Assembly: GCF_058153355.1 (NCBI RefSeq)
Contig: NZ_CM177019.1
Length of the DNA stretch: 64,000 nt
Direction: 5' to 3' (one strand)
Position numbers and translations under genes: made by a program. Below, in pieces: positions 1-64,000 of the stretch; the first letter of the stretch is position 1; the number at the start of each line of letters is the position of its first letter. The notes under the pieces were generated by a model. The model was given only the letters and a program-made list of their open reading frames with translations, was not told the origin of the DNA and ran no database searches.

Positions 1-90
1 TGGATCTTCAAAATCAAAGCCAGCGATGAAAGCGAACTGGAATCACTGCTGGATGCGACCGCATACGAAGCATTGTTAGAAGACGAGTAA
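1..90 (+). CDS. gcvH: glycine cleavage system H protein, 3' end (partial, runs off window start)
   Basis: Frame 1 reads ...[29 protein letters not shown]-stop. It lies directly upstream of gcvP, as in the gcvTHP operon. Confidence 0.9.
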
Positions 91-208
91 CAGCTTTATT
101 CCTCTTCTGCGGAAGAGGATCAGGGTGAGGAACATTTACGCCTCACCCTCACTCTCTTCGCAAGGAGAGAGGTTCACAATTCACTGCACGTTTCAGGAAC
201 CATCGCTC

Positions 209-3082
209 ATGACACAGACGTTAAGCCAGCTTGAAAACAGCGGCGCTTTTATTGAACGCCATATCGGACCGGACGCCGCGCAACAGCAAGAAATGCTGAA
301 TGCCGTTGGCGCACAATCGTTAAACGCGCTGACCGGCCAGATTGTGCCGAAAGATATTCAGCTTGCGACCCCGCCGCAGGTTGGCGCACCGGCGACCGAA
401 TACGCCGCGCTGGCGGAGCTCAAGGCTATTGCCAGTCGCAATAAACGCTTCACGTCTTACATCGGCATGGGTTACACCGCCGTGCAGCTACCGCCGGTTA
501 TTCTGCGTAACATGCTGGAAAATCCGGGCTGGTATACCGCGTATACTCCGTATCAACCTGAAGTCTCCCAGGGCCGCCTTGAAGCACTGCTCAACTTCCA
601 GCAGGTAACGCTGGATTTGACCGGGCTGGATATGGCTTCGGCTTCTCTTCTTGACGAAGCCACTGCTGCTGCCGAAGCAATGGCGATGGCAAAACGCGTC
701 AGTAAACTGAAAAATGCCAACCGCTTCTTCGTTGCTTCTGACGTGCATCCGCAAACCTTAGATGTAGTACGTACACGCGCAGAAACCTTTGGTTTTGAAG
801 TGATTGTCGACGATGCGCAAAAAGTTCTCGATCACCAGGACGTCTTCGGCGTGCTGTTACAGCAGGTTGGCACTACCGGTGAAATTCACGACTACACTGC
901 GCTTATCAGCGAACTGAAATCACGCAAAATTGTGGTCAGCGTCGCCGCCGATATTATGGCGCTGGTGCTGTTAACCGCGCCGGGTAAACAGGGCGCGGAT
1001 ATTGTCTTTGGTTCGGCGCAACGCTTCGGCGTGCCGATGGGCTACGGTGGCCCACATGCGGCATTCTTTGCGGCGAAAGATGAATACAAACGCTCAATGC
1101 CGGGCCGTATTATTGGTGTATCGAAAGATGCTGCGGGCAATACCGCGCTGCGCATGGCGATGCAGACTCGCGAGCAACATATTCGCCGTGAGAAAGCGAA
1201 CTCCAACATTTGTACTTCCCAGGTACTGCTGGCAAACATCGCCAGCCTGTATGCCGTTTATCACGGCCCGGTTGGCCTGAAACGTATCGCTAATCGCATC
1301 CACCGTCTGACCGATATCCTGGCAGCGGGCCTGCAACAAAAAGGTCTGAAGCTGCGCCATGCGCACTATTTCGATACTTTGTGTGTGGAAGTGGCCGACA
1401 AAGCGGGCGTGCTGGCGCGTGCCGAAGCGGCTGAAATCAACCTGCGTAGCGATATTCTGAATGCGGTTGGGATCACCCTTGATGAAACCACCACGCGCGA
1501 AAACGTGATGCAGCTTTTCAGCGTACTGCTGGGCGATAATCACGGACTGGACATCGACACGCTGGACAAAGACGTGGCTCACGACAGCCGTTCTATTCAG
1601 CCTGCAATGCTGCGCGATGACGAAATTCTCACCCATCCGGTGTTTAATCGCTACCACAGCGAAACCGAAATGATGCGCTATATGCACTCGCTGGAGCGTA
1701 AAGATCTGGCGCTGAATCAGGCGATGATCCCGCTGGGTTCCTGCACCATGAAACTGAACGCCGCCGCCGAGATGATCCCAATCACCTGGCCGGAATTTGC
1801 CGAACTGCACCCGTTCTGCCCGCCGGAACAGGCCGAAGGTTATCAGCAGATGATCGCGCAACTGGCTGACTGGCTGGTGAAACTGACCGGTTACGACGCC
1901 GTCTGTATGCAGCCGAACTCTGGCGCTCAGGGCGAATACGCGGGGCTGCTGGCGATTCGTCATTATCATGAAAGCCGCAACGAAGGGCATCGCGATATCT
2001 GCCTGATCCCGGCTTCTGCGCATGGCACTAACCCGGCTTCCGCGCATATGGCAGGAATGCAGGTGGTGGTTGTGGCGTGTGATAAAAACGGCAACATCGA
2101 TCTGACTGACCTGCGCGCGAAAGCGGAGCAGGCGGGCGATAATCTCTCCTGCATTATGGTGACCTATCCTTCCACCCACGGCGTGTACGAAGAAACGATC
2201 CGTGAAGTGTGTGAAATCGTGCATCAGTTCGGCGGTCAGGTTTACCTTGATGGCGCGAACATGAACGCTCAGGTTGGCATCACTTCGCCGGGCTTTATTG
2301 GCGCGGACGTTTCGCACCTTAACCTGCATAAAACTTTCTGCATTCCGCACGGCGGTGGTGGTCCGGGTATGGGACCGATCGGTGTGAAAGCGCATTTGGC
2401 ACCGTTTGTTCCGGGTCATAGTGTGGTGCAAATCGAAGGCATGTTAACCCGTCAGGGCGCGGTTTCTGCGGCACCGTTCGGTAGCGCTTCTATTCTGCCA
2501 ATTAGCTGGATGTACATCCGCATGATGGGCGCAGAAGGGCTGAAAAAAGCAAGCCAGGTGGCAATTCTTAACGCCAACTATATTGCCAGCCGCCTGCAGG
2601 ATGCCTTCCCGGTGCTGTATACCGGTCGCGACGGTCGCGTGGCGCACGAATGTATTCTCGATATTCGCCCGCTGAAAGAAGAAACCGGCATCAGCGAGCT
2701 GGATATTGCCAAGCGCCTGATCGACTACGGTTTTCACGCGCCGACTATGTCGTTCCCGGTGGCGGGGACGCTGATGGTAGAACCGACTGAATCTGAAAGC
2801 AAAGTGGAACTGGATCGCTTTATCGATGCGATGCTGTCTATCCGCGCAGAAATCGACCAGGTGAAAGCCGGTGTTTGGCCGCTGGAAGATAACCCGCTAG
2901 TGAACGCGCCGCACATTCAGAGCGAACTGGTCGCCGAGTGGGCGCATCCGTACAGCCGTGAAGTTGCAGTATTCCCGGCAGGCGTGGCAGACAAATACTG
3001 GCCGACAGTGAAACGTCTGGATGATGTTTATGGCGACCGTAACCTGTTCTGCTCCTGCGTACCGATTAGCGAATACCAGTAA
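209..3082 (+). CDS. gcvP: glycine dehydrogenase (decarboxylating), P protein of the glycine cleavage system
   Basis: The 985-aa ORF at 125..3082 contains the canonical N-terminus [21 protein letters not shown] at the ATG at 209, giving 957 aa. It is a full-length PLP-dependent GcvP. Confidence 0.97.
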
Positions 3083-3104
3083 TTTACTGATCCGACTATC
3101 TTCT

Positions 3105-3124
3105 AAAGGCGCTTCGGCGCCTTT
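3105..3124 (+). repeat. GC-rich hairpin AAAGGCGCTTCGGCGCCTTT, copy 1 (no T-tract)
   Basis: This perfect 20-nt palindromic hairpin is repeated exactly at 3278..3297. This copy is followed by GACACTG rather than a U-tract. Confidence 0.8.
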
Positions 3125-3148
3125 GACACTGATGTCAAACTCAACATT

Positions 3149-3247
3149 GCCTGATACACCTCGTTTATCAGGCCTACATAGTCTGTGCAATGTATTGAAT
3201 TTGCACGATTTTGTAGGCTGGATAAGGCGTTCACGCCGCATCCGGCA
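3149..3247. repeat. REP pair (BIME-like) in the gcvP-ygfF spacer
   Basis: Two inverted REP-type palindromes are present: GCCTGATACACCTCGTTTATCAGGCCTACA and GTAGGCTGGATAAGGCGTTCACGCCGCATCCGGCA. Confidence 0.8.
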
Positions 3248-3277
3248 TAATAAAAGCACTTTGTCATCAATAATTTG

Positions 3278-3305
3278 AAAGGCGCTTCGGCGCCTTTATT
3301 TTTTT
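3278..3305 (+). terminator. intrinsic terminator downstream of gcvP (hairpin copy 2 plus T-tract)
   Basis: AAAGGCGCTTCGGCGCCTTT is followed by ATTTTTTT. Confidence 0.75.
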
Positions 3306-3315
3306 AGGAAAACAA

Positions 3316-4059
3316 ATGACTATAGCACTTGTGACCGGTGGCAGTCGCGGCATCGGGCGGGCAACTGCATTACTGTTGGCGCAAGAAGGATATACGGTGG
3401 CGGTTAATTATCAGCAAAACCGCCACGCAGCGCAGGAAGTTGTGAACTTAATAACTGAAGCAGGTGGCAAAGCGTTTGCGCTCCAGGCGGATATCAGTGA
3501 CGAAAATCAGGTCATCGCAATGTTTACAGCAATCGATCAGCACGATGAACCGCTAGCCGCGCTGGTCAATAACGCCGGGATCTTGTTTACCCAGTGCACC
3601 GTAGAAAACCTTACCGCAGAGCGAATCAACCGGGTACTTTCCACCAATGTGACGGGATATTTTCTCTGTTGCCGCGAGGCGGTAAAACGCATGGCGCTTA
3701 AAAATGGCGGTAATGGCGGTGCTATCGTCAATGTCTCTTCAGTGGCCTCACGGCTGGGATCTCCGGGGGAATACGTTGATTATGCGGCCTCGAAAGGGGC
3801 GATTGATACGTTAACCACCGGACTATCGCTGGAAGTCGCCGCGCAGGGGATCCGCGTTAACGGCGTGCGGCCAGGGTTTATTTATACCGAAATGCACGCC
3901 AGCGGTGGCGAGCCTGGACGCGTTGATCGCGTTAAGTCGAATATCCCCATGCAGCGTGGCGGACAGGCGGAAGAGGTCGCGCAGGCCATCGTCTGGCTGT
4001 TAAGTGATAAAGCCTCTTATGTCACGGGAAGTTTTATCGATTTGGCGGGTGGAAAATAA
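3316..4059 (+). CDS. ygfF: short-chain dehydrogenase/reductase YgfF
   Basis: 247 aa with the TGGSRGIG Rossmann motif and the YxxxK SDR catalytic motif (YAASK). Synteny with gcvP and bglA supports the call. Confidence 0.9.
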   Translation: MTIALVTGGSRGIGRATALLLAQEGYTVAVNYQQNRHAAQEVVNLITEAGGKAFALQADISDENQVIAMFTAIDQHDEPLAALVNNAGILFTQCTVENLTAERINRVLSTNVTGYFLCCREAVKRMALKNGGNGGAIVNVSSVASRLGSPGEYVDYAASKGAIDTLTTGLSLEVAAQGIRVNGVRPGFIYTEMHASGGEPGRVDRVKSNIPMQRGGQAEEVAQAIVWLLSDKASYVTGSFIDLAGGK

Positions 4060-4120
4060 AACAGGACAGTTGTCTGACCGGATGCAACGCAACAAGTATT
4101 GCATCCGGTACTTCATCGAC

Positions 4121-5581
<1,461 letters not shown>

Positions 5582-5598
5582 TTACAGGAAATAGTACC

Positions 5599-5910
5599 AT
5601 GCAGCCAAACGACATCACTTTTTTTCAACGTTTCCAGGATGACATTCTGGCTGGGCGTAAAACCATCACCATCCGCGACGAGTCTGAATCGCACTTCAAA
5701 ACGGGTGATGTGCTTCGTGTCGGGCGCTTTGAAGATGACGGTTATTTTTGCACGATTGAAGTCACTGCAACCTCAACCGTAACGCTGGATACACTGACGG
5801 AAAAACATGCAGAGCAGGAAAATATGCCCCTGACTGATCTGAAAAAGGTCATTGCCGATATCTATCCCGGCCAGACACAGTTTTATGTGATTGAATTTAA
5901 ATGCCTTTAA
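5599..5910 (+). CDS. yqfB: ASCH-domain protein YqfB (N4-acetylcytidine amidohydrolase)
   Basis: 103 aa, [27 protein letters not shown]... Conserved position between bglA and yqfA. Confidence 0.88.
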
Positions 5911-6070
5911 ATTGAACTCACGCCTGTTAGTTGAAATTTCGCATTTAATTTCATGATTTTTCGGAGATTAGTCTCAAATCAGAATTTATTTTAGCTAACA
6001 GGTGTTCACTGGAACTATTCTCAGTTACGCTGGAGAAGTGTTCACGTGCGTGTACGTTTCTCCGGAGTAA

Positions 6071-6733
<663 letters not shown>

Positions 6734-6745
6734 TGAGTGTGCCTT

Positions 6746-6776
<31 letters not shown>

Positions 6777-6806
6777 TCTACCCCGGTTTCCCAGATTGCA
6801 GGCATG

Positions 6807-8195
<1,389 letters not shown>

Positions 8196-8207
8196 CGATA
8201 CAGAGAT

Positions 8208-9188
8208 TTACTCTTCGAGCGAATACGGCAGCGGCTCGATATGCAATGTATTCATATCGTCGCGTACGCGGAAGATGCTGTCCGGTTCCATATCGTTATT
8301 CATGACGACCTGTACCACGACCTGACCATCTTCCAGTTTTACCGCAGCCAGCACCGTACCGGTACGACGCCAGTTCTCGCCCATTTTCAGCTCTAAATCT
8401 TCACCCGCTTCCGGCAGTCGGCTGGCGCTACCTGCCAGCAGCCAGAGGGCACGTTTGTTGGCACCGCGGAATTTAGCTCGTGCCACCATCTCTTGTCCGG
8501 TATAACAGCCTTTTTTAAAGCTGATGCCGCCCAGCGCCTGGAGGTTGGTCGCCTGTGGGATAAACTGCCCGCTGTTGGCGGCATCAATCACCGGAAAACC
8601 CGCTTCAATGTTTAATGCCAGCCACTGTTGGCTATTGTTCAGTTCCGCTTCACCGCGCAGTTTATCGGTCAGCGTATTGGCGGTAGCTTCATCGGTTACG
8701 ATCAGGAAACGTTCTGCTGGGTGTTCAAACCATAGCAGGGTAGTCGCACCTTCTCTGATAACCTGCTTTTCCTTCGAAGGTAATTCACTAAAGAGGTTAG
8801 CCAGCGCAGCGCGTGCCTGAAAACCGGCAACACCAAGCAGCACACGTTCATCGTCTGGCGCGATGGTCACTTTAGAGAACACCGCATATTTTTTCAGTTC
8901 AGTCAGTTGCGACTCGCGCACGCTGCGCCGTTCAATCCACGCAAAGCCATCGCCGTCGCGGAACAGACGTAAATTGCTCCACATTTTACCTTTGGCGTCG
9001 CAATGGGCGGCGAGCAGGTGCTGATCTTCTGTCATCTGGCTGACATCTGCTGTCACCTGACCCTGCATATATTTTTCGCTGTCCGTGCCAGTAATGGTGG
9101 CAAGCGCCCAGTCATCAAGCGTCATCAGCGTCAGCGGTAAACGGGCAGAAGCCGTAGGCTGACGGGGAGGAAAAGGTGTAAAAGCCAT
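8208..9188 (-). CDS. ygfZ: tRNA-modifying / Fe-S cluster repair folate-binding protein YgfZ
   Basis: The ORF at 8208..9254 has the canonical start [29 protein letters not shown], giving 326 aa. It carries the conserved KGCYTGQE motif. Confidence 0.92.
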
Positions 9189-9427
9189 AATGGAGTCCTG
9201 TTTTACAAACGGCGTATTTATGACTAATGGTAAAAGAGCTATGAGGCAATGCAAGTGCTTTCACTACGCGATCTGTGCCTTCTGATATGCTTTGCGAGGC
9301 GACTTCCAAAAAAATGAAGCCCTTGAAATATTGTGGGTTAATTTCGCGATCGCGATTGTGTTTACTGATATTCCCGCAAAAGAAGTCGAAAAACACGTTA
9401 CAATAGCCTGGTACTGGATTTTCGTGA

Positions 9428-10094
<667 letters not shown>

Positions 10095-10133
10095 AGATGA
10101 CGGCAAAGGCTGTGTGCTAAGCCGTCAGTGACA

Positions 10134-10655
10134 TCAGGCGTAATGCTCTGCCATTTCGTTGAGGATTTGCTCGCACCAGCTCTGAATACGCTCGTCGCTA
10201 AGGTCATACTGGTTAGTTTCGTCCAGTGCCAGACCCACGAACAGTTGCCCGTCAGCAATCACCGGTTTCGGGCTGGTAAACTCATATCCTTCCGTTGGCC
10301 AGTAGCCGACGAACTTCACGCCTTTGGTCGAGAGTTTGTCATGCAGCATGCCGAGCGCATCGAGGAACCACTCGCCGTACCCCAGTTGATCGCCAAGCCC
10401 ATACAGCGCAACAATTTTACCTTCGAGATTCAGGTCGTCGAGCTGATCCCAGACGGCTTCCCAGTCTTCCTGGATTTCGCCAAAATCCCAGGTCGGGATA
10501 CCCAGAATGAGCACATCGTACTGCTCCATTAATTTCGGGGAGTCGTCCTTGAGGTTATGTAAGGTCACCAGTTCTGGGCCGATAATATCGCGGATTTTTT
10601 CTGCCGCCATTTCGGTATAACAGGTGCTGGAACCATAAAAAAGACCCATATTCAT
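10134..10655 (-). CDS. fldB: flavodoxin 2
   Basis: 173 aa, [21 protein letters not shown]... a long-chain flavodoxin. Confidence 0.94.
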
Positions 10656-10766
10656 AACGTAAGCTTCTCGATTCTGCTGTGGCTTTTGCGGCTAGTGTAT
10701 CAGAATCGCTTTAGTCACGGCACAATAAGGCATAATGGATCAAATGAGTGACCATAAGGGGCGCAA

Positions 10767-11663
10767 GTGAAACAGGATCTGGCACGCATCGAGCAGTTTC
10801 TTGATGCTCTGTGGCTGGAAAAAAATCTGGCTGAAAATACGTTGAACGCATACCGTCGCGATCTGTCAATGATGGTGGAGTGGTTGCATCACCGCGGGTT
10901 GACGCTGGCGACGGCGCAAAGTGACGATTTGCAGGCATTACTGGCAGAACGGCTGGAGGGCGGGTATAAAGCCACCAGCTCAGCGCGTTTGCTGAGTGCA
11001 GTGCGACGATTGTTCCAGTATCTTTATCGCGAAAACTTTCGTGAAGACGATCCCAGCGCGCATCTGGCTTCGCCGAAATTGCCCCAGCGTTTGCCAAAAG
11101 ATTTAAGCGAAGCGCAGGTCGAACGATTATTACAGGCACCATTAATTGATCAGCCACTGGAGCTGCGCGATAAAGCCATGCTTGAAGTGTTGTATGCTAC
11201 CGGGCTGCGTGTCTCTGAACTGGTCGGGCTGACAATGAGTGATATCAGCCTGCGTCAGGGCGTAGTGCGGGTCATTGGTAAAGGCAACAAAGAACGCCTT
11301 GTGCCGTTAGGTGAAGAGGCGGTTTACTGGCTGGAAACTTATCTGGAACACGGGCGACCGTGGTTGCTAAACGGTGTGTCGATTGACGTGTTGTTTCCCA
11401 GCCAGCGCGCGCAGCAGATGACGAGACAAACCTTCTGGCACCGCATTAAACATTATGCTGTGCTGGCGGGGATCGACAGCGAAAAGCTGTCACCGCATGT
11501 GTTGCGTCACGCCTTTGCCACTCATTTATTAAATCATGGTGCGGATTTACGCGTGGTTCAGATGCTACTGGGCCACAGCGATCTTTCCACCACGCAAATT
11601 TATACGCATGTCGCTACCGAGCGTCTGCGGCAACTTCATCAACAGCATCACCCGCGGGCGTGA
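10767..11663 (+). CDS. xerD: site-specific tyrosine recombinase XerD
   Basis: 298 aa with C-terminal HxLRHxxATHLL ... GHSDLSTTQIYTH catalytic motifs. Confidence 0.96.
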   Translation: MKQDLARIEQFLDALWLEKNLAENTLNAYRRDLSMMVEWLHHRGLTLATAQSDDLQALLAERLEGGYKATSSARLLSAVRRLFQYLYRENFREDDPSAHLASPKLPQRLPKDLSEAQVERLLQAPLIDQPLELRDKAMLEVLYATGLRVSELVGLTMSDISLRQGVVRVIGKGNKERLVPLGEEAVYWLETYLEHGRPWLLNGVSIDVLFPSQRAQQMTRQTFWHRIKHYAVLAGIDSEKLSPHVLRHAFATHLLNHGADLRVVQMLLGHSDLSTTQIYTHVATERLRQLHQQHHPRA

Positions 11664-11687
11664 TGTCTGAAAAGAACGGGAAGATTT

Positions 11688-12398
11688 ATGAAGAAAGGTT
11701 TTATGTTATTTACGTTGTTGGCGGCGTTTTCTGGTTTTGCTCAGGCTGATGACGCGGCAATTCAACAAACGTTAGCCAAAATGGGCATCAAAAGCAGCGA
11801 TATTCAGCCTGCACCCGTGGCTGGCATGAAGACAGTTCTGACTAACAGCGGTGTGTTGTACATCACCGATGACGGTAAACATATCATTCAGGGGCCAATG
11901 TATGACGTTAGCGGAACGGCTCCGGTCAATGTCACCAATAAGATGCTGTTAAAGCAACTGAACGCGCTTGAAAACGAGATGATCGTTTATAAAGCGCCGC
12001 AGGAAAAACACGTCATTACCGTGTTTACTGATATTACCTGTGGTTACTGCCACAAACTGCATGAGCAAATGGCAGACTACAACGCGCTGGGGATCACCGT
12101 GCGTTATCTTGCTTTCCCTCGCCAGGGGCTGGAGAGCCAGGCTGAGCAACAAATGAAAGCCATCTGGTGTGCGAAAGATAAAAAGAAAGCGTTTGATGAT
12201 GTGATGGCGGGTAAAGCTGCCACTCCGGCAAGTTGCGATATCGATATTGCCGATCATTACGCACTTGGCGTCCAGCTTGGCGTTAGTGGCACTCCGGCAA
12301 TTGTGCTGAGCAATGGCACACTTGTTCCGGGTTACCAGCCGCCGAAAGAGATGAAAGAATTCCTCGACGAACACCAAAAAATGACCAGCGGTAAATAA
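11688..12398 (+). CDS. dsbC: periplasmic disulfide isomerase DsbC
   Basis: 236 aa with a signal peptide and a CGYC active site. Confidence 0.95.
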   Translation: MKKGFMLFTLLAAFSGFAQADDAAIQQTLAKMGIKSSDIQPAPVAGMKTVLTNSGVLYITDDGKHIIQGPMYDVSGTAPVNVTNKMLLKQLNALENEMIVYKAPQEKHVITVFTDITCGYCHKLHEQMADYNALGITVRYLAFPRQGLESQAEQQMKAIWCAKDKKKAFDDVMAGKAATPASCDIDIADHYALGVQLGVSGTPAIVLSNGTLVPGYQPPKEMKEFLDEHQKMTSGK

Positions 12399-12403
12399 TT
12401 CGC

Positions 12404-14137
12404 GTGAAACAACAGATACAACTTCGTCGCCGTGAAGTCGATGAAACGGCAGACTTGCCCGCTGAATTGCCTCCCTTGCTGCGCCGTTTATATGCCAGCC
12501 GGGGAGTACGCAGTGCGCAAGAACTGGAACGTAGTGTAAAAGGTATGCTGCCCTGGCAGCAACTGAGCGGCGTCGAAAAGGCCGTTGAGATCCTTTACAA
12601 CGCTTTTCGCGAAGGAACGCGGATTATGGTGGTCGGTGACTTCGACGCCGACGGTGCCACCAGCACGGCTCTAAGCGTGCTGGCGATGCGCTCGCTTGGT
12701 TGCAGCAATATCGACTACCTGGTACCAAACCGTTTCGAAGACGGTTACGGCTTAAGCCCGGAAGTGGTCGATCAGGCCCATGCCCGTGGCGCGCAGTTAA
12801 TTGTCACGGTGGATAACGGCATTTCCTCCCATGCGGGGGTTGAACATGCTCGATCGTTGGGCATTCCGGTTATTGTTACCGATCACCATTTGCCGGGCGA
12901 AACATTACCCGCGGCGGAAGCGATCATTAACCCTAACTTGCGCGACTGCAATTTCCCGTCGAAATCACTGGCAGGCGTGGGTGTGGCGTTTTATTTAATG
13001 CTGGCGCTGCGCACCTTTTTGCGTGATCAGGGCTGGTTTGATGAGCGCGGCATCGCAATTCCTAACCTGGCAGAACTGCTGGATCTGGTCGCGTTGGGGA
13101 CAGTGGCGGACGTCGTGCCGCTGGACGCTAATAATCGCATTCTGACCTGGCAGGGGATGAGTCGCATCCGTGCCGGAAAGTGCCGTCCAGGGATTAAAGC
13201 GTTGCTGGAAGTGGCCAACCGCGATGCGCAAAAACTCGCCGCCAGCGATTTAGGTTTTGCGCTGGGGCCACGTCTCAATGCAGCTGGGAGACTGGATGAT
13301 ATGTCCGTTGGTGTGGCGCTGTTGCTGTGCGACAACATCGGCGAAGCGCGAGTACTGGCAAATGAACTCGATGCGCTAAACCAGACGCGAAAAGAGATCG
13401 AACAGGGAATGCAGGTTGAAGCCCTGACCCTGTGCGAGAAACTGGAGCGCAGCCGCGACACGCTACCCGGCGGGCTGGCAATGTATCACCCGGAATGGCA
13501 TCAGGGCGTGGTTGGTATTCTGGCTTCGCGTATTAAAGAGCGTTTTCACCGTCCGGTTATCGCTTTTGCGCCTGCGGGTGACGGTACGCTGAAAGGTTCC
13601 GGTCGCTCCATTCAGGGGCTGCATATGCGTGATGCGCTGGAGCGGCTAGACACACTCTACCCCGGCATGATGCTGAAGTTTGGCGGTCATGCGATGGCGG
13701 CAGGCCTGTCGCTGGAAGAGGATAAATTCGAACTCTTTCAGCAACGGTTTGGCGAACTGGTTACTGAGTGGCTGGACCCTTCGCTATTGCAAGGCGAAGT
13801 GGTGTCAGACGGTCCGCTAAGCCCAGCCGAAATGACCATGGAAGTGGCGCAGCTGCTGCGCGATGCTGGCCCGTGGGGGCAGATGTTCCCGGAGCCGCTG
13901 TTTGACGGTCATTTCCGTCTGCTGCAACAGCGACTGGTGGGTGAACGTCATTTGAAAGTCATGGTCGAACCGGTCGGCGGCGGTCCGCTGCTGGACGGTA
14001 TTGCTTTTAATGTCGATACCGCCCTCTGGCCGGATAACGGCGTGCGCGAAGTGCAACTGGCTTACAAGCTGGATATCAACGAGTTTCGTGGCAACCGCAG
14101 CCTGCAAATTATCATCGACAATATCTGGCCAATTTAG
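12404..14137 (+). CDS. recJ: single-stranded-DNA-specific 5'-3' exonuclease RecJ
   Basis: 577 aa with DHH/DHHA1 motifs (GDFDADG, DHH at VTDHHLPG). Confidence 0.96.
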   Translation: MKQQIQLRRREVDETADLPAELPPLLRRLYASRGVRSAQELERSVKGMLPWQQLSGVEKAVEILYNAFREGTRIMVVGDFDADGATSTALSVLAMRSLGCSNIDYLVPNRFEDGYGLSPEVVDQAHARGAQLIVTVDNGISSHAGVEHARSLGIPVIVTDHHLPGETLPAAEAIINPNLRDCNFPSKSLAGVGVAFYLMLALRTFLRDQGWFDERGIAIPNLAELLDLVALGTVADVVPLDANNRILTWQGMSRIRAGKCRPGIKALLEVANRDAQKLAASDLGFALGPRLNAAGRLDDMSVGVALLLCDNIGEARVLANELDALNQTRKEIEQGMQVEALTLCEKLERSRDTLPGGLAMYHPEWHQGVVGILASRIKERFHRPVIAFAPAGDGTLKGSGRSIQGLHMRDALERLDTLYPGMMLKFGGHAMAAGLSLEEDKFELFQQRFGELVTEWLDPSLLQGEVVSDGPLSPAEMTMEVAQLLRDAGPWGQMFPEPLFDGHFRLLQQRLVGERHLKVMVEPVGGGPLLDGIAFNVDTALWPDNGVREVQLAYKLDINEFRGNRSLQIIIDNIWPI

Positions 14138-14227
14138 CGTCATATTATCTATAAAAAAGAGCGTGGATTGGGTACAATCCCGCTCTTATCACCGCATTTT
14201 GACTAGCTCAATAAAAGAAATCAGACC

Positions 14228-15326
14228 ATGTTTGAAATTAATCCGGTAAATAATCGCATTCAGGACCTCACGGAACGCTCCGACGTTCTTAGGGGGTATC
14301 TTTGACTACGACGCCAAGAAAGAGCGTCTGGAAGAAGTAAACGCCGAGCTGGAACAGCCGGATGTCTGGAACGAACCCGAACGCGCACAGGCGCTGGGTA
14401 AAGAGCGTTCCTCCCTCGAAGCCGTTGTCGACACCCTCGACCAAATGAAACAGGGGCTGGAAGATGTTTCTGGTCTGCTGGAGCTGGCTGTAGAAGCTGA
14501 CGACGAAGAAACCTTTAACGAAGCCGTTGCTGAACTCGACGCCCTGGAAGAAAAACTGGCGCAGCTTGAGTTCCGTCGTATGTTCTCTGGCGAATATGAT
14601 AGCGCCGACTGCTACCTCGATATTCAGGCAGGTTCTGGCGGTACGGAAGCACAGGACTGGGCGAGCATGCTTGAGCGTATGTATCTGCGCTGGGCTGAAT
14701 CGCGTGGTTTCAAAACTGAAATCATCGAAGAGTCGGAAGGTGAAGTGGCGGGTATTAAATCCGTGACTATCAAAATCTCCGGCGATTACGCTTACGGCTG
14801 GCTGCGTACTGAAACCGGCGTTCACCGCCTGGTGCGCAAGAGCCCGTTTGACTCCGGCGGTCGTCGCCACACGTCGTTCAGCTCCGCGTTTGTTTACCCG
14901 GAAGTCGATGATGATATCGATATCGAAATCAATCCGGCGGATCTGCGCATCGACGTTTATCGCGCATCCGGCGCGGGTGGTCAGCACGTTAACCGTACCG
15001 AATCTGCGGTGCGTATTACTCACATCCCAACCGGGATTGTGACCCAATGCCAGAACGACCGTTCCCAGCACAAGAACAAAGACCAGGCCATGAAGCAGAT
15101 GAAAGCGAAGCTTTATGAACTGGAGATGCAGAAGAAAAATGCCGAGAAACAGGCGATGGAAGATAACAAATCTGACATCGGCTGGGGCAGCCAGATTCGT
15201 TCTTATGTCCTTGATGACTCCCGCATTAAAGATCTGCGTACCGGGGTAGAAACTCGTAACACGCAGGCAGTGCTGGACGGCAGCCTGGATCAATTTATCG
15301 AAGCAAGTTTGAAAGCAGGGTTATGA
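14228..15326 (+). CDS. prfB: peptide chain release factor 2, requires +1 programmed frameshift at codon 26
   Basis: ATG at 14228. Frame 0 reads [25 protein letters not shown] and then hits TGA at 14303-14305. The +1 frame (GAC at 14304) continues [18 protein letters not shown]... into the 14445..15326 ORF, which carries the SPF and GGQ (SGAGGQHVN) motifs. Confidence 0.95.
14291..14306 (+). promoter_or_regulatory. prfB autoregulatory +1 frameshift site (internal SD AGGGGG + CUU UGA C slippery/stop context)
   Basis: The sequence AGGGGGTATCTTTGAC is present exactly as in the classical RF2 recoding site. Confidence 0.93.
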
Positions 15327-15335
15327 GGAACCAAC

Positions 15336-16853
15336 ATGTCTGAACAACACGCACAGGGCGCTGACGCGGTAGTCGATCTTAACAATGAACTGAAAACGCG
15401 TCGTGAGAAGCTGGCGAACCTGCGTGAGCAGGGGATTGCCTTCCCGAACGATTTCCGTCGCGATCATACCTCTGACCAATTGCACGCAGAATTCGACGGC
15501 AAAGAAAACGAAGAACTGGAAGCGCTGAACATCGAAGTTGCCGTTGCTGGCCGCATGATGACCCGCCGTATTATGGGTAAAGCGTCTTTCGTTACCCTGC
15601 AGGATGTGGGGGGCCGCATTCAGCTGTACGTTGCTCGTGACGATCTGCCGGAAGGCGTTTACAACGAGCAGTTCAAAAAATGGGACCTCGGCGATATCCT
15701 CGGCGCGAAAGGTAAACTGTTCAAAACCAAAACCGGCGAACTGTCTATCCACTGCACCGAGCTGCGTCTGCTGACCAAAGCACTGCGTCCGCTGCCGGAC
15801 AAATTCCACGGTTTGCAGGATCAGGAAGCGCGCTATCGTCAGCGTTATCTGGATCTCATTTCTAACGATGAATCCCGCAACACCTTTAAAGTGCGTTCGC
15901 AGATCCTCTCTGGCATTCGCCAGTTCATGGTGAATCGTGGCTTTATGGAAGTTGAAACGCCGATGATGCAGGTGATCCCAGGCGGCGCGGCGGCGCGTCC
16001 GTTTATCACCCATCACAATGCGCTGGATCTCGACATGTACTTGCGTATCGCGCCGGAACTGTACCTCAAGCGTCTGGTGGTTGGTGGCTTCGAGCGTGTA
16101 TTCGAAATCAACCGTAACTTCCGTAACGAAGGTATCTCCGTACGTCATAACCCAGAGTTCACCATGATGGAACTCTATATGGCTTACGCTGATTACAAAG
16201 ATCTGATCGAGCTGACCGAATCGCTGTTCCGTACTCTGGCACAGGATATTCTCGGTAAGACCGAAGTGACCTACGGCGACGTGACGCTGGACTTCGGTAA
16301 ACCGTTCGAAAAACTGACCATGCGTGAAGCGATCAAGAAATATCGCCCGGAAACCGACATGGCGGATCTGGACAACTTCGACTCTGCGAAAGCGATTGCT
16401 GAATCTATCGGCATCCACGTTGAGAAGAGCTGGGGTCTGGGCCGTATCGTTACCGAGATCTTCGAAGAAGTGGCAGAAGCACATCTGATCCAGCCGACCT
16501 TCATTACTGAATATCCGGCAGAAGTTTCTCCGCTGGCGCGTCGTAACGACGTTAACCCGGAAATCACTGACCGCTTTGAGTTCTTCATTGGTGGTCGTGA
16601 AATCGGTAACGGCTTTAGCGAGTTGAATGACGCGGAAGATCAGGCGCAGCGCTTCCTGGATCAGGTTGCCGCGAAAGACGCAGGCGACGACGAAGCGATG
16701 TTCTACGACGAAGATTACGTCACCGCACTGGAACACGGCTTACCGCCGACAGCAGGTCTGGGAATTGGTATCGACCGTATGGTAATGCTGTTCACCAACA
16801 GCCATACCATCCGCGACGTTATTCTGTTCCCGGCGATGCGTCCGGTGAAATAA
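15336..16853 (+). CDS. lysS: lysine--tRNA ligase (constitutive)
   Basis: 505 aa class II aaRS in the prfB-lysS operon arrangement. Confidence 0.96.
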
Positions 16854-16888
16854 GCATTACGTTATGCTCACAACCCCGGCAAATGTCG

Positions 16889-18314
16889 TAATGCCAGTCA
16901 GTTAAGCAACTGACTGGCTCTTTTTCGGGGCTGTGGGGTATTTCCAGGGCCTCTCCTTTACCACTCTCGGGAAGGCCCTTTCCCTTCTTGTCGGTAATTT
17001 CACAAGTTGTCCCATACTTGCAAGATCGCGCATCAGCTCCGGTATACGTCCCGGTGAAGCGCCCTGCAATGTCATCAGCATTCTCATCACCATTCCGCAT
17101 GATTCTGAGAAACTCAGTTGATTCGGCCAGTAACCTTTCAGATGTTCCGCCATTTTAATCATCTGATATCTCACCAGATTATAAGCCAGTAAGACACCCC
17201 ACAGCTCTTGCTCCACAAGCTCCGGCTTTTTACTTCTCAGCGTCAGCCTGCTCAGTTGCATCGTCTGTTTTATCTCCCTGTATCCCAGTTCGATTTCCCA
17301 GCGATGACTGTACAGATCCGCCATTTCTCCTCCGGGGAAGCGCATGGCGTCCGTCATCGACGTCAGCAGATGGCAGACTTTTCCTTTGCGCGTCACGGTC
17401 AGCAGGCGGGCTGTCACTTCATTTCCCAGTCCCGGCCACTTTTTTCGTGCCTGCGGGCTGGTTTTCAGCTTCACCAGATGATCGCCTTTACCCAGTTTTC
17501 TGATCTCTTCATATTGCGCTCCCTTTCTGAGAGGTATCATCCAGTGGCGGTGTTCTCCCGCCAGGCTCCAGGCATTTAACAGTCCCAGTGAGTAATAACC
17601 TTTATCCATTAACGTCAGAGTGTTATCGCCGGTTTGTTCTATAAGTTGCTCAGCAAGCTCATTTTCGCTGTTCTTCATCGTGCCGAAGGCTGCAGCCGTC
17701 AGCAGATGGCTGGTCAGTTCCATCTGGCAGACCATTTTGACCTGCGGGTAGAGCGCCGGGTTCCCGGCATGTGTCTGGCGGGGGAAGGCTGCATCGTTCT
17801 CTGGTGTATCCGGTGTGCGCCAGAACACACCATCGATGGCCAGCAGGGTCAGGCCGCACCAGTGCGGATGCGGCGTGGCGTTATGCCAGAGCTGCGCTGT
17901 TTTCGTGAACACGCGGCGGACAGCCTCACTTCCCAGGCGCTGGCGGGCCTGAATAACGGCACTGGGGGCAACGAAGGGGCGATTGCCCGGCAGCATGATG
18001 TCCAGGCGATTCACAATCTGGTGAAGAGGTTCTTTACGCTCAAGCGCCATGCCAACAATACACCAGACCATCATTTCGAGGGGAAGACGGCGCTTGCGTA
18101 GCGTTACAGTACCTGATTCGGCAAGGCAACGAGAGATGAGTTCGGGGTCGAGGTAATCCCCCAGAGAAGTCAGTGGGTTACGCAGAGAATCGTAACGGGA
18201 TACCAGATCAAGAGCCTGTCCAATGTGCATAAAAAAATCCGGAAACAAGTGAGCGTTTCCGGATTCTTACACAGCCACTGGATCGGTCAACTGATCCTTA
18301 ACTGATCGGCATTA
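16889..18314 (-). mobile_element. IS4 (1426 bp) with 12-bp target duplication
   Basis: The termini are TAATGCCAGTCAGTTAAG (16889-) and CTTAACTGATCGGCATTA (-18314), imperfect inverted repeats. The flanking direct repeat CGGCAAATGTCG occurs at 16877-16888 and 18315-18326. The length is exactly 1426 bp. Confidence 0.95.
16902..18230 (-). CDS. insG: IS4 DDE transposase (InsG)
   Basis: The ORF is 16902..18248. The canonical start [20 protein letters not shown] gives 442 aa. YREIK (Y-2-R-3-E-6-K) motif present. Confidence 0.93.
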
Positions 18315-18333
18315 CGGCAAATGTCGGGGTTTT

Positions 18334-18877
18334 TTATTTAAGCTGGGTAAATGCAGATAATCGTTTTCTGGCTTCGCGATTTGTCGCCTGCATCACCATC
18401 CACGGACTGAACGCCCACGGCGTGGCATCAATACCGCGTAAAACCGCTGCTAAATCACACCATTGATAATCCATCACTTCATCATCGTTGATCTGTAACG
18501 CACTGGTCGTGCGTGCGGCAAATACCGGACATACTTCATTTCTACAATGCCATTCGGATCGGTGGCGCGATAGCGAAAGTCAGGATAGATTCAGGAGGTG
18601 TAATTTCCACGCCAAGCTCATAACGGCAACGGCGGATCACCGCGTCTTCGTTGCTTTCTCCCAGTTGTGGGTGCCCACAAACCGAGTTAGTCCACACGCC
18701 CGGCCATGCTTTTTTGCTAAGGGCGCGGCGGGTAACTAATAATTGCCCTTTGGCATTAAACAGCCAGCAGGAGAACGCGAGATGTAAGAGAGTGTCTGCC
18801 GTGTGTGCGGCATACTTTTCCAGCGTACCCGTGGGAACTCCCTGTGCATTCAATAAAATGACGTGTTCCGTTTGCAT
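18334..18877 (-). pseudogene. idi: isopentenyl-diphosphate delta-isomerase, disrupted by two frameshifts
   Basis: The N-terminal 97 codons ([17 protein letters not shown]...ITPPESI) are in one frame. [15 protein letters not shown] continues in a second frame. [30 protein letters not shown]...AFTQLK-stop lies in a third. The annotated ORF stops prematurely at 18542. Confidence 0.8.
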
Positions 18878-18998
18878 AATTTCTCACATGTAATTCTAAT
18901 CACTCATCATTATAGATAATTGAAGAGTGAAATGATTAACCAAGTGAGCGTTTATCGACAACCGCCCGTTTTGAGCGGATGTCGACAGGTAAAACCAT

Positions 18999-19124
18999 TT
19001 AAAAAAGCAGCATCATATATTTGAAGCGACTTTCAATGGCCATTGCAACACAGTCAGAAATGACAGGAATAGAGAGAGTAAAAAGCAACAACAGACTGAA
19101 TATAGCGCGCATTAAAAGATTCAT
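18999..19124 (-). CDS. small hydrophobic protein (41 aa, YqfG-like)
   Basis: ATG...TAA gives MNLLMRAIFSLLLLFTLSIPVISDCVAMAIESRFKYMMLLF. It looks like a signal peptide or TM segment and abuts the uacT stop. The identity with K-12 yqfG is from memory only. Confidence 0.4.
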   Translation of the reverse strand: MNLLMRAIFSLLLLFTLSIPVISDCVAMAIESRFKYMMLLF

Positions 19125-19125
19125 A

Positions 19126-20574
19126 TTATTCTCCATGCTCATTTTTCTTCAGCTTGCGCATCAGAAGCCACATACGTACTGTCCTGACTTTTAAATCTTT
19201 ATCAGAGACGGATTCCTTCACCAGATCAGCATGATGCTGATAGCCATTAAAGAAGACGTTCAGCGCAACGGCGCTAAGGGTTGCGAGCATAATGCCGCTA
19301 TGCAGCAACGGTTGCAGTACGGCCGGTAACTTAGAAAAGAAATCGTGAGAGAGCGTCGGAGTCATGCCAACGCCGAGACTGATCGCCACAATATAGAGGT
19401 TGTAACGGTTAGTGGTGTAGTTACAGCGCGACAGAATTCGAATCCCCGTCGCCAGTACCATGCCGAACATCACCAGCCCTGCGCCGCCAAGCACAAATTG
19501 CGGAATCGAGGCTACCAGCACCGCCATTTTGGGCACCATGCCAAACATGATTAATATGATCCCCGAAGAAATACACACCCAGCGACTATGAACGCGAGTC
19601 ACGCTAACCAGGCCAACGTTTTGAGAAAATGACGTGTGGGGGAAGCTGTTAAACGTTCCGCCTATCATTGTCCCTACACCATCGACACGCAGCCCGCGAA
19701 TAATATCGTGCGAAGAGAGTTTACGACCGACTATTTCACCCAGTGCCAGGAACATCCCCATCGACTCGATAAACACGATGATTAACACAGCGGTCATGGT
19801 TAGAATAGAAACGGGGTCAAATACCGGCATACCAAACGACATTGGGGTGACAATCGCAAACCACGAAGCATCATGTAGCCCGGACAAATTGACTTCATTC
19901 ATCATCCACGAAAGTAAAAAGCCAAATACAATCCCCAGTAATACGGCGACGTTGGACATAAATCCTTTCGCATAGCGAGTAATGAGCAAGATAAAAATTA
20001 AGACGGCAAAGGAGATACCTAAATAAACGGGATTACCATATTGCGGATTCCCTTCACCTCCAGCGGCCCAGTCAATACCGACCTGAATAATGCTAAGCCC
20101 GATAGAAGTAATAACCACACCGGTAACCAGTGGCGGGAATAAAGGCATTAAGCGACCGATAAGTGGTGCTAATAATGTGGTGATAAATCCCGCGGCGATA
20201 GTGGCACCAAATATCCCCAGCAGGCCGATATCCGGGTTCATGCCAATGGCTATCATTGGTGTTACAGCAGCAAAGGTTACCGACATAATCACCGGCAGAC
20301 GGATCCCCATAAAGCGGCCGATACCGATACATTGTAATAATGTGACGATCCCGCAGCAAAAGAGATCCGAGCTAATGAGCATCGCAATAGCTTCTTTTGA
20401 GAGGCCCAGTCGGTCACCAATCATAAGAGGAACAGCGACTGCACCTGCGTACATTACAAGGACGTGTTGCAGACCGAGTATGATCAGCTTTCCTGGTGAT
20501 AATATGCGGTCAACCTCATCAGTTGGGCGGTCTTGCCCTGAAGATGAGGGAAGTTGGGAATCTATGGCGCTCAT
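19126..20574 (-). CDS. uacT: uric acid:H+ symporter (NCS2/NAT family)
   Basis: The ORF is 19126..20703. The canonical start MSAIDSQLPSSSGQDRPTDEVD gives 482 aa. It has 12-14 TM segments and the NAT signature region. Confidence 0.9.
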   Translation of the reverse strand: MSAIDSQLPSSSGQDRPTDEVDRILSPGKLIILGLQHVLVMYAGAVAVPLMIGDRLGLSKEAIAMLISSDLFCCGIVTLLQCIGIGRFMGIRLPVIMSVTFAAVTPMIAIGMNPDIGLLGIFGATIAAGFITTLLAPLIGRLMPLFPPLVTGVVITSIGLSIIQVGIDWAAGGEGNPQYGNPVYLGISFAVLIFILLITRYAKGFMSNVAVLLGIVFGFLLSWMMNEVNLSGLHDASWFAIVTPMSFGMPVFDPVSILTMTAVLIIVFIESMGMFLALGEIVGRKLSSHDIIRGLRVDGVGTMIGGTFNSFPHTSFSQNVGLVSVTRVHSRWVCISSGIILIMFGMVPKMAVLVASIPQFVLGGAGLVMFGMVLATGIRILSRCNYTTNRYNLYIVAISLGVGMTPTLSHDFFSKLPAVLQPLLHSGIMLATLSAVALNVFFNGYQHHADLVKESVSDKDLKVRTVRMWLLMRKLKKNEHGE

Positions 20575-21009
20575 CAGTGTTTCTCCTTTCGCCCGCCAGA
20601 GTAAAAAGCAACCGTTTACGTTATTGAAACTGTCTAAACATATGCTCGTGGAGTGCCAGTTTTTGCGAGGAAGGGGAGTTAGAGACAGGAATTGCGGAGG
20701 CAATCACATAATCGTGGTTAAACCACGAAAATGAGAAGAGAACCTGACAATGGAATTATCTGTAATTTTCTCATATTGATATTTTATTAATCATTCTGGC
20801 ATGTCGCACTCTCGCATTTAATCGTTTTTATCTGGATAGCGCTCTTTTGGTCGGCAATGTTGAAATAATGAAAGCGGCACAGATTGAGGGGCAATAATTT
20901 GAACTCAGTCGCAAAATTATAATTAAAACGGTCATGCTACCTAATATATGCCCGTTTATTGCATCGCGAACTTTGAGAAGACATAACTCATTAAATGAAA
21001 GGGATGCAA

Positions 21010-22929
21010 ATGAATAAGTTTATCGCTGCTGAAGCTGCGGAATGTATAGGCTGTCATGCTTGTGAAATTGCCTGTGCGGTGGCACATAATCAAGAAAACT
21101 GGCCGCTGAGTCACAGTGACTTTCGACCGCGTATCCACGTTGTAGGGAAAGGCCAGGCTGCGAATCCGGTGGCCTGCCATCATTGCAACAATGCCCCTTG
21201 CGTTACGGCTTGTCCGGTTAATGCTCTGACTTTCCAGCCCGATAGCGTACAACTGGACGAGCAAAAATGTATTGGTTGTAAAAGATGCGCAATCGCTTGC
21301 CCCTTTGGCGTCGTTGAGATGGTCGATACGATTGCGCAGAAATGCGACCTTTGTAACCAGCGCAGTTCCGGCACGCAAGCCTGTATTGACGTATGCCCAA
21401 CACAGGCGTTACGGCTGATGGACGATAAAGGGTTGCAGCAGATAAAGGTGGCCCGCCAGCGCAAAACGGCAGCAGGAAAAGCGTCATCAGACGCTCAGCC
21501 ATCTCGCAGTGCAGCGTTGCTCCCCGTTAACTCGCGTAAAGGCGCAGATAAAATTTCAGCGAATGAACGGAAAACCCACTTTGGCGAAATTTATTGCGGG
21601 CTGGATCCACAACAAGCGACTTATGAGAGTGACCGCTGTGTTTATTGCGCCGAAAAAGCTAACTGCAACTGGCATTGCCCGCTGCATAACGCTATTCCGG
21701 ATTACATCCGTCTGGTGCAGGAAGGAAAGATTATTGAAGCGGCAGAACTTTGCCACCAGACCAGTTCCTTACCAGAAATCTGCGGCAGGGTATGTCCACA
21801 GGACCGTCTTTGTGAAGGCGCATGTACTTTGAAAGATCACTCTGGCGCAGTCTCTATCGGGAATCTGGAACGCTACATCACCGATACCGCGCTGGCGATG
21901 GGCTGGCGTCCTGATGTCAGCCATGTTGTTCCCCGTATCGAAAAAGTGGCGGTGATTGGCGCAGGGCCTGCAGGGTTAGGGTGTGCTGATATTCTGGCGC
22001 GCGCAGGAGTTCAGGTTGATGTCTTTGATCGCCATCCAGAAATTGGCGGTATGCTGACTTTTGGCATACCTCCTTTCAAACTCGATAAAACGGTATTAAG
22101 CCAGCGGCGAGAGATATTCACCGCAATGGGAATCGACTTTCATCTTAACTGTGAAATTGGCCGCGATATTACCTTTAGCGATTTAACTTCTGAATATGAT
22201 GCAGTTTTCATCGGCGTGGGGACTTACGGGATGATGCGAGCAGATCTGCCGCATGAAGATGCGCCCGGTGTCATTCAGGCTCTACCGTTCCTGACTGCCC
22301 ATACCCGCCAGCTCATGGGGTTGCCGGAGTCTGAAGAGTATCCGCTGACGGATGTGGAAGGTAAGCGAGTTGTGGTATTGGGCGGTGGCGATACGACCAT
22401 GGATTGTTTGCGGACTTCCATCCGCCTCAATGCCGCCAGCGTGACCTGCGCCTATCGTCGTGATGAAGTCAGTATGCCGGGCTCGCGCAAAGAGGTGGTC
22501 AATGCGCGCGAGGAAGGTGTCGAGTTTCAGTTCAATGTTCAGCCGCAATATATCGCTTGTGACGAAGATGGGCGTTTAACTGCGGTGGGCCTGATTCGTA
22601 CCGCTATGGGGGAGCCGGGGCCGGATGGTCGCCGTCGTCCTCGTCCGGTAGCGGGTTCAGAGTTTGAGCTGCCCGCCGATGTTCTGATTATGGCCTTTGG
22701 TTTCCAGGCGCATGCCATGCCGTGGTTGCAAGGCAGCGGAATTAAGCTCGATAAATGGGGCCTGATTCAAACCGGGGACGTCGGGTATTTACCCACCCAG
22801 ACGCATCTGAAAAAAGTCTTTGCTGGTGGTGATGCAGTTCATGGCGCGGATCTGGTCGTCACTGCAATGGCTGCAGGAAGGCAAGCGGCGCGCGATATGT
22901 TAACTCTGTTTGATTCGAAGGCATTGTGA
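21010..22929 (+). CDS. ygfT: Fe-S / FAD-NAD(P) oxidoreductase YgfT (GltD-like, with N-terminal 4Fe-4S ferredoxin domains)
   Basis: The start [22 protein letters not shown] gives 639 aa. It has CxxCxxCxxxCP clusters followed by the GAGPAG dinucleotide-binding motif. Confidence 0.9.
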
Positions 22930-23417
22930 TGAAATCGTTAATTGTCGTTAATCCGGCTGATTGTATTGGCTGCCGTACTTGTGAAGTAGCCTGTGTGGTC
23001 GCTCATCCTTCAGAACAGGCGTTGAATGCCGATGTCTTTTTACCCCGGCTGAAGGTACAGCGACTGGACTGCATCAGTGCGCCGGTGATGTGCCATCAGT
23101 GTGAAAACGCCCCTTGTGTTGGCGCTTGCCCCGTGGGAGCGCTGACGATGGGCGAGCAGGTGGTGCAGGCCAATTCTGCCCGTTGTATTGGCTGTCAGAG
23201 TTGCGTCAGTGCGTGCCCGTTTGGGATGATAACCATTCAGTCGTTGCCGGGGGATACCCGGCAACAAATTGTGAAATGCGATCTCTGTGAACAGCGGGAA
23301 GAGGGGCCTGCCTGCGTTGAATCTTGCCCGACACAGGCACTGCAGTTGCTTACTGAAAGAGAACTCAGGCGAGTCCGCCAGCAGCGTATTGTTGCCAGCG
23401 GTGAGAATCCTCTCTGA
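22929..23417 (+). CDS. ygfS: 4Fe-4S ferredoxin-type protein YgfS
   Basis: 162 aa with four CxxCxxCxxxCP-type motifs. Its ATG overlaps the ygfT TGA (TGATG). Confidence 0.88.
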
Positions 23418-23452
23418 AAGAATTCTCCGCGCTGAAAGGCGCGGAGAATCTA

Positions 23453-24820
23453 TTAGATAGCCCATCCACCCGCGTAAAATGCGACCAGTGCGGCAGTAAT
23501 GATTACCGTACCAATATTCAGCTTTTGCCATTCGCGTGCAAAGACGCGGCCTACGACCAGTGTCACAAAGCCCAGCATAATACCGGTAACGATATTACAA
23601 GTCAGAACGATAAACACGGCACACACCAGGCCAGCCATTGCGTCAATAAAATCGTTGAAATCCAGCTTCGAGACGTTACTTAACATCAGCAAACCTACGT
23701 ACATCAGAGCGGGTGCAGTGGCGTAACCAGGGATCAAAAATGACAGTGGTGATAAAAACAGAATCAACAGGAATAACGCCCCCACTACGGTTGCGGTCAA
23801 CCCTGTTTTACCCCCGGCGGCGGTTCCTGCCGCTGATTCGATATAAACCGCTGCGGGCGCAGCACCCACCAGGCCGGAGAATATTGAACTTACTGAGTCA
23901 CTGGTCAGGGCTTTACCGCCGTTGATGATCTGGTTGTCTTTATCTAACAAATTCGCCTGACCGGCGACGGCACGGATGGTACCGGTGGCGTCGAACACTG
24001 CGGTCATCACCAATGCCAGTACACTCGGAAGTACAGTTGGCTGGAGTGCCCCCATAATATCGAGGCTGAAAATCAGAGACTTACCATCTTCGCCAGTCAG
24101 ACTGGGCATCGCCACCAGACCGTGGTACTTCACCGCTGGATCAAAGATTAAGCCGATGATCGAAATTGCAATAATCACCAACAAGATCCCGCCAGGTACG
24201 CGGCACTTTTCCAGACCGAAGATGACCGCCAGACCCAGTAAGCTCATCATCACCGGGAAGGAGGTAAACGCGCCGAGCGCCACCGGCAAGCCTTCAATCG
24301 GGTTTTTGATAACCATTCCCACACCGTTAGCAGCAATCAGCAGCAGAAACAGGCCGATACCGATACCTGTGCCGTGAGCGATACCCATCGGTAAATTACG
24401 TAATATCCAGGTTCGCACACCGGTTACAGAAATGGCGGTGAAGATGACGCCCATCAGAAAGACCGCGCCCAGTGCGACAGGAACGCTAATTTGTTGCCCG
24501 AGTACCAGACTGAATGCGGTAAATGCCGTTAAGGAAATAGCGCAACCAATCGCCATTGGCAAGTTGGCCCACAAGCCCATCAGCAACGAGCCGAAGCCCG
24601 CGACCAGACAGGTGGCAACAAACACAGCTGCGGGAGGAAAACCTGCTTTGCCCAGCATTCCCGGAACGACGATAACGGAATAAACCATGGCCAGAAAGGT
24701 CGTTAAGCCAGCCAGTACTTCCTGACGAACGGTACTGCCACGAGCGGTAATTTTAAAATAATTATCCAGCGCGCCTTGTGGCTTTGGTGCGTCCGGTGTT
24801 TGTAGGATGTCTCCAGACAT
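23453..24820 (-). CDS. ghxQ: guanine/hypoxanthine permease (AzgA/NCS2 family)
   Basis: 455 aa polytopic membrane protein, [34 protein letters not shown]... Confidence 0.9.
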
Positions 24821-24855
24821 AATGATGTCCTCACGAGGATGTTAAAGTTTTATTA

Positions 24856-26175
24856 TTAGTTGCGTTCGTACACCAGACGACCATCAACGTAGGTGCGGTA
24901 GATCGAACGGTCATCGCCCAACGTCATCATCACGAACAATTTGTCGACTAAAGAAACAGAGTTGTCATAGCGCAGCTGCTGTAGCGGGGTGGCGGTGGGT
25001 TCCATCACCACGAAATCAGCCTCTTTGCCAGGTAAAAAGTTGCCAATCAAATCGTCAAGGCCCAGAGATTTCGCCCCGCCGAGCGTGGCAAGGTAAAACG
25101 CTTCATATGCCGAGAGGCGATAGCCTTGTAATTGCAACACTTTGTAGGCTTCGTTCAGCGTTTGCAGCATGTTGAAAGTTGTTCCTGCGCCAATGTCAGT
25201 CCCCATGCCCACTTTGACTTTCTTCTGCCATGCTTTTTTCAAGTTGAATAAGCCACTGCCGAGGTAAAGGTTGGAGGTAGGACAGAAAGCAATGCTGGAT
25301 TTGGTTTCGCTGAGACGATCCCACTCTTTCTCTTCGAGATGGACGCAGTGAGCAAAGACACAATTTTTACCTGTCAGACCGTACTGATGGTAAACATCCA
25401 AATAACCATCATGGTCAGGATAAAGCGATTTGACCCAGGCAATTTCATCTTTATTTTCACAAAGATGGGTATGTACCCATGTGTCGGGATACTCTTCTTT
25501 CAGGCGTTGCGCCATCGCCATCTGTTCAGGAGATGAGGTTGGGGCGAAGCGTGGCGTAATCGCATACAACAGACGACCATTTTTGTGCCAGCGTTCGATC
25601 AGTTCTTTGCTTTGGTGATAGCTGCTTTCGGCAGTGTCGAGCAGATAATCCGGTGCGTTGCGGTCCATCATCACCTTACCGGCAATCATACGCATATTGA
25701 TATGACTGGCGGCTTCAAACAGCGCATCAACGGATTGCGGATGAACGGTACCAAACACCAACGCTGTGGTGGTTCCGTTACGTAAAAGCTGCTTGATGAA
25801 GAACGCCGACATTTCGCGGGCGTACTCTAAATCCTCATAACGACGTTCAGTAGGGAAGGTGTGTTTATTCAACCACTCCAACAATTGTTCACCATAGGCC
25901 CCAACCATTTCACTTTGCGGATAATGGATATGTGTATCGACAAAGCCCGGTACTACCAGTTTGCCGCGATAGTCGCGCACGCGAATGGTGTCAGGAATTT
26001 GATGCTTTCCGTCTTCCCATTCGCCAAACCATTCCACTTTTCCCTGTTTAATGAGTAATAAACCATCCTCAATAAACCGCAGCGCAGAGGCAATCTCTTC
26101 CGGGTTATCGACCGTACGGGTGACATCAATAAAACTGCCTCGTACCGCTTTTAACGTGTGTTCTCCTGACATCAT
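24856..26175 (-). CDS. guaD: guanine deaminase
   Basis: The ORF is 24856..26295. The canonical start MMSGEHTLKAVRGSFIDV gives 439 aa. It has the amidohydrolase HxH motif (DTHIHYPQ). Confidence 0.93.
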   Translation of the reverse strand: MMSGEHTLKAVRGSFIDVTRTVDNPEEIASALRFIEDGLLLIKQGKVEWFGEWEDGKHQIPDTIRVRDYRGKLVVPGFVDTHIHYPQSEMVGAYGEQLLEWLNKHTFPTERRYEDLEYAREMSAFFIKQLLRNGTTTALVFGTVHPQSVDALFEAASHINMRMIAGKVMMDRNAPDYLLDTAESSYHQSKELIERWHKNGRLLYAITPRFAPTSSPEQMAMAQRLKEEYPDTWVHTHLCENKDEIAWVKSLYPDHDGYLDVYHQYGLTGKNCVFAHCVHLEEKEWDRLSETKSSIAFCPTSNLYLGSGLFNLKKAWQKKVKVGMGTDIGAGTTFNMLQTLNEAYKVLQLQGYRLSAYEAFYLATLGGAKSLGLDDLIGNFLPGKEADFVVMEPTATPLQQLRYDNSVSLVDKLFVMMTLGDDRSIYRTYVDGRLVYERN

Positions 26176-26189
26176 TGACTCCTTTACTG

Positions 26190-27590
26190 TTAATCCATCT
26201 CTTCCGCTGAGGTAATACCAGGCAGAACGTTTTCCTGTCGGTAGCCACCAGGGAGGATAATATTTAATAAAATCGCAGTTAATCCACCAGCACAAATAGG
26301 GTTTTCAACTAATACATAAATAGAGGCTGGCAATATTTTAAAAATTTCCGGGTCGTAGGAGACGCCAAGCCCTAAACCTAAAGAAGTGGCGACAATAAGT
26401 GTTTCACGGCGCTTTAATCCGTTGGTGATGATGATGCGAATCCCAGCGATGGCAATCATGGAAAACATCAACGTCATTGCGCCTCCCAGAACAGCCGAGG
26501 GAATGGTCGTGAAGAAGCCGCCAATCATCGGAAACAAGCCGAGAATAACCAACATGACCGCGATGGTTCGCCCGACATAACGTGAAGCGACACCGGTCAT
26601 CTGAATAACCCCATTATTTTGCGCAAACGTGGTTAACGGTAATGAACCGACAGCGGAAGCGATAACCGAAACCAGGCCATCTGCCAGTACGCCGCCTTTC
26701 AGACGCGACTGATACTCTTCTCCCTGGATGGGGCGGCGGGAAACCATTGCCGTGGCGGTGATATCACCGACAGCTTCCAGCACGCTAAGCAAATAAATCG
26801 TGCCGACCACCAGGAACTGATGGAAGCTGAAACTAAACCCGTATTTGAACGGATGCGGGATGGTGATTAACGGCAAATTGCGCATACTGCTGAAATCCAC
26901 CATGCCCAGGCATAACGACGCGATATAACCGACACATAGCCCAATGGCAATCCCTCCCATGCGTAGTAACGGACTGCGGCAGCAGTTAAAGCCGATCACC
27001 ACAATCAAAACCAATAAACCAACGCCGAGATGTTCGTAATTGCCGAACGTACCGCTGCTTTTGGCAGCAAATCCTCCACCAAAATCGATAATGCCGACTT
27101 TAATCAGGCTTAAGCCGATCATCAGCACCACAATGCCGCTAACGGTAGGTGTAATAACCCGACGTAAATAGGGCAGGATAAAAGAAGAGCCGACAACCAG
27201 AAATGCGCCAACGAAGGAGACGCCGAGAAGCGACGACATGATTAACTCTTCGTGAAAACCATCGCTTTTCATGCTGCTGCCCAGCGCAATCATGACTGTA
27301 ACAAATGAAAAATTGACTGACTGAATTGAGAGTAGGCCAGAACCGACGATGCCATAGCGGTTTACCTGTAACCAGGTACCAATACCAGAGGCGATCATCG
27401 CCATAGAAACAAGATAGGCGGTTGTTTCAGCGGAAAGCTGTAAGGCCGCACCCACGATTAACGCAGGGGTTACCATCGGAACGAAAATTGCCAACAGATG
27501 GGTAATGGCACCAACGAGAGCCTGATGAAAGGGAGGGCGATCCTCCAGTTCAAATATAAGGTCAGAACCTGCATGGTTTATATCAGACAT
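26190..27590 (-). CDS. xanQ: xanthine:H+ symporter (NCS2/NAT family)
   Basis: The ORF is 26190..27647. The canonical start MSDINHAGSDLIFELEDRPPF gives 466 aa. Confidence 0.92.
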   Translation of the reverse strand: MSDINHAGSDLIFELEDRPPFHQALVGAITHLLAIFVPMVTPALIVGAALQLSAETTAYLVSMAMIASGIGTWLQVNRYGIVGSGLLSIQSVNFSFVTVMIALGSSMKSDGFHEELIMSSLLGVSFVGAFLVVGSSFILPYLRRVITPTVSGIVVLMIGLSLIKVGIIDFGGGFAAKSSGTFGNYEHLGVGLLVLIVVIGFNCCRSPLLRMGGIAIGLCVGYIASLCLGMVDFSSMRNLPLITIPHPFKYGFSFSFHQFLVVGTIYLLSVLEAVGDITATAMVSRRPIQGEEYQSRLKGGVLADGLVSVIASAVGSLPLTTFAQNNGVIQMTGVASRYVGRTIAVMLVILGLFPMIGGFFTTIPSAVLGGAMTLMFSMIAIAGIRIIITNGLKRRETLIVATSLGLGLGVSYDPEIFKILPASIYVLVENPICAGGLTAILLNIILPGGYRQENVLPGITSAEEMD

Positions 27591-27755
27591 CCCTTCACTC
27601 CTTTTAAAGTAAATTTGATCATCTGAATCAGTAAAATAAATTCCCACGAATTTGGGGCGCAGGACGCCTTGAGAACGGCTTATCTCATTTTCGCAGTCAA
27701 CTATTTAGTCATCGTTCAAACAGAGAAACAGGCCGCCGAAGCGGCCATTTATTAT

Positions 27756-30626
27756 TTATATTTTTTCCAGCGCGGTGAGTATTTTCTCCGGTGTGAAATG
27801 CCATTCGCGTAACCAGATGCCGCAGGCATCGTGAATTGCGGTAGCAATCGCCGGAGCTGCGCCATTTACACCGATTTCTGAGATTGATTTCGCCCCGAAT
27901 GGGCCGACTTTATCGTCGCTCGGCACCAGCACAGCGCGGAAATCACGCGGAATGTCACCAATTTTCGGTGCGCCGTAACTGCGTAAATCACGCGTTAACG
28001 GGTGGCCTTCGGCGTCATAAATGATTTCTTCGCTCATACTGTGCCCGATAGCACGCAGGGTGGCTCCGTAGATTTGTCCCAACGCTAACTCTGGATTGAC
28101 CGGTGTACCACAGTCCAGCAAGGCGTAGAATTTATCCAGGCGGATTTCACCCGTACGTGTGTTGACGGCAACTTCAGCAAAGTTTGCGCCATACGGGAAG
28201 GCGAAATCAGGCGTGATATAACTGGCAGTTCCCACCAGTGAACCAAAACCGGTGCCGGTTTCGCCTTTATGGGCAATATCCCCGAAACTAACTTCGCCTT
28301 TCTTGCCGCGCACGACGCCCGGCGTTGCTAGTTGAACATCTGCCACTGGCTCACCCAACATTTGCGCGCCGTGGAACAGAATTTTATCCCGCAGATTTTC
28401 CGCTGCCAAACGCGCCGCGTTACCCGAGAAGCAAGTACCGGACGAGGCATATGCGCCTTTATCAAACAACGCATGATCGGTATCACCGGAGATAACATGC
28501 ACGTCCTGCGGTGGGCAGTGCAGCACTTCTGCTGCCAGTTTCGTCACCACGGTATCCAGACCAGTACCAATATCCGCACCGCCAGAATGAACAATAAAGG
28601 TACCGTCCGATTCCAGTTTAATCATGCAGTTAGCCTGATCGATATCCGGGATCCCCGATTTCTGCATGATAATGGCGACGCCGCGACCGATGTGCCAGTC
28701 ACCATTTTGCGGTTTTGGTGAAGACCATTGGATCATCTCGCGACCCTGACGCAGGATCTCTTCCAGCGCGCAGCTGGCGGCGGAAGGAACGGAGGTCGGC
28801 GCTTTACCTTCACCAATCGCACCGAGAATTTTCAGCTCTTGCCCTTCGTGTACCCGGTTACGTTCGATAATTTCCAGTTGGTCGATCTGTAACTGTTCAG
28901 CCAGTTCCGCTAATGCCATGGTGATAGCGAAGTTACCTTTCGGTGCGCCATAACCCTGATAAGCACCATTTGGGCAAATGTTGCTGTAGTAGGTGGTGAC
29001 CTGGAAATCGACGTTATCGCACGGATATAACGGCAGCGACAGCGCCGGTCCGTTACACGGTACGGTGAGTGAGTGGTTGCCGTAAGGGCCTGTGTTGGCG
29101 CGGAAATCCATCTTCACAGCCGTCAGGCGACCATCTTTCTTTGCCCCCAGTTTGACGGTGACTTTCGCGACGTGACGAGAGGTGTTAGCAATAAACTCTT
29201 CTTCACGGGTGTAGCGGAACAGTACCGGACGCCCGGTCACGCGGGTTGCCCAGGCGCACACTTCTTCCAGCAGGATGTCCTGTTTGGAACCAAAACCACC
29301 GCCTACGCGTTCTTTAATGACATGAACTTTATGTTGTTTCATGCCCACGAGGCGCGCAACCTGGCGGCGCAAGTGCCATGGTACCTGGGTGGAGGCGTGG
29401 ATCACCAGACGGTCGCCATCCATACGGGTAAAGCAGATATGTGTTTCAGTCGGGCATTGCTGCGCCTGAGTTGAGTTATAGGTTCGTTCAATGATCACAT
29501 CGGCATCGGCAAAGCCTTTATCCATATCGCCAATATGACCATGAATACTGGCGGCGATATTTTTACGAGGGCGAGAACCGATAGGGAAGTTGATGATCAT
29601 ATGCTCGCCGCGCTGGGCTGCATGGCTGTTATCGTCTTCCAGAGTGTCTGGCGCACCCGCCACATACACCACCGGTTCATCGTGTACGACAGGCGCATCT
29701 TCCGCCATTGCCTCGTCAATCGACATTACCGGCTTAAGCACTTCATATTCAACGTCGATGAGCTTCAGTGCTTCGAGCGCAATTTCTTCACTTTCAGCGA
29801 CTACCGCAGCAACGCGATCGCCGACGTGACGCATTTTCTTGCCGAACATACGGCGGTCAAGCGGTGACGGTTCCGGTGCGCTCTGACCACCCGGGGTATA
29901 GTAGATATCCGGGCAATTCAGGTGAGTAATAACGTGAACGACGCCCGGTAAGGCTTCAGCTTTGCTGACATCCAGATGAGTAATCAGTGCGTGAGCGTGT
30001 GGGCTACGTAACATTTTAATGACGCAGGCGTCAGCCGTTACGCGGTCTTCAACATAGCAGGGTTTCGCCTGCACCATTTTTGCGGCATCAGTTTTAGGAT
30101 AATGCTTACCAATGACTTCAAGGTCATCGCGGAAAGTCGGAGCGATATCAATGGTGGCCTGCGGGTTATTTTTACGTGCAATTGCCAGTTCAACGACCTG
30201 ATAGTATTGTTGCCAGCCTGCATCGCGACTGAACAAACCAGAAAGCGCGTCGTCGATCTCTTCGCGGGTCGGTGCGGCGATACGCTCGAGCAGATCAGTG
30301 ATAATCAGAGCAGCAGCAGGATCGTTATAACCAGACTGCACCACGCCAACATCAACCATTGCCTGTTGAACCAGACTTAACTCGTTCCATTTTCCCAGAG
30401 ACTCTGCCGTACGAATATCAGCCTTCTCTATCTGTGCGGCAATAAGTAAGGACGCGTTAACGATATTACCGTTAAAGATAATTGCGTCAGAACCGGCAAA
30501 CCCGAATCCATCATCGCTGTTGCGTACAGAGTGCATTCCCATGTTAAACAACAGCTTTTGCACGTTTTCGCCTGGATTAACGGTTAGCTCCTGAGGCGCG
30601 CCATTTAAAGTAAAGTGGATGATCAT
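27756..30626 (-). CDS. xdhD: molybdopterin-dependent hydroxylase XdhD (fused 2Fe-2S plus Mo-cofactor subunit)
   Basis: 956 aa with an N-terminal [2Fe-2S]-like domain followed by aldehyde oxidase/xanthine dehydrogenase a/b hammerhead and MoCo-binding domains. Confidence 0.92.
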   Translation of the reverse strand: MIIHFTLNGAPQELTVNPGENVQKLLFNMGMHSVRNSDDGFGFAGSDAIIFNGNIVNASLLIAAQIEKADIRTAESLGKWNELSLVQQAMVDVGVVQSGYNDPAAALIITDLLERIAAPTREEIDDALSGLFSRDAGWQQYYQVVELAIARKNNPQATIDIAPTFRDDLEVIGKHYPKTDAAKMVQAKPCYVEDRVTADACVIKMLRSPHAHALITHLDVSKAEALPGVVHVITHLNCPDIYYTPGGQSAPEPSPLDRRMFGKKMRHVGDRVAAVVAESEEIALEALKLIDVEYEVLKPVMSIDEAMAEDAPVVHDEPVVYVAGAPDTLEDDNSHAAQRGEHMIINFPIGSRPRKNIAASIHGHIGDMDKGFADADVIIERTYNSTQAQQCPTETHICFTRMDGDRLVIHASTQVPWHLRRQVARLVGMKQHKVHVIKERVGGGFGSKQDILLEEVCAWATRVTGRPVLFRYTREEEFIANTSRHVAKVTVKLGAKKDGRLTAVKMDFRANTGPYGNHSLTVPCNGPALSLPLYPCDNVDFQVTTYYSNICPNGAYQGYGAPKGNFAITMALAELAEQLQIDQLEIIERNRVHEGQELKILGAIGEGKAPTSVPSAASCALEEILRQGREMIQWSSPKPQNGDWHIGRGVAIIMQKSGIPDIDQANCMIKLESDGTFIVHSGGADIGTGLDTVVTKLAAEVLHCPPQDVHVISGDTDHALFDKGAYASSGTCFSGNAARLAAENLRDKILFHGAQMLGEPVADVQLATPGVVRGKKGEVSFGDIAHKGETGTGFGSLVGTASYITPDFAFPYGANFAEVAVNTRTGEIRLDKFYALLDCGTPVNPELALGQIYGATLRAIGHSMSEEIIYDAEGHPLTRDLRSYGAPKIGDIPRDFRAVLVPSDDKVGPFGAKSISEIGVNGAAPAIATAIHDACGIWLREWHFTPEKILTALEKI

Positions 30627-31402
30627 ACGGCTTCCTCCCCAGCCTGTTGGCAGTCGGCATAAAGGTCGGCTACCAGAACTCCCGTGATATAGCGTTTATA
30701 GGCCACGCTGCCCCGCAAATCTTCCTGCGGGAAAATGGCGTTGGCGACAGCCTGTTCAAGGGCATCGCCTTCCAGGTTTTGTTTTTCAACATCGTGCAGA
30801 CGCAGTGCTTTACTGGCCACGCCATCCAACGCAATTCGCATACCGTCGTGATCGGTTAACGCAACGGCTGCCGTTACTACCGTTAACCCAGCCTGAGAAC
30901 GGCTAATTTTGCGAGTCGCACAGGTGCGATACGGATCTTTAATGATGATTTCGGTTAGCAGGCGATCGCATGGGCAGGCCAGGTACTCCTCAATTGACAG
31001 AGTTTCACCGTTGCCAAAAACCAGTTCGGCATCCAGTGCCAGCAGGACGGGAAGCAGCACCGACTCTTCCTGCCGGGCGGCGATTTCACCACCAATGGTC
31101 GACTGATTACGAATATGGCGAGAGTAGACAAAGCCGAGAGCCTCACGCAGTGCTGCAGGAATAAACCGTGCATCACGCAGTGTTTGCAAGCGAGACATCG
31201 CGCCAATCCGCAATGCACCGTTATCCCAGTCAACCCAGTCCAGTTCCAGATCCTGTAAGGATATGGCAATCTTTTTATCGGTACGGGTTGGTGTGGCGTT
31301 GAGTTTACTGCCTCCGGCAAACCAGACAGCTTCATCCTGATAGCGGCGCTTCAGTTCCAGCGCCTGTTCGACAGAGTCGGGTCTGAAAAATTGTTCAATC
31401 AT
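30623..31402 (-). CDS. ygfM: FAD-binding subunit YgfM (CO dehydrogenase flavoprotein-like)
   Basis: 259 aa. Its stop overlaps the xdhD start. FAD-binding PCMH-type domain. Confidence 0.88.
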   Translation of the reverse strand: MIEQFFRPDSVEQALELKRRYQDEAVWFAGGSKLNATPTRTDKKIAISLQDLELDWVDWDNGALRIGAMSRLQTLRDARFIPAALREALGFVYSRHIRNQSTIGGEIAARQEESVLLPVLLALDAELVFGNGETLSIEEYLACPCDRLLTEIIIKDPYRTCATRKISRSQAGLTVVTAAVALTDHDGMRIALDGVASKALRLHDVEKQNLEGDALEQAVANAIFPQEDLRGSVAYKRYITGVLVADLYADCQQAGEEAV

Positions 31403-31452
31403 CTTCTTTCCTTATTTAACCCTCTTCCTTTAAGGAAGAGGGTATCTGTCAT

Positions 31453-32781
31453 TTATGCCAGCGCATCCATCCGACGCCACATAGCAGCGGCGGCTTTTTG
31501 GGCTTGCGCATAAATGGAATCGCAATCGAAGTTAAACTGACGGTCTTCATAGACCATAACGCCGTTGACCATCACGCTGTGGACGCTGCCTGAACCCATG
31601 CCGAAAGCGATATGTCCAGCGATATTGTCTGCCAGCAGTGGCGTCGGCGAGTTGTAATCGCAAATGGTTAAATCGGCTTTATAACCGGTTTCCAGCAGGC
31701 CAAATTTCGCGCCAAAGTTGCGGCTCATCAGTTCGTTGCCGTTAGCCAGAGCTTTGGCAAAGCTGTCAGGCCACAGCGGACCACCCGCATCGCGATGTTT
31801 AAAGAAGGCAAATTTCATCTCTTCAAACATATCTGAACCAATACCGTCCGTACCCAACGCCAGATTGCGGATGTCGCAAAGATGATGGTTGTAGCCGACA
31901 TGGTTGTTCATGTTTGAACGGGCGTTATGCACCAGGAATGCATCACGCTGATTGAGCAACGCGATGTCGTCTTTAGACAGATAAAGCCCATGAGCGACCA
32001 GCGTTTTGCTGTCGATGAGATCGAATTGCGCTAATCGTGCCAGCAGATCTTTGCCGTACCAGTGATGACTATGGGAAACATCGTAAAGGTCTTCCGCAGC
32101 GTGAATATGTAAACCACGGCCTGTGGCTTTCACGGCCTCACGCAGCATTTCCAGACCGGCATCCGGCACAGTAAACGGCGCGTGAGCACCAATATGAGCC
32201 TCTACCAGATACGGTTCAGTTGCCGCTTTCTTCGCATCGTCAATCTGACGGGCGAAGCGGATATTTTCCTCTACTCCTTCCTGTAGTTCTTTAATGCCGT
32301 TGTTACGGTCAGTGGTTTCAAAACAGGTCATCGCACGCAGGCCAACTTTTAAAAATGCGTTGCGCAATGTGGAGAGCGACCCGCTGATATACGCCGGAGA
32401 GGCATGGTGATCGATAACAGATGTACAGCCGCTCTTAATCGCTTCCAGTGAACAAATCAGCCCGCTGTAATAGAGCGACTCTTCATCAAGGGCGCGATCG
32501 AGCCGCCACCAGAGATTTTTCAGCGTTGAAATGAAATCCGGGCAGGGGGCGATGTTTGCCATAATTCCACGGGAAAGCCCCGAGTAAAAATGGTTGTGCG
32601 AGCAGACAATTCCCGGCATCACAATCCGACCATGCATCTCTTTGTAGTTGGCATCGGGGTAGCGTTGCGTCAGCGCATCGCCGATAGCGACAATCACATC
32701 ATTTTCGATGGCGATATCAACGCCTTCCTGCACTTTCGCCGGGTGTAACTGCACTGCGGTGACATTCTTCAGAATCAACAT
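31453..32781 (-). CDS. ssnA: amidohydrolase-superfamily protein SsnA (putative aminohydrolase)
   Basis: 442 aa with the HNHFY (HxH) metal-binding motif. It sits between ygfK and ygfM. Confidence 0.9.
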   Translation of the reverse strand: MLILKNVTAVQLHPAKVQEGVDIAIENDVIVAIGDALTQRYPDANYKEMHGRIVMPGIVCSHNHFYSGLSRGIMANIAPCPDFISTLKNLWWRLDRALDEESLYYSGLICSLEAIKSGCTSVIDHHASPAYISGSLSTLRNAFLKVGLRAMTCFETTDRNNGIKELQEGVEENIRFARQIDDAKKAATEPYLVEAHIGAHAPFTVPDAGLEMLREAVKATGRGLHIHAAEDLYDVSHSHHWYGKDLLARLAQFDLIDSKTLVAHGLYLSKDDIALLNQRDAFLVHNARSNMNNHVGYNHHLCDIRNLALGTDGIGSDMFEEMKFAFFKHRDAGGPLWPDSFAKALANGNELMSRNFGAKFGLLETGYKADLTICDYNSPTPLLADNIAGHIAFGMGSGSVHSVMVNGVMVYEDRQFNFDCDSIYAQAQKAAAAMWRRMDALA

Positions 32782-32783
32782 GA

Positions 32784-35700
32784 TTACACCTCCACGCGGC
32801 CCAGCAGATAATGATGATGCTGGTGGACATGGCTAATGATGCGGCACATATCGTTCAGCTCCGGTGGTACGTTGTTGAACTGACCTTCGCTGTCGATGTT
32901 TAACACCCAGCTTTGGTTATTCAGACGTATGCGTACCTGGCAATCTTCCACAAGGAAGCCAGGGTTGCTGCTGTTATCAAAGTCTTGCGACAGGCTGAAT
33001 ACGGTGATTTTGTCTTTATATGGTTTACCGTTCCACGGGCAGAACTGGGCGCAGTTGCCGCATTCGTTACAGTAAGCGTCGAGGTGCAGCGTCTGGAAAC
33101 GGTTCTGGAATCCAGGGACCGCAATTGAGACATTGGCGCGGTTAGGGCAGACATCCACACACTTGCTGCAAACGTAGTTACATTCAAGACAGCGAGAAGC
33201 TTCCTGAGCGACAAACGCATCACGATCGTCGCTGTTCACCAGGGTGACTGAGATATCGCCTTTACGTTGGTAGATTTCCGCCGGATTGACGTTGTTCCAG
33301 TATTTATCGTTCTGGTGGGAACGGATATTTTCCCGACTCAGGATGGCATCGGTAGCCCGACGCGCAGTTCCGACAGCTGCAACGATAGAGGACGGTCCGC
33401 GCTGTACGTCGCCGATCATAAAGACGTCAGTCAGACGAGTTTCGCCATTATGGTCGACGTCTGGCCAGCCATTTTTGTCCAGCGGCACGCCCATCGCATT
33501 CAGGGCTTCAGTATCCTGCTGTTCGCCAATGGCGGTGATCAGGCTGTCTACATGCAGTGTTACTGTTTCGTTGGTTTCAACCGGACGGCGACGACCTTTC
33601 TCATCAGGTTCGCCAAGCGACATAACGCGCAAGGTTAAGGTGCCATCAGCATCGAAACGTTCCGGATTATTCAGGAAACGGAACTCCACGCCGTCGTGCA
33701 ACGCTTCTTCATACTCTTCGCGCCATGCTGGCATCTCTTGCAGTGAACGACGATAAACGACCGTTGCTTTTTCTACGCCTGGAACGCGTAACGCCGCACG
33801 AGCGCAGTCCATTGCGGTGTTACCCGCCCCGACAACGACCACATGCTTGCCCAGCTTGAGCGTAGTGCCTTTGTTGTATTCACGCAGGAAGGGGAGTGAT
33901 TTCCACACATTTTGGTTGTCGCCCGCCAATTTCACACCGCTATTTTTATCAGTGCCGGTGGCAATCAGAACATAGTGGAAGCCCTGATTTTTTAACTGTT
34001 CAACGGTCAGATCGGGTGAGCAGCCATACTCAAATTTCACGCCGTGAGCGGCAACAAAATCGATATCGTGCTGAATTAACTCTGCAGGAATACGGAACTG
34101 AGGAATGATATTTTTCACCACGCCGCCCGCATTGGCTTCGCGTTCAAACAGCGTAACCGGATGGCCCGCTCTGGCAAGGAAGTAACCTGCTGCCAGACCC
34201 GCCGGACCTGCACCAATCACGGCAACCGGATGGCGTGAACCAGAACCGGCTGGTTTGTGCCAGCGTTGCTTATATTCATCCCAACCTTTTTCCAGCGCGA
34301 CTTTTTTCAGTTCGCGGATATTCAGCGCACTGTCGTAATCCAGGCGGGTACAGTTGTATTGGCACTGGTGATCGCAAATATGACCGGTAATGGCGGGCAG
34401 GGCGTTGCGTTGGTAGATGAGTTCCAGTGCGTCGGCATAGCGGTGTTCGCCAAGCAGACGGATGTATTCCGGAATATCCTGTTTAATGGCGCAAGCAGTA
34501 ACGCACGGTGCAACGTAGCAGTCGGTCAGCGGCAGGTCTTCTGCCACTTCAATACGCTCTTCTGGCTTCCAGTGTTTCTGCGTGTATTCCATGGTTAACG
34601 CGTCTGCTGCCAGTTTGTTCAGTCGTTCGACGTCAACATGGTCAAGCCCCCAGGCGTCGGAGCCTTCCAGCTCGCGCATGCAGGCACTTAAGCGCAGATA
34701 GCCGCCAGGTTTCAGCAGGTCGGTTGCCATAGTAATAGGGCGAATACCAGTATCAAAAATATCGCGGATAGTCAGCTGACTGGCACCACCGGAATAAGAA
34801 ATGGGCAGTTTGCCGTCAAAGGCGCGAGAGAGAACTGCTGCAACATTGATGGAGAGCGGGAACAGCGCACGGCCTGACATATACATCTCTTCACCAGGCA
34901 GTGCGCCTTTATTGTTGATGGTGCCGAGAGTGTTAGTCAGTTTTACGCCAAAGCCGAGTGATTTTTCTTTTGCCAGTACCATCAGGCGTTCCAGCATTTC
35001 CAGCGCTTGCGTCAGCTTGAGGTCGTGATCAAATGACTCTTCTTTTAAGCCTATGTAACCGAAACCGCAGACATCGAGGATCTCACGAACACGCGCGTAC
35101 CCCAGTAAGGTCGGGTTGAGTTTCACAAAGGTATTGAGCCCTTTTTCTTCCAGCATGTAGCGGCAAATGGCTTCGATTTCATGCGGAGGACAGCCGTGCA
35201 TCGTGGAGAGGGTGACGCCCTGCACCATGCTGGTGGGGATGCGAGCGGGTAAGGCCTGCAAGCATTCGCGTTTTTCCTGTAAGCCGTGGCGGGCTAAAAA
35301 TGCGTCATCCTGGAGTAATTTATTCAGCGTATCGCGATATTGAGCGAATTTCGGATGGTCAGATGCGTCCATCATATTGTCGATGAACTGTTGCATTGGC
35401 GGTTGCTTAATACCTTCGAGGTTGTAACCGACGCTCATATTAAAGATGAACGATTTACCGGAATCAGAAGGCTGGAACATCGCTTCGAGAAGGTGCAGGG
35501 CAAACCAGGCTTTGAGGTATTCATCCCAGGCTTTAAGCAGGGTAAATTCGGTAGACCATTCGGTGTTAAAGCACTCGTCTTCAGCGTCGATACAGGGCTT
35601 TTCCAGTTCCAGGCGGTCAAGAATTTGGACAGTTTTTAGTTCGATGAAGCGTCCGCCAGTCAGCCAGGATGTGACAATATTTTGCGCGAGCTGCGTGTGC

Positions 35701-35882
35701 GGACCAGCGGCAGGGCCGACGGGAGTGGCACAGGTTTCACCGAAGACGCTAACAGTTTTACCTTTTACGGGTGAGTAAAACTGTTGCTCGGGAATACCAA
35801 AGATTGAGCGTTGTTGTTGGTATTCATCAAATATGCGCGTCAAAAGTTCCTCAAACGGAATGGGACGCATAATATCCCCCAT
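32784..35882 (-). CDS. ygfK: large Fe-S/flavin oxidoreductase YgfK (putative selenate reductase subunit)
   Basis: 1032 aa with a DHOD/DPD-like TIM barrel, a GltD-like GAGPAGL NAD(P)/FAD domain and C-terminal ferredoxin Cys clusters. Confidence 0.92.
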   Translation of the reverse strand: MGDIMRPIPFEELLTRIFDEYQQQRSIFGIPEQQFYSPVKGKTVSVFGETCATPVGPAAGPHTQLAQNIVTSWLTGGRFIELKTVQILDRLELEKPCIDAEDECFNTEWSTEFTLLKAWDEYLKAWFALHLLEAMFQPSDSGKSFIFNMSVGYNLEGIKQPPMQQFIDNMMDASDHPKFAQYRDTLNKLLQDDAFLARHGLQEKRECLQALPARIPTSMVQGVTLSTMHGCPPHEIEAICRYMLEEKGLNTFVKLNPTLLGYARVREILDVCGFGYIGLKEESFDHDLKLTQALEMLERLMVLAKEKSLGFGVKLTNTLGTINNKGALPGEEMYMSGRALFPLSINVAAVLSRAFDGKLPISYSGGASQLTIRDIFDTGIRPITMATDLLKPGGYLRLSACMRELEGSDAWGLDHVDVERLNKLAADALTMEYTQKHWKPEERIEVAEDLPLTDCYVAPCVTACAIKQDIPEYIRLLGEHRYADALELIYQRNALPAITGHICDHQCQYNCTRLDYDSALNIRELKKVALEKGWDEYKQRWHKPAGSGSRHPVAVIGAGPAGLAAGYFLARAGHPVTLFEREANAGGVVKNIIPQFRIPAELIQHDIDFVAAHGVKFEYGCSPDLTVEQLKNQGFHYVLIATGTDKNSGVKLAGDNQNVWKSLPFLREYNKGTTLKLGKHVVVVGAGNTAMDCARAALRVPGVEKATVVYRRSLQEMPAWREEYEEALHDGVEFRFLNNPERFDADGTLTLRVMSLGEPDEKGRRRPVETNETVTLHVDSLITAIGEQQDTEALNAMGVPLDKNGWPDVDHNGETRLTDVFMIGDVQRGPSSIVAAVGTARRATDAILSRENIRSHQNDKYWNNVNPAEIYQRKGDISVTLVNSDDRDAFVAQEASRCLECNYVCSKCVDVCPNRANVSIAVPGFQNRFQTLHLDAYCNECGNCAQFCPWNGKPYKDKITVFSLSQDFDNSSNPGFLVEDCQVRIRLNNQSWVLNIDSEGQFNNVPPELNDMCRIISHVHQHHHYLLGRVEV

Positions 35883-35962
35883 AACCCTCTCCTTAGCTTA
35901 TACAGATATCATTGAGTGACCGGTGTTGAGAAATCCGGTGGTTTAGGGGGATAAAGCAACAA

Positions 35963-35980
35963 TCGCACCACTCTTGCCAG
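35963..35980 (-). promoter_or_regulatory. candidate sigma54 (-24/-12) promoter for ygfK-ssnA-ygfM-xdhD...
   Basis: The minus strand reads CTGGCAAGAGTGGTGCGA. GG and GC have the canonical 10-nt spacing. It lies ~83 nt upstream of the ygfK ATG. Confidence 0.5.
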
Positions 35981-36203
35981 GTTTGGCGGGAAATATAAAA
36001 AAATGTGAGGCGGCTCGAAACTTAAGGGCTTTTTGTGAATGAACTCACAGGTGCCAAATGAGAATTAAAATCACTCCTGGAAATTATTATTACCAGCCCA
36101 TTTATCACTTTTTCTCTTTTCTCAAAATCAGTGATTCCTTATCATAATGATAAAGCAGGCTGGATGGTTTAGATATTTGAACGCAAACGTTTAACTACGT
36201 TTT

Positions 36204-36782
36204 CTAAATTTTAGTATACCTTTTTTGCGCTGTAATAAAGTCGTCCGGAGTATCAATATCTAAAATTATTTCTGCATTTTCTATTTCGACGGAATAATGT
36301 TCTCCCATAAGAAGTGCCTGACGCATATTGGTGACATTGGGTCGCTGGGTTGCCTGCATCAGGCATGGCTTTGACACTAAAATCGGATGGCCGGGGATAC
36401 CTTTATGGAGTGGCAGTATTGCGCCATCATTACGTAACGGCCAGATTTTTCTAAAAATATCGATGGTGAGGGTTGGCATGTCACCGTGGGTGAGAAAACA
36501 ATGTTCGGTTTGCACCGCGGGTACTGCGGCCTTTACTGATGTCAGTAAACCCTGCGCATAATATGGGTTGTGGATAATAGTGATATTACTCTGGTTCGCA
36601 TAACGTTCGTGCAGTTCATTACCACGATAGCCGGTGACTAAAATAATTCGGCTACAAAACTGCAACGCATTTTTGATACTTGCATCAAGAATTGTTCCCT
36701 GTTGCCAGGGTAACATCATTTTCCATTGCCCCATTCTTGATGATAATCCGGCAGCGGTAATTATACAGTCGATGGCTGACAT
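36204..36782 (-). CDS. mocA: molybdenum cofactor cytidylyltransferase
   Basis: 192 aa MobA-like nucleotidyltransferase (ITAAGLSSRMG motif). Confidence 0.9.
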   Translation of the reverse strand: MSAIDCIITAAGLSSRMGQWKMMLPWQQGTILDASIKNALQFCSRIILVTGYRGNELHERYANQSNITIIHNPYYAQGLLTSVKAAVPAVQTEHCFLTHGDMPTLTIDIFRKIWPLRNDGAILPLHKGIPGHPILVSKPCLMQATQRPNVTNMRQALLMGEHYSVEIENAEIILDIDTPDDFITAQKRYTKI

Positions 36783-36884
36783 AGTGGTTCCATTATTAAT
36801 AGGGGCTAATAACGCCTGTTAATTGCGTTACTCCCTGATGGATTAAGTTGGGGATAATTTATCCCAGAGAGGTCATAAAGACTC

Positions 36885-37655
36885 GTGAAAAGTATAGTTG
36901 ACCCATCGGCATTATTCATTGATTTAGGCGCGCAGAAACGTTCCACTGTGATTTCTGTTGTTGGGGCTGGGGGGAAAACCAGCTTGCTTTTTTGGCTGGC
37001 AGAGCTGCTCCAGTCTAGCGGCAGGCGTGTGTTAATCACTACGACGACACATATGTTTATGCCAACGTCTCACTGGCCCGTGGTTTTCTGTCGTGATCCC
37101 GCCATGCTTCCTCATGCGTCTCTTACATCCCCCATTTCATTTTGTTTTCACAGCTGGAAAGCGAACCAGGGAAAAGTGCAGGGATTTATGCCAGAAGCGA
37201 TTGATGCACTGGTGCAACGACCAGAGTGTGACGTAATTCTCATTGAGGCAGATGGCTCGCGTGGAATGCCGTTAAAAGCGCCTGATGAGCACGAACCTTG
37301 CATACCCAAAAGCAGTTGCTGCGTGATTGCTGTGATGGGAGGACATATTTTGGGTGCGAAAGTGAGCACAGAAAATGTCCATCGCTGGTCGCAGTTTGCT
37401 GATATTACCGGGTTAACACCTGATGCAACCTTGCAACTGAGCGATCTCGTTGCGCTGGTTCGCCACCCTCAGGGCGCATTTAAAAACGTACCGCAAGGTT
37501 GTCGGCGAGTCTGGTTCATTAACCGTTTTTCTCAATGTGAGAATGCGATTGCGCAAAGCGAGCTCCTTCAACCGCTGCAACAACACGACGTAGAGGCAAT
37601 CTGGCTGGGCGATATACAAGAACATCCTGCAATCGCGCGCAGATTTGTGAATTAG
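36885..37655 (+). CDS. yqeC: selenium-dependent hydroxylase accessory protein YqeC
   Basis: 256 aa, GTG start, P-loop GAGGKTS. Paired with yqeB. Confidence 0.88.
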   Translation: MKSIVDPSALFIDLGAQKRSTVISVVGAGGKTSLLFWLAELLQSSGRRVLITTTTHMFMPTSHWPVVFCRDPAMLPHASLTSPISFCFHSWKANQGKVQGFMPEAIDALVQRPECDVILIEADGSRGMPLKAPDEHEPCIPKSSCCVIAVMGGHILGAKVSTENVHRWSQFADITGLTPDATLQLSDLVALVRHPQGAFKNVPQGCRRVWFINRFSQCENAIAQSELLQPLQQHDVEAIWLGDIQEHPAIARRFVN

Positions 37656-37702
37656 CGGCCCGGGTATTCCGGGTTACTGAAAGGATATCCATTGAGGTTG
37701 GT

Positions 37703-39328
37703 ATGAATATTTTCACAGAGGCTGCAAAACTTGAAGAGCAAAATTGTCCGTTTGCGATGGCGCAAATTGTTGATAGCCGAGGCTCGACTCCCCGCCATTC
37801 TGCACAAATGTTAGTGCGCGCCGATGGTTCTATCGTCGGTACAATTGGTGGTGGAATGGTTGAGCGGAAGGTGATTGAAGAGTCGCTTCAGGCATTGCAG
37901 GAACGTAAGCCGCGATTATTCCATGGACGTATGGCTCGTAACGGTGTGGATGCTGTCGGGTCAGATTGTGGAGGTGCAATGTCCGTGTTTATCAGCGTCC
38001 ATGGTATGCGTCCTCGTCTGGTGTTGATTGGCGCGGGGCATGTCAACCGGGCGATAGCCCAGAGTGCGGCGCTATTAGGATTTGATATTGCCGTTGCCGA
38101 TATTTATCGCGAAAGCCTTAATCCTGAATTATTCCCACCATCAACCACGCTTCTCCATGCTGAGTCGTTTGGTGCGGCAGTGGAAGCACTGGATATTCGC
38201 CCTGATAATTTTGTCCTGATTGCCACGAATAATCAGGATCGTGAAGCCCTCGACAAACTCATTGAACAGCCCATTGCATGGCTGGGGTTGCTGGCAAGTC
38301 GCCGCAAGGTTCAGCTTTTCCTACGTCAATTGCGTGAGAAAGGCGTGGCTGAAGAACATATTGCCCGTTTACATGCGCCCGTTGGTTACAACATAGGTGC
38401 GGAAACGCCGCAGGAGATCGCCATCAGCGTGCTGGCAGAAATATTACAGGTGAAAAATAACGCGCCGGGTGGGCTGATGATGAAACCTTCTCATCCTTCC
38501 GGACACCAGCTGGTGGTGATTCGCGGTGCGGGGGATATCGCCAGTGGTGTGGCGCTACGTCTGTATCATGCGGGTTTTAAAGTGATCATGCTGGAAGTGG
38601 AAAAACCGACAGTGATTCGTTGTACCGTGGCGTTTGCCCAGGCCGTGTTCGATGGCGAAATGACGGTCGAAGGCGTCACTGCCCGCCTGGCAACCAGCTC
38701 TGCGGAAGCGATGAAACTTACCGAACGCGGATTCATCACTGTGATGGTAGATCCCGCCTGTTCATTGCTTGATGAACTGAAACCGCTTTGCGTGGTGGAC
38801 GCTATTCTGGCGAAACAGAATTTGGGTACGCGGGCAGATATGGCACCAGTAACAATCGCGCTTGGGCCGGGCTTTACTGCTGGAAAGGATTGCCATGCGG
38901 TAATTGAAACAAATCGCGGGCACTGGCTCGGTCAGGTGATTTACTCTGGTTGTGCGCAGGAGAATACCGGTGTTCCCGGCAATATTATGGGGCATACCAC
39001 CCGACGGGTGATCCGTGCTCCTGCTGCAGGCATTATGCGATCCAACGTGAAATTAGGCGATCTGGTGAAAGAGGGCGATGTGATTGCCTGGATTGGTGAG
39101 CATGAAATTAAAGCACCGTTGACGGGGATGGTGCGTGGCTTGTTGAACGACGGACTGGCGGTGGTCGGTGGTTTTAAAATTGGTGATATCGATCCACGTG
39201 GTGAAACGGCTGATTTCACCAGCGTTTCTGATAAAGCCCGGGCAATTGGCGGCGGCGTACTTGAGGCGTTAATGATGTTGATGCATCAGGGCGTTAAAGC
39301 GACAAAAGAAGTGCTGGAAGTGGCTTAA
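37703..39328 (+). CDS. yqeB: XdhC/CoxI-family plus EF2563-family accessory protein YqeB
   Basis: 541 aa with an N-terminal XdhC-like Rossmann domain and the C-terminal domain characteristic of the selenium-dependent molybdenum hydroxylase system. Confidence 0.88.
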   Translation: MNIFTEAAKLEEQNCPFAMAQIVDSRGSTPRHSAQMLVRADGSIVGTIGGGMVERKVIEESLQALQERKPRLFHGRMARNGVDAVGSDCGGAMSVFISVHGMRPRLVLIGAGHVNRAIAQSAALLGFDIAVADIYRESLNPELFPPSTTLLHAESFGAAVEALDIRPDNFVLIATNNQDREALDKLIEQPIAWLGLLASRRKVQLFLRQLREKGVAEEHIARLHAPVGYNIGAETPQEIAISVLAEILQVKNNAPGGLMMKPSHPSGHQLVVIRGAGDIASGVALRLYHAGFKVIMLEVEKPTVIRCTVAFAQAVFDGEMTVEGVTARLATSSAEAMKLTERGFITVMVDPACSLLDELKPLCVVDAILAKQNLGTRADMAPVTIALGPGFTAGKDCHAVIETNRGHWLGQVIYSGCAQENTGVPGNIMGHTTRRVIRAPAAGIMRSNVKLGDLVKEGDVIAWIGEHEIKAPLTGMVRGLLNDGLAVVGGFKIGDIDPRGETADFTSVSDKARAIGGGVLEALMMLMHQGVKATKEVLEVA

Positions 39329-39368
39329 ATGAAAATGGCCGGATGGTATTACCCACCCGGCCTTTAAA

Positions 39369-40301
39369 TTACTGACAAATCACCGTTCCGGTTTTGCCTT
39401 CAATCCCTTCTTTCGCTTTGCTCAATACGGTAATCAGTGCTTCGCGTCCAGCGCGAGAGCGAGCAAACGAGGCGGCTGCTTCCACTTTAGGCAGCATAGA
39501 ACCTTTCGCAAAATGACCTTCTTCGATAAAGCGTTCAGCATCACTTAATGACAGGCGATCGAGCCACTGTTCGTTCTCTTTACCGAAGTTAATGGCCACT
39601 TTTTCTACCGCAGTCAGAATGATCAGCATATCGGCATCAATCATTTCTGCTAAACGGGCGCTGGCCCAGTCTTTATCAATAACCGCGCTGGCACCACGCA
39701 GATGGTTACCTTCACGAATAACAGGAATACCACCACCGCCAACGGTGATCACCACCTGGCCTGCTTCTACCAGCGCTTTTACCGTCTCTTTTTCAATGAT
39801 ATCAACCGGTTTTGGTGAAGCAACAACACGACGATAGCCGCGACCAGCATCTTCTTTCAGGGTGTAGCCCTGTTTTGTCAGAAGTTCAGCTTCCTGCTCG
39901 GTAAAGAACGAACCGATCGGTTTGGTCGGGTTGAGGAATGCCGGATCGTTAGCGTCGACTTCGACCTGGGTCACCAGAGTGACAACGGGTTTATGAATGC
40001 CACGGGAGAGCAACTCTTCCCTTAAGGCGTTTTGTAGATCGTAACCAATATAACCCTGGCTTAAGGCAACACAGACGGACATCGGCAGCATTGGCGAGTG
40101 CGCTTCAGTTTTTGCCGCGGCTTCAAAGGCCTGGTTAATCATGCCTACCTGCGGCCCGTTACCATGAGTGACGATGACCTCATGTCCCTGGGCAATTAAA
40201 TCAACAATTGCCTGAGACGTAATTTTTACCGCTTTCATTTGTCCGGCTAGATCGTCGCCCAGCGCATTCCCGCCCAGGGCGAGAACAATTTTCTTACTCA
40301 T
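39369..40301 (-). CDS. yqeA: carbamate kinase-like protein YqeA
   Basis: 310 aa of the amino-acid kinase family, MSKKIVLALGGNALG ... THGNGPQVG. Confidence 0.92.
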   Translation of the reverse strand: MSKKIVLALGGNALGDDLAGQMKAVKITSQAIVDLIAQGHEVIVTHGNGPQVGMINQAFEAAAKTEAHSPMLPMSVCVALSQGYIGYDLQNALREELLSRGIHKPVVTLVTQVEVDANDPAFLNPTKPIGSFFTEQEAELLTKQGYTLKEDAGRGYRRVVASPKPVDIIEKETVKALVEAGQVVITVGGGGIPVIREGNHLRGASAVIDKDWASARLAEMIDADMLIILTAVEKVAINFGKENEQWLDRLSLSDAERFIEEGHFAKGSMLPKVEAAASFARSRAGREALITVLSKAKEGIEGKTGTVICQ

Positions 40302-40348
40302 TTTTCCTCACTCATCATTCTTGATTGTGTATAGATCCCTGGCAGTGG

Positions 40349-41734
40349 TTAGAGCACGGGAGGGACAAACGGTTTGCGTCGCAGGAAACGACCTCGCCCG
40401 GCTTTGCCTGTAAAGGTGCCGTCACAGAAAATCGTTTCACCACGGGATAATGTTCTGACAATCGCGCCCTGACAGGTAAACCCCTCCCAGGGCGAGTAGT
40501 CGGCGTTGTCGTGGAGATGGCGATGCTGAATTTGTTGGCTCTGACGTGGGTCGATAATCACCACGTCACCATCGGAACCGGGTGCTAATATCCCTTTTTG
40601 CGGCCACAGGCCAAACAGCCTGGCGGGCATTGCGCTGGTTAGTTCAACAAAACGCTCCGGTGTGATACGTCCCGTCATCACGCCACTGGAAAACAGTAAC
40701 TGCATGCGGTTTTCCACACCGGGTAAGCCATTTGGGCAGCGACTGAAATCGCCTTTAGAAATTTGCAGGCGTTGAGCCATCGAGAAGGTGCAGTGATCGG
40801 TCGCCACCACGTCAATCGCACCATCGCTGATGCCACACCACAGTTTGTCCTGCTCGCGTACGTTACGCAGCGGTGGGCTAAGAATGAACTTCATGCCATC
40901 TTCTGTATCGTAACTGCGTTCGTCCAACAGGAGATATTGTGGGCAGGTTTCAACCCAGACTGGCTGGTGATTCGCACGGGCAAGACGCAGATAATCCAGA
41001 CCTAAGCCGTTAGAGAGGTGGACGATATAGAGCGGGGCGTTACCGGCAATTTGTGCCAGGTTAATCATGCGTGCGATGGCTTCCGCTTCGCATTCCAGAG
41101 GGCGACTCAAGGCGTGATAGCGCGGCGCGGTTAACCCTGCGGCAATAAACTCCGCCCGCTTGCTGGCGATAGCCGCGTCATTTTCCGGGTGCACGGTGGT
41201 CAGTGCGCCAGACTCATGCAAGCGGCGTAATGCCTGCAACACTTCATCATCGTTGAGTTTATATTGATAGGTTAAATAGAGTTTAAAACTGCTCAGCCCT
41301 TCTTCGACCATCATCGGAATTTCGTCGAGGATGGCGTGATTAATGTGCTGGATAACACCGTGAAAGCTGTAGTCAATAACCGCTTTATGGGCGGCATAGC
41401 CACGATAAACTTCCAGTTGATGGCGTAACCGGCAGCCATTTGGTCCAAATCCCATATGGTCAATAATGGTTGTTGTACCGCCACACGCAGCTGCGCGGGT
41501 ACCGGTAAAAAAATCATCACAACTGCGCGCGATGCCGACATCAATATTGAAGTGTGTATGGACATCTACGCCGCCAGGGAAAACGTAACAGCCAGTAGCA
41601 TCAATTTCTTCATAAGGGAGCTGCGGCGAAATATCGGTGCCCAACTGGCGAACAATCCCGCTTTCAATCAGCAAATCCTGTTTGGCTTGTCCATCTGCGT
41701 TAACGATAGTGCCGTTTTTGATCAATACGCGCAT
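40349..41734 (-). CDS. hyuA: D-phenylhydantoinase / dihydropyrimidinase-family cyclic amidohydrolase
   Basis: The ORF is 40349..41746. The canonical start MRVLIKNGTIVNADG gives 461 aa. DVHTH metal motif present. Confidence 0.92.
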   Translation of the reverse strand: MRVLIKNGTIVNADGQAKQDLLIESGIVRQLGTDISPQLPYEEIDATGCYVFPGGVDVHTHFNIDVGIARSCDDFFTGTRAAACGGTTTIIDHMGFGPNGCRLRHQLEVYRGYAAHKAVIDYSFHGVIQHINHAILDEIPMMVEEGLSSFKLYLTYQYKLNDDEVLQALRRLHESGALTTVHPENDAAIASKRAEFIAAGLTAPRYHALSRPLECEAEAIARMINLAQIAGNAPLYIVHLSNGLGLDYLRLARANHQPVWVETCPQYLLLDERSYDTEDGMKFILSPPLRNVREQDKLWCGISDGAIDVVATDHCTFSMAQRLQISKGDFSRCPNGLPGVENRMQLLFSSGVMTGRITPERFVELTSAMPARLFGLWPQKGILAPGSDGDVVIIDPRQSQQIQHRHLHDNADYSPWEGFTCQGAIVRTLSRGETIFCDGTFTGKAGRGRFLRRKPFVPPVL

Positions 41735-41786
41735 AGCAAACTCCAAAAACCCTCCGGCGAACCGGAGGGGAATAAGTGAAGAATAA

Positions 41787-42998
41787 TTATTCGGTTGCCA
41801 GCCAGCTTAACGGGATTGCAGCGTACATAGCGGCACAGGTCACCAGGTGAGATTTCCAGGTTTTTTCGTTAGGTGCGTGCGCTTCAGGTTCTTTACCAGG
41901 GCCAAAACCGATCACCGGAATGCCGTGACGACCCATGATGGAGACGCCGTTAGTTGAGAAGGTCCACTTATCAACAACCGGCGCTTTGCCAAACAGCCCT
42001 TCGTAGGCGTTTACCAGGGCTTTAACAGTGAAGTGATCTTCTTCCACTTTCCAGGTCGGGAAGTAGCATTCGGTTGGGTAAACCAGGCCAGTCCAGGAAG
42101 GACGGTCGTAGTTGTACATAGAAACAACCGCGTTAGCTTTCTGTACCGCAGGCAGGGCGCGGATTTCGTCCAGCGCGCCTTCCCAGGTTTCGCCCCAGGT
42201 CAGACGACGGTCAATTGAAACTGCGCAGCTGTCTGCTACAGCGCAACGGCTTGGAGATGTGAAGAAGATTTCAGAAACGGTGAGGGTGCCTTTGCCGAGG
42301 AATTCGTCATAGCCCAGGCGCTGGGAGAGTTCCTGCAATTCGCCAAGAATCGGACCCATTTTGAAAATGGCGTTATCACCGCGTTCTGGCGCAGAGCCGT
42401 GGCAGCTAACGCCCTGAACATCAATGCGAATTTCCATACGACCGCGTTGACCACGATATACCTGGCAGTCGGTTGGTTCGGTACTGACCACAAATTCCGG
42501 GCGAATGCCAGATTGTTCAATAATGTACTGCCAGCACAGACCGTCGCAGTCTTCTTCCTGCACAGTGCCGGTGACCAGCAGGGTGTATTCATCTTCCAGA
42601 CCGAGGTCTTTAATGATTTTACCGGCATAAACCATAGATGCCATGCCGCCTTCCTGGTCGGAAGTACCACGGCCGCCGATCAGCTCATCAGTTTCCATGC
42701 CTTCGTACGGATCGAAGTCCCAGTTTTTGATGTTGCCAATGCCGACGGTGTCGATATGCGCGTCCATCGCCACCAGACGCGGGCCGTGACCGATATAACC
42801 GAGCACGTTGCCCATCGGGTCGATTTCAACTTTATCGAAGCCGACTTTTTCCATCTCTTCTTTAATACGATGCACTACGCGTTTTTCGTCGCAGCTTTCG
42901 CTGGGGATCGCAACCATGTCGCGCAGGAAGCGAGTCATGTCTGCCTGGTAATCTTTTGCTTTTTCAAGAATCAGTTTGAATGGAATATTCTTAGCCAT
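41787..42998 (-). CDS. ygeY: M20-family peptidase/deacylase YgeY
   Basis: 403 aa with ArgE/DapE/ACY1-type motifs. Confidence 0.9.
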
Positions 42999-43055
42999 TA
43001 TTTTTCTCCAGATTTTTTACTCCCCGTTTGGCGGGGAGCAGTTCCAATAGGGTGA

Positions 43056-44252
43056 TTAAGGTGCTACAGAGTGTTTGCCTTCCCAGACAACTTCGCGGTA
43101 GTGCTTCACGTCGGTGTCGCCTTCAGTGCTGATAACCAGCACCACTGCATCTTTGTTCAGCGCCAGTTTTTCCATCAGGCTTTGACGTTGCGGGTGATAA
43201 TGAACCGCCGCGAGAACGCCTAAACCGACAGCGCCGGATTCACCGGAGATGATGCGCGGGTCGTTGCCGTACGGATTACCCAGCACGCGCATACCTAATG
43301 CGGCAACGCTGTCCTGGCAGGAGATGAATTGGGTGGCGCAGTTACGTAGGATTTCCCAGCCCAGTGGGTTAGGTTCGCCGCAAGCCAGGCCCGCCATGAT
43401 AGTGGCCATATCGCCGCCAACGTTGACGATGTCGCCTTTGACACCAGAACGATAGATACAGTCAGCTTTGTCAGGTTCAACAATAATGCTGTGCAGATTT
43501 TGCGGGCTGTAGACGTCGACCAGATAACCCAGCACACCACCGGCCATAGCACCGACACCGGCTTGCAGCAGAACGTGCGTCGGGGTTACGCCCATTTCAC
43601 GCATTTGCTCTACGGCTTCATCTGCCAGGGTGGCGTAACCTTGCATGATCCAGGTTGGGATTTTGGTGTAGCCTTCCCTGGCGGTATCTTGCACCACTTC
43701 CCAGCCGTGTTGCTGCGCGTGTTGCATGGTCAGACGAACGGTATCGTCATAGTTCATATCAGTGACGATGCACTCGGCTCCGAGGTTCAGAATGGCGTCA
43801 ACGCGTTCCTGAGCGGAACCTTTCGGCATGTAAATTACCGCGTTCTGACCGAGTTGCTGTGCTGCCCAGGCAACACCGCGCCCGTGGTTGCCGTCGGTCG
43901 TTGTAGCAAATGTCATTTTTTCGCCGATGGCATTTTTCAGATGCTCGAATGACAGTGTTTCGATATCAAGATGATATTTTTCGCACAACAACTGAGCGAT
44001 GGCATATGCGCCGCCGAGCATTTTGAATGCGTTCAGACCGAATCGTTTTGATTCGTCCTTAACGAGAATTTTTTTTACCCCAAAAAGGTTTGCGAGATCG
44101 TCCAGCGCGCAAAGTGGTGTTGGGCGATAGCCAGCAATTTTCTGGTGGAACTGGCGCGCCAGTTTTGCCTGGCTTTGCGAAAAGAGCGGTGATGTTTCGC
44201 CGTTGAAAAATTTGTTATCGGCGATATCAATCTTCAATGAGAAAACGGACAT
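43056..44252 (-). CDS. ygeX: PLP-dependent diaminopropionate ammonia-lyase
   Basis: 398 aa, tryptophan-synthase-beta-like fold, with the lysine motif region KDESKRFGLNAFKMLGG. Confidence 0.92.
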   Translation of the reverse strand: MSVFSLKIDIADNKFFNGETSPLFSQSQAKLARQFHQKIAGYRPTPLCALDDLANLFGVKKILVKDESKRFGLNAFKMLGGAYAIAQLLCEKYHLDIETLSFEHLKNAIGEKMTFATTTDGNHGRGVAWAAQQLGQNAVIYMPKGSAQERVDAILNLGAECIVTDMNYDDTVRLTMQHAQQHGWEVVQDTAREGYTKIPTWIMQGYATLADEAVEQMREMGVTPTHVLLQAGVGAMAGGVLGYLVDVYSPQNLHSIIVEPDKADCIYRSGVKGDIVNVGGDMATIMAGLACGEPNPLGWEILRNCATQFISCQDSVAALGMRVLGNPYGNDPRIISGESGAVGLGVLAAVHYHPQRQSLMEKLALNKDAVVLVISTEGDTDVKHYREVVWEGKHSVAP

Positions 44253-44310
44253 ATCCTATCCTTTTGGCCTCTGGAAATAGAGAGCCGACCTGTCGATCGG
44301 CCCGAGGGGG

Positions 44311-45501
44311 TTATTTCACGCGTTCTTGCGCTTCTTTCAGCAGTTGTTCGAGCAGTGCGCCTGGTTTGGAATATTTACGGGAAAGGATCATTGCTGCGAT
44401 GATGTATGGCTTCCAGCTGGCTTCTTTGTAGGTCGCGATACGGTATTTTTCGAATACGCCTTCAGTGACTTCACCTTCTTTGCAGGATACGCCGCTGATA
44501 TCTGCTGGCAGGCAGTGCATGTACAGGGCTTCGCCATCACGGGTCAGTTCCATCATCTCTTCAGTGCAATGCCAGTCTTTGTGTTGCGCGTTCTGTGCCA
44601 GACACTGTTTTTCCAGTGCTTTTAAGCCTTCGTGATCGTTCGCACGCAGCAGTTCAGTACGCTCTTCCATCACTTTGTAAGGTGCCCATGACTTCGGATA
44701 AACGATGTCTGCGTCTTTGAAGGCTTCTTCCATGCTGGTGACCTGACGGAAGCTACCGCCAGAGGCTTTAGCATTATTTTTCGCTACTTCAACTACATCC
44801 GGGATCAAATCGTAGCCTTCCGGATGGGCCAGGGTGACGTCCATACCGAAGCGGGTCATCAGGCCGATAATGCCTTGCGGTACAGAGAGCGGTTTGCCGT
44901 AGCTTGGGGAGTATGCCCAGGTCATGGCGATTTTTTTACCTTTCAGGTTTTCGAGCGAACCAAAGTGTTCACGCAACCATGCCAGGTCAGCCATTGACTG
45001 AGTCGGATGGTCGATATCGCATTGCAGGTTCACTAAAGCCGGACGCTGTGGAAGCACGCCCTGCTTGTAGCCGTCATCAAGCGCAGCGCCAACTTCACGC
45101 ATATAGGCGTTACCTGCGCCCAGATACATATCGTCACGAATACCAATAGCGTCGGCGCAGAAGGAGATCATATTGGCGGTTTCACGTACGGTTTCGCCGT
45201 GAGCGATTTGTGATTTGCCTTCGTCGAGATCTTGCTGTGCAAGGCCGAGCAGGTTAAGCGCGGAAGCATAAGAGAAGCGGGTACGGGTGGAGTTGTCGCG
45301 GAATACGGAAATACCTAATCCACTATTAAAGACTTTGGTTGAGATGTTTTCAGCACGCAGTGCTTTTAATGCTGCGGCAACGTCCAGTACTTGTTTCAGT
45401 TCATCAGGCGTCTGTTCCCACGTTAACAAAAAATCTTTCTCGTGAAGGTGAGAGGTCAGCGAATTGATATCCTTAATCAGCTCATTAACAGTTTTCATCA
45501 T
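44311..45501 (-). CDS. ygeW: carbamoyltransferase YgeW (ATCase/OTCase family, unknown substrate)
   Basis: 396 aa with the STRTR carbamoyl-phosphate motif and HCLP motif. Confidence 0.92.
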   Translation of the reverse strand: MMKTVNELIKDINSLTSHLHEKDFLLTWEQTPDELKQVLDVAAALKALRAENISTKVFNSGLGISVFRDNSTRTRFSYASALNLLGLAQQDLDEGKSQIAHGETVRETANMISFCADAIGIRDDMYLGAGNAYMREVGAALDDGYKQGVLPQRPALVNLQCDIDHPTQSMADLAWLREHFGSLENLKGKKIAMTWAYSPSYGKPLSVPQGIIGLMTRFGMDVTLAHPEGYDLIPDVVEVAKNNAKASGGSFRQVTSMEEAFKDADIVYPKSWAPYKVMEERTELLRANDHEGLKALEKQCLAQNAQHKDWHCTEEMMELTRDGEALYMHCLPADISGVSCKEGEVTEGVFEKYRIATYKEASWKPYIIAAMILSRKYSKPGALLEQLLKEAQERVK

Positions 45502-45591
45502 AAAGTCCCGGTAGTGGAATGACAGGCAAAGTGGTTTATTTCACTGTGACTTGCCAAAGTGATTGGTGTTTTCACAGCTATACCAGGGACT

Positions 45592-45607
45592 AACAATAAG
45601 TGTGCCA
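45592..45607 (-). promoter_or_regulatory. candidate sigma54 (-24/-12) promoter for ygeW-ygeX-ygeY-hyuA-yqeA
   Basis: The minus strand reads TGGCACACTTATTGTT, against the consensus TGGCAC-N5-TTGCW. It lies ~90 nt upstream of the ygeW ATG. Confidence 0.55.
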
Positions 45608-45976
45608 GAATTATCCACGCGGCTATAAAAGACTAATTTGACGGGTAATGTGTGGTGTAGATCACAAATTGATGCCAGCTTCCGGTTGTGTGTAAAATAC
45701 GAAAACGTTTGGCTTTTTTTATTGCGTTGTTTATTTGCTGCTAAGTATCAGAAATAAGATAAAGGGGCAGGCTATCCCTCGTCAGTTTGATAAACTCACC
45801 GCTGTAATTCTCATATTGATATAGAAATGTGATATCTCTTCCATAATTTCATTAGAAAGTGATAAAAACCTTATGTTTTTATCAAAGCCAATTTCGCCTG
45901 AGTTAATATCATGATGATCTGTGAACCATCAACGTCTTCAATGATCGACTTTTAAGTAAGTCTGGAAGGTAAAGCT

Positions 45977-47755
45977 ATGGAGCTTGCTACTACGCAGTCA
46001 GTATTGATGCAAATTCAACCGACAATTCAGCGTTTTGCCAGAATGCTTGCCAGCGTTTTGCAGCTTGAGGTTGAGATCGTTGATGAAAACTTGTGTCGCG
46101 TCGCCGGAACGGGCGCGTATGGGAAGTTTCTTGGCCGCCAGTTGAGCGGCAACTCACGCCTGCTCCGCCACGTCCTGGAAACGAAAACTGAAAAAGTTGT
46201 GACACAGTCTCGCTTCGATCCCCTTTGCGAAGGTTGCGATAATAAAGATAATTGTCGCGAAAAAGCATTTCTGGGTACGCCTGTCATTTTACAGGATCGT
46301 TGTGTTGGGGTGATAAGTTTGATTGCAGTTACCCACGAGCAACAAGAACATATCAGTGATAATTTACGCGAGTTTTCTGATTACGTTCGCCATATATCCA
46401 CCATTTTTGTTTCGAAACTTCTGGAAGATCAGGGACCAGGAGATAACATCAGTAAAATATTTGCGACCATGATCGATAATATGGATCAGGGCGTTTTAGT
46501 TGTTGATGACGAAAATCGGGTTCAGTTTGTTAATCAGACTGCCTTAAAAACACTCGGTGTTGTGCAAAATAATATTATTGGGAAACCTATTCGTTTCAGA
46601 CCATTAACATTTGAGAGTAATTTTACCCATGGACATATGCAGCATATTGTTTCGTGGGACGATAAAAGTGAATTAATCATTGGTCAATTACATAACATTC
46701 AGGGCCGACAATTATTTTTAATGGCGTTTCACCAATCGCATACCAGTTTTTCTGTAGCAAATGCACCTGATGAACCGCATATTGAACAATTGGTTGGCGA
46801 GTGCCGTGTTATGCGGCAATTAAAACGACTCATTAGCCGTATTGCACCCAGCCCATCCAGCGTTATGGTGGTTGGTGAAAGCGGCACGGGTAAAGAAGTC
46901 GTCGCGCGTGCAATCCATAAGTTGAGTGGAAGACGAAATAAACCCTTTATTGCTATCAACTGTGCCGCGATTCCTGAACAACTTCTGGAGAGCGAACTAT
47001 TCGGTTATGTTAAAGGCGCATTTACTGGCGCTTCAGCCAACGGTAAAACAGGGTTGATTCAGGCGGCGAATACGGGCACGCTGTTTCTCGATGAAATTGG
47101 TGATATGCCATTAATGTTGCAGGCTAAATTACTGCGCGCTATTGAGGCGCGTGAAATACTGCCGATTGGTGCCAGTAGCCCAATTCAGGTCGACATCCGT
47201 ATCATTTCTGCAACTAACCAGAATTTGGCCCAGTTCATCGCCGAAGGTAAATTCCGCGAAGATCTCTTCTACCGACTTAATGTTATCCCGATCACTCTTC
47301 CACCGCTGCGTGAACGTCAGGAAGATATTGAACTGCTGGTACATTACTTTTTACATCTGCATACCCGTCGTCTGGGATCGGTTTATCCGGGTATTGCTCC
47401 CGATGTCGTCGAGATATTGCGTAAGCATCGTTGGCCCGGAAACCTGCGCGAGTTAAGCAATTTAATGGAATATCTGGTTAACGTTGTTCCTTCAGGTGAA
47501 GTTATCGACAGCACGCTATTGCCGCCAAATTTGCTGAATAATGGCACAACAGAGCAAAGTGATGTAACAGAGGTCAGCGAGGCGCACTTGACACTCGATG
47601 ATGCGGGCGGCACGGCGCTGGAGGAGATGGAAAAGCAAATGATCCGCGAGGCACTTTCACGTCATAACAGCAAGAAGCAAGTTGCTGATGAACTGGGTAT
47701 CGGCATTGCTACGCTCTATCGCAAGATAAAGAAATATGAGTTGTTAAACGCATAA
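45977..47755 (+). CDS. ygeV: sigma54-dependent transcriptional activator YgeV (bEBP)
   Basis: 592 aa with N-terminal sensory (GAF/PAS-like) domains, a central AAA+ domain with GESGTGKE and GAFTGA motifs, and a C-terminal Fis-type HTH. Confidence 0.94.
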   Translation: MELATTQSVLMQIQPTIQRFARMLASVLQLEVEIVDENLCRVAGTGAYGKFLGRQLSGNSRLLRHVLETKTEKVVTQSRFDPLCEGCDNKDNCREKAFLGTPVILQDRCVGVISLIAVTHEQQEHISDNLREFSDYVRHISTIFVSKLLEDQGPGDNISKIFATMIDNMDQGVLVVDDENRVQFVNQTALKTLGVVQNNIIGKPIRFRPLTFESNFTHGHMQHIVSWDDKSELIIGQLHNIQGRQLFLMAFHQSHTSFSVANAPDEPHIEQLVGECRVMRQLKRLISRIAPSPSSVMVVGESGTGKEVVARAIHKLSGRRNKPFIAINCAAIPEQLLESELFGYVKGAFTGASANGKTGLIQAANTGTLFLDEIGDMPLMLQAKLLRAIEAREILPIGASSPIQVDIRIISATNQNLAQFIAEGKFREDLFYRLNVIPITLPPLRERQEDIELLVHYFLHLHTRRLGSVYPGIAPDVVEILRKHRWPGNLRELSNLMEYLVNVVPSGEVIDSTLLPPNLLNNGTTEQSDVTEVSEAHLTLDDAGGTALEEMEKQMIREALSRHNSKKQVADELGIGIATLYRKIKKYELLNA

Positions 47756-47794
47756 CCTCAGTAAATCCGGCCTGAGTTCAGGCCGGATATCCTT

Positions 47795-48274
47795 TTACTT
47801 CGTTTTCTCGCAATCCAGAACTGTATTTACAATCATCTGATACCCCGTGCAGCGACAAAGATTTCCCGCCAGGCCGCGACGAATCTCCGTAATAGTTAAT
47901 GGCTTCTCGCGTGGTTTCGCCAGCATTGCCGTGGTAGCCATAATCAGGCCAGGCGTACAAAACCCGCACTGCACCGCGCCGGATTTCGCATAAGCTTGCT
48001 GGACATGAGAAAGTTTTCCGCCTTTCGCTTCACCTTCCAGCGTGCGGATTTCTTTGCCTTCAGCCCAGGCGGCAAGGTATAAGCAACTGTCTATCGCAGT
48101 ACCGTCGACCAGCACCGTACAGGCACCACATTCACCCACGCAGCAACCTTGCTTGACGCTTAGCAGTCCTTGTTCGCGGAGTAATTCCGAGAGCGGCGTG
48201 CCTGGCGCGGCGTGAAGCTGAAAAGGTATCTCGTTAATGGTGCATTCGATGGTAATTGTTTCGCTGTGATTCAT
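47795..48274 (-). CDS. xdhC: xanthine dehydrogenase [2Fe-2S] subunit
   Basis: 159 aa with two 2Fe-2S Cys motifs ([11 protein letters not shown]; CGFCTPG...CRCTGY). Confidence 0.94.
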
Positions 48275-49149
48275 TGCAATTTTCCCCCCGCCGCGGCGAC
48301 GGCTTCACTAATCACTTTTTTGGTCATCGTCTGGATGAGATGCAGACGAAACTCTTTGCTGGCCCGCCATGATGAACGCGGGGCGACATCCTGCAGGACT
48401 GATTCGCTGATGGCTTCCAGCGTTTGCAGGTTTAATGGCGCATTTTGTGCAGTTTGTTCGGCATGTTGGCAGCGAATCGGCGTTGGCGCGGCAACGCCAA
48501 ATGCCAGGCGTAATTCGCTGAAATTGCCGTTATCCAGTCGGCAATGTGCGGCACAGCCAATCGTTGAAATATCCATCGCATCGCGCATGGCATATTTGAA
48601 ATGCGCGCTGCCTGCGTGTTCTTTCGGCTGGGGCGGAAAATGAAAGGCGACAAGGATTTCGTCATGCTCAAGGGACACTTTGCCCGGTCCGGTGTGGAAG
48701 CCATTAATCGGGACGAAATGAACACCGCGCGGGGAGTGGATCTCCAGCTTCGCATCATAAATTAGCGTTGGCGTGGCAGAATCCGCGCTGGTGGCTCCGT
48801 TGCAAATATTTCCTCCGTAGGTAGCGACGTTACGGATCTGCGGCCCGGCAATGGATGATGCCGCAGCACATAATGCCGGGAGATGACGTTGAGTTACAGG
48901 ATCTTCAATGAGCTGGGTAAATGTCGTTGCTGAGCCGATGCGTAGCGAGTCATCTTCCGCTAGCGTAATTCCACGAAGCTCCGTCAGATTGTGGATATCA
49001 ACAATATGGCGATAACGGTCATTGTGATGGTGGAGCTGAATCAGTACGTCAGTGCCACCGGCGAGCAGTTTGGCCTGCGGGTTGTCAGCCAGCAGGTTGA
49101 TGGCATCGGCAAGGGTTGCTGCGCGATGGTAAGAAGCAAAATCAAACAT
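48271..49149 (-). CDS. xdhB: xanthine dehydrogenase FAD-binding subunit
   Basis: 292 aa with a PCMH-type FAD domain. It overlaps the xdhC start. Confidence 0.94.
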
Positions 49150-49159
49150 GATGTTATCC

Positions 49160-51418
49160 TCAAATCAATCCTGCCAGATGGAACTCTTCATATAACCGTT
49201 TTGGCGTCAGCGGCAGTGTATTGATTGCAACACCGGTAGCCATCTTCACTGCGTTACGAATAGCAGCGGCAACAGGAATTATGGGTGGCTCACCCAGTGA
49301 CTTATGTCCGTATGCGGATTGCGGCTCATTGATTTCGACGAACGCGCTTTCCAGTTGTGGCAGATCCGGCATGGTAGGCATTTTGTAATCCAGCAGATTG
49401 GGGTTACGGACCACGCCGCTTTTCGCATCGATGATCATTTCTTCAAATAGCGCCCAGCCAATGCCCATTCCCATTCCGCCGTGTACCTGACCTTCTGCCA
49501 GCAACGGATTAAGAATATGGCCCGAATCATGAACGTTGAGGATGCGGTTGATGGTGACTTTGCACAGCGCAATATCGACAGTCAGATCAACAAAGGTACA
49601 GCCAAACGCCGGTGGGTTAGTGGTGGTTTTGATGGAGCTTTCGGCAGAGAGCTGCCCGCCGCGTTCAGGGTGGTAGAAAGCGTCCATCGCCACATCTTTT
49701 AACGACATTAACGGCTCTTCCGGTCGTTCAACCAGCACGATATGGCCTTTTATCAGGGTAAGATTCATCGCTGACTGATGTAGCATGACAGCGGCGTGAG
49801 CGATGATTTTCTCCTTTAATAACAGTGCCGCACTGCGCAGCGCAGGCGCGGCAACATAGCTCTGGCGTGAGGCAAATGCACCGGGATCGAACGGCGTAAT
49901 GTCGGTATCTTGGGTTGAAATAACGCGAACGTCGCTGACCTGAACCCCCACGGTTTCTGCTACCATTTGCGAGAAGACAGTGTCGGCCCCCTGACCGATT
50001 TCCGTCGCGCCGCTTTGCACATTGATGGTTCCATCCTGATTCATCAGAAGGCGCGCGCCTGCTATTTCTACGCCGACAGGCCAGGTGTTAGAGGTGTAGC
50101 TAAAACAGGCGACGCCAACGCCGCGGCGTAAATTGCCTTGCTGGTTCTGGCATTCTGCACGGCGTTTTTCCCATTCAAATATTTTCCGGCCTTTTTCAAG
50201 ACACTCCGGTAACCCTGCGCTGTAAATACGTTTGCCCGTGAGCGGATTAGCATCTCCTTCGCGGGCGGCGTTGCGTAAACGAATTTCAATAGGATCAATA
50301 TTTAACGCTGTCGCGGCGTCATCAAGCATTGACTCAACGGCAAATACGACTTGTGGCGCGCCATAACCGCGCATCGCTCCAGCCGAGGGGAGGTTGGTAT
50401 AAAAGGTCTTTGAACTGTAAGCGTAGGCACAACGAGGATAAAGGTAAGCGACTTTATTCCCGCCCGCAGAAGCGATGGAGTGCCCGTGAGATGCATAAGC
50501 GCCGGTGTTAGACAGAACATCCAGACTATAACCTTTCAATGTTCCGTCGCGGTTCACGCCCATTTGCCCGTCAATAGTAAAAGCGTGGCGGGTACGGGTT
50601 GCGAGGAAACACTCTTCACGGCTAAGGGAAACTTTCACCGGAATGCCGCCGAGCTTGCTGGTCAGAAATGCCGCCATTGGCTCTTCCAGTACATCCTGTT
50701 TATTACCAAAACCGCCACCGACAAACGGTTTGATGACTCGTACGCATGACCAGGGAATATCCAGCGCCTGACCAACTACGCGGCGAACAATGTGCGGGAT
50801 CTGGGTGCTGGAAACGATGGTAATTCGAGAGTCATCCTCCATCCATGCCAGCGATGTCACGCTTTCCATATGACAATGTTGAATAACGGGAGTCTGATAG
50901 TGCCCCTGCACCTGGTAATCGGCGGCATCGATTGTTTGTTGGACATTACCCGTCGACATCGAGCTTTGTTTTAGTAAATTGCCGCCGTTATGGATTGGTG
51001 CAGCATCTTCTGCCAACGCCGCTTCTGGCGTGGTGATAACGGGTAATTCTTGCCACTCAATGCTGACCAATTGCGCCGCTTTTTCTGCCGTGAGTTCATC
51101 ACGGGCCACGACGATGGCAACGGCGTCACCATGATGACGAACATGGCGAGTTAGCAGTGCGCGATCGGCGGTATCGCGCTTGTTTTCGTCAAGTGTCCAG
51201 GCATGCCCAGCTGTAGCGAATGGGATATCAGGTACATCTTCCCAGGTAAAAATTGCCAGTACGCCTGGTAAACTTCTGGCTTGTTCATCATTAATACTTA
51301 CGGCATAACCATGTGCGATAGGGCTACGTACATATTTCGCGTAACACATGCCCGCCATAACATAATCGTCAGTATATCGTGCCCGCCCAGTGACCTTAGC
51401 AATGGCATCGACGCGCAT
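49160..51418 (-). CDS. xdhA: xanthine dehydrogenase molybdenum-binding subunit
   Basis: The ORF is 49160..51457. The canonical start MRVDAIAKVTGRARYTDDY gives 752 aa. Confidence 0.93.
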   Translation of the reverse strand: MRVDAIAKVTGRARYTDDYVMAGMCYAKYVRSPIAHGYAVSINDEQARSLPGVLAIFTWEDVPDIPFATAGHAWTLDENKRDTADRALLTRHVRHHGDAVAIVVARDELTAEKAAQLVSIEWQELPVITTPEAALAEDAAPIHNGGNLLKQSSMSTGNVQQTIDAADYQVQGHYQTPVIQHCHMESVTSLAWMEDDSRITIVSSTQIPHIVRRVVGQALDIPWSCVRVIKPFVGGGFGNKQDVLEEPMAAFLTSKLGGIPVKVSLSREECFLATRTRHAFTIDGQMGVNRDGTLKGYSLDVLSNTGAYASHGHSIASAGGNKVAYLYPRCAYAYSSKTFYTNLPSAGAMRGYGAPQVVFAVESMLDDAATALNIDPIEIRLRNAAREGDANPLTGKRIYSAGLPECLEKGRKIFEWEKRRAECQNQQGNLRRGVGVACFSYTSNTWPVGVEIAGARLLMNQDGTINVQSGATEIGQGADTVFSQMVAETVGVQVSDVRVISTQDTDITPFDPGAFASRQSYVAAPALRSAALLLKEKIIAHAAVMLHQSAMNLTLIKGHIVLVERPEEPLMSLKDVAMDAFYHPERGGQLSAESSIKTTTNPPAFGCTFVDLTVDIALCKVTINRILNVHDSGHILNPLLAEGQVHGGMGMGIGWALFEEMIIDAKSGVVRNPNLLDYKMPTMPDLPQLESAFVEINEPQSAYGHKSLGEPPIIPVAAAIRNAVKMATGVAINTLPLTPKRLYEEFHLAGLI

Positions 51419-51512
51419 GCATGATTCACCCGTAGCGGTTGCTTCCCGCGCTTCCATAGAAATCCCCTCGATTTGAACATTTGGTTCTTATGGCAAAGAT
51501 TTAGTCTAAGCA

Positions 51513-51528
51513 GGCAAGATTTACGCCA
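51513..51528 (-). promoter_or_regulatory. candidate sigma54 (-24/-12) promoter for xdhABC
   Basis: The minus strand reads TGGCGTAAATCTTGCC, with GG-N10-GC matching TGGCAC-N5-TTGC. It lies ~95 nt upstream of the xdhA ATG. Confidence 0.6.
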
Positions 51529-51872
51529 GAAACGACGATAAACGTTAGGGGAGGAAGGAAGTGTGATGACGTTAAAAAAATACAGATACGATACGAAACA
51601 GGACTTTGAATAGGGACAGTGATACGTATCAATATGAGTGGCGATAAAATCAATGTGATAAATTAGGATTATTACGCATCAGGATGGGAAATAGGGTAAA
51701 AGAGTCAGGAACTTCGATACCACCACAGCAAATATTTTGCTTATGATACTTCCCTTTGCCAAATGAAATTAATCTCTTTCTCAATTACCTCGTTTTTCCA
51801 GAAGCGAGAGATTGGGTATCAAGAGGCTGGCTGCTATGATATGGCGTCTTGTTTTTTAAGCGAGGAAAGATT

Positions 51873-52628
51873 TTGAGTGCGGGACGCCTGAATAAAAAAT
51901 CTCTGGGTATCGTGATGTTGTTATCGATTGGACTGCTTTTGGCGGGCTGTTCGGGTTGCAAATCATCCGATACAGGAACGTATTCCGGCTCCGTTTACAC
52001 CGTGAAACGGGGGGATACGCTATATCGTATTTCGCGCACCACGGGAACCAGCGTAAAAGAACTTGCGCGACTGAACGGCATTTCACCCCCTTACACCATT
52101 GAAGTTGGTCAGAAACTAAAACTGGGTGGGGCGAAAAATAGCAGTAGTACACGTAAAGCAACCGCCAAATCAACGACCAAAACCGCATCGGTTACACCGT
52201 CATCAGCGGTACCGAAATCTTCCTGGCCGCCAGTAGGGCAACGTTGTTGGTTATGGCCAACGACAGGGAAAGTTATCATGCCGTATTCGACAGCTGATGG
52301 CGGCAATAAAGGGATTGATATCTCTGCTCCACGGGGTACACCTATTTACGCCGCGGGTGCAGGAAAGGTGGTGTATGTGGGCAACCAGCTGCGTGGCTAC
52401 GGTAATCTCATCATGATTAAACACAGTGAAGATTACATTACGGCTTACGCCCATAATGACACGATGCTGGTAAATAATGGGCAAAGCGTGAAGGCTGGGC
52501 AAAAAATCGCCACTATGGGGAGCACTGATGCGGCATCGGTTCGCCTGCATTTCCAGATTCGTTACCGTGCAACGGCAATTGATCCGCTACGTTACTTGCC
52601 GCCTCAGGGCAGCAAGCCAAAATGCTGA
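51873..52628 (+). CDS. ygeR: LysM/M23-peptidase-domain lipoprotein YgeR
   Basis: TTG start preceded by AGGAAAG. Lipobox LLAGC. A LysM domain (YTVKRGDTLYRISR) is followed by an M23 domain. 251 aa. Confidence 0.88.
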   Translation: MSAGRLNKKSLGIVMLLSIGLLLAGCSGCKSSDTGTYSGSVYTVKRGDTLYRISRTTGTSVKELARLNGISPPYTIEVGQKLKLGGAKNSSSTRKATAKSTTKTASVTPSSAVPKSSWPPVGQRCWLWPTTGKVIMPYSTADGGNKGIDISAPRGTPIYAAGAGKVVYVGNQLRGYGNLIMIKHSEDYITAYAHNDTMLVNNGQSVKAGQKIATMGSTDAASVRLHFQIRYRATAIDPLRYLPPQGSKPKC

Positions 52629-52706
52629 TGGCGAATTAATCAGCAGTCAGCAGCGCGGCACTTGCTAAGGAGAGCGTAAGGTTTATAATGCCTTACGCAT
52701 CTCGAA

Positions 52707-52780
52707 GCGGGCGTAGTTCAATGGTAGAACGAGAGCTTCCCAAGCTCTATACGAGGGTTCGATTCCCTTCGTCCGCTCCA
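52707..52780 (+). tRNA. glyU: tRNA-Gly (anticodon CCC)
   Basis: 74 nt, GCGGGCGTAGTTCAATGGTAGAACGAGAGCTTCCCAAGCTCTATACGAGGGTTCGATTCCCTTCGTCCGCTCCA. It folds into a cloverleaf with CCC at 52739-52741 and an encoded CCA end. Confidence 0.95.
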
Positions 52781-52944
52781 AACAAACATTTCTCAACGTC
52801 TACTAAAGTCCATCAAACCCACGAGTATCAAGCCTTCCAGCCATTTTCATAGTTTATTAACGTCTACTCACAACTACCAGAATCTACACACAGAAGTGTA
52901 TAGTAATGCGTATAGGACAAAATTTATTTTTTGGAGCTATACAC

Positions 52945-54309
52945 ATGCTGCTTTCAGACCTTGCCATCAGGCGCGCGAAGCCGAAAGAAAAGGCTTATAC
53001 ACTCAATGACGGTAACGGGCTTTCGTTGCTCATTGAGCCGAACGGTTCGAAAGGGTGGCGACTGCGCTACAGGTTTGCAGGAAAGCCCAAAATGTTGTCG
53101 TTGGGTGTGTACCCTGATGTGTCTCTGTCTGATGCCAGGGCGGCAAGGGATGAGGCTAAAAGGCTTCTTGCTGGTGGTATAAATCCAAGTGAGGCCAGAA
53201 AAGCCCAAAAGCGAGAACAGGCGAGCAAATTTGGCAATACTTTTGAGGGTATCGCTCGCGAATGGTACGAAAAGCGGATCGACAGGTGGTCATCGTCATA
53301 CGCCGAGGAAATGATCGAGACGTTTGAAAAAGACGTTTTTCCGTACATTGGCGGTAGGCCGATCGCAGAAATTAAGCCGATGGAATTGCTGGCGGTTCTT
53401 TCCCGTCTTAATGACCGTGGTGCGACTGAAAAATTGCGTAAGGTTCGCCAGCGATGTGGCGAGGTGTTCCGGTACGCAATCATCACCGGACGCGCCGAAT
53501 ATAATCCAGCCCCTGACCTGGTGAGCGCATTTGCTCCACATAAAAAAGAGCATTACGCCTGTTTGAAGGCCGATGAACTGCCGGAATTTTTCCGCGTTTT
53601 TAATACGTACACCGGAAGCCAGATCGTCAAACTGGCAATGCGGCTATTAATTCTGACAGGTGTCAGACCCGGGGAATTACGGCAGGCAGAATGGCGGGAG
53701 ATCGATTTTGATAATCGTTTGTGGGAAGTGCCTAAAGAACGAATGAAGATGCGCCGTCCGCATTGCGTGCCATTACCAGAACAGGCGATAAAAATACTGG
53801 AGCAGTTAAAAAACATGACAGGTCAGTATCAGTTTATTTTCCCCGGTCGTATTCACCACAGTAAACCAATGAGTGAAATGGCAATGAATGTGCTCATTCG
53901 TCGTATTGGCTACGCCGGGCGCGTTACTGGTCATGGATTCCGGCACACCATGAGCACCATTTTGCATGAGCAGGGCTATAACACCGCGTGGATAGAGACA
54001 CAGCTTGCGCACGCCGATAAAAACTCAATTCGTGGCACATACAACCATGCGCAATATCTGGATGGCAGACGCGAAATGCTCCAGTGGTATGCCGACTATA
54101 TGGATTCGCTCGAGCATGGCGGAAATGTGGTGCATGGTGAGTTCGGAAAATGCGGGGGACTGGTTGAGTATACAGTAGTAGACTTTGAGCGACTAAAAAC
54201 GGCTGTGTCTAGGGTCGCTCCTGAAAACCCGTACACCTCTGCGGGCTGGCACAGCCACTATGGTAGAGGGCGCGAGGTGACGCGTGATCGATATTGCCGA
54301 ATTACTTAA
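52945..54309 (+). CDS. int: P4-type (DUF4102-containing) tyrosine integrase
   Basis: MLLSDLAIRRAKPKEKAYTLNDGNGLSLLIEPNGSKGWRLRYRF... is a typical P4-family N-terminus. The C-terminus has HGFRHT...AHA...RGTY catalytic residues. It lies 165 bp downstream of a tRNA gene. Confidence 0.9.
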   Translation: MLLSDLAIRRAKPKEKAYTLNDGNGLSLLIEPNGSKGWRLRYRFAGKPKMLSLGVYPDVSLSDARAARDEAKRLLAGGINPSEARKAQKREQASKFGNTFEGIAREWYEKRIDRWSSSYAEEMIETFEKDVFPYIGGRPIAEIKPMELLAVLSRLNDRGATEKLRKVRQRCGEVFRYAIITGRAEYNPAPDLVSAFAPHKKEHYACLKADELPEFFRVFNTYTGSQIVKLAMRLLILTGVRPGELRQAEWREIDFDNRLWEVPKERMKMRRPHCVPLPEQAIKILEQLKNMTGQYQFIFPGRIHHSKPMSEMAMNVLIRRIGYAGRVTGHGFRHTMSTILHEQGYNTAWIETQLAHADKNSIRGTYNHAQYLDGRREMLQWYADYMDSLEHGGNVVHGEFGKCGGLVEYTVVDFERLKTAVSRVAPENPYTSAGWHSHYGRGREVTRDRYCRIT

Positions 54310-54604
54310 CGCAGAAAAGAATAATTTCATTAGCCTGAGAGAGTTAATAGAGCGTATTAAATTATCTCAACCGAAAGCTACTACATCCCAGATAGTAAGT
54401 TTTCTTTATCAGACGCGGCAGAAATTACCCGAATGGGTTAAGTGGGATGAAATGATGGGCATTGAGCAAACATCGGAGAATCCTTTTGATGGGGATTGGT
54501 CTTTATCAGAGGTTCTTGAAGGCATTTTAAGACTAGGCTTTGTGCCAGAGGTTGAAGATTCTGTACCCCTCGCTATCGATGATAGCGACGATATTCCGTA
54601 TTGA
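54284..54604 (+). CDS. hypothetical acidic protein (106 aa), island cargo
   Basis: GTG-start ORF overlapping the int 3' end. AT-rich relative to its flanks. I recognise no family. Confidence 0.45.
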   Translation: MIDIAELLNAEKNNFISLRELIERIKLSQPKATTSQIVSFLYQTRQKLPEWVKWDEMMGIEQTSENPFDGDWSLSEVLEGILRLGFVPEVEDSVPLAIDDSDDIPY

Positions 54605-54623
54605 TGAAGACTTAAGGTGAATT

Positions 54624-55067
54624 ATGGCAGATGAAGTTTATTTGGCTCGTGCTTGTGATAAGTATGGTTTTCGTCGAGCAGAGCTTAAAGAATTTGCTGA
54701 AAAACTAGGGGTTAATTTATTTTCCCCAATGGATGAAATAACCCAGTCCATTCCTGAGGTTGCTGCTAGTGATTCTTTGAATAATGGGCCGACTGTTGAT
54801 GAATTACGTGCGGAAATTGCTTTACTTAAAGCGCGAATTGAAGAACTTGAAAGCGAACGACCAATTCTCTTAAATAAATACAGGGATAATGATCCGCTAT
54901 ATCTGGCTATCGAGATTAGAAACAGAGAGTGGGCCAATTACGACCCGGAGAATGATCGCGCCACCAGGGGAAACCAGGGCGCGATTACTACTGAGCTTGA
55001 AAAACGAGGTTTTACCTCCCGACAGGCCGCATCTATTGAGCTTGTCGCCTGTCCTATCAAACGATGA
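54624..55067 (+). CDS. hypothetical coiled-coil protein (147 aa), island cargo
   Basis: ATG preceded by AAGGTGA. The central segment ELRAEIALLKARIEELESE looks like a coiled coil. I recognise no family. Confidence 0.5.
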   Translation: MADEVYLARACDKYGFRRAELKEFAEKLGVNLFSPMDEITQSIPEVAASDSLNNGPTVDELRAEIALLKARIEELESERPILLNKYRDNDPLYLAIEIRNREWANYDPENDRATRGNQGAITTELEKRGFTSRQAASIELVACPIKR

Positions 55068-55072
55068 AGCCT

Positions 55073-55220
55073 TACCCTAGAGGTATCTCATGTTTTGTTC
55101 GCGTCTCACCCTAAGGGTAATCAGACCTCACCCTTAGGGTATTTTTGTATGCTTTCCCATCAATTTTACTATTACCCTTAGGGTAAAAATATTCCCGATT
55201 ACCATTAGGCCTGAGGGTAT
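55073..55220. repeat. array of 13-bp palindromes YACCCTWAGGGTA (4 good copies + 1 degenerate) upstream of alpA
   Basis: Copies at 55073-55085 (TACCCTAGAGGTA), 55107-55119 (CACCCTAAGGGTA), 55129-55141 (CACCCTTAGGGTA) and 55173-55185 (TACCCTTAGGGTA). A degenerate copy lies at about 55200-55220. Confidence 0.8.
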
Positions 55221-55287
55221 GAAAATATTCGTTATTTCTGTGCCATGATTACCTCGTCAAATTGAGTAGACGTTATGAGGTAAATAT

Positions 55288-55485
55288 ATGTCAAATACGC
55301 TTATTCGTTTAACGGAAGTTCAGCGTAGAACTGGATATAGCAAGGCATGGATTTATCGCCTTATGGGGCAAGGTAAATTTCCTGCATCAGTTAAAATTGG
55401 CTCGCGAGCTATTGCTTTCGTTGAGAGTGAAATTGACGAGTGGATTAATCAGCGTATTGCTGAATCACGCGGAACAGCTACCTGA
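55288..55485 (+). CDS. alpA: AlpA-family (MerR-like wHTH) prophage transcriptional regulator / excisionase-like protein
   Basis: 65 aa, LIRLTEVQRRTGYSKAWIYRLMGQGKFPASVKIGSRAIAFVESEIDEWI, matching the AlpA/Phage_AlpA pattern. Confidence 0.88.
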   Translation: MSNTLIRLTEVQRRTGYSKAWIYRLMGQGKFPASVKIGSRAIAFVESEIDEWINQRIAESRGTAT

Positions 55486-55563
55486 TTAAATGGCTACGGG
55501 GCCAGAAGCCCCAGCTATCCACCAGCAAATAAAAAGTAACTTAATTCGATAGCAGGAGTTTTT

Positions 55564-56364
55564 ATGAAATTTCCAAAAACGCCCATACAGGGGCAGGGCT
55601 TCGTTCGGCTTGAAAACCAGAATCTGCAAAATTTTGGCAAAATTATCCCGGTTATTTCCGGCGTTATTGGCGGGCGTGAAACCAATATTGTTAGCGCCAG
55701 AGCGTTGCATAAGGCGCTCGGGGTAGGCCGTGATTTCACAACCTGGATTAAAGTACGCATTGATGAGTACGGATTTAAAAAGGGCGTGGATTTTGAATTC
55801 GTAGAAAATTTGACCTCCCCCAATCCGGTGAGCGCAAAATCTCGCCAACGTATAGAGCACGACTACCTGAGCACTATCAACATGGCGAAAGAACTGGCGA
55901 TGGTCGAACGCACCGAACAGGGCCGCGCCGTTCGTCAGTATTTCATCAAATGCGAGGAGGAGCTACACAAGGTAGCGCCTGTGCGTTCCGCAGCGTTACG
56001 CCGGGAACTGAAAGCCCGTATCACTGTTGCCAGCTACTTTAAGCCAATGTGCGCCGCGCTGGAGGCGTACCGGGCAGAACTGGGTAAAAACACTCTACAG
56101 CACCACTACACCACGGAAGCTAATATGCTGGCGCGTATCGTGCTGGGTGGCATGACTGCAAAACAGTGGGCACTGGCGAACGGCATCACAAGCGAACCAC
56201 GCGACCACATGAGCACGTTGCAGCTTGAGCACCTTTCTTACCTTGAGCAGAGCAATATCACGCTGATTGAGTTAGGCCAGGACTACCACCAGCGGAAAGC
56301 TGAATTAATTCGTCTTTCGCAGCGCTGGTTAGCCCGTCGCATGGAGGAAAACAACCATGTGTAA
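55564..56364 (+). CDS. phage antirepressor-family protein (AntA/AntB-type N-terminal domain)
   Basis: 266 aa. VSARALHKALGVGRDFTTWIKVRIDEYGFKKGVDF ... MAKELAMVERTEQGRAVRQYFIKCE is typical of AntA/AntB antirepressors. Confidence 0.75.
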   Translation: MKFPKTPIQGQGFVRLENQNLQNFGKIIPVISGVIGGRETNIVSARALHKALGVGRDFTTWIKVRIDEYGFKKGVDFEFVENLTSPNPVSAKSRQRIEHDYLSTINMAKELAMVERTEQGRAVRQYFIKCEEELHKVAPVRSAALRRELKARITVASYFKPMCAALEAYRAELGKNTLQHHYTTEANMLARIVLGGMTAKQWALANGITSEPRDHMSTLQLEHLSYLEQSNITLIELGQDYHQRKAELIRLSQRWLARRMEENNHV

Positions 56365-57018
56365 CGCTCTGACCGTTACAAAAAGAGAAAGCGCCCCGTT
56401 GCCGGAGCGCCTTTGTGAACGAATAGCCTACTGCGCCATATTGCTTACTGTCTACGAGGCAGATTATAGCGTTGTGGTCGCACAGAGTGAAGGCACTGAT
56501 CACCGTTACTACAGCACGCCAGAAATGCAGAATATTTTGCTGCAAAATGCCGCTGGCCACGCTGTCCGGAAAGCAAAAAATTTTGCTGGTGGCGCGACTG
56601 ATACGATTTTTTCTGGTCGCCAGGTGCTGATCAATCTGATGTCTGATTTCGTTCTGGATAAAACAAAGGCGACCGCAGAGGGCCACCAGTGGGAAAGCTA
56701 CACACTTGAACACATCGCCAACAATGCCAGATTTGCGGCTGGTGGGCAATGTGATCAGTGTGTTGGCTTGCTGGTGGGCTGTTCGTCTGGTTCAGTCCGT
56801 TGCCATGCATGGAGTGAACGCATTTTCCAGGAATACTCTTTGAGGTACTTCTCAAGAGCAAACGCACACGGGGCGAATCTCTCCGGTTCATGTTCGTTTA
56901 CCGCATTTTTGCGTTGTTTTTTCCTGGATGAGGATAATTTCTTTAATGATTTGTCAGTCATCGTATATACCTGTAACCCTGTGCGCCACAGTTCACTGCA
57001 CCACGGCGCTGATGGTGA

Positions 57019-57198
57019 TTACTCTGATTCTTTGGCCTTGCGGCGCTGGCGGCGTTTGATCTCACCTTCAAGTGCCGAAACGATAAATTGTCCAGTGCTT
57101 TCGCCTTCTTCCTTTAAACTTTCTACAGCGTCAGCTATTGCATGGGGTACTCGTGCCTCAAGTTTTTTTGATTTTCCATTAACTGCTTTCGTTGCCAT
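57019..57198 (-). CDS. small ribbon-helix-helix-like DNA-binding protein (59 aa), putative island repressor
   Basis: MATKAVNGKSKKLEARVPHAIADAVESLKEEGESTGQFIVSALEGEIKRRQRRKAKESE shows a beta-strand/helix/helix pattern typical of Arc/CopG RHH proteins. It is divergent from an iteron-flanked promoter. Confidence 0.6.
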   Translation of the reverse strand: MATKAVNGKSKKLEARVPHAIADAVESLKEEGESTGQFIVSALEGEIKRRQRRKAKESE

Positions 57199-57219
57199 AT
57201 CTGATTCCCTTGTTATTAG

Positions 57220-57299
57220 GTGGCTGACAGTATACACACAAGAAAATGGAAAAACACTATTGACGTGGCTGACACCTGTTACTAGTATAGTGGCTGACA
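57220..57299 (+). promoter_or_regulatory. sigma70 promoter TTGACG-N17-TAGTAT embedded in three GTGGCTGACA direct repeats
   Basis: -35 at 57260-57265 and -10 at 57283-57288, with an exact 17-nt spacer. GTGGCTGACA occurs at 57220-57229, 57265-57274 and 57290-57299. Confidence 0.7.

Positions 57300-64000: not shown

Follow-up and report, generated by a model that had tools for sequence, protein, structure and literature searches.

Sigma54 promoters of the purine-urate cluster

The window (the whole 64,000-nt stretch of DNA that was analyzed) belongs to an E. coli-type chromosome and includes the purine-urate gene cluster xdhABC / ygeV / ygeWXY-hyuA-yqeA / ygfK-ssnA-ygfM-xdhD. It derives from a different strain than E. 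coli K-12, with spacers that are 95.6-96.4% identical to those of K-12. A first, sequence-only reading had placed three candidate sigma54 promoters in front of three long unidirectional gene strings, and all seven sequences that it quoted were located on the minus strand where it had put them. Each operon is unidirectional, but the ygeW and ygfK strings are separated by yqeB and yqeC, which lie on the opposite strand.

Three minus-strand elements have the -24/-12 form, with GG and GC ten bases apart in a TGGCAC-N5-TTGCW-like sequence that faces the gene: CTGGCGTAAATCTTGCC upstream of xdhA (51513-51529), CTGGCACACTTATTGTT upstream of ygeW (45592-45608) and, in a corrected register, GTGGTGCGATTGTTGCT upstream of ygfK (35955-35971). 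The same 17-mers are present without any difference in K-12, where they are the ChIP-seq sigma54 sites OS29, OS30 and OS31, with occupancy scores of 11, 3 and 26, respectively (Bonocora et al. 2015, PMC4591121). The ygeW -12 block is TTGT, in which the C of the consensus TTGC is absent, as in the pspA and pspG sites of the same ChIP list (PMC4591121). RpoN holoenzyme selected the ygeV/ygeW spacer in vitro, yielding a gSELEX peak (PMC8743547). Deletion of rpoN lowered expression of xdhA 2.1-fold and of ygfK 2.4-fold, and induction of sigma54 raised them 4.9-fold and 2.1-fold (PMC2831329); EcoCyc has sigma54 promoters for both genes. A literature search for rpoN-dependent ygeW expression found none, the reports covering xdhA and ygfK, and a search for transcription-start mapping of these promoters likewise found none.

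Matches to the plain consensus TGGCAC-N5-TTGC with up to two mismatches were not above chance in the window (87 observed, 82.5 expected). In contrast, scoring with a position weight matrix (PWM), derived from 130 E. coli ChIP-seq sites outside the cluster (whose own five were excluded), put the three elements at ranks 2-4 among 127,968 window positions. The xdhA element scored 15.4, the joint top score in the window, followed by ygfK at 14.2 (rank 3) and ygeW at 13.8 (rank 4), against a training-set median of 14.4. When 40 kb of K-12 were scanned, the best three matches were these same elements. Their position 5' of these genes is shared by Enterobacterales, Aeromonas, Vibrionaceae and Shewanella; as many as 17 genomes keep an element there despite divergence of the sequence around it. 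Citrobacter and Klebsiella retain the xdhA element, and Mixta has an equivalent one. For ygeW, 16 of the 17 loci, ranging from Citrobacter to Shewanella, have an element 80-108 nt upstream of the gene; in one Photobacterium it lies at 232 nt. Given the ChIP-seq occupancy, the rpoN dependence of xdhA and ygfK, the gSELEX selection of the ygeV/ygeW spacer and this conservation, we conclude that the sigma54 promoters of xdhA, ygeW and ygfK are real; previously mapped by experiment, they are already known. For xdhA and ygeW, the elements originally proposed coincide with OS29 and OS30, rank high and are conserved.

The ygfK promoter had also been recognized, but in a -24/-12 register 9 nt off (TGGCAAGAGTGGTGC, 35964-35980, with its GG at 35977-78). 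That register has the GG-N10-GC spacing and matches an older prediction by Zhao et al. 2010, and the resolution of ChIP-seq is too coarse for a 9-bp difference. However, its PWM score is 8.2 (rank ~62) compared with 14.2 for the register 9 nt downstream, and its GG is kept in two of nine species, being missing from Klebsiella, Citrobacter sp., Pluralibacter, Buttiauxella, Lelliottia, RIT693 and Mixta, whereas the GG and TTGCT of the downstream element are retained in all nine. The downstream element is also MEME's choice, and the ChIP peak centre falls on its downstream side. We rejected the upstream register, and consider it very unlikely that it is the functional one or that Escherichia uses both of the overlapping registers.

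Predicted transcription starts are at ~51502 (xdhA), ~45581 (ygeW) and ~35944 (ygfK), which leaves, as in K-12, 84, 80 and 62 nt to the respective start codons. Measured from the 3' end of the element, the gap is 94 nt to the K-12 xdhA ATG (55 nt to an upstream in-frame ATG annotated by PGAP), 90-93 nt for ygeW and 72 nt for ygfK. In the register first proposed for ygfK, the gap is ~80 nt.

Nor are there only three promoters: at least five sigma54 sites are present in the cluster, those of ygfT and of the yqeC interior having been overlooked. The ygfT site, TATGCCCGTTTATTGCA (20947-20963, plus strand), is a weak match (PWM score 5.6) that corresponds to ChIP-seq site OS32, with an occupancy score of 3 (PMC4591121). 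Inside yqeC, TGAGCACGAACCTTGCA (37286-37302, plus strand, sense direction) corresponds to site IS34, with an occupancy score of 7 (PMC4591121) and a PWM score of 9.0; it lies 400 nt upstream of yqeB. Its position is also kept in Serratia and Aeromonas, and in Buttiauxella a yqeB-like gene has an intergenic sigma54 promoter of its own. A further weak candidate, CTGGCACTCCACGAGCA, is found at 20643-59 for uacT.

YgeV and a conserved upstream palindrome

The gene ygeV (45977-47755, plus strand) encodes the only enhancer-binding protein (bEBP) in the window, as had been proposed. Its Pfam domains are PAS (162-205), Sigma54_activat (272-439, E-value 7.7e-71), an AAA lid and HTH_8 (548-587, E-value 1.4e-13); the translation contains GAFTGA, so that YgeV combines the AAA+ domain and C-terminal HTH expected of a bEBP. 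Orthologues of 44-95% identity all share the same HTH recognition helix. The xdh, ygeW and ygfK operons are co-expressed with ygfT and uacT in a 'YgeV iModulon' made up of exactly these operons, and ygfT expression is lowered in a ygeV mutant (PMC10602906). No direct YgeV binding or site-mutation data were found in the searchable literature.

A conserved 13-bp palindrome, T(A/C)TCA-N3-TGA(T/G)A, lies 125-207 bp 5' of the -24 elements of xdhA, ygeW, ygfK and ygfT, a dyad common to the regulon's promoters within the range expected of an enhancer (roughly 80-250 bp upstream). Upstream of ygfK it is the perfect palindrome TATCATTATGATA (36140-36152), centred 175 bp from the -24 element; across relatives this distance is either 175 or 154 bp, a 21-bp step. 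The ygeW candidate, TATCAATATGAGA (45809-45821, minus strand), is centred at 207 bp and had escaped the sequence-only reading. A weaker secondary site, TATCAAACTGACG (45780-45792, minus strand), lies 29 bp downstream of it; in the form TATCA-N3-TGACG, it is kept in Citrobacter, Klebsiella, Pluralibacter and Buttiauxella. Upstream of xdhA there are two candidates on the minus strand, 21 bp apart: site 1, TATCACATTGATT (51648-51660), is centred at 125 bp and is kept at 124-125 bp in E. coli, Citrobacter, Klebsiella and Mixta; site 2, ACTCATATTGATA (51627-51639), contains the conserved CTCATATTGATAC. In the divergent uacT/ygfT spacer, TCTCATATTGATA (20769-20781, plus strand) is 172 bp from the ygfT element and 116 bp from the weak uacT candidate, upstream of both. 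Three spacers each contain a single exact copy of the 12-mer CTCATATTGATA (in xdhA site 2, at 20770 and at 45810). No such palindrome was found upstream of the intra-yqeC site. Differences between the window and K-12 spare the half-sites; for the ygfK palindrome the sole difference is in the spacer.

With one mismatch allowed, the window holds nine matches to the palindrome where 1.2 are expected, a count reached in none of 100 shuffles. Five fall within the 1,649 bp of the four regulatory spacers (0.1 expected), a number that none of 5,000 composition-matched simulations reached, and the enrichment persists under control for AT content. A perfect copy is also found inside ygeX (43964-76), with no sigma54 element nearby.

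Across genomes, an equivalent palindrome (≤1 mismatch) is present upstream of ygeW in 19/19 gamma-proteobacterial loci and in 0/58 loci without YgeV from other phyla, a co-occurrence that is confounded by phylogeny because all positive loci are gamma-proteobacterial. Seventeen of the 19 have a YgeV orthologue in the fetched locus, adjoining ygeW in 15; two Aeromonas loci have both DNA elements and no ygeV within 10 kb.

TGATA/TATCA was the right half-site type, but only one of the four palindromes that had been put forward as enhancers is the conserved element. That one, at 36139-53 upstream of ygfK, is the perfect TATCA-N3-TGATA, kept in all Enterobacteriaceae compared. Of the 51620-31 palindrome (xdhA), the TGATA arm is conserved and forms half of site 2 within ACTCATATTGATA, but the second arm is not conserved, and arms of 6 bp are no longer than expected by chance. 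The 45746-61 palindrome (ygeW) has 4-bp arms and is conserved only in the closest relative. At 45860-84, the 10-bp inverted repeat is less common than chance would give (0.7% of simulations), but its conservation is partial and poor.

NtrC-type enhancers, such as those of glnAp2, are 7-N3-7 dyads (TGCACCA-N3-TGGTGCA) bound by Fis-type HTH bEBPs 100-150 bp upstream. The sites described here resemble them in dyad symmetry, in the N3 spacer, in an AAA+ activator with HTH_8, in the pairing of sites at xdhA and ygfK, some two helical turns from each other, and in their location 125-207 bp upstream of -24. They differ in the half-site, TATCA rather than GCACCA, and in the N-terminus of YgeV, which has a Cys-rich region and a PAS domain in place of a receiver domain. 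The modest refinement offered here is this common upstream palindrome, TATCA-N3-TGATA, which comparison across bacteria suggests is probably a docking site for YgeV.

CRP-like sites phased with the sigma54 elements

CRP acts at the sigma54 promoters glnAp2 and dctA. As at those promoters, TGTGA-N6-TCACA-type sites lie upstream of the -24/-12 elements, between enhancer and polymerase. At ygeW, TGTGATCTACACCACA (45651-45666) is centred at -77.5 from the predicted start, and stays within 1 bp of that position in Enterobacterales and Aeromonas. Two sites are found at ygfK (36004-36049), TTCGAGCCGCCTCACA at -67.5 and TGTGAGTTCATTCACA (36034-49) at -97.5, and one at xdhA, TTTTAACGTCATCACA (51562-51577), at -67.5, where it is found in four genera. 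TGTGAGTTCATTCACA is a perfect CRP consensus, the ygeW dyad has one mismatch and the others two; their positions are strongly conserved and phased relative to the sigma54 elements. Three of the spacers, including those of ygeV/ygeW and ygfK, are CRP gSELEX targets at low resolution, and PMC12507026 refers to a native Crp site between ygeV and ygeW. Unlike glnAp2 and dctA, every promoter of this one regulon has a CRP-like site at a fixed position (-67.5, -77.5 or -97.5), and no IHF consensus is present at these promoters; this suggests that the CRP-like sites may have a positive architectural role.

A model for activation of the regulon

We consider it quite probable that the sigma54 promoters of the E. 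coli purine/urate regulon are activated by YgeV, most likely bound at T(A/C)TCA-N3-TGA(T/G)A. Sigma54 RNA polymerase would wait in closed complexes at the -24/-12 elements of xdhABC, ygeWXY-hyuA-yqeA and ygfK-ssnA-ygfM-xdhD, and also at the ygfTS promoter and the intra-yqeC site upstream of yqeB. The activator would be YgeV, an enhancer-binding protein with PAS, AAA+ and Fis-type HTH domains whose gene is divergent to ygeW. The dyad is located 125-207 bp from -24, on its upstream side, and in many cases has a weaker partner 20-29 bp distant; YgeV bound there would loop to the polymerase and open the promoter by ATP hydrolysis. The CRP-type site at a fixed -67.5/-77.5 would probably bend the DNA and add a carbon-status input. 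The elements, with their rank, conservation and co-occurrence with YgeV, are observed here, and sigma54 occupancy and rpoN dependence come from published work; we infer YgeV as the palindrome-bound protein, CRP binding and DNA bending at the phased sites, and the nature of the signal. Counting against the model are the Aeromonas loci with no ygeV nearby, the intra-yqeC site with no palindrome upstream, the perfect copy inside ygeX and, for ygeW, the TTGT block with its low ChIP occupancy.

The palindrome could instead be bound by another global or purine-specific regulator, and YgeV could bind a different sequence, such as the inverted repeat at 45860-84. The repeat is statistically unusual and its arms contain TGATA/TATCA; the Aeromonas loci retain the palindrome without a nearby ygeV, and the literature searched holds no direct YgeV binding data. 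Yet the repeat serves one promoter only and is poorly conserved, whereas the palindrome is found with each of the regulon's sigma54 promoters, at distances typical of enhancers, and its invariant core is matched by the invariant recognition helix of YgeV. As for other known regulators, the best Fur-box matches reach at most 12/19 and are common in the window, and the IHF consensus is absent. We regard this assignment as unlikely.

A different reading would keep the sigma54 sites occupied but mostly unproductive, the operons being driven mainly by CRP-controlled sigma70 promoters. Bonocora et al. emphasize that binding is not equivalent to transcription (PMC4591121), each promoter has a conserved CRP-type site in spacers with CRP gSELEX matches, and in an engineered uric-acid-degrading strain the Crp-site region was replaced to raise expression (PMC12507026). 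We find this highly improbable, given that xdhA and ygfK are rpoN-dependent (PMC2831329) and that the -24/-12 elements, the enhancer and YgeV are co-conserved across large evolutionary distances. Only one sigma70-like match lies between ygeV and ygeW; it is no better than chance and faces ygeV, and the phasing of the CRP-like sites follows the sigma54 elements.

Gene organization of the cluster

Gene positions were taken from the RefSeq annotation of the best-matching genome and converted to window coordinates. The 17.5 kb around the finding has matches in 5,423 of 5,426 complete E. coli genomes (top identity 98.8%), and the window is oriented as the reverse complement of K-12, to which the four regulatory spacers are 95.6-98.6% identical. 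The minus strand carries ygfK (32784-35882), mocA (36204-36782), the yqeA/arcC, hyuA, ygeY, ygeX/dpaL and ygeW genes (39369-45498 in all) and xdhCBA (47795-51457); yqeC (36885-37655), yqeB (37703-39328), ygeV (45977-47755) and actS (51873-52628) are on the plus strand. On the low-coordinate side of ygfK are ssnA, ygfM, xdhD, xanQ, guaD and ghxQ, all on the minus strand, together with ygfTS (21010-23417, plus) and uacT (19126-20574, minus). These operons encode the anaerobic urate/purine degradation pathway of gut bacteria, a pathway that current engineering work is introducing into probiotics against gout.

Compared with E. coli 2013C-4282, the window has two insertions: an IS4-family element between lysS and idi (16888-18315; ORF 16902-18248, with Nterm_IS4 and DDE_Tnp_1 domains) and an IS110-family element (~6750-8029; ORF 6856-7836). 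The xdhA start codon depends on the annotation, being the ATG at 51457 (MEAREATATGESCMRVD...) in PGAP and the ATG at 51418 (MRVD...) in K-12, and the corresponding 5’ UTR is 45 or 84 nt.

Sigma54 promoters

The sequence-only reading had proposed sigma54 promoters upstream of xdhA, ygeW and ygfK, and every string that it quoted is present in the window at the coordinates it gave. Loose matching to TGGCAC-N5-TTGC (two or fewer mismatches) is at chance level, with 87 matches in the window versus 82.5 expected. As this consensus has no statistical force, we instead used a position weight matrix (PWM) trained on 130 sigma54 ChIP-seq sites (Bonocora et al. 2015, PMC4591121), omitting the cluster’s own five sites, and applied it to 127,968 positions on both strands. 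Against a training-site median of 14.4, elements upstream of xdhA (51513-51529; score 15.4), ygfK (35955-35971; 14.2) and ygeW (45592-45608; 13.8) ranked second, third and fourth in the window, and the same three 17-mers were the top three in 40 kb of K-12. The proposed xdhA and ygeW elements were exactly right, and the ygfK promoter is real, though its register had been misplaced.

All of these promoters are on record. Bonocora et al. (2015, Table 1, PMC4591121) list intergenic ChIP-seq sites upstream of xdhA (OS29, CTGGCGTAAATCTTGCC; experimentally confirmed in EcoCyc), ygeW (OS30, CTGGCACACTTATTGTT), ygfK (OS31, GTGGTGCGATTGTTGCT; predicted in EcoCyc) and ygfT (OS32, TATGCCCGTTTATTGCA), and their Table 2 gives a site within yqeC directed at yqeB (IS34, TGAGCACGAACCTTGCA). 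The published distances from predicted transcription start to gene start (84, 80, 62 and 36 nt for OS29, OS30, OS31 and OS32) recur exactly in the window. Expression of xdhA and ygfK falls in an rpoN deletion and rises upon sigma54 induction (Zhao et al. 2010, PMC2831329), a gSELEX peak of RpoN holoenzyme lies within the ygeV/ygeW spacer (Shimada et al. 2021, PMC8743547), and Lamoureux et al. (PMC10602906), who describe the YgeV iModulon, noted known sigma54 promoters. Given these reports, the central claim is already in the literature and databases, and the promoters themselves are nothing new; the cluster holds at least two sigma54 sites beyond the three first proposed.

For ygfK, two registers had to be weighed. 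Zhao et al. 2010 (PMC2831329) printed aaccTGGCAAGAGTGGTGCGATtgtt, which is the register of the sequence-only reading (35963/4-35980), and that element scores 8.2 (rank ~62). Orthologous loci were collected with a YgeW query and their genes annotated by tblastn; nine ygfK upstream regions were aligned (Escherichia, two Citrobacter, Klebsiella, Pluralibacter, Buttiauxella, Lelliottia, strain RIT693 and Mixta). Except in Escherichia and its nearest relative, the CTGGCA block of the printed register becomes CCAGCA, CTCTGA, AATGAA, GCGCTA, ATTTGA or TTACGG, whereas a (G/C)TGG(T/C)(G/C)(C/T)G-N5-TTGCT block is present in all nine regions, 71-87 nt from ygfK. On PWM score and conservation, the printed register was rejected. 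Because the second block is kept in all nine regions and the first is lost in most of them, the functional element is most likely 35955-35971, 9 nt downstream.

Conservation extends to the other promoters. We compared the ygeW upstream regions of Citrobacter, Klebsiella, Pluralibacter, Buttiauxella, Lelliottia, Serratia, Mixta, Aeromonas, Vibrio, Photobacterium and Shewanella, and across these genera a -24/-12 element with a high score precedes ygeW by 80-108 nt, or by 232 nt in one Photobacterium. It is usually the first or second PWM match in each 21-kb locus and is kept although the spacer and flanks vary among genera. Among ygeW loci of other phyla, 1 of 58 had an upstream score of at least 11. 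The xdhA element is retained in Citrobacter and Klebsiella, and Mixta has an equivalent upstream of its xdh-like genes.

The published intragenic site IS34 (37286-37302, plus strand) precedes yqeB by 400 nt, and Serratia and Aeromonas keep its position inside yqeC. A short yqeB-like gene in Buttiauxella (ORF 16224-17024 of its orthologous locus, L006) has its own intergenic sigma54 promoter (17093-17109), with the ygfK enhancer in common. On these two grounds, yqeB looks like a genuine regulon member.

A recurring dyad upstream of the promoters

The sequence-only reading had also pointed to TGATA/TATCA-type palindromes as possible YgeV enhancer sites, with the caution that the regions are AT-rich. 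It identified the type of half-site correctly, but most of the positions were wrong. In alignments, the recurring unit is a 13-bp dyad, TATCA-N3-TGATA. Only the third of its palindromes coincides with this unit, the perfect ygfK dyad TATCATTATGATA (36140-36152), which is kept in all Enterobacteriaceae. At ygeW, the conserved dyad TATCAATATGAGA (45809-45821) and a weaker one 29 bp away, TATCAAACTGACG (45780-45792), had been missed. Upstream of xdhA there are two dyads 21 bp apart, TATCACATTGATT (51648-60) and ACTCATATTGATA (51627-39), and a fourth copy, TCTCATATTGATA (20769-81), occupies the uacT/ygfT spacer. The palindrome first proposed for xdhA, TGATACGTATCA (51620-31), overlaps the second xdhA dyad solely through TGATA; its second arm is not conserved and its arms are no longer than chance. 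The one proposed at 45746-61 is likewise not conserved as a unit, and its arm length is within chance.

With one mismatch or fewer, the window contains nine copies of the dyad versus 1.2 expected, and none of 100 shuffles gave nine. Five of the nine fall within the four regulatory spacers, 1,649 bp in total (simulated mean, 0.1; none of 5,000 simulations reached five). These simulations were first-order Markov and modelled on the AT-rich spacers themselves; the enrichment thus answers the concern about AT-richness. The 12-mer CTCATATTGATA has three exact copies, each in a different spacer. Over 31 collected dyads the core is TATCA-WWW-TGATA and the flanks are not conserved. Where the window differs from K-12, the changes are in the dyad spacer or beyond the half-sites; the one exception affects the weak second site of ygeW.

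All 19 gamma-proteobacterial loci have the dyad no more than 450 bp upstream of ygeW, often in perfect form (Vibrio and Photobacterium, TATCAATATGATA; Shewanella, TATCAGAATGATA; Serratia, TATCAAAATGATA), whereas none of 58 loci from other phyla without a YgeV orthologue has it. Its spacing is conserved: the dyad centre is 124-125 bp from the -24 element at xdhA in four genera, and 175 or 154 bp from it at ygfK, a step of 21 bp. In Pluralibacter and Buttiauxella, a single dyad is common to two divergent sigma54 promoters, those of ygfK and of the short yqeB-like XdhC-family gene.

Which protein recognizes the dyad? Of the proteins encoded in the window, YgeV alone has GAFTGA together with Walker-type signatures of a sigma54 activator (PAS, residues 162-205; Sigma54_activat, 272-439; AAA lid; HTH_8, 548-587). 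Its recognition helix, LGIG(I/V)ATLYRK(I/L)KKY, is essentially invariant among orthologues that are 44-95% identical overall, and this fits with the invariant DNA core. Fur and IHF were rejected as alternative explanations of the TATCA/TGATA sites: similarity to a Fur box reaches at most 12/19, a level common in this window, and the stretch from dyad to promoter contains no IHF consensus. Since our literature search found no paper defining a YgeV binding site, we infer the assignment, and consider it likely that the dyad is the YgeV site. Published expression data are consistent with YgeV as the single activator: ygfT expression is lower in a ygeV mutant according to Lamoureux et al. (PMC10602906), citing Iwadate & Kato 2019, and urate induction of ygfT with ygeV dependence is credited to Iwadate & Kato by papers that cite them, Lamoureux et al. 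(PMC10602906) among them. Overall, the original observation was real.

The ygeV/ygeW spacer contains a 10-bp perfect inverted repeat, TGATAAAAAC-N5-GTTTTTATCA (45860-45884), located 93-117 bp before the ygeV ATG. Such a repeat is less frequent than expected by chance (0.7% of simulations), and it is only partly conserved, with 9/10 pairs in K-12 and only the TTGATA arm in other genera. Possibly it acts as an operator for the ygeV promoter. A sigma70 scan of this spacer gave one match, which is chance level.

Phased CRP-like sites and a proposed shared promoter design

Every predicted sigma54 promoter in the cluster has a CRP-like 16-mer (TGTGA-N6-TCACA) at a fixed distance from its predicted transcription start. 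These are centered at -67.5 for xdhA (51562-51577) and ygfK (36004-36019), -68.5 for ygfT (20898-20913) and the weak candidate promoter of uacT (20693-20708), -77.5 for ygeW (45651-45666) and -78.5 for the yqeC-internal promoter (37227-37242); ygfK has a second, perfect site, TGTGAGTTCATTCACA, at -97.5 (36034-36049). In other genomes, matches with two or fewer mismatches between -125 and -40 are nearly confined to -67.5, -77.5 (within 1 bp) and -97.5, all on one helix face, and the positions are kept in other Enterobacterales and Aeromonas. CRP genomic SELEX targets include ygfK, ygeV<>ygeW and ygfT<>ygfU (PMC3105977), and a recent engineering paper (PMC12507026) mentions the Crp site native to the ygeV/ygeW spacer. 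The fixed, conserved positions, and the lack of an exact IHF consensus between enhancer and promoter, suggest that CRP may act as a bending and co-regulatory element at the cluster’s promoters, giving carbon-status input.

On balance we lean toward a common, previously undescribed three-part design for the YgeV regulon, conserved from Escherichia to Shewanella: a dyad for the invariant YgeV HTH, a CRP site on one face (-67.5/-77.5/-97.5) that replaces IHF as the bender, and a -24/-12 promoter. Sigma54 holoenzyme occupies the -24/-12 elements in closed complexes, as the literature shows, and YgeV oligomers would gather on the dyads 125-207 bp upstream. The intervening DNA would be bent, probably via CRP at -67.5 or -77.5; as known for this protein family, the GAFTGA loops of YgeV would touch sigma54, and ATP hydrolysis would drive promoter opening. 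A putative signal input is the N-terminal Cys-rich/PAS region of YgeV. If this design is true, the entire anaerobic urate regulon, including uacT, ygfT and yqeB, is predictable from sequence. What the refined dyad and the phased CRP sites add to the known main claim is modest and testable: with the corrected ygfK register, they are mutable targets for testing YgeV as a urate-responsive activator, and equally for deregulating or rewiring the urate pathway.

Additional candidate sites

The uacT gene belongs to the YgeV iModulon but is without a listed high-stringency ChIP site. A weak sigma54-like element, CTGGCACTCCACGAGCA (20643-20659, minus strand; PWM 5.8), lies 68 nt upstream of it and 116 bp from the palindrome at 20769-81. 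Inside xdhD, ATGGCGCAAACTTTGCT (28176-28192, minus strand), 585 nt upstream of xanQ, has the joint-highest score in the window (15.4). We rejected it as a sigma54 site because it is a strain polymorphism: K-12 has TTCGCT there, with a score of 11.4 and no high-stringency ChIP peak. No enhancer-type palindrome was found upstream of it, and Bonocora et al. 2015 (PMC4591121) give no rows for xdhD, xanQ or uacT in their supplementary tables. The xdhD match is probably a strain-specific chance match.

The ygeX/dpaL coding sequence contains a perfect TATCAAGATGATA palindrome (43964-43976), with no sigma54 element nearby, whose position is retained in Citrobacter and Klebsiella (~11521 in the orthologous loci L002-L004); constraint on the coding sequence or an internal binding site may explain it. 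PurR-like boxes (CGCAAACGTTTGCG, three or fewer mismatches) are not enriched across the window (7 versus 5.7 expected). Three of the seven, PurR/LacI-family-like boxes with a AAACGTTT core, are in regulatory spacers, involving three of the four (20607-20620, 36182-36195 and 45700-45713), the one upstream of ygeW being AGCCAAACGTTTTCGT.

What the first reader, a model, noticed from the sequence alone, without database searches (positions are those of the whole stretch)
54284..55067. AT-rich two-gene cargo immediately downstream of the P4-type integrase (position of satellite-encoded defence hotspots)
Two orphan ORFs follow the integrase and precede alpA. One is 106 aa and acidic. The other is 147 aa with a central coiled coil. 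Their sequence is visibly more AT-rich than the flanks. In P4-like satellites the integrase-proximal region is a variable cargo hotspot that often holds compact anti-phage systems. I recognise no family for either protein.
Basis: inference. Interest (0 to 1): 0.45.

Follow-up and report, generated by a model that had tools for sequence, protein, structure and literature searches.

The report
Satellite gene pair with SSB-tail mimic
The two small genes after the integrase are not orphans but a conserved pair of phage-satellite islands: one protein ends in a copy of the tail that the cell's single-stranded-DNA-binding protein uses to recruit enzymes, and the other most likely binds a phased array of palindromes in front of the island's master activator gene alpA, so the pair looks like an on/off control module, not a defence cargo.

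Summary
There are two intact co-directional ORFs (106 aa, pI 4.2; 147 aa with a confident central helix), and they are more AT-rich (GC 0.41/0.44) than their flanks (about 0.50).

The island is a Gram-negative PICI-type satellite at tRNA-Gly, not a P4-type one. Neither protein is an orphan.
- ORF1 belongs to a family of 77 protein clusters, of which 69 end in ..IPF. Most carry EPPMDFDDDIPF, the tip of E. coli SSB. The window copy ends DDSDDIPY.
- ORF2 belongs to a family with a variable N-terminus, a coiled coil and a conserved C-terminal helical domain. In some E. coli islands it is fused to an ORF1-like domain.

The int–alpA slot is variable, with at least 8 protein families. Each C-terminal domain type comes with its own repeat array between its stop codon and the conserved alpA leader. 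For ORF2 this is ACCCTNAGGGT, at fixed positions spaced in multiples of about 11 bp.

Best reading, inferred and not shown: ORF2 is a dimeric DNA-binding regulator of alpA, and ORF1 is its partner carrying an SSB-tail decoy. There are no PADLOC, Pfam or fold matches. Defence is not excluded.

The parts
52707..52780 (+). tRNA-Gly(CCC), glyU: attachment site of the island
   Evidence: ARAGORN and Rfam tRNA. The same xdhA-actS-tRNA-Gly-int context is seen in L001 and L094-L098.
52945..54309 (+). P4-type tyrosine integrase. Its normal stop (TGA at 54157-54159) is mutated to GGA, giving a 454-aa read-through product that overlaps the int-alpA RNA and the start of ORF1.
   Evidence: Pfam domains. 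The alignment with L001 and L002 shows GGGTGA changed to GGGGGA. Int is 404 aa in L094-L097 and 454 aa in L098.
54202..54269 (+). int-alpA RNA motif (Rfam RF02996): the conserved leader immediately 5' of the slot gene and the left border of the swappable cassette
   Evidence: 45.5 bits against a gathering score of 35.8, E 1.6e-8, full-length match. It is found in 12 of 16 other loci, and in those where I worked out the slot gene's start it ends 13-19 nt before it (with ORF coordinates).
54284..54604 (+). ORF1 ('A'): a 106-aa acidic protein with a helical N-terminal domain and a disordered acidic tail ending DDSDDIPY, a variant of the SSB C-terminal tip
   Evidence: It belongs to a family of 77 clusters, 69 of which end in ..IPF, most with EPPMDFDDDIPF. 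The tail of the family profile matches the C-terminus of E. coli SSB chains in the PDB. The AF2 model has helices 4-10, 18-28, 34-43 and 74-84, and pLDDT below 50 at 53-72 and 89-100.
54624..55067 (+). ORF2 ('B'): a 147-aa protein with an N-terminal YGFRRxEL..FAxKLG motif, a coiled coil at about residues 58-78, and a conserved C-terminal three-helix domain ending VACPIKR. It is the putative operator-binding regulator.
   Evidence: 76 homologues, the family alignment, the AF2 model and 84 clusters in the exhaustive search, always with the conserved part C-terminal. dN/dS is 0.15.
55074..55218 (.). Array of five ACCCT-N-AGGGT palindromes. Three are exact (55108-55118, 55130-55140, 55174-55184) and two are degenerate (55074-55084, 55208-55218). 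Their centres lie at -209, -175, -153, -109 and -75 from the alpA ATG.
   Evidence: the repeat finder. There are 3 exact matches in the 64-kb window against 0.02 expected, all in this stretch. The positions are conserved across genera and the spacings cluster at 22-23, 32-34, 42-44 and 55 bp. The array is present only where an ORF2-type C-terminal domain is encoded upstream.
55251..55281 (+). Conserved alpA leader hairpin whose 3' arm contains the Shine-Dalgarno GAGG (55277-55280): the right border of the cassette
   Evidence: RNAalifold on 13 loci predicts 9 pairs, 2 of them with compensatory changes.
55288..55485 (+). alpA, the master activator of Gram-negative PICIs
   Evidence: PF05930, E 2.4e-19. 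Its role is described in PMC6092414 and PMC11773190.

Best explanation
ORF1 and ORF2, the palindrome array downstream of them and the int-alpA RNA leader upstream form one exchangeable control cassette of a PICI-type phage satellite.

ORF2 most likely dimerises through its coiled coil. Its conserved C-terminal helical domain most likely recognises the phased ACCCT-N-AGGGT sites that run from its own stop codon into the alpA promoter region. In this way it would gate transcription of alpA, the activator that starts the satellite cycle. I consider repression or a roadblock in the quiescent island more likely than activation.

ORF1 is ORF2's partner; in some E. coli islands the two are one polypeptide. 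ORF1 carries a flexible acidic tail that copies the SSB C-terminal tip. That tail would let it dock into an SSB-tail pocket on a host, phage or island protein, or on ORF2 itself.

Shown: family membership, synteny, the tail motif, the fusion forms, and the exclusive association and fixed placement of the repeat arrays. Inferred: DNA binding by ORF2, the direction of regulation, the ORF1-ORF2 contact, and any coupling to helper-phage replication.
For: 1. Conserved module. The order int-A(about 100-120 aa)-B(about 145-155 aa)-alpA is found in Salmonella and in Kluyvera, Pantoea, Raoultella, Symbiopectobacterium and Orbaceae.
2. Rosetta-stone fusions. E. coli proteins of 243-257 aa join an ORF1-like N-terminus to an ORF2-like C-terminus and lack the tail.
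3. Tail. 69 of 77 ORF1-family clusters end in ..IPF, and most carry EPPMDFDDDIPF. The profile tail aligns to SSB chains 1eqq_A and 7f2n_A and to the DnaG-SSB chimera 6cbr. The tail persists even where the rest of the protein is about 20% identical (Orbaceae), and on A' proteins paired with a different B' (L081, L086).
4. Operators follow the C-terminal domain, not AlpA, Int or the N-terminus.
- All 39 AlpA loci with an ORF2-type gene have 2-5 ACCCTNAGGGT sites upstream of alpA. The 38 without it have none, including L036-L040, whose AlpA is 97% identical.
- The family-by-motif matrix is exclusive: B n=40, F2 n=12 (GGTGG/CCACC), F4 n=4 (CGCAATTGCG), F1c n=8 ((C/T)TTCCA).
- A'+B' pairs with an F1c-type C-terminus use the F1c repeats.
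- Two different N-terminal types of F2 share the F2 repeats.
- The divergent Orbaceae B goes with a changed palindrome, ACTATNATAGT.
- The swap is confined to the slot gene plus its repeats, on a shared alpA-antA backbone.
5. Site centres are fixed relative to the alpA ATG across genera and are spaced in multiples of about 11 bp. The proximal site abuts a -10-like TATGAA (sequence).
6. The C-terminal domains of the B and F2 families are homologous (hhalign probability 84%, E 8e-6).
7. ORF2 is under purifying selection (dN/dS 0.15).
8. The literature leaves this role open. PMC6092414 says a global repressor of Gram-negative PICIs is 'unclear', and that helper phage induces alpA by an unidentified route.
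Against: - The protein-motif link is a correlation. The F2, F4 and F1c motifs were defined after the fact on the same loci. Many loci are near-identical, and no phylogenetic correction was made.
- EcCIMP1 has no such gene and no such array, yet its alpA is still induced by helper phage (PMC11773190). So the cassette cannot be the universal sensor.
- PICI 5' ends are known to carry immune systems (PMC11364771).
- The window's tail deviates from the family: the terminal residue is Tyr and there is no DF. The fused forms lack the tail altogether.
- The ORF1 model has low confidence (pLDDT 57).
- No sigma-70-like promoter was found in 54050-55600, so promoter overlap is only a guess.
Confidence: 0.5

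Rival explanations
1. Anti-phage defence cargo. The pair would be a compact immune or abortive-infection system carried in the PICI 5' hotspot. ORF2 would sense a phage component, and ORF1's SSB tail would act as the effector by jamming the SSB interactome. Alternatively the pair could do both jobs, as SaPI2 Stl2 does, acting as repressor and immunity factor at once.
For: - The slot is highly variable on a constant backbone, with conserved flanks, as in defence hotspots.
- PICIs are reported to encode immune systems at their 5' ends (PMC11364771).
- The abstract of PMC11846896 reports that Stl2 gives antiviral immunity.
- The genes are AT-rich.
- The pair is absent from 50,697 phage genomes.
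Against: - No PADLOC hit for ORF1, ORF2 or nine other slot occupants.
- No enzymatic or effector domain was detected.
- A pure cargo gene does not explain a cognate, helically phased repeat array at fixed distances from the alpA start.
- The pair keeps its order and position across enterobacterial genera and Orbaceae, which is unlike mobile cargo.
Confidence: 0.2
2. Replication or maintenance accessory. The repeat array would be an iteron- or centromere-like site, ORF2 its binding protein, and ORF1 an adaptor whose SSB-like tail recruits primase, PriA or the Pol III chi subunit to the island.
For: - SSB tails are known recruiters of DnaG (the DnaG-SSB chimera 6cbr; abstract of PMC5872125); that they also recruit PriA and chi is from my own knowledge.
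- A phased array of repeats next to the gene for its binding protein is typical of iteron replicons.
- Intact islands encode a primase and an SSB.
Against: - PICI origins map downstream of pri-rep, not next to int (PMC6092414).
- The array positions are fixed relative to the alpA start codon.
- The island SSBs carry their own tails.
- The fused forms have no tail.
Confidence: 0.12
3. The repeats are binding sites for something else, such as a helper-phage regulator or a host factor. ORF1 and ORF2 would have an unrelated role and co-vary with the repeats only because both are tuned to the same helper phage.
For: - Helper phage induces alpA by an unknown factor (PMC6092414).
- ORF2 has no recognisable DNA-binding domain.
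Against: - The repeats track the C-terminal domain type through natural domain swaps: A'+B' pairs, the two N-terminal types of F2, and the Orbaceae variant.
- The match is exclusive in 64 of 64 loci of the four families.
Confidence: 0.1
4. Type II toxin-antitoxin pair, with an acidic antitoxin (ORF1) and a toxin (ORF2).
For: Two small adjacent genes, the first acidic, with 4-nt overlapping stop and start codons in Salmonella.
Against: - No TA family hit in Pfam, NCBIfam or PADLOC.
- Stable single-polypeptide fusions are common in E. coli.
- The repeats lie downstream of the genes, not at their own promoter.
Confidence: 0.03

Closest known systems
SaPI master repressor Stl (Gram-positive PICIs)
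   Same: It is encoded next to int and is extremely variable between islands. It sits upstream of the gene that starts the island cycle. The abstract of PMC11846896 says Stl2 also gives antiviral immunity. Here the analogue would be a variable protein with a cognate operator array in front of alpA.
   Different: There is no sequence or fold similarity. Stl is transcribed divergently and has an N-terminal HTH; here the genes are co-directional with alpA and specificity follows the C-terminal domain. Binding of a phage inducer is unknown here. PICIs without this cassette still respond to helper phage.
C-terminal tip of bacterial SSB (SSB-Ct, ..PMDFDDDIPF) and its interactome
   Same: Most ORF1-family proteins end with the same 8-12 residues after a Pro-rich, low-confidence linker.
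   Different: There is no OB fold and no PF00436 hit; the body is a small helical domain. The window copy ends ..DDSDDIPY. No binding partner has been shown.
int-alpA RNA motif (Rfam RF02996)
   Same: It is present at 54202-54269 and in 12 of 16 related loci. It is the one previously described element at this locus.
   Different: Rfam files it as an sRNA gene. Here it consistently ends 13-19 nt before the start codon of whatever gene fills the slot, so it behaves as that gene's leader. Its consensus resembles a terminator (a GC stem followed by a U-run).
Defence hotspots of P4-like satellites and of PICIs (Rousset 2022, PMC9122126; Fillol-Salom 2022, as cited in PMC11364771)
   Same: An integrase-proximal variable slot between conserved flanks in a phage satellite.
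   Different: The island lacks sid, delta and psu. No occupant matches a known defence model. The occupants share a modular architecture and carry cognate repeat arrays aimed at alpA.
EcCIMP1_002 (PMC11773190)
   Same: It is the only experimentally examined gene between int and alpA in an E. coli PICI. It was mis-annotated as UvrB-like and did not complement uvrB.
   Different: The EcCIMP1 gap is only 428 bp, has no ORF1 or ORF2 homologue by inspection of its ORFs and no ACCCTNAGGGT array.
Bro-N / KilA-N network of domain-swapping regulators in the PICI 'Bro zone' (PMC10111431)
   Same: Satellite-encoded, DNA-interactive proteins that evolve by domain shuffling.
   Different: They lie downstream of alpA. 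No Bro-N, KilA-N or ANT domain is present in ORF1 or ORF2.

Membership tests
Gram-negative PICI (EcCI-type phage satellite) | int, alpA and a primase gene, co-directional, at a tRNA or other specific att site, with no phage structural or lysis genes | tested here: met
   The window carries tRNA-Gly, int, alpA, antA and a truncated D5_N primase. Intact copies L094/L095 run int-A-B-alpA-antA-Ash-primase-SSB-ProQ-PerC with no structural genes.
Gram-negative PICI (EcCI-type phage satellite) | Induction and packaging by a helper phage | not testable with these tools
   This needs experiments. The window copy is probably defective: IS66 and IS110 insertions, a truncated primase and a lost integrase stop.
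P4-like satellite | The capsid-hijack module sid-delta-psu together with an alpha primase | tested here: not met
   No called gene of L094-L098 has a precomputed Pfam hit to such a family. P4-type C4 and isrK immunity RNAs and an Ash-family gene are present.
Known anti-phage defence system | A match to a PADLOC model | tested here: not met
   No hits for ORF1, ORF2, a fused homologue, an ORF1 homologue or eight other slot occupants. DefenseFinder was not available.
Known anti-phage defence system | Protection against phage when expressed | not testable with these tools
   Needs experiments.
SSB C-terminal tip (SSB-Ct) motif | The last residues of the chain are acidic and end in I-P-F with a free carboxylate, after a flexible linker | tested here: inconclusive
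   The family meets it: 69 of 77 clusters end ..IPF, most with DFDDDIPF. The window ORF1 ends DDSDDIPY and its close variant L093 ends DDSDIPY. The acidic run, Ile-Pro and a terminal aromatic are kept, but Phe is replaced by Tyr.
SSB C-terminal tip (SSB-Ct) motif | Binds the SSB-Ct pocket of a partner protein | not testable with these tools
Needs binding assays.
SSB protein family (PF00436, OB fold) | An OB-fold ssDNA-binding domain | tested here: not met
   None of the 67 ORF1-family members hits PF00436. The predicted secondary structure is helical.
Satellite master regulator (Stl-like in function) | Sequence-specific binding to operators in front of the gene that starts the island cycle | tested here: inconclusive
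   There is exclusive co-variation of C-terminal domain type with repeat type, and fixed, phased positions relative to alpA. No binding data and no DNA-binding fold were obtained.
Satellite master regulator (Stl-like in function) | Relieved or triggered by a helper-phage product | not testable with these tools
   Needs experiments.
Type II toxin-antitoxin | A recognisable toxin or antitoxin domain, with two separate polypeptides required | tested here: not met
   No family hits. Natural single-chain fusions exist.

The most novel reading that the evidence does not exclude
The int-alpA slot cassettes may be the missing helper-sensing switch of many Gram-negative PICIs. A coiled-coil dimer would sit on a phased operator array and hold alpA off. 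Its partner would display a decoy SSB tail. That tail would be captured when phage replication floods the cell with SSB-tail-binding proteins, or competed away from ORF2 when exposed SSB tails become abundant, and alpA would then be released. Islands would change helper specificity by swapping the whole cassette between the conserved int-alpA RNA leader and the alpA leader. This would be the first non-SSB protein shown to use the SSB tip as a regulatory signal.
Probability: 0.15. Interest if true: 0.85.

Novelty: new variant of a known kind. Interest (0 to 1): 0.6.

Why it matters
How Gram-negative PICIs stay silent and how helper phage switches on alpA is an open question. PMC6092414 states that a global repressor is 'unclear' and that the inducer is unidentified. 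This locus offers a concrete and cheaply testable candidate: an uncharacterised protein family with a defined predicted operator, ACCCT-N-AGGGT, at known positions in front of alpA. Natural cassette swaps serve as ready-made specificity controls.

Separately, a small non-OB protein carrying an exact copy of the SSB tip is a potential new way for a mobile element to tap, or to listen to, the host SSB interactome. That interactome is a drug-target interface (PMC5872125).

The analysis also gives a functional placement to the Rfam int-alpA RNA, as the leader of the slot gene. And it shows that 'hypothetical' genes at satellite hotspots should not be assumed to be defence cargo.

Tried and rejected
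- Family libraries. Pfam, NCBIfam, PHROGs and PADLOC gave nothing for ORF1 or ORF2 beyond coiled-coil noise.
- PDB sequence search. With the ORF2 profile there were only coiled-coil and chance hits. With the ORF1 profile, only the SSB tail and a weak MCM4 winged-helix match at E 0.03, which I treat as a lead and no more.
- The ORF1 model was too poor (pLDDT 57) to search with.
- A joint alignment of fused and split forms (A4) misaligned the tails with the ORF2 C-terminus and was dropped.
- 'ORF1+ORF2 is a recently frameshifted single gene' was rejected. ORF2 has its own RBS and ATG. The split form is the commoner one across Enterobacterales, and split copies are intact in a diverged variant.
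- 'The palindromes are AlpA sites' was rejected as the specificity determinant. AlpA 97-100% identical goes with different arrays.
- 'ORF1 supplies a tail for a tail-less island SSB' was rejected. The island SSBs end in ..DNIPF and ..DDVPF.
- Promoter scan: no sigma-70-like site in 54050-55600.
- Literature searches for SSB-tail mimics in satellites, or for a described int-alpA slot gene, found nothing. The key Cell 2022 paper on PICI immune systems is not in the library.
Full report
**What is in the sequence**

The window is E. coli-like chromosome: xdhA, actS, tRNA-Gly(CCC) at 52707-52780, then an island. The island begins with a P4-type tyrosine integrase (Pfam Arm-DNA-bind_3, Phage_int_M, Phage_integrase).

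- ORF1 is 54284-54604, with a GTG start and 106 aa.
- ORF2 is 54624-55067, with an ATG preceded by AAGGTG, and 147 aa.
- alpA follows at 55288-55485 and an antA-family gene at 55564-56364.
- ORF1 is acidic (pI 4.17). ORF2 has a confident central helix at residues 58-78.
- GC is 0.406 and 0.438, against 0.503 for int and 0.51 for the window.

Both are real genes. The identical ORF1, followed by a called 147-aa gene, sits at the same glyU site in several E. coli assemblies. A variant about 95% identical in DNA (L093) keeps both frames open, with an in-frame 3-nt deletion. dN/dS is 0.15 for ORF2 and 0.58 for ORF1.

**What kind of island it is**

Intact copies (L094, L095) read int-ORF1-ORF2-alpA-antA-DUF4222-Ash-...-DUF4222-primase (D5_N/DUF5906)-SSB-ProQ-PerC, with no structural genes and no precomputed Pfam hit to sid, delta or psu. 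This is the Gram-negative PICI layout described in PMC6092414 and PMC10111431, with P4-type C4 and isrK immunity RNAs. It is not a P4-like satellite.

The window copy is degraded. IS66 lies at 58075-60438. The primase (61149-62189) is cut by an IS110-family element. The integrase stop codon is mutated.

**Neither protein is an orphan**

ORF2 has 76 homologues across Enterobacterales. Most are stand-alone proteins of 144-155 aa, and some are 243-257 aa. An exhaustive HMMER search of 1.84 billion representatives finds only 84 clusters. The conserved part is always C-terminal, behind N-termini of varied length.

In Salmonella the gene follows a 101-aa gene, overlapping it by four bases, between int and alpA. 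The same int-A-B-alpA order holds in Kluyvera, Pantoea, Raoultella, Symbiopectobacterium and an Orbaceae genome.

In complete E. coli genomes the same slot usually holds one 255-265-aa gene. Its first residues resemble ORF1 and its last 60 or so are nearly identical to ORF2. So the two proteins occur both fused and split, which argues that they work together. No complete RefSeq E. coli genome carries the window's version. The ORF2-type 3' part with its downstream repeats is present in 147 of 5,426 genomes. Neither protein has a tblastn match in 50,697 phage genomes.

**The tail of ORF1**

A profile built from eight upstream partners retrieved 77 clusters.
- 69 end in ..IPF, and most end EPPMDFDDDIPF. 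The exceptions look truncated or frameshifted.
- Against the PDB, the last 17 profile positions align to the C-terminus of E. coli SSB (1eqq_A residues 162-178; 7f2n_A ..AAPSNEPPMDFDDDIPF) and to a DnaG-SSB chimera.
- The tail survives where the rest of the protein is about 20% identical (Orbaceae). It also survives on A' proteins that precede a different downstream protein (L081, L086).
- There is no OB fold: no PF00436 hit in 67 members, and a helical prediction with a disordered tail.

The window protein is the family's outlier. It ends DDSDDIPY, and its close variant ends DDSDIPY. The fused E. coli forms have lost the tail. That this peptide is the docking site for many SSB-interacting proteins is established knowledge; the DnaG case is in the abstract of PMC5872125. 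That ORF1 uses it so is inference.

**The DNA between ORF2 and alpA**

The 220-bp spacer holds three exact and two degenerate copies of ACCCT-N-AGGGT. The exact pattern occurs three times in the 64-kb window, all here, against 0.02 expected.

I fetched 80 viral-collection loci whose AlpA is 77-100% identical to the window's.
- Every locus with an ORF2-type gene upstream has 2-5 such sites within 300 bp of alpA. Every locus without one has none (39 against 38).
- L036-L040 have AlpA 97% identical, AntA 83-89% identical at the same spacing and, in L040, a 99%-identical integrase. Yet they carry a different slot gene and no such palindrome.
- EcCIMP1, a studied PICI, has a 428-bp int-alpA gap with neither the gene nor the array.

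So the palindromes belong with ORF2, not with AlpA or Int.

**The slot as a whole**

The loci without ORF2 carry other single genes of about 230-380 aa. They fall into families defined by their C-terminal domain. One of them, F2, is homologous to the ORF2 C-terminus (hhalign probability 84%, E 8e-6). Only DUF6387 is known to Pfam, and none hits PADLOC.

Each family has its own repeats between its stop codon and the conserved alpA leader.

| C-terminal family | Loci (n) | Repeat between stop codon and alpA leader | Copies |
|---|---|---|---|
| B (ORF2 type) | 40 | ACCCTNAGGGT | 2-5 |
| F2 | 12 | GGTGG/CCACC-containing repeats | 1-3 |
| F4 | 4 | ACCGCAATTGCGGT | 2 |
| F1c | 8 | (C/T)TTCCA direct repeats | 2-6 |

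No motif occurs in the other families.

Natural chimeras show which part sets the specificity.
- A' (with an SSB tail) plus B' with an F1c-type C-terminus uses the F1c repeats.
- Two unrelated N-terminal types of F2 share the F2 repeats.
- The divergent Orbaceae B goes with ACTATNATAGT.

The repeats therefore track the C-terminal domain.

For the ORF2 type, the site centres sit at about -75, -109, -152, -175 and -207 from the alpA ATG in different genera. Spacings cluster at 22-23, 32-34, 42-44 and 55 bp, which are multiples of about 11. The proximal site abuts a -10-like TATGAA, but no sigma-70 consensus promoter is detectable.

**Flanks of the cassette**

Rfam's int-alpA RNA (RF02996) matches 54202-54269. 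That is between the normal int stop and ORF1. It is found in 12 of 16 related loci, and in those where I worked out the slot gene's start it ends 13-19 nt before that start, whatever the gene's family (with ORF coordinates). On the other side, a hairpin that buries the alpA Shine-Dalgarno is conserved in 13 loci. The exchangeable unit is thus the slot gene or genes plus the repeat array, between two conserved RNA-structured flanks.

**Most likely mechanism**

ORF2 dimerises through the coiled coil. Its C-terminal three-helix domain reads the compact palindromes cooperatively on one face of the DNA and controls alpA. AlpA is the activator whose expression starts the PICI cycle and which helper phage induces by an unknown route (PMC6092414, PMC11773190). 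I judge repression or a roadblock more likely than activation, for three reasons: the slot genes are co-directional with alpA, no terminator is predicted on that strand, and the proximal site lies at the presumed core promoter.

ORF1 is ORF2's partner. Its tail either tethers it to an SSB-tail pocket (possibly on ORF2, which would explain why covalent fusions dispense with it) or links the module to host or phage SSB-interacting proteins. All of this is inference. I put about 0.5 on 'DNA-binding regulator of alpA', and less on any specific role for the tail.

**What argues against it, and the rivals**

- ORF2 has no recognisable DNA-binding fold or family.
- The associations are correlative and not phylogenetically corrected. 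The F2, F4 and F1c motifs were defined on the same loci.
- EcCIMP1 lacks the cassette but still responds to helper phage.
- PICI 5' ends are reported to carry immune systems (PMC11364771).

Defence (about 0.2) therefore stays open, possibly combined with regulation as reported for SaPI2 Stl2 (abstract of PMC11846896). A replication or maintenance role for the array and the tail (about 0.12), an unrelated binder of the repeats (about 0.1) and a toxin-antitoxin pair (about 0.03) are less likely, for the reasons given under each.

**Comparison with what is known, and novelty**

- In function the closest analogue is SaPI Stl. In sequence there is none.
- The tail equals the SSB tip, but the protein is not an SSB.
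- The only previously described element at the locus is the int-alpA RNA motif.
- I found no paper in the held library describing either protein family, an SSB-tail mimic in a satellite, or operators upstream of alpA. The Cell 2022 paper on PICI immune systems could not be read.

I rate this a new variant of a known kind: a satellite control module. It is interesting mainly because it turns an open question about Gram-negative PICI induction into a set of simple experiments.

Noticed in passing
window 54157-54159 (integrase 52945-54309): The integrase stop codon TGA is GGA here, so the ORF reads on for 50 codons, through the int-alpA RNA and 26 nt into ORF1. One other assembly (L098) shares this change. 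Four others, and all RefSeq relatives seen, have the normal 404-aa integrase.
   Followed up: partly
window 54202-54269 (+): Rfam int-alpA RNA (RF02996, 45.5 bits). In 12 of 16 related loci it lies just upstream of the slot gene, ending 13-19 nt before the start codon where I worked that out, so it looks like a cis-acting leader and not a free sRNA. The consensus is a GC stem enclosing two hairpins, followed by a U-run, which resembles a terminator.
   Followed up: partly
window 55251-55281 (+): A conserved hairpin in the alpA leader pairs the Shine-Dalgarno GAGG (55277-55280) with upstream sequence. It is predicted in 13 loci with little covariation, and may control alpA translation.
   Followed up: partly
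window 57493-57733 (+): P4-type immunity RNAs lie inside the island: isrK (57506-57583, 68.8 bits), C4 antisense RNA (57646-57733, 79.9 bits) and a sub-threshold c4-a1b1 target (57493-57545). They overlap the 3' part of a 539-aa ORF (56357-57976) that public gene calls label Phage_ASH. A YlcI/YnfO-like ORF lies on the opposite strand (57019-57372).
   Followed up: no
window 58075-60438 and 61149-63423: An IS66-family element (orfA, orfB and transposase) is inserted in the island. The D5_N primase gene (61149-62189, 346 aa against 584 aa in intact copies) is cut by an IS110-family transposase gene (62248-63423). The island is probably immobile.
   Followed up: partly
window 63558-63999: Two identical 78-aa ORFs (63558-63794 and 63763-63999) indicate a tandem duplication of about 205 bp at the end of the window.
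   Followed up: no
L081:757-2115 and L086 (IMG/VR loci): A second kind of split module. An ORF1-like protein ending ..IFDDNVPF or ..NFDDDIPF is followed by a 227-aa protein. That protein has an N-terminus like ORF2's (FDFxGFxRSEIEK) but a C-terminal domain of a different family (F1c), and it uses that family's (C/T)TTCCA direct repeats.
   Followed up: partly
L036-L092 (IMG/VR loci), int-alpA interval: At least seven further uncharacterised protein families fill the same slot, with distinct repeats upstream of alpA seen for six of them (for example ACCGCAATTGCGGT, ACCGGAA..TTCCGGT and GGAGTTATCA..TGATAACTCC). Only DUF6387 is known to Pfam.
   Followed up: partly
L095:15162-15509 and L003:16040-16435: The intact islands encode short SSBs (115-131 aa) that keep their own acidic tips (..GDNIPF, ..SDDVPF). 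An island can therefore carry two different proteins with SSB-type tails.
   Followed up: no
NZ_CP115821.1 (H36) and NZ_CM163382.1 (H38): RefSeq names some fused ORF2 homologues 'bZIP transcription factor' or 'coiled-coil domain-containing protein'. The names appear to derive only from the leucine-zipper-like helix.
   Followed up: no

What the first reader, a model, noticed from the sequence alone, without database searches (positions are those of the whole stretch)
55073..55220. Array of four to five 13-bp palindromes YACCCTWAGGGTA directly upstream of alpA
Near-identical palindromes occur at 55073, 55107, 55129 and 55173, with a degenerate copy near 55208. Their spacing is irregular (34/22/44/35 bp), and they fill the whole 220-bp spacer before the alpA start at 55288. 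This density points to cooperative binding of a dimeric regulator that controls alpA and hence excision, or to a recombination directionality or origin function. No obvious candidate binder is annotated. The RHH protein at 57019-57198 has its own distinct GTGGCTGACA sites.
Basis: seen in the sequence. Interest (0 to 1): 0.55.

Follow-up and report, generated by a model that had tools for sequence, protein, structure and literature searches.

The report
Operator array gating satellite master regulator
The repeated palindromes are real, are conserved across many bacterial genera, and are most likely the docking sites for the uncharacterised protein encoded just upstream, which together with them forms a swappable control cassette for alpA, the master switch of a phage-satellite island.

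Summary
Confirmed. Three exact ACCCTWAGGGT palindromes (55108, 55130, 55174), one degenerate copy (55074) and one half-degenerate copy (55208) fill the 220-bp spacer before alpA. No other exact copy occurs in the 64 kb. The spacings of 34/22/44/34 bp are not irregular: they are about 3, 2, 4 and 3 helical turns.

The array does not follow AlpA, the integrase or antA. Three islands with 100% identical AlpA carry three different repeat arrays. The array follows the C-terminal ~66-aa three-helix domain of the orphan gene just upstream (orf147, 54624-55067). All 56 loci with that domain have 1-6 such sites (41 distinct spacers; 36 of them with at least three) between the gene and alpA. Site density is 13.2 per kb inside the spacer and 0.011 per kb outside it. 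This holds even in relatives from hosts with 54-60% GC.

Two other C-terminal domain types in the same int-alpA slot carry their own repeat types. One of them is a detectable homologue with a different third helix.

Best reading: a replaceable ~0.9-kb cassette (regulator gene, cognate operator array, core promoter) that gates alpA in PICI-like satellites. Binding itself and the sign of control are inferred, not shown. No description was found in the searchable literature.

The parts
55073..55085 (.). Site 1, TACCCTAGAGGTA. Degenerate palindrome (2 mismatches) that starts 6 bp after the orf147 stop codon.
   Evidence: The equivalent position (-211 from the alpA ATG) holds perfect ACCCTCAGGGT in relatives.
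55107..55119 (.). Site 2, CACCCTAAGGGTA. Exact 11-bp palindrome core.
55129..55141 (.). Site 3, CACCCTTAGGGTA. Exact core, 22 bp (2 turns) from site 2.
55173..55185 (.). Site 4, TACCCTTAGGGTA. Exact core at -114 from the alpA ATG, a position fixed in nearly all relatives.
55200..55219 (.). Site 5, the composite TACCATTAGGCCTGAGGGTA. The 11-mer GGCCTGAGGGT at 55208-55218 (-80) has a perfect promoter-proximal half-site and a degenerate distal half. This weak proximal site is conserved in position.
   Evidence: NGCCTGAGGGT at -79 to -81 in most type A loci.
54624..55067 (+). orf147, the candidate binder. It has a variable N-terminal part, a coiled coil (about residues 58-87) and a conserved C-terminal three-helix domain (residues 82-147, DNA 54867-55064). 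The signature is ...DPLxLAIEIRNxEW...RQAxSIELVACPIKR. It has its own Shine-Dalgarno sequence (AAGGTG, 54615-54620).
   Evidence: Co-occurrence with the motif.
54284..54604 (+). orf106, a separate gene here. It is homologous to the N-terminal extension of the fused 248-257-aa family members, so it probably belongs to the same regulatory cassette.
   Evidence: P0004 and P0038 N-termini.
55220..55249 (+). Best recurrent candidate core promoter: TGAAAA (55220-55225), 18 bp, then TGcCATGAT (extended -10, 55241-55249). It is weak and has not been mapped. An alternative is TTACCA (55199-55204), 16 bp, GAAAAT (55221-55226).
   Evidence: No consensus-grade sigma-70 promoter lies anywhere in the spacer. 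This is inference only.
55250..55282 (+). alpA leader hairpin (TACCTCGT ... ATGAGGTA) that pairs the Shine-Dalgarno GAGG with an upstream anti-SD. It lies in the segment shared by all cassette types; homology between islands resumes at -35 from the ATG.
55288..55485 (+). alpA (65 aa, Pfam Phage_AlpA). It is the master activator of Gram-negative PICIs and the gene that the array precedes.
   Evidence: literature PMC6092414 and PMC11773190.

Best explanation
The five phased palindromes are the cognate operator array of the protein encoded immediately upstream (orf147). The protein is predicted to dimerise through its coiled coil and to read each 13-bp dyad with its conserved C-terminal three-helix domain. 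Dimers on sites spaced by whole helical turns would bind cooperatively along one face of the DNA, down to a weak proximal site that abuts or overlaps the alpA core promoter. In this way the protein would set whether alpA, the master activator of this PICI-type phage satellite, is transcribed.

Gene, array and core promoter form a replaceable cassette of about 0.9 kb between int and the alpA leader. The variable N-terminal part would be the input (sensor) side. By analogy with SaPI Stl, the most likely input is a helper-phage protein.

Shown here: the array is real, phased, conserved and confined to this spacer. It co-varies with the C-terminal domain and not with AlpA, Int or antA. The cassette is exchanged as a unit.

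Inferred: the domain binds the DNA, the target is the alpA promoter, and the input comes from a helper phage.

The sign of control is unresolved. I lean about 55:45 towards negative control, that is, holding alpA off and/or blocking read-through from the int operon until the block is relieved, over activation from an upstream activating array.
For: (1) Specificity. Among 80 alpA loci from Enterobacterales, YACCCT half-sites upstream of alpA occur at three or more per spacer only where an orf147 homologue lies upstream; one partial orf147 locus has a single half-site, and loci without the gene have at most two. All 56 loci with the homologue have alpA 70-290 bp downstream (160-290 bp in all but two) and 1-6 sites in between. 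In 41 distinct spacers there are 132 sites in 9,993 bp, against 3 in 266,282 bp outside and 6 in 528,262 bp of loci that lack orf147.

(2) Natural swap. L025, L026 and L028 encode 100% identical AlpA but carry three different arrays. L025 and L026 are 87.5% identical through int, unrelated over the next ~900 bp, then 99.6% identical from -35 of alpA onward.

(3) Protein-DNA co-variation. There are three C-terminal domain types and three repeat types: A, ACCCTNAGGGT; B, 5-7 direct ACTTCCAAA repeats; C, GGTGGGYAC and its complement. N-terminal domains shuffle among the types and the motif follows the C-terminal domain. Types A and C are homologous (hhalign 93%, E 3e-7) but differ in helix 3.

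(4) Deep conservation. Remote members (E 1e-4 to 1e-3, hosts with 54-60% GC, helix 3 ...VACPFDR / VASPINR) again sit int -> protein -> 170-190 bp -> alpA, with 2-4 (A/G)CCCTNAGGG sites in otherwise unalignable spacers. L161, a distant 258-aa member in a different gene context, is again followed by three TACCCTNAGGGTA-type sites plus a degenerate fourth.

(5) Anatomy. The sites have dyad symmetry and the protein has a coiled coil. The C-terminal model is a three-helix bundle with pLDDT 84. Spacings are helically phased. The register to alpA is fixed. The domain always sits at the extreme C-terminus, behind variable N-terminal regions, in all 70 clusters found in 1.84 billion proteins.

(6) Biology. 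alpA is the helper-induced master switch of Gram-negative PICIs. Whether these elements have a repressor is 'unclear' and the inducer is unidentified (PMC6092414).
Confidence: 0.62

Rival explanations
1. The binder is the same (orf147 family) but the sign is opposite. The array is an upstream activating sequence. Helper-triggered oligomerisation of the protein fills the weak proximal site next to the -35 region and recruits RNA polymerase to an intrinsically weak alpA promoter.
For: No consensus-grade sigma-70 promoter exists in the spacer of type A, B or C cassettes. With the recurrent candidate TGAAAA-18-TGnCATCAT, every site lies upstream of -35 and the proximal site is centred near -45. 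The strongest sites are distal and the weakest is proximal, as at many activator-dependent promoters (established knowledge: OmpR, PhoB, lambda cI at PRM). alpA is off by default even in PICIs that lack a slot gene (PMC6092414).
Against: The transcription start is not mapped. An alternative promoter assignment, TTACCA-16-GAAAAT, puts site 5 inside the promoter spacer, which is a repressor geometry. The protein appears to be made with int in the quiescent state, where known regulators of mobile elements are mostly repressors (prior knowledge). The L161 array has no downstream co-directional target. Array-bearing cassettes lack the intrinsic terminator seen after DUF6387-type slot genes, which fits a blocking role.
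Confidence: 0.28
2. The array is bound by something else, such as a helper-phage transcription factor or a host factor, and orf147 is merely a linked neighbour. It could be an accessory or defence gene in the int-alpA 'accessory' slot.
For: Helper phages induce alpA transcription through an unidentified factor (PMC6092414). The literature treats genes between int and the regulator as accessory genes (PMC10085698). The array is directly adjacent to the gene, so co-inheritance is expected. The fold search does not identify a DNA-binding fold.
Against: The motif persists next to the domain at about 30% protein identity, in hosts with 54-60% GC and in otherwise unalignable spacers, and also in a different gene context (L161). 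Three domain types pair one-to-one with three motif types despite N-terminal domain shuffling. A scan of 2.9 million viral contigs for motif pairs found 47 stretches, about 35 of them in this satellite context and none in a recognisable enterobacterial phage regulatory region. orf147 has no tblastn hit in 50,697 phage genomes. There is no PADLOC hit.
Confidence: 0.12
3. The palindromes are AlpA's own sites for positive autoregulation or excision control.
For: AlpA activates its own promoter in EcCICFT073 and EcCIMP1. The array lies directly upstream of alpA.
Against: Identical AlpA proteins sit behind three unrelated arrays (L025, L026, L028). Of 80 loci with AlpA 68-87% identical to the window's protein, 71 have no such motif. 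Loci whose AlpA is only 40-43% identical still carry the motif (L124, L125). The characterised EcCIMP1 has neither the array nor orf147.
Confidence: 0.03
4. The palindromes are integrase arm-type or RDF sites, replication-origin iterons, or a packaging site.
For: The sites are repeated and phased, and 22-bp spacing recalls iterons. The island encodes an integrase with an arm-binding domain.
Against: The array is 2.3 kb from the tRNA-Gly attachment end. The sites are palindromic rather than directly repeated. Integrases of array-bearing loci range from 37 to 99% identity, and similar integrases occur without the array. In the intact relative L001 the primase gene, beside which PICI origins lie, is more than 3 kb downstream. 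The array keeps a fixed register to the alpA start.
Confidence: 0.03

Closest known systems
Stl/Rpr master repressor and its operators in SaPIs and other Gram-positive PICIs
   Same: A satellite-encoded DNA-binding regulator next to int controls the satellite's master genes. It is built from a conserved DNA-binding part and a highly variable part (in Stl, the part that binds helper-phage proteins). It is exchanged among related islands, giving each island its own specificity.
   Different: Stl has an N-terminal HTH and is transcribed divergently from the genes it represses. Here the conserved domain is C-terminal with an unclassified three-helix fold, the gene is co-directional with int and alpA, the target is an activator gene, and neither binding, sign nor helper input has been tested.
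Immunity (repressor-operator) modules of lambdoid phages
   Same: Several near-identical dyad-symmetric operators are bound cooperatively by dimers. One weak site depends on its neighbours. The whole regulator-plus-operator unit is swapped between otherwise near-identical elements, as in the imm regions.
   Different: Lambdoid operators are 17 bp, number three per control region, and overlap divergent promoters. Here there are 1-6 13-bp sites (usually 3-6) spread over 140-170 bp at spacings of 2-4 turns, downstream of the regulator gene, and no site lies at the regulator's own promoter.
AlpR-alpA control in Pseudomonas aeruginosa
   Same: An alpA-family master regulator is held under the control of a dedicated upstream-encoded DNA-binding protein.
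   Different: From my own knowledge, not tested here: AlpR is a LexA-like, self-cleaving HTH repressor, divergently transcribed, and responds to DNA damage. There is no sequence relation to orf147 and no multi-site array.
Phased activator-site arrays at OmpR- or PhoB-type promoters
   Same: Several sites lie on one helical face upstream of a weak core promoter, with the weakest site nearest the -35 region.
   Different: Those sites are direct repeats bound by response regulators. Here they are palindromes next to a coiled-coil protein of unknown family.

Membership tests
Operator array of a dimeric transcription regulator | Dyad-symmetric sites of 11-17 bp | tested here: met
   ACCCT-N-AGGGT with conserved flanking T/A.
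Operator array of a dimeric transcription regulator | Sites conserved across diverged relatives while the spacers diverge | tested here: met
   Alignment A1 of 8 genera, 41 distinct spacers, and remote loci L182, L184 and L185.
Operator array of a dimeric transcription regulator | Multiple sites in helical register, allowing cooperativity | tested here: met
   Spacings cluster at 22-23, 32-34 and 42-44 bp; resultant 0.82 at a 10.5-bp period.
Operator array of a dimeric transcription regulator | Sites overlap or abut the promoter of the regulated gene | tested here: inconclusive
   The register to the alpA ATG is fixed (-114, -80), but no transcription start is known. Two weak candidate promoters give opposite geometries.
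Operator array of a dimeric transcription regulator | A cognate protein binds the sites | not testable with these tools
   Only co-variation with the orf147 C-terminal domain is available.
Stl-like PICI master repressor module | Encoded by the satellite, next to int, upstream of the master lifecycle genes | tested here: met
   The order int -> (orf106) -> orf147 -> array -> alpA is seen in the window and in all 56 type A loci plus remote members.
Stl-like PICI master repressor module | Recognisable DNA-binding domain (HTH of the Cro/CI type) | tested here: not met
Stl-like PICI master repressor module | Represses the satellite and is relieved by a helper-phage protein | not testable with these tools
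   Inference only. The variable N-terminal domains are compatible with a sensor role.
AlpA autoregulatory or excisionase sites | Site type co-varies with the AlpA protein | tested here: not met
   Identical AlpA occurs with three different arrays. The motif is absent from 71 of 80 alpA loci.
Integrase arm-type sites | Lie within about 200 bp of the att core and co-vary with the integrase arm-binding domain | tested here: not met
   The array is 2.3 kb from tRNA-Gly. Integrase identity is 37-99% among array-bearing loci, and similar integrases occur without the array.
Replication-origin iterons | Direct repeats adjacent to the rep/primase gene | tested here: not met
   The sites are palindromic and lie upstream of alpA. 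In L001 the primase gene is more than 3 kb downstream.
Gram-negative PICI (phage-inducible chromosomal island) | int, alpA and primase co-directional at a tRNA site, with no phage structural or lysis genes | tested here: met
   The intact relative L001 has int, slot gene, alpA, antA, Icd-like, DUF4222, DUF927 primase, ProQ/FinO and PerC. The window has int, alpA and antA at tRNA-Gly(CCC), with IS elements interrupting the rest. Helper-dependent mobilisation was not tested.

The most novel reading that the evidence does not exclude
The orf147 family and its type B and C counterparts could be the missing master regulators of a large class of Gram-negative phage satellites. In this reading each is a sensor protein whose variable N-terminal domain detects a particular helper phage, and whose previously undescribed C-terminal DNA-binding domain holds or fires the alpA switch through a phased operator array. 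The whole unit would be exchanged as a cassette that sets which helper can induce the island.
Probability: 0.35. Interest if true: 0.8.

Novelty: new variant of a known kind. Interest (0 to 1): 0.62.

Why it matters
AlpA is the master switch of Gram-negative phage-inducible chromosomal islands, which spread virulence, resistance and anti-phage genes. The founding paper states that whether these islands have a repressor is unclear and that the helper-phage inducer of alpA is unidentified (PMC6092414). No later identification turned up in the searchable library.

This analysis gives a concrete and cheap experimental handle. It provides a defined 150-bp array, a defined 147-aa candidate binder with a 66-aa conserved domain, and natural islands that differ only in the cassette. 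With these, the questions 'what keeps alpA off, and what makes a satellite specific to its helper' can be tested directly by EMSA, reporter assays and cassette swaps.

It also flags an unclassified protein domain. The domain has 70 clusters in 1.84 billion proteins, is always C-terminal, and in the ~65 members whose genomic context was examined lies next to the same DNA motif.

Tried and rejected
1. AlpA as the binder: rejected. Identical AlpA occurs with three different arrays and the motif is absent from most alpA loci.

2. Integrase arm sites, RDF sites or an origin: rejected on position and on lack of co-variation.

3. Terminators or hairpins: 5-bp arms around a 1-nt centre cannot form a useful hairpin, and no + strand terminator lies in the spacer.

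5. Family assignment: no hits for orf147 or orf106 in Pfam, PHROGs, NCBIfam or PADLOC, or by PDB sequence profile.

6. A phage-encoded homologue or a phage copy of the operator: no tblastn hit in 50,697 phages. Motif pairs in IMG/VR outside the satellite context were unrelated tandem repeats.

7. A link to the characterised PICIs. EcCIMP1 (E. coli MP1) has a 428-bp int-alpA spacer with neither the gene nor the array. In EcCICFT073 alpA is ORF2, so there is no slot gene. My guess at the EcCICFT073 coordinates landed on a lambdoid prophage instead. Published reporter data therefore do not bear on this cassette.

8. RNAalifold on a MAFFT alignment of alpA leaders gave no consensus because the alignment was poor. 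It was replaced by per-sequence folding.

9. A search of the literature for the motif strings found nothing relevant.

Full report
OBSERVATION

- Site 1: TACCCTAGAGGTA, 55073-55085.
- Site 2: CACCCTAAGGGTA, 55107-55119.
- Site 3: CACCCTTAGGGTA, 55129-55141.
- Site 4: TACCCTTAGGGTA, 55173-55185.
- Site 5: the composite TACCATTAGGCCTGAGGGTA, 55200-55219.

A pattern search finds three exact ACCCTWAGGGT matches within 77 bp and none elsewhere in the 64-kb window. Matches with two mismatches elsewhere are at chance level. About 0.03 exact copies would be expected in 64 kb. The array fills the 220-bp spacer between the stop codon of an orphan ORF (orf147, 54624-55067) and the alpA start at 55288.

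The spacings are 34/22/44/34 bp. The same quantisation holds across relatives (see 'Anatomy of the array').

CONTEXT

The region reads as follows:
- tRNA-Gly(CCC), 52707-52780.
- A tyrosine integrase with an arm-binding domain, 52945-54309.
- orf106, 54284-54604.
- orf147, followed by the array.
- alpA (Pfam Phage_AlpA), 55288-55485.
- An AntA/AntB antirepressor-family gene, 55564-56364.

The closest intact E. coli relative (SA31-1, L001) continues with Icd-like, DUF4222, a DUF927 primase, ProQ/FinO and PerC genes, and has no structural genes. That is the organisation of a Gram-negative phage-inducible chromosomal island (PICI). In the window the island is interrupted downstream by IS66-family and IS110-family elements.

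In PICIs of this kind, AlpA is the master activator. It activates its own promoter, and its transcription is induced by the helper phage through an unidentified factor. Whether these elements have a repressor is stated to be unclear (PMC6092414; PMC11773190).

WHICH PROTEIN THE ARRAY FOLLOWS

I fetched 80 loci from different species that encode AlpA proteins 68-87% identical to the window's. I then scanned the 300-400 bp upstream of each alpA.

The motif was present in only about nine loci. These came from Pantoea, Kluyvera, Klebsiella, Cedecea, Atlantibacter, Sodalis, Symbiopectobacterium and Photorhabdus. They were exactly the loci with a homologue of orf147 immediately upstream (one further Photorhabdus locus with a partial homologue, L043, has a single degenerate site). 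Integrase type (37-99% identity), AlpA identity and the presence of antA made no difference.

An alignment of eight genera shows the sites nearly invariant while the spacers between them have diverged. A search of IMG/VR with the protein family gave 45 more loci. In all 56 loci alpA follows 70-290 bp downstream (160-290 bp in all but two), and the spacer holds 1-6 sites, at least three in 36 of the 41 distinct spacers. Over those 41 distinct spacers there are 132 sites (at most one mismatch) in 9,993 bp, against 3 in 266,282 bp of flanking DNA. The 71 alpA loci without orf147 have 6 sites in 528,262 bp.

Searching in the other direction, a scan of 2.9 million viral contigs for an exact motif pair returned 47 stretches. 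About 35 of them are this same context. The rest are unrelated tandem repeats, with one exception: L161, described under 'Depth of the association'.

AlpA IS NOT THE SPECIFICITY DETERMINANT

L025 (Enterobacter), L026 (Kluyvera) and L028 (Lonsdalea) encode 100% identical AlpA proteins but carry three different repeat arrays upstream.

L025 and L026 are 87.5% identical through the integrase gene. They share no similarity over the next ~900 bp. They are then 99.6% identical from 35 bp upstream of the alpA ATG onward. The slot gene, the array and the core promoter region are therefore exchanged as one cassette, and the right-hand boundary is the first base of the alpA leader hairpin.

THREE DOMAIN TYPES, THREE MOTIF TYPES

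The proteins encoded in the int-alpA slot fall into groups. Three of the groups share shuffled N-terminal domains but differ at the C-terminus.
- Type A (...LAIEIRNxEW...SIELVACPIKR) is followed by ACCCTNAGGGT palindromes.
- Type B (...IAGMAIALEKS..GKYVRG...) is followed by 5-7 direct repeats of ACTTCCAAA.
- Type C (...ELWSTYDEDEP...AEAVNLVLRP...) is followed by GGTGGGYAC and its complement.

The same N-terminal domain occurs with type A (L007) and type B (L003, L066) C-termini, and the motif follows the C-terminus.

Types A and C are detectably homologous (hhalign probability 93%, E 3e-7) but differ in the third helix. That is the pattern expected of a DNA-reading domain whose specificity has changed.

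Other slot genes carry their own pairs of palindromes (L036, L018, L067, L013). The DUF6387 group instead ends with intrinsic terminators and has no array.

DEPTH OF THE ASSOCIATION

An exhaustive profile search with the 66-aa C-terminal domain found only 70 clusters in 1.84 billion representative proteins. The domain always lies at the extreme C-terminus of proteins 64-515 aa long. It usually follows a coiled coil and otherwise unrelated N-terminal regions. The most conserved element is helix 3 and its tail, A-x-A-[IV]-[ED]-x-V-[AS]-[CS]-P-[IF]-x-R.

The weakest members (E 1e-4 to 1e-3, hosts with 54-60% GC) again lie between an integrase gene and an alpA gene. Their spacers are otherwise unalignable but again contain 2-4 sites of the form (A/G)CCCTNAGGG(T/G).

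Short forms from Pasteurellaceae and others also sit 155-215 bp upstream of alpA. Some use a variant half-site, ACTAT, as in ACTATCATAGT. The same variant appears in the L007/L031/L040 lineages.

L161 encodes a 258-aa distant member (...AKAVERVACPINRGR) in a different gene neighbourhood. It is again followed directly by three TACCCTNAGGGTA-type sites plus a degenerate fourth, although the next gene is convergent and an alpA-like gene lies 3 kb away.

At these distances mere adjacency cannot preserve an 11-bp sequence. Selection must be acting, and the one component that is both present wherever the motif is found and absent from alpA loci that lack it is this domain.

THE PROTEIN

orf147 has its own Shine-Dalgarno sequence. 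Seventy-six homologues were found, all annotated as hypothetical. It matches nothing in Pfam, PHROGs, NCBIfam or PADLOC, nothing by PDB sequence profile, and nothing by tblastn in 50,697 phage genomes.

The alignment shows a variable N-terminus, a heptad-rich helix (about residues 58-87) and the highly conserved C-terminal domain. About 250-aa forms carry an N-terminal extension homologous to the separate orf106 of this window.

ANATOMY OF THE ARRAY

Across 41 distinct spacers the core consensus is T-N-A-C-C-C-T-N-A-G-G-G-T-A. Core positions are more than 83% conserved, most of them above 90%, but these sites were selected by matching the motif.

Site-to-site spacings cluster at 22-23, 32-34 and 42-44 bp, with a resultant vector of 0.82 at a 10.5-bp period. 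Copy number varies from 1 to 6 through gain and loss of units.

The two proximal sites keep fixed positions, about -114 and -80 from the alpA ATG. The proximal site is always the weakest: its promoter-side half is perfect and its distal half is degenerate. No site occurs elsewhere in the island, so the system appears to have a single target.

SIGN OF CONTROL

No consensus-grade sigma-70 promoter is present in the spacer of any cassette type. Two weak candidates remain.
- The recurrent type A candidate is TGAAAA-18-TGnCAT(C/G)AT, at 55220-55249 in the window. It puts every site upstream of -35, with the proximal site near -45. That is an activator-like geometry. It also places the transcription start inside the 5' arm of the leader hairpin.
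- The alternative, TTACCA-16-GAAAAT, puts site 5 inside the promoter spacer. That is a repressor geometry, and it keeps the whole hairpin in the mRNA.

Three things favour negative control. The gene is placed in the int operon of the quiescent element. Array-bearing cassettes lack the terminator seen after DUF6387 slot genes. The L161 array has no downstream target. The Stl precedent points the same way. I lean 55:45 towards negative control and regard the sign as open.

COMPARISON WITH WHAT IS KNOWN

Functionally the closest systems are the Stl/Rpr master repressors of Gram-positive PICIs and the immunity modules of lambdoid phages. All involve a regulator and its multiple cooperative operators exchanged as a unit.

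The resemblance is not membership. There is no HTH of the Cro/CI type. The gene is co-directional with its target. The conserved domain is C-terminal and unclassified. No binding or derepression has been shown.

The two characterised E. coli PICIs do not carry this cassette. EcCIMP1 has neither the gene nor the array, and in EcCICFT073 alpA is ORF2. Published reporter data therefore do not apply to it. No paper in the searchable library mentions the motif or assigns a regulatory role to the int-alpA slot genes, which are described as accessory (PMC10085698; PMC10111431).

VERDICT

Its recombination and origin alternatives are not.

The added result is a specific, testable binder and a general architecture: int, then a regulator gene with a variable input domain, then a cognate phased array and a weak promoter, then the shared SD-sequestering leader, then alpA.

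I rate this a new variant of a known kind of system, built on an undescribed protein domain. It is of moderate to high interest to the phage-satellite field because it makes the open question of alpA gating directly testable. Every mechanistic step beyond co-variation and anatomy is inference.

Noticed in passing
window 55250-55282; alpA leaders of L001-L126: The alpA leader forms a hairpin that pairs the Shine-Dalgarno sequence with an upstream anti-SD (here TACCTCGT ... ATGAGGTA). In 84 distinct leaders the SD is paired in the MFE fold in 88%. Many different arm sequences are used (CTCGTAA/TTACGAG, CTCCTGTAG/CTACAGGAG, CCCCTGT/ACAGGGG, CACCTCA/TGAGGTG) behind nearly identical AlpA proteins, which points to an RNA-level structure. 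If transcription from the alpA promoter starts inside the 5' arm, the hairpin would silence only read-through transcripts from the int operon, as in IS10 'fold-back inhibition'. That idea is untested.
   Followed up: partly
window 57220-57229, 57265-57274, 57290-57299: Three exact copies of GTGGCTGACA lie just upstream of the small minus-strand gene at 57019-57198 (PHROG 949, unknown function). No other exact copy occurs in the window. One-mismatch copies total 13 against 3.6 expected. This looks like a second, separate repeat-and-small-protein pair in the same island.
   Followed up: partly
L003, L008, L009, L019, L028, L029, L032, L038, L039, L048, L066, L068 (spacer before alpA, about 3790-4000): Type B cassettes have 5-7 direct repeats of ACTTCCAAA (variants ACTTCTAAA, ATTTCCAAA). 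They always follow slot proteins ending ...IAGMAIALEKS..GKYVRG..., and the last repeat abuts a -35-like element.
   Followed up: partly
L002, L014, L025 (spacer before alpA): Type C cassettes have GGTGGGYAC/GTRCCCACC repeats behind slot proteins whose C-terminal domain is a remote homologue of the orf147 domain (hhalign 93%) with a different third helix.
   Followed up: partly
L004, L023, L033, L034 (3' end of the slot gene): Slot genes of the DUF6387 family end with clear intrinsic terminators (for example ACCGGAAG...CTTCCGGT followed by a T run) and have no repeat array. They may be true cargo genes rather than regulators.
   Followed up: no
L161 5476-6345: A distant 258-aa family member is followed by the TACCCTCAGGGTA array, although the next gene is a convergent XRE/cI-like repressor gene and an alpA-like gene lies 3 kb away. 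No promoter-operator explanation accounts for this arrangement.
   Followed up: partly
window 54284-55067: orf106 and orf147 are separate genes here, with a 19-bp gap and a separate SD for orf147. The same is true in Pantoea and Kluyvera relatives. In several E. coli and Salmonella relatives they are fused into one 248-257-aa protein (P0002, P0004, P0038).
   Followed up: partly
window 52945-54309: The integrase ORF is about 50 codons longer at its 3' end than the 404-aa protein annotated in E. coli SA31-1 (99% identical over residues 1-418), and it overlaps the start of orf106 by 26 bp. A lost stop codon is the likely cause.
   Followed up: no
window 58075-60438 and about 61149-63423: An IS66-family element (tnpA, tnpB, tnpC) and an IS110-like ISSso6-family transposase interrupt the island downstream of antA. 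The satellite in this genome is probably defective.
   Followed up: partly
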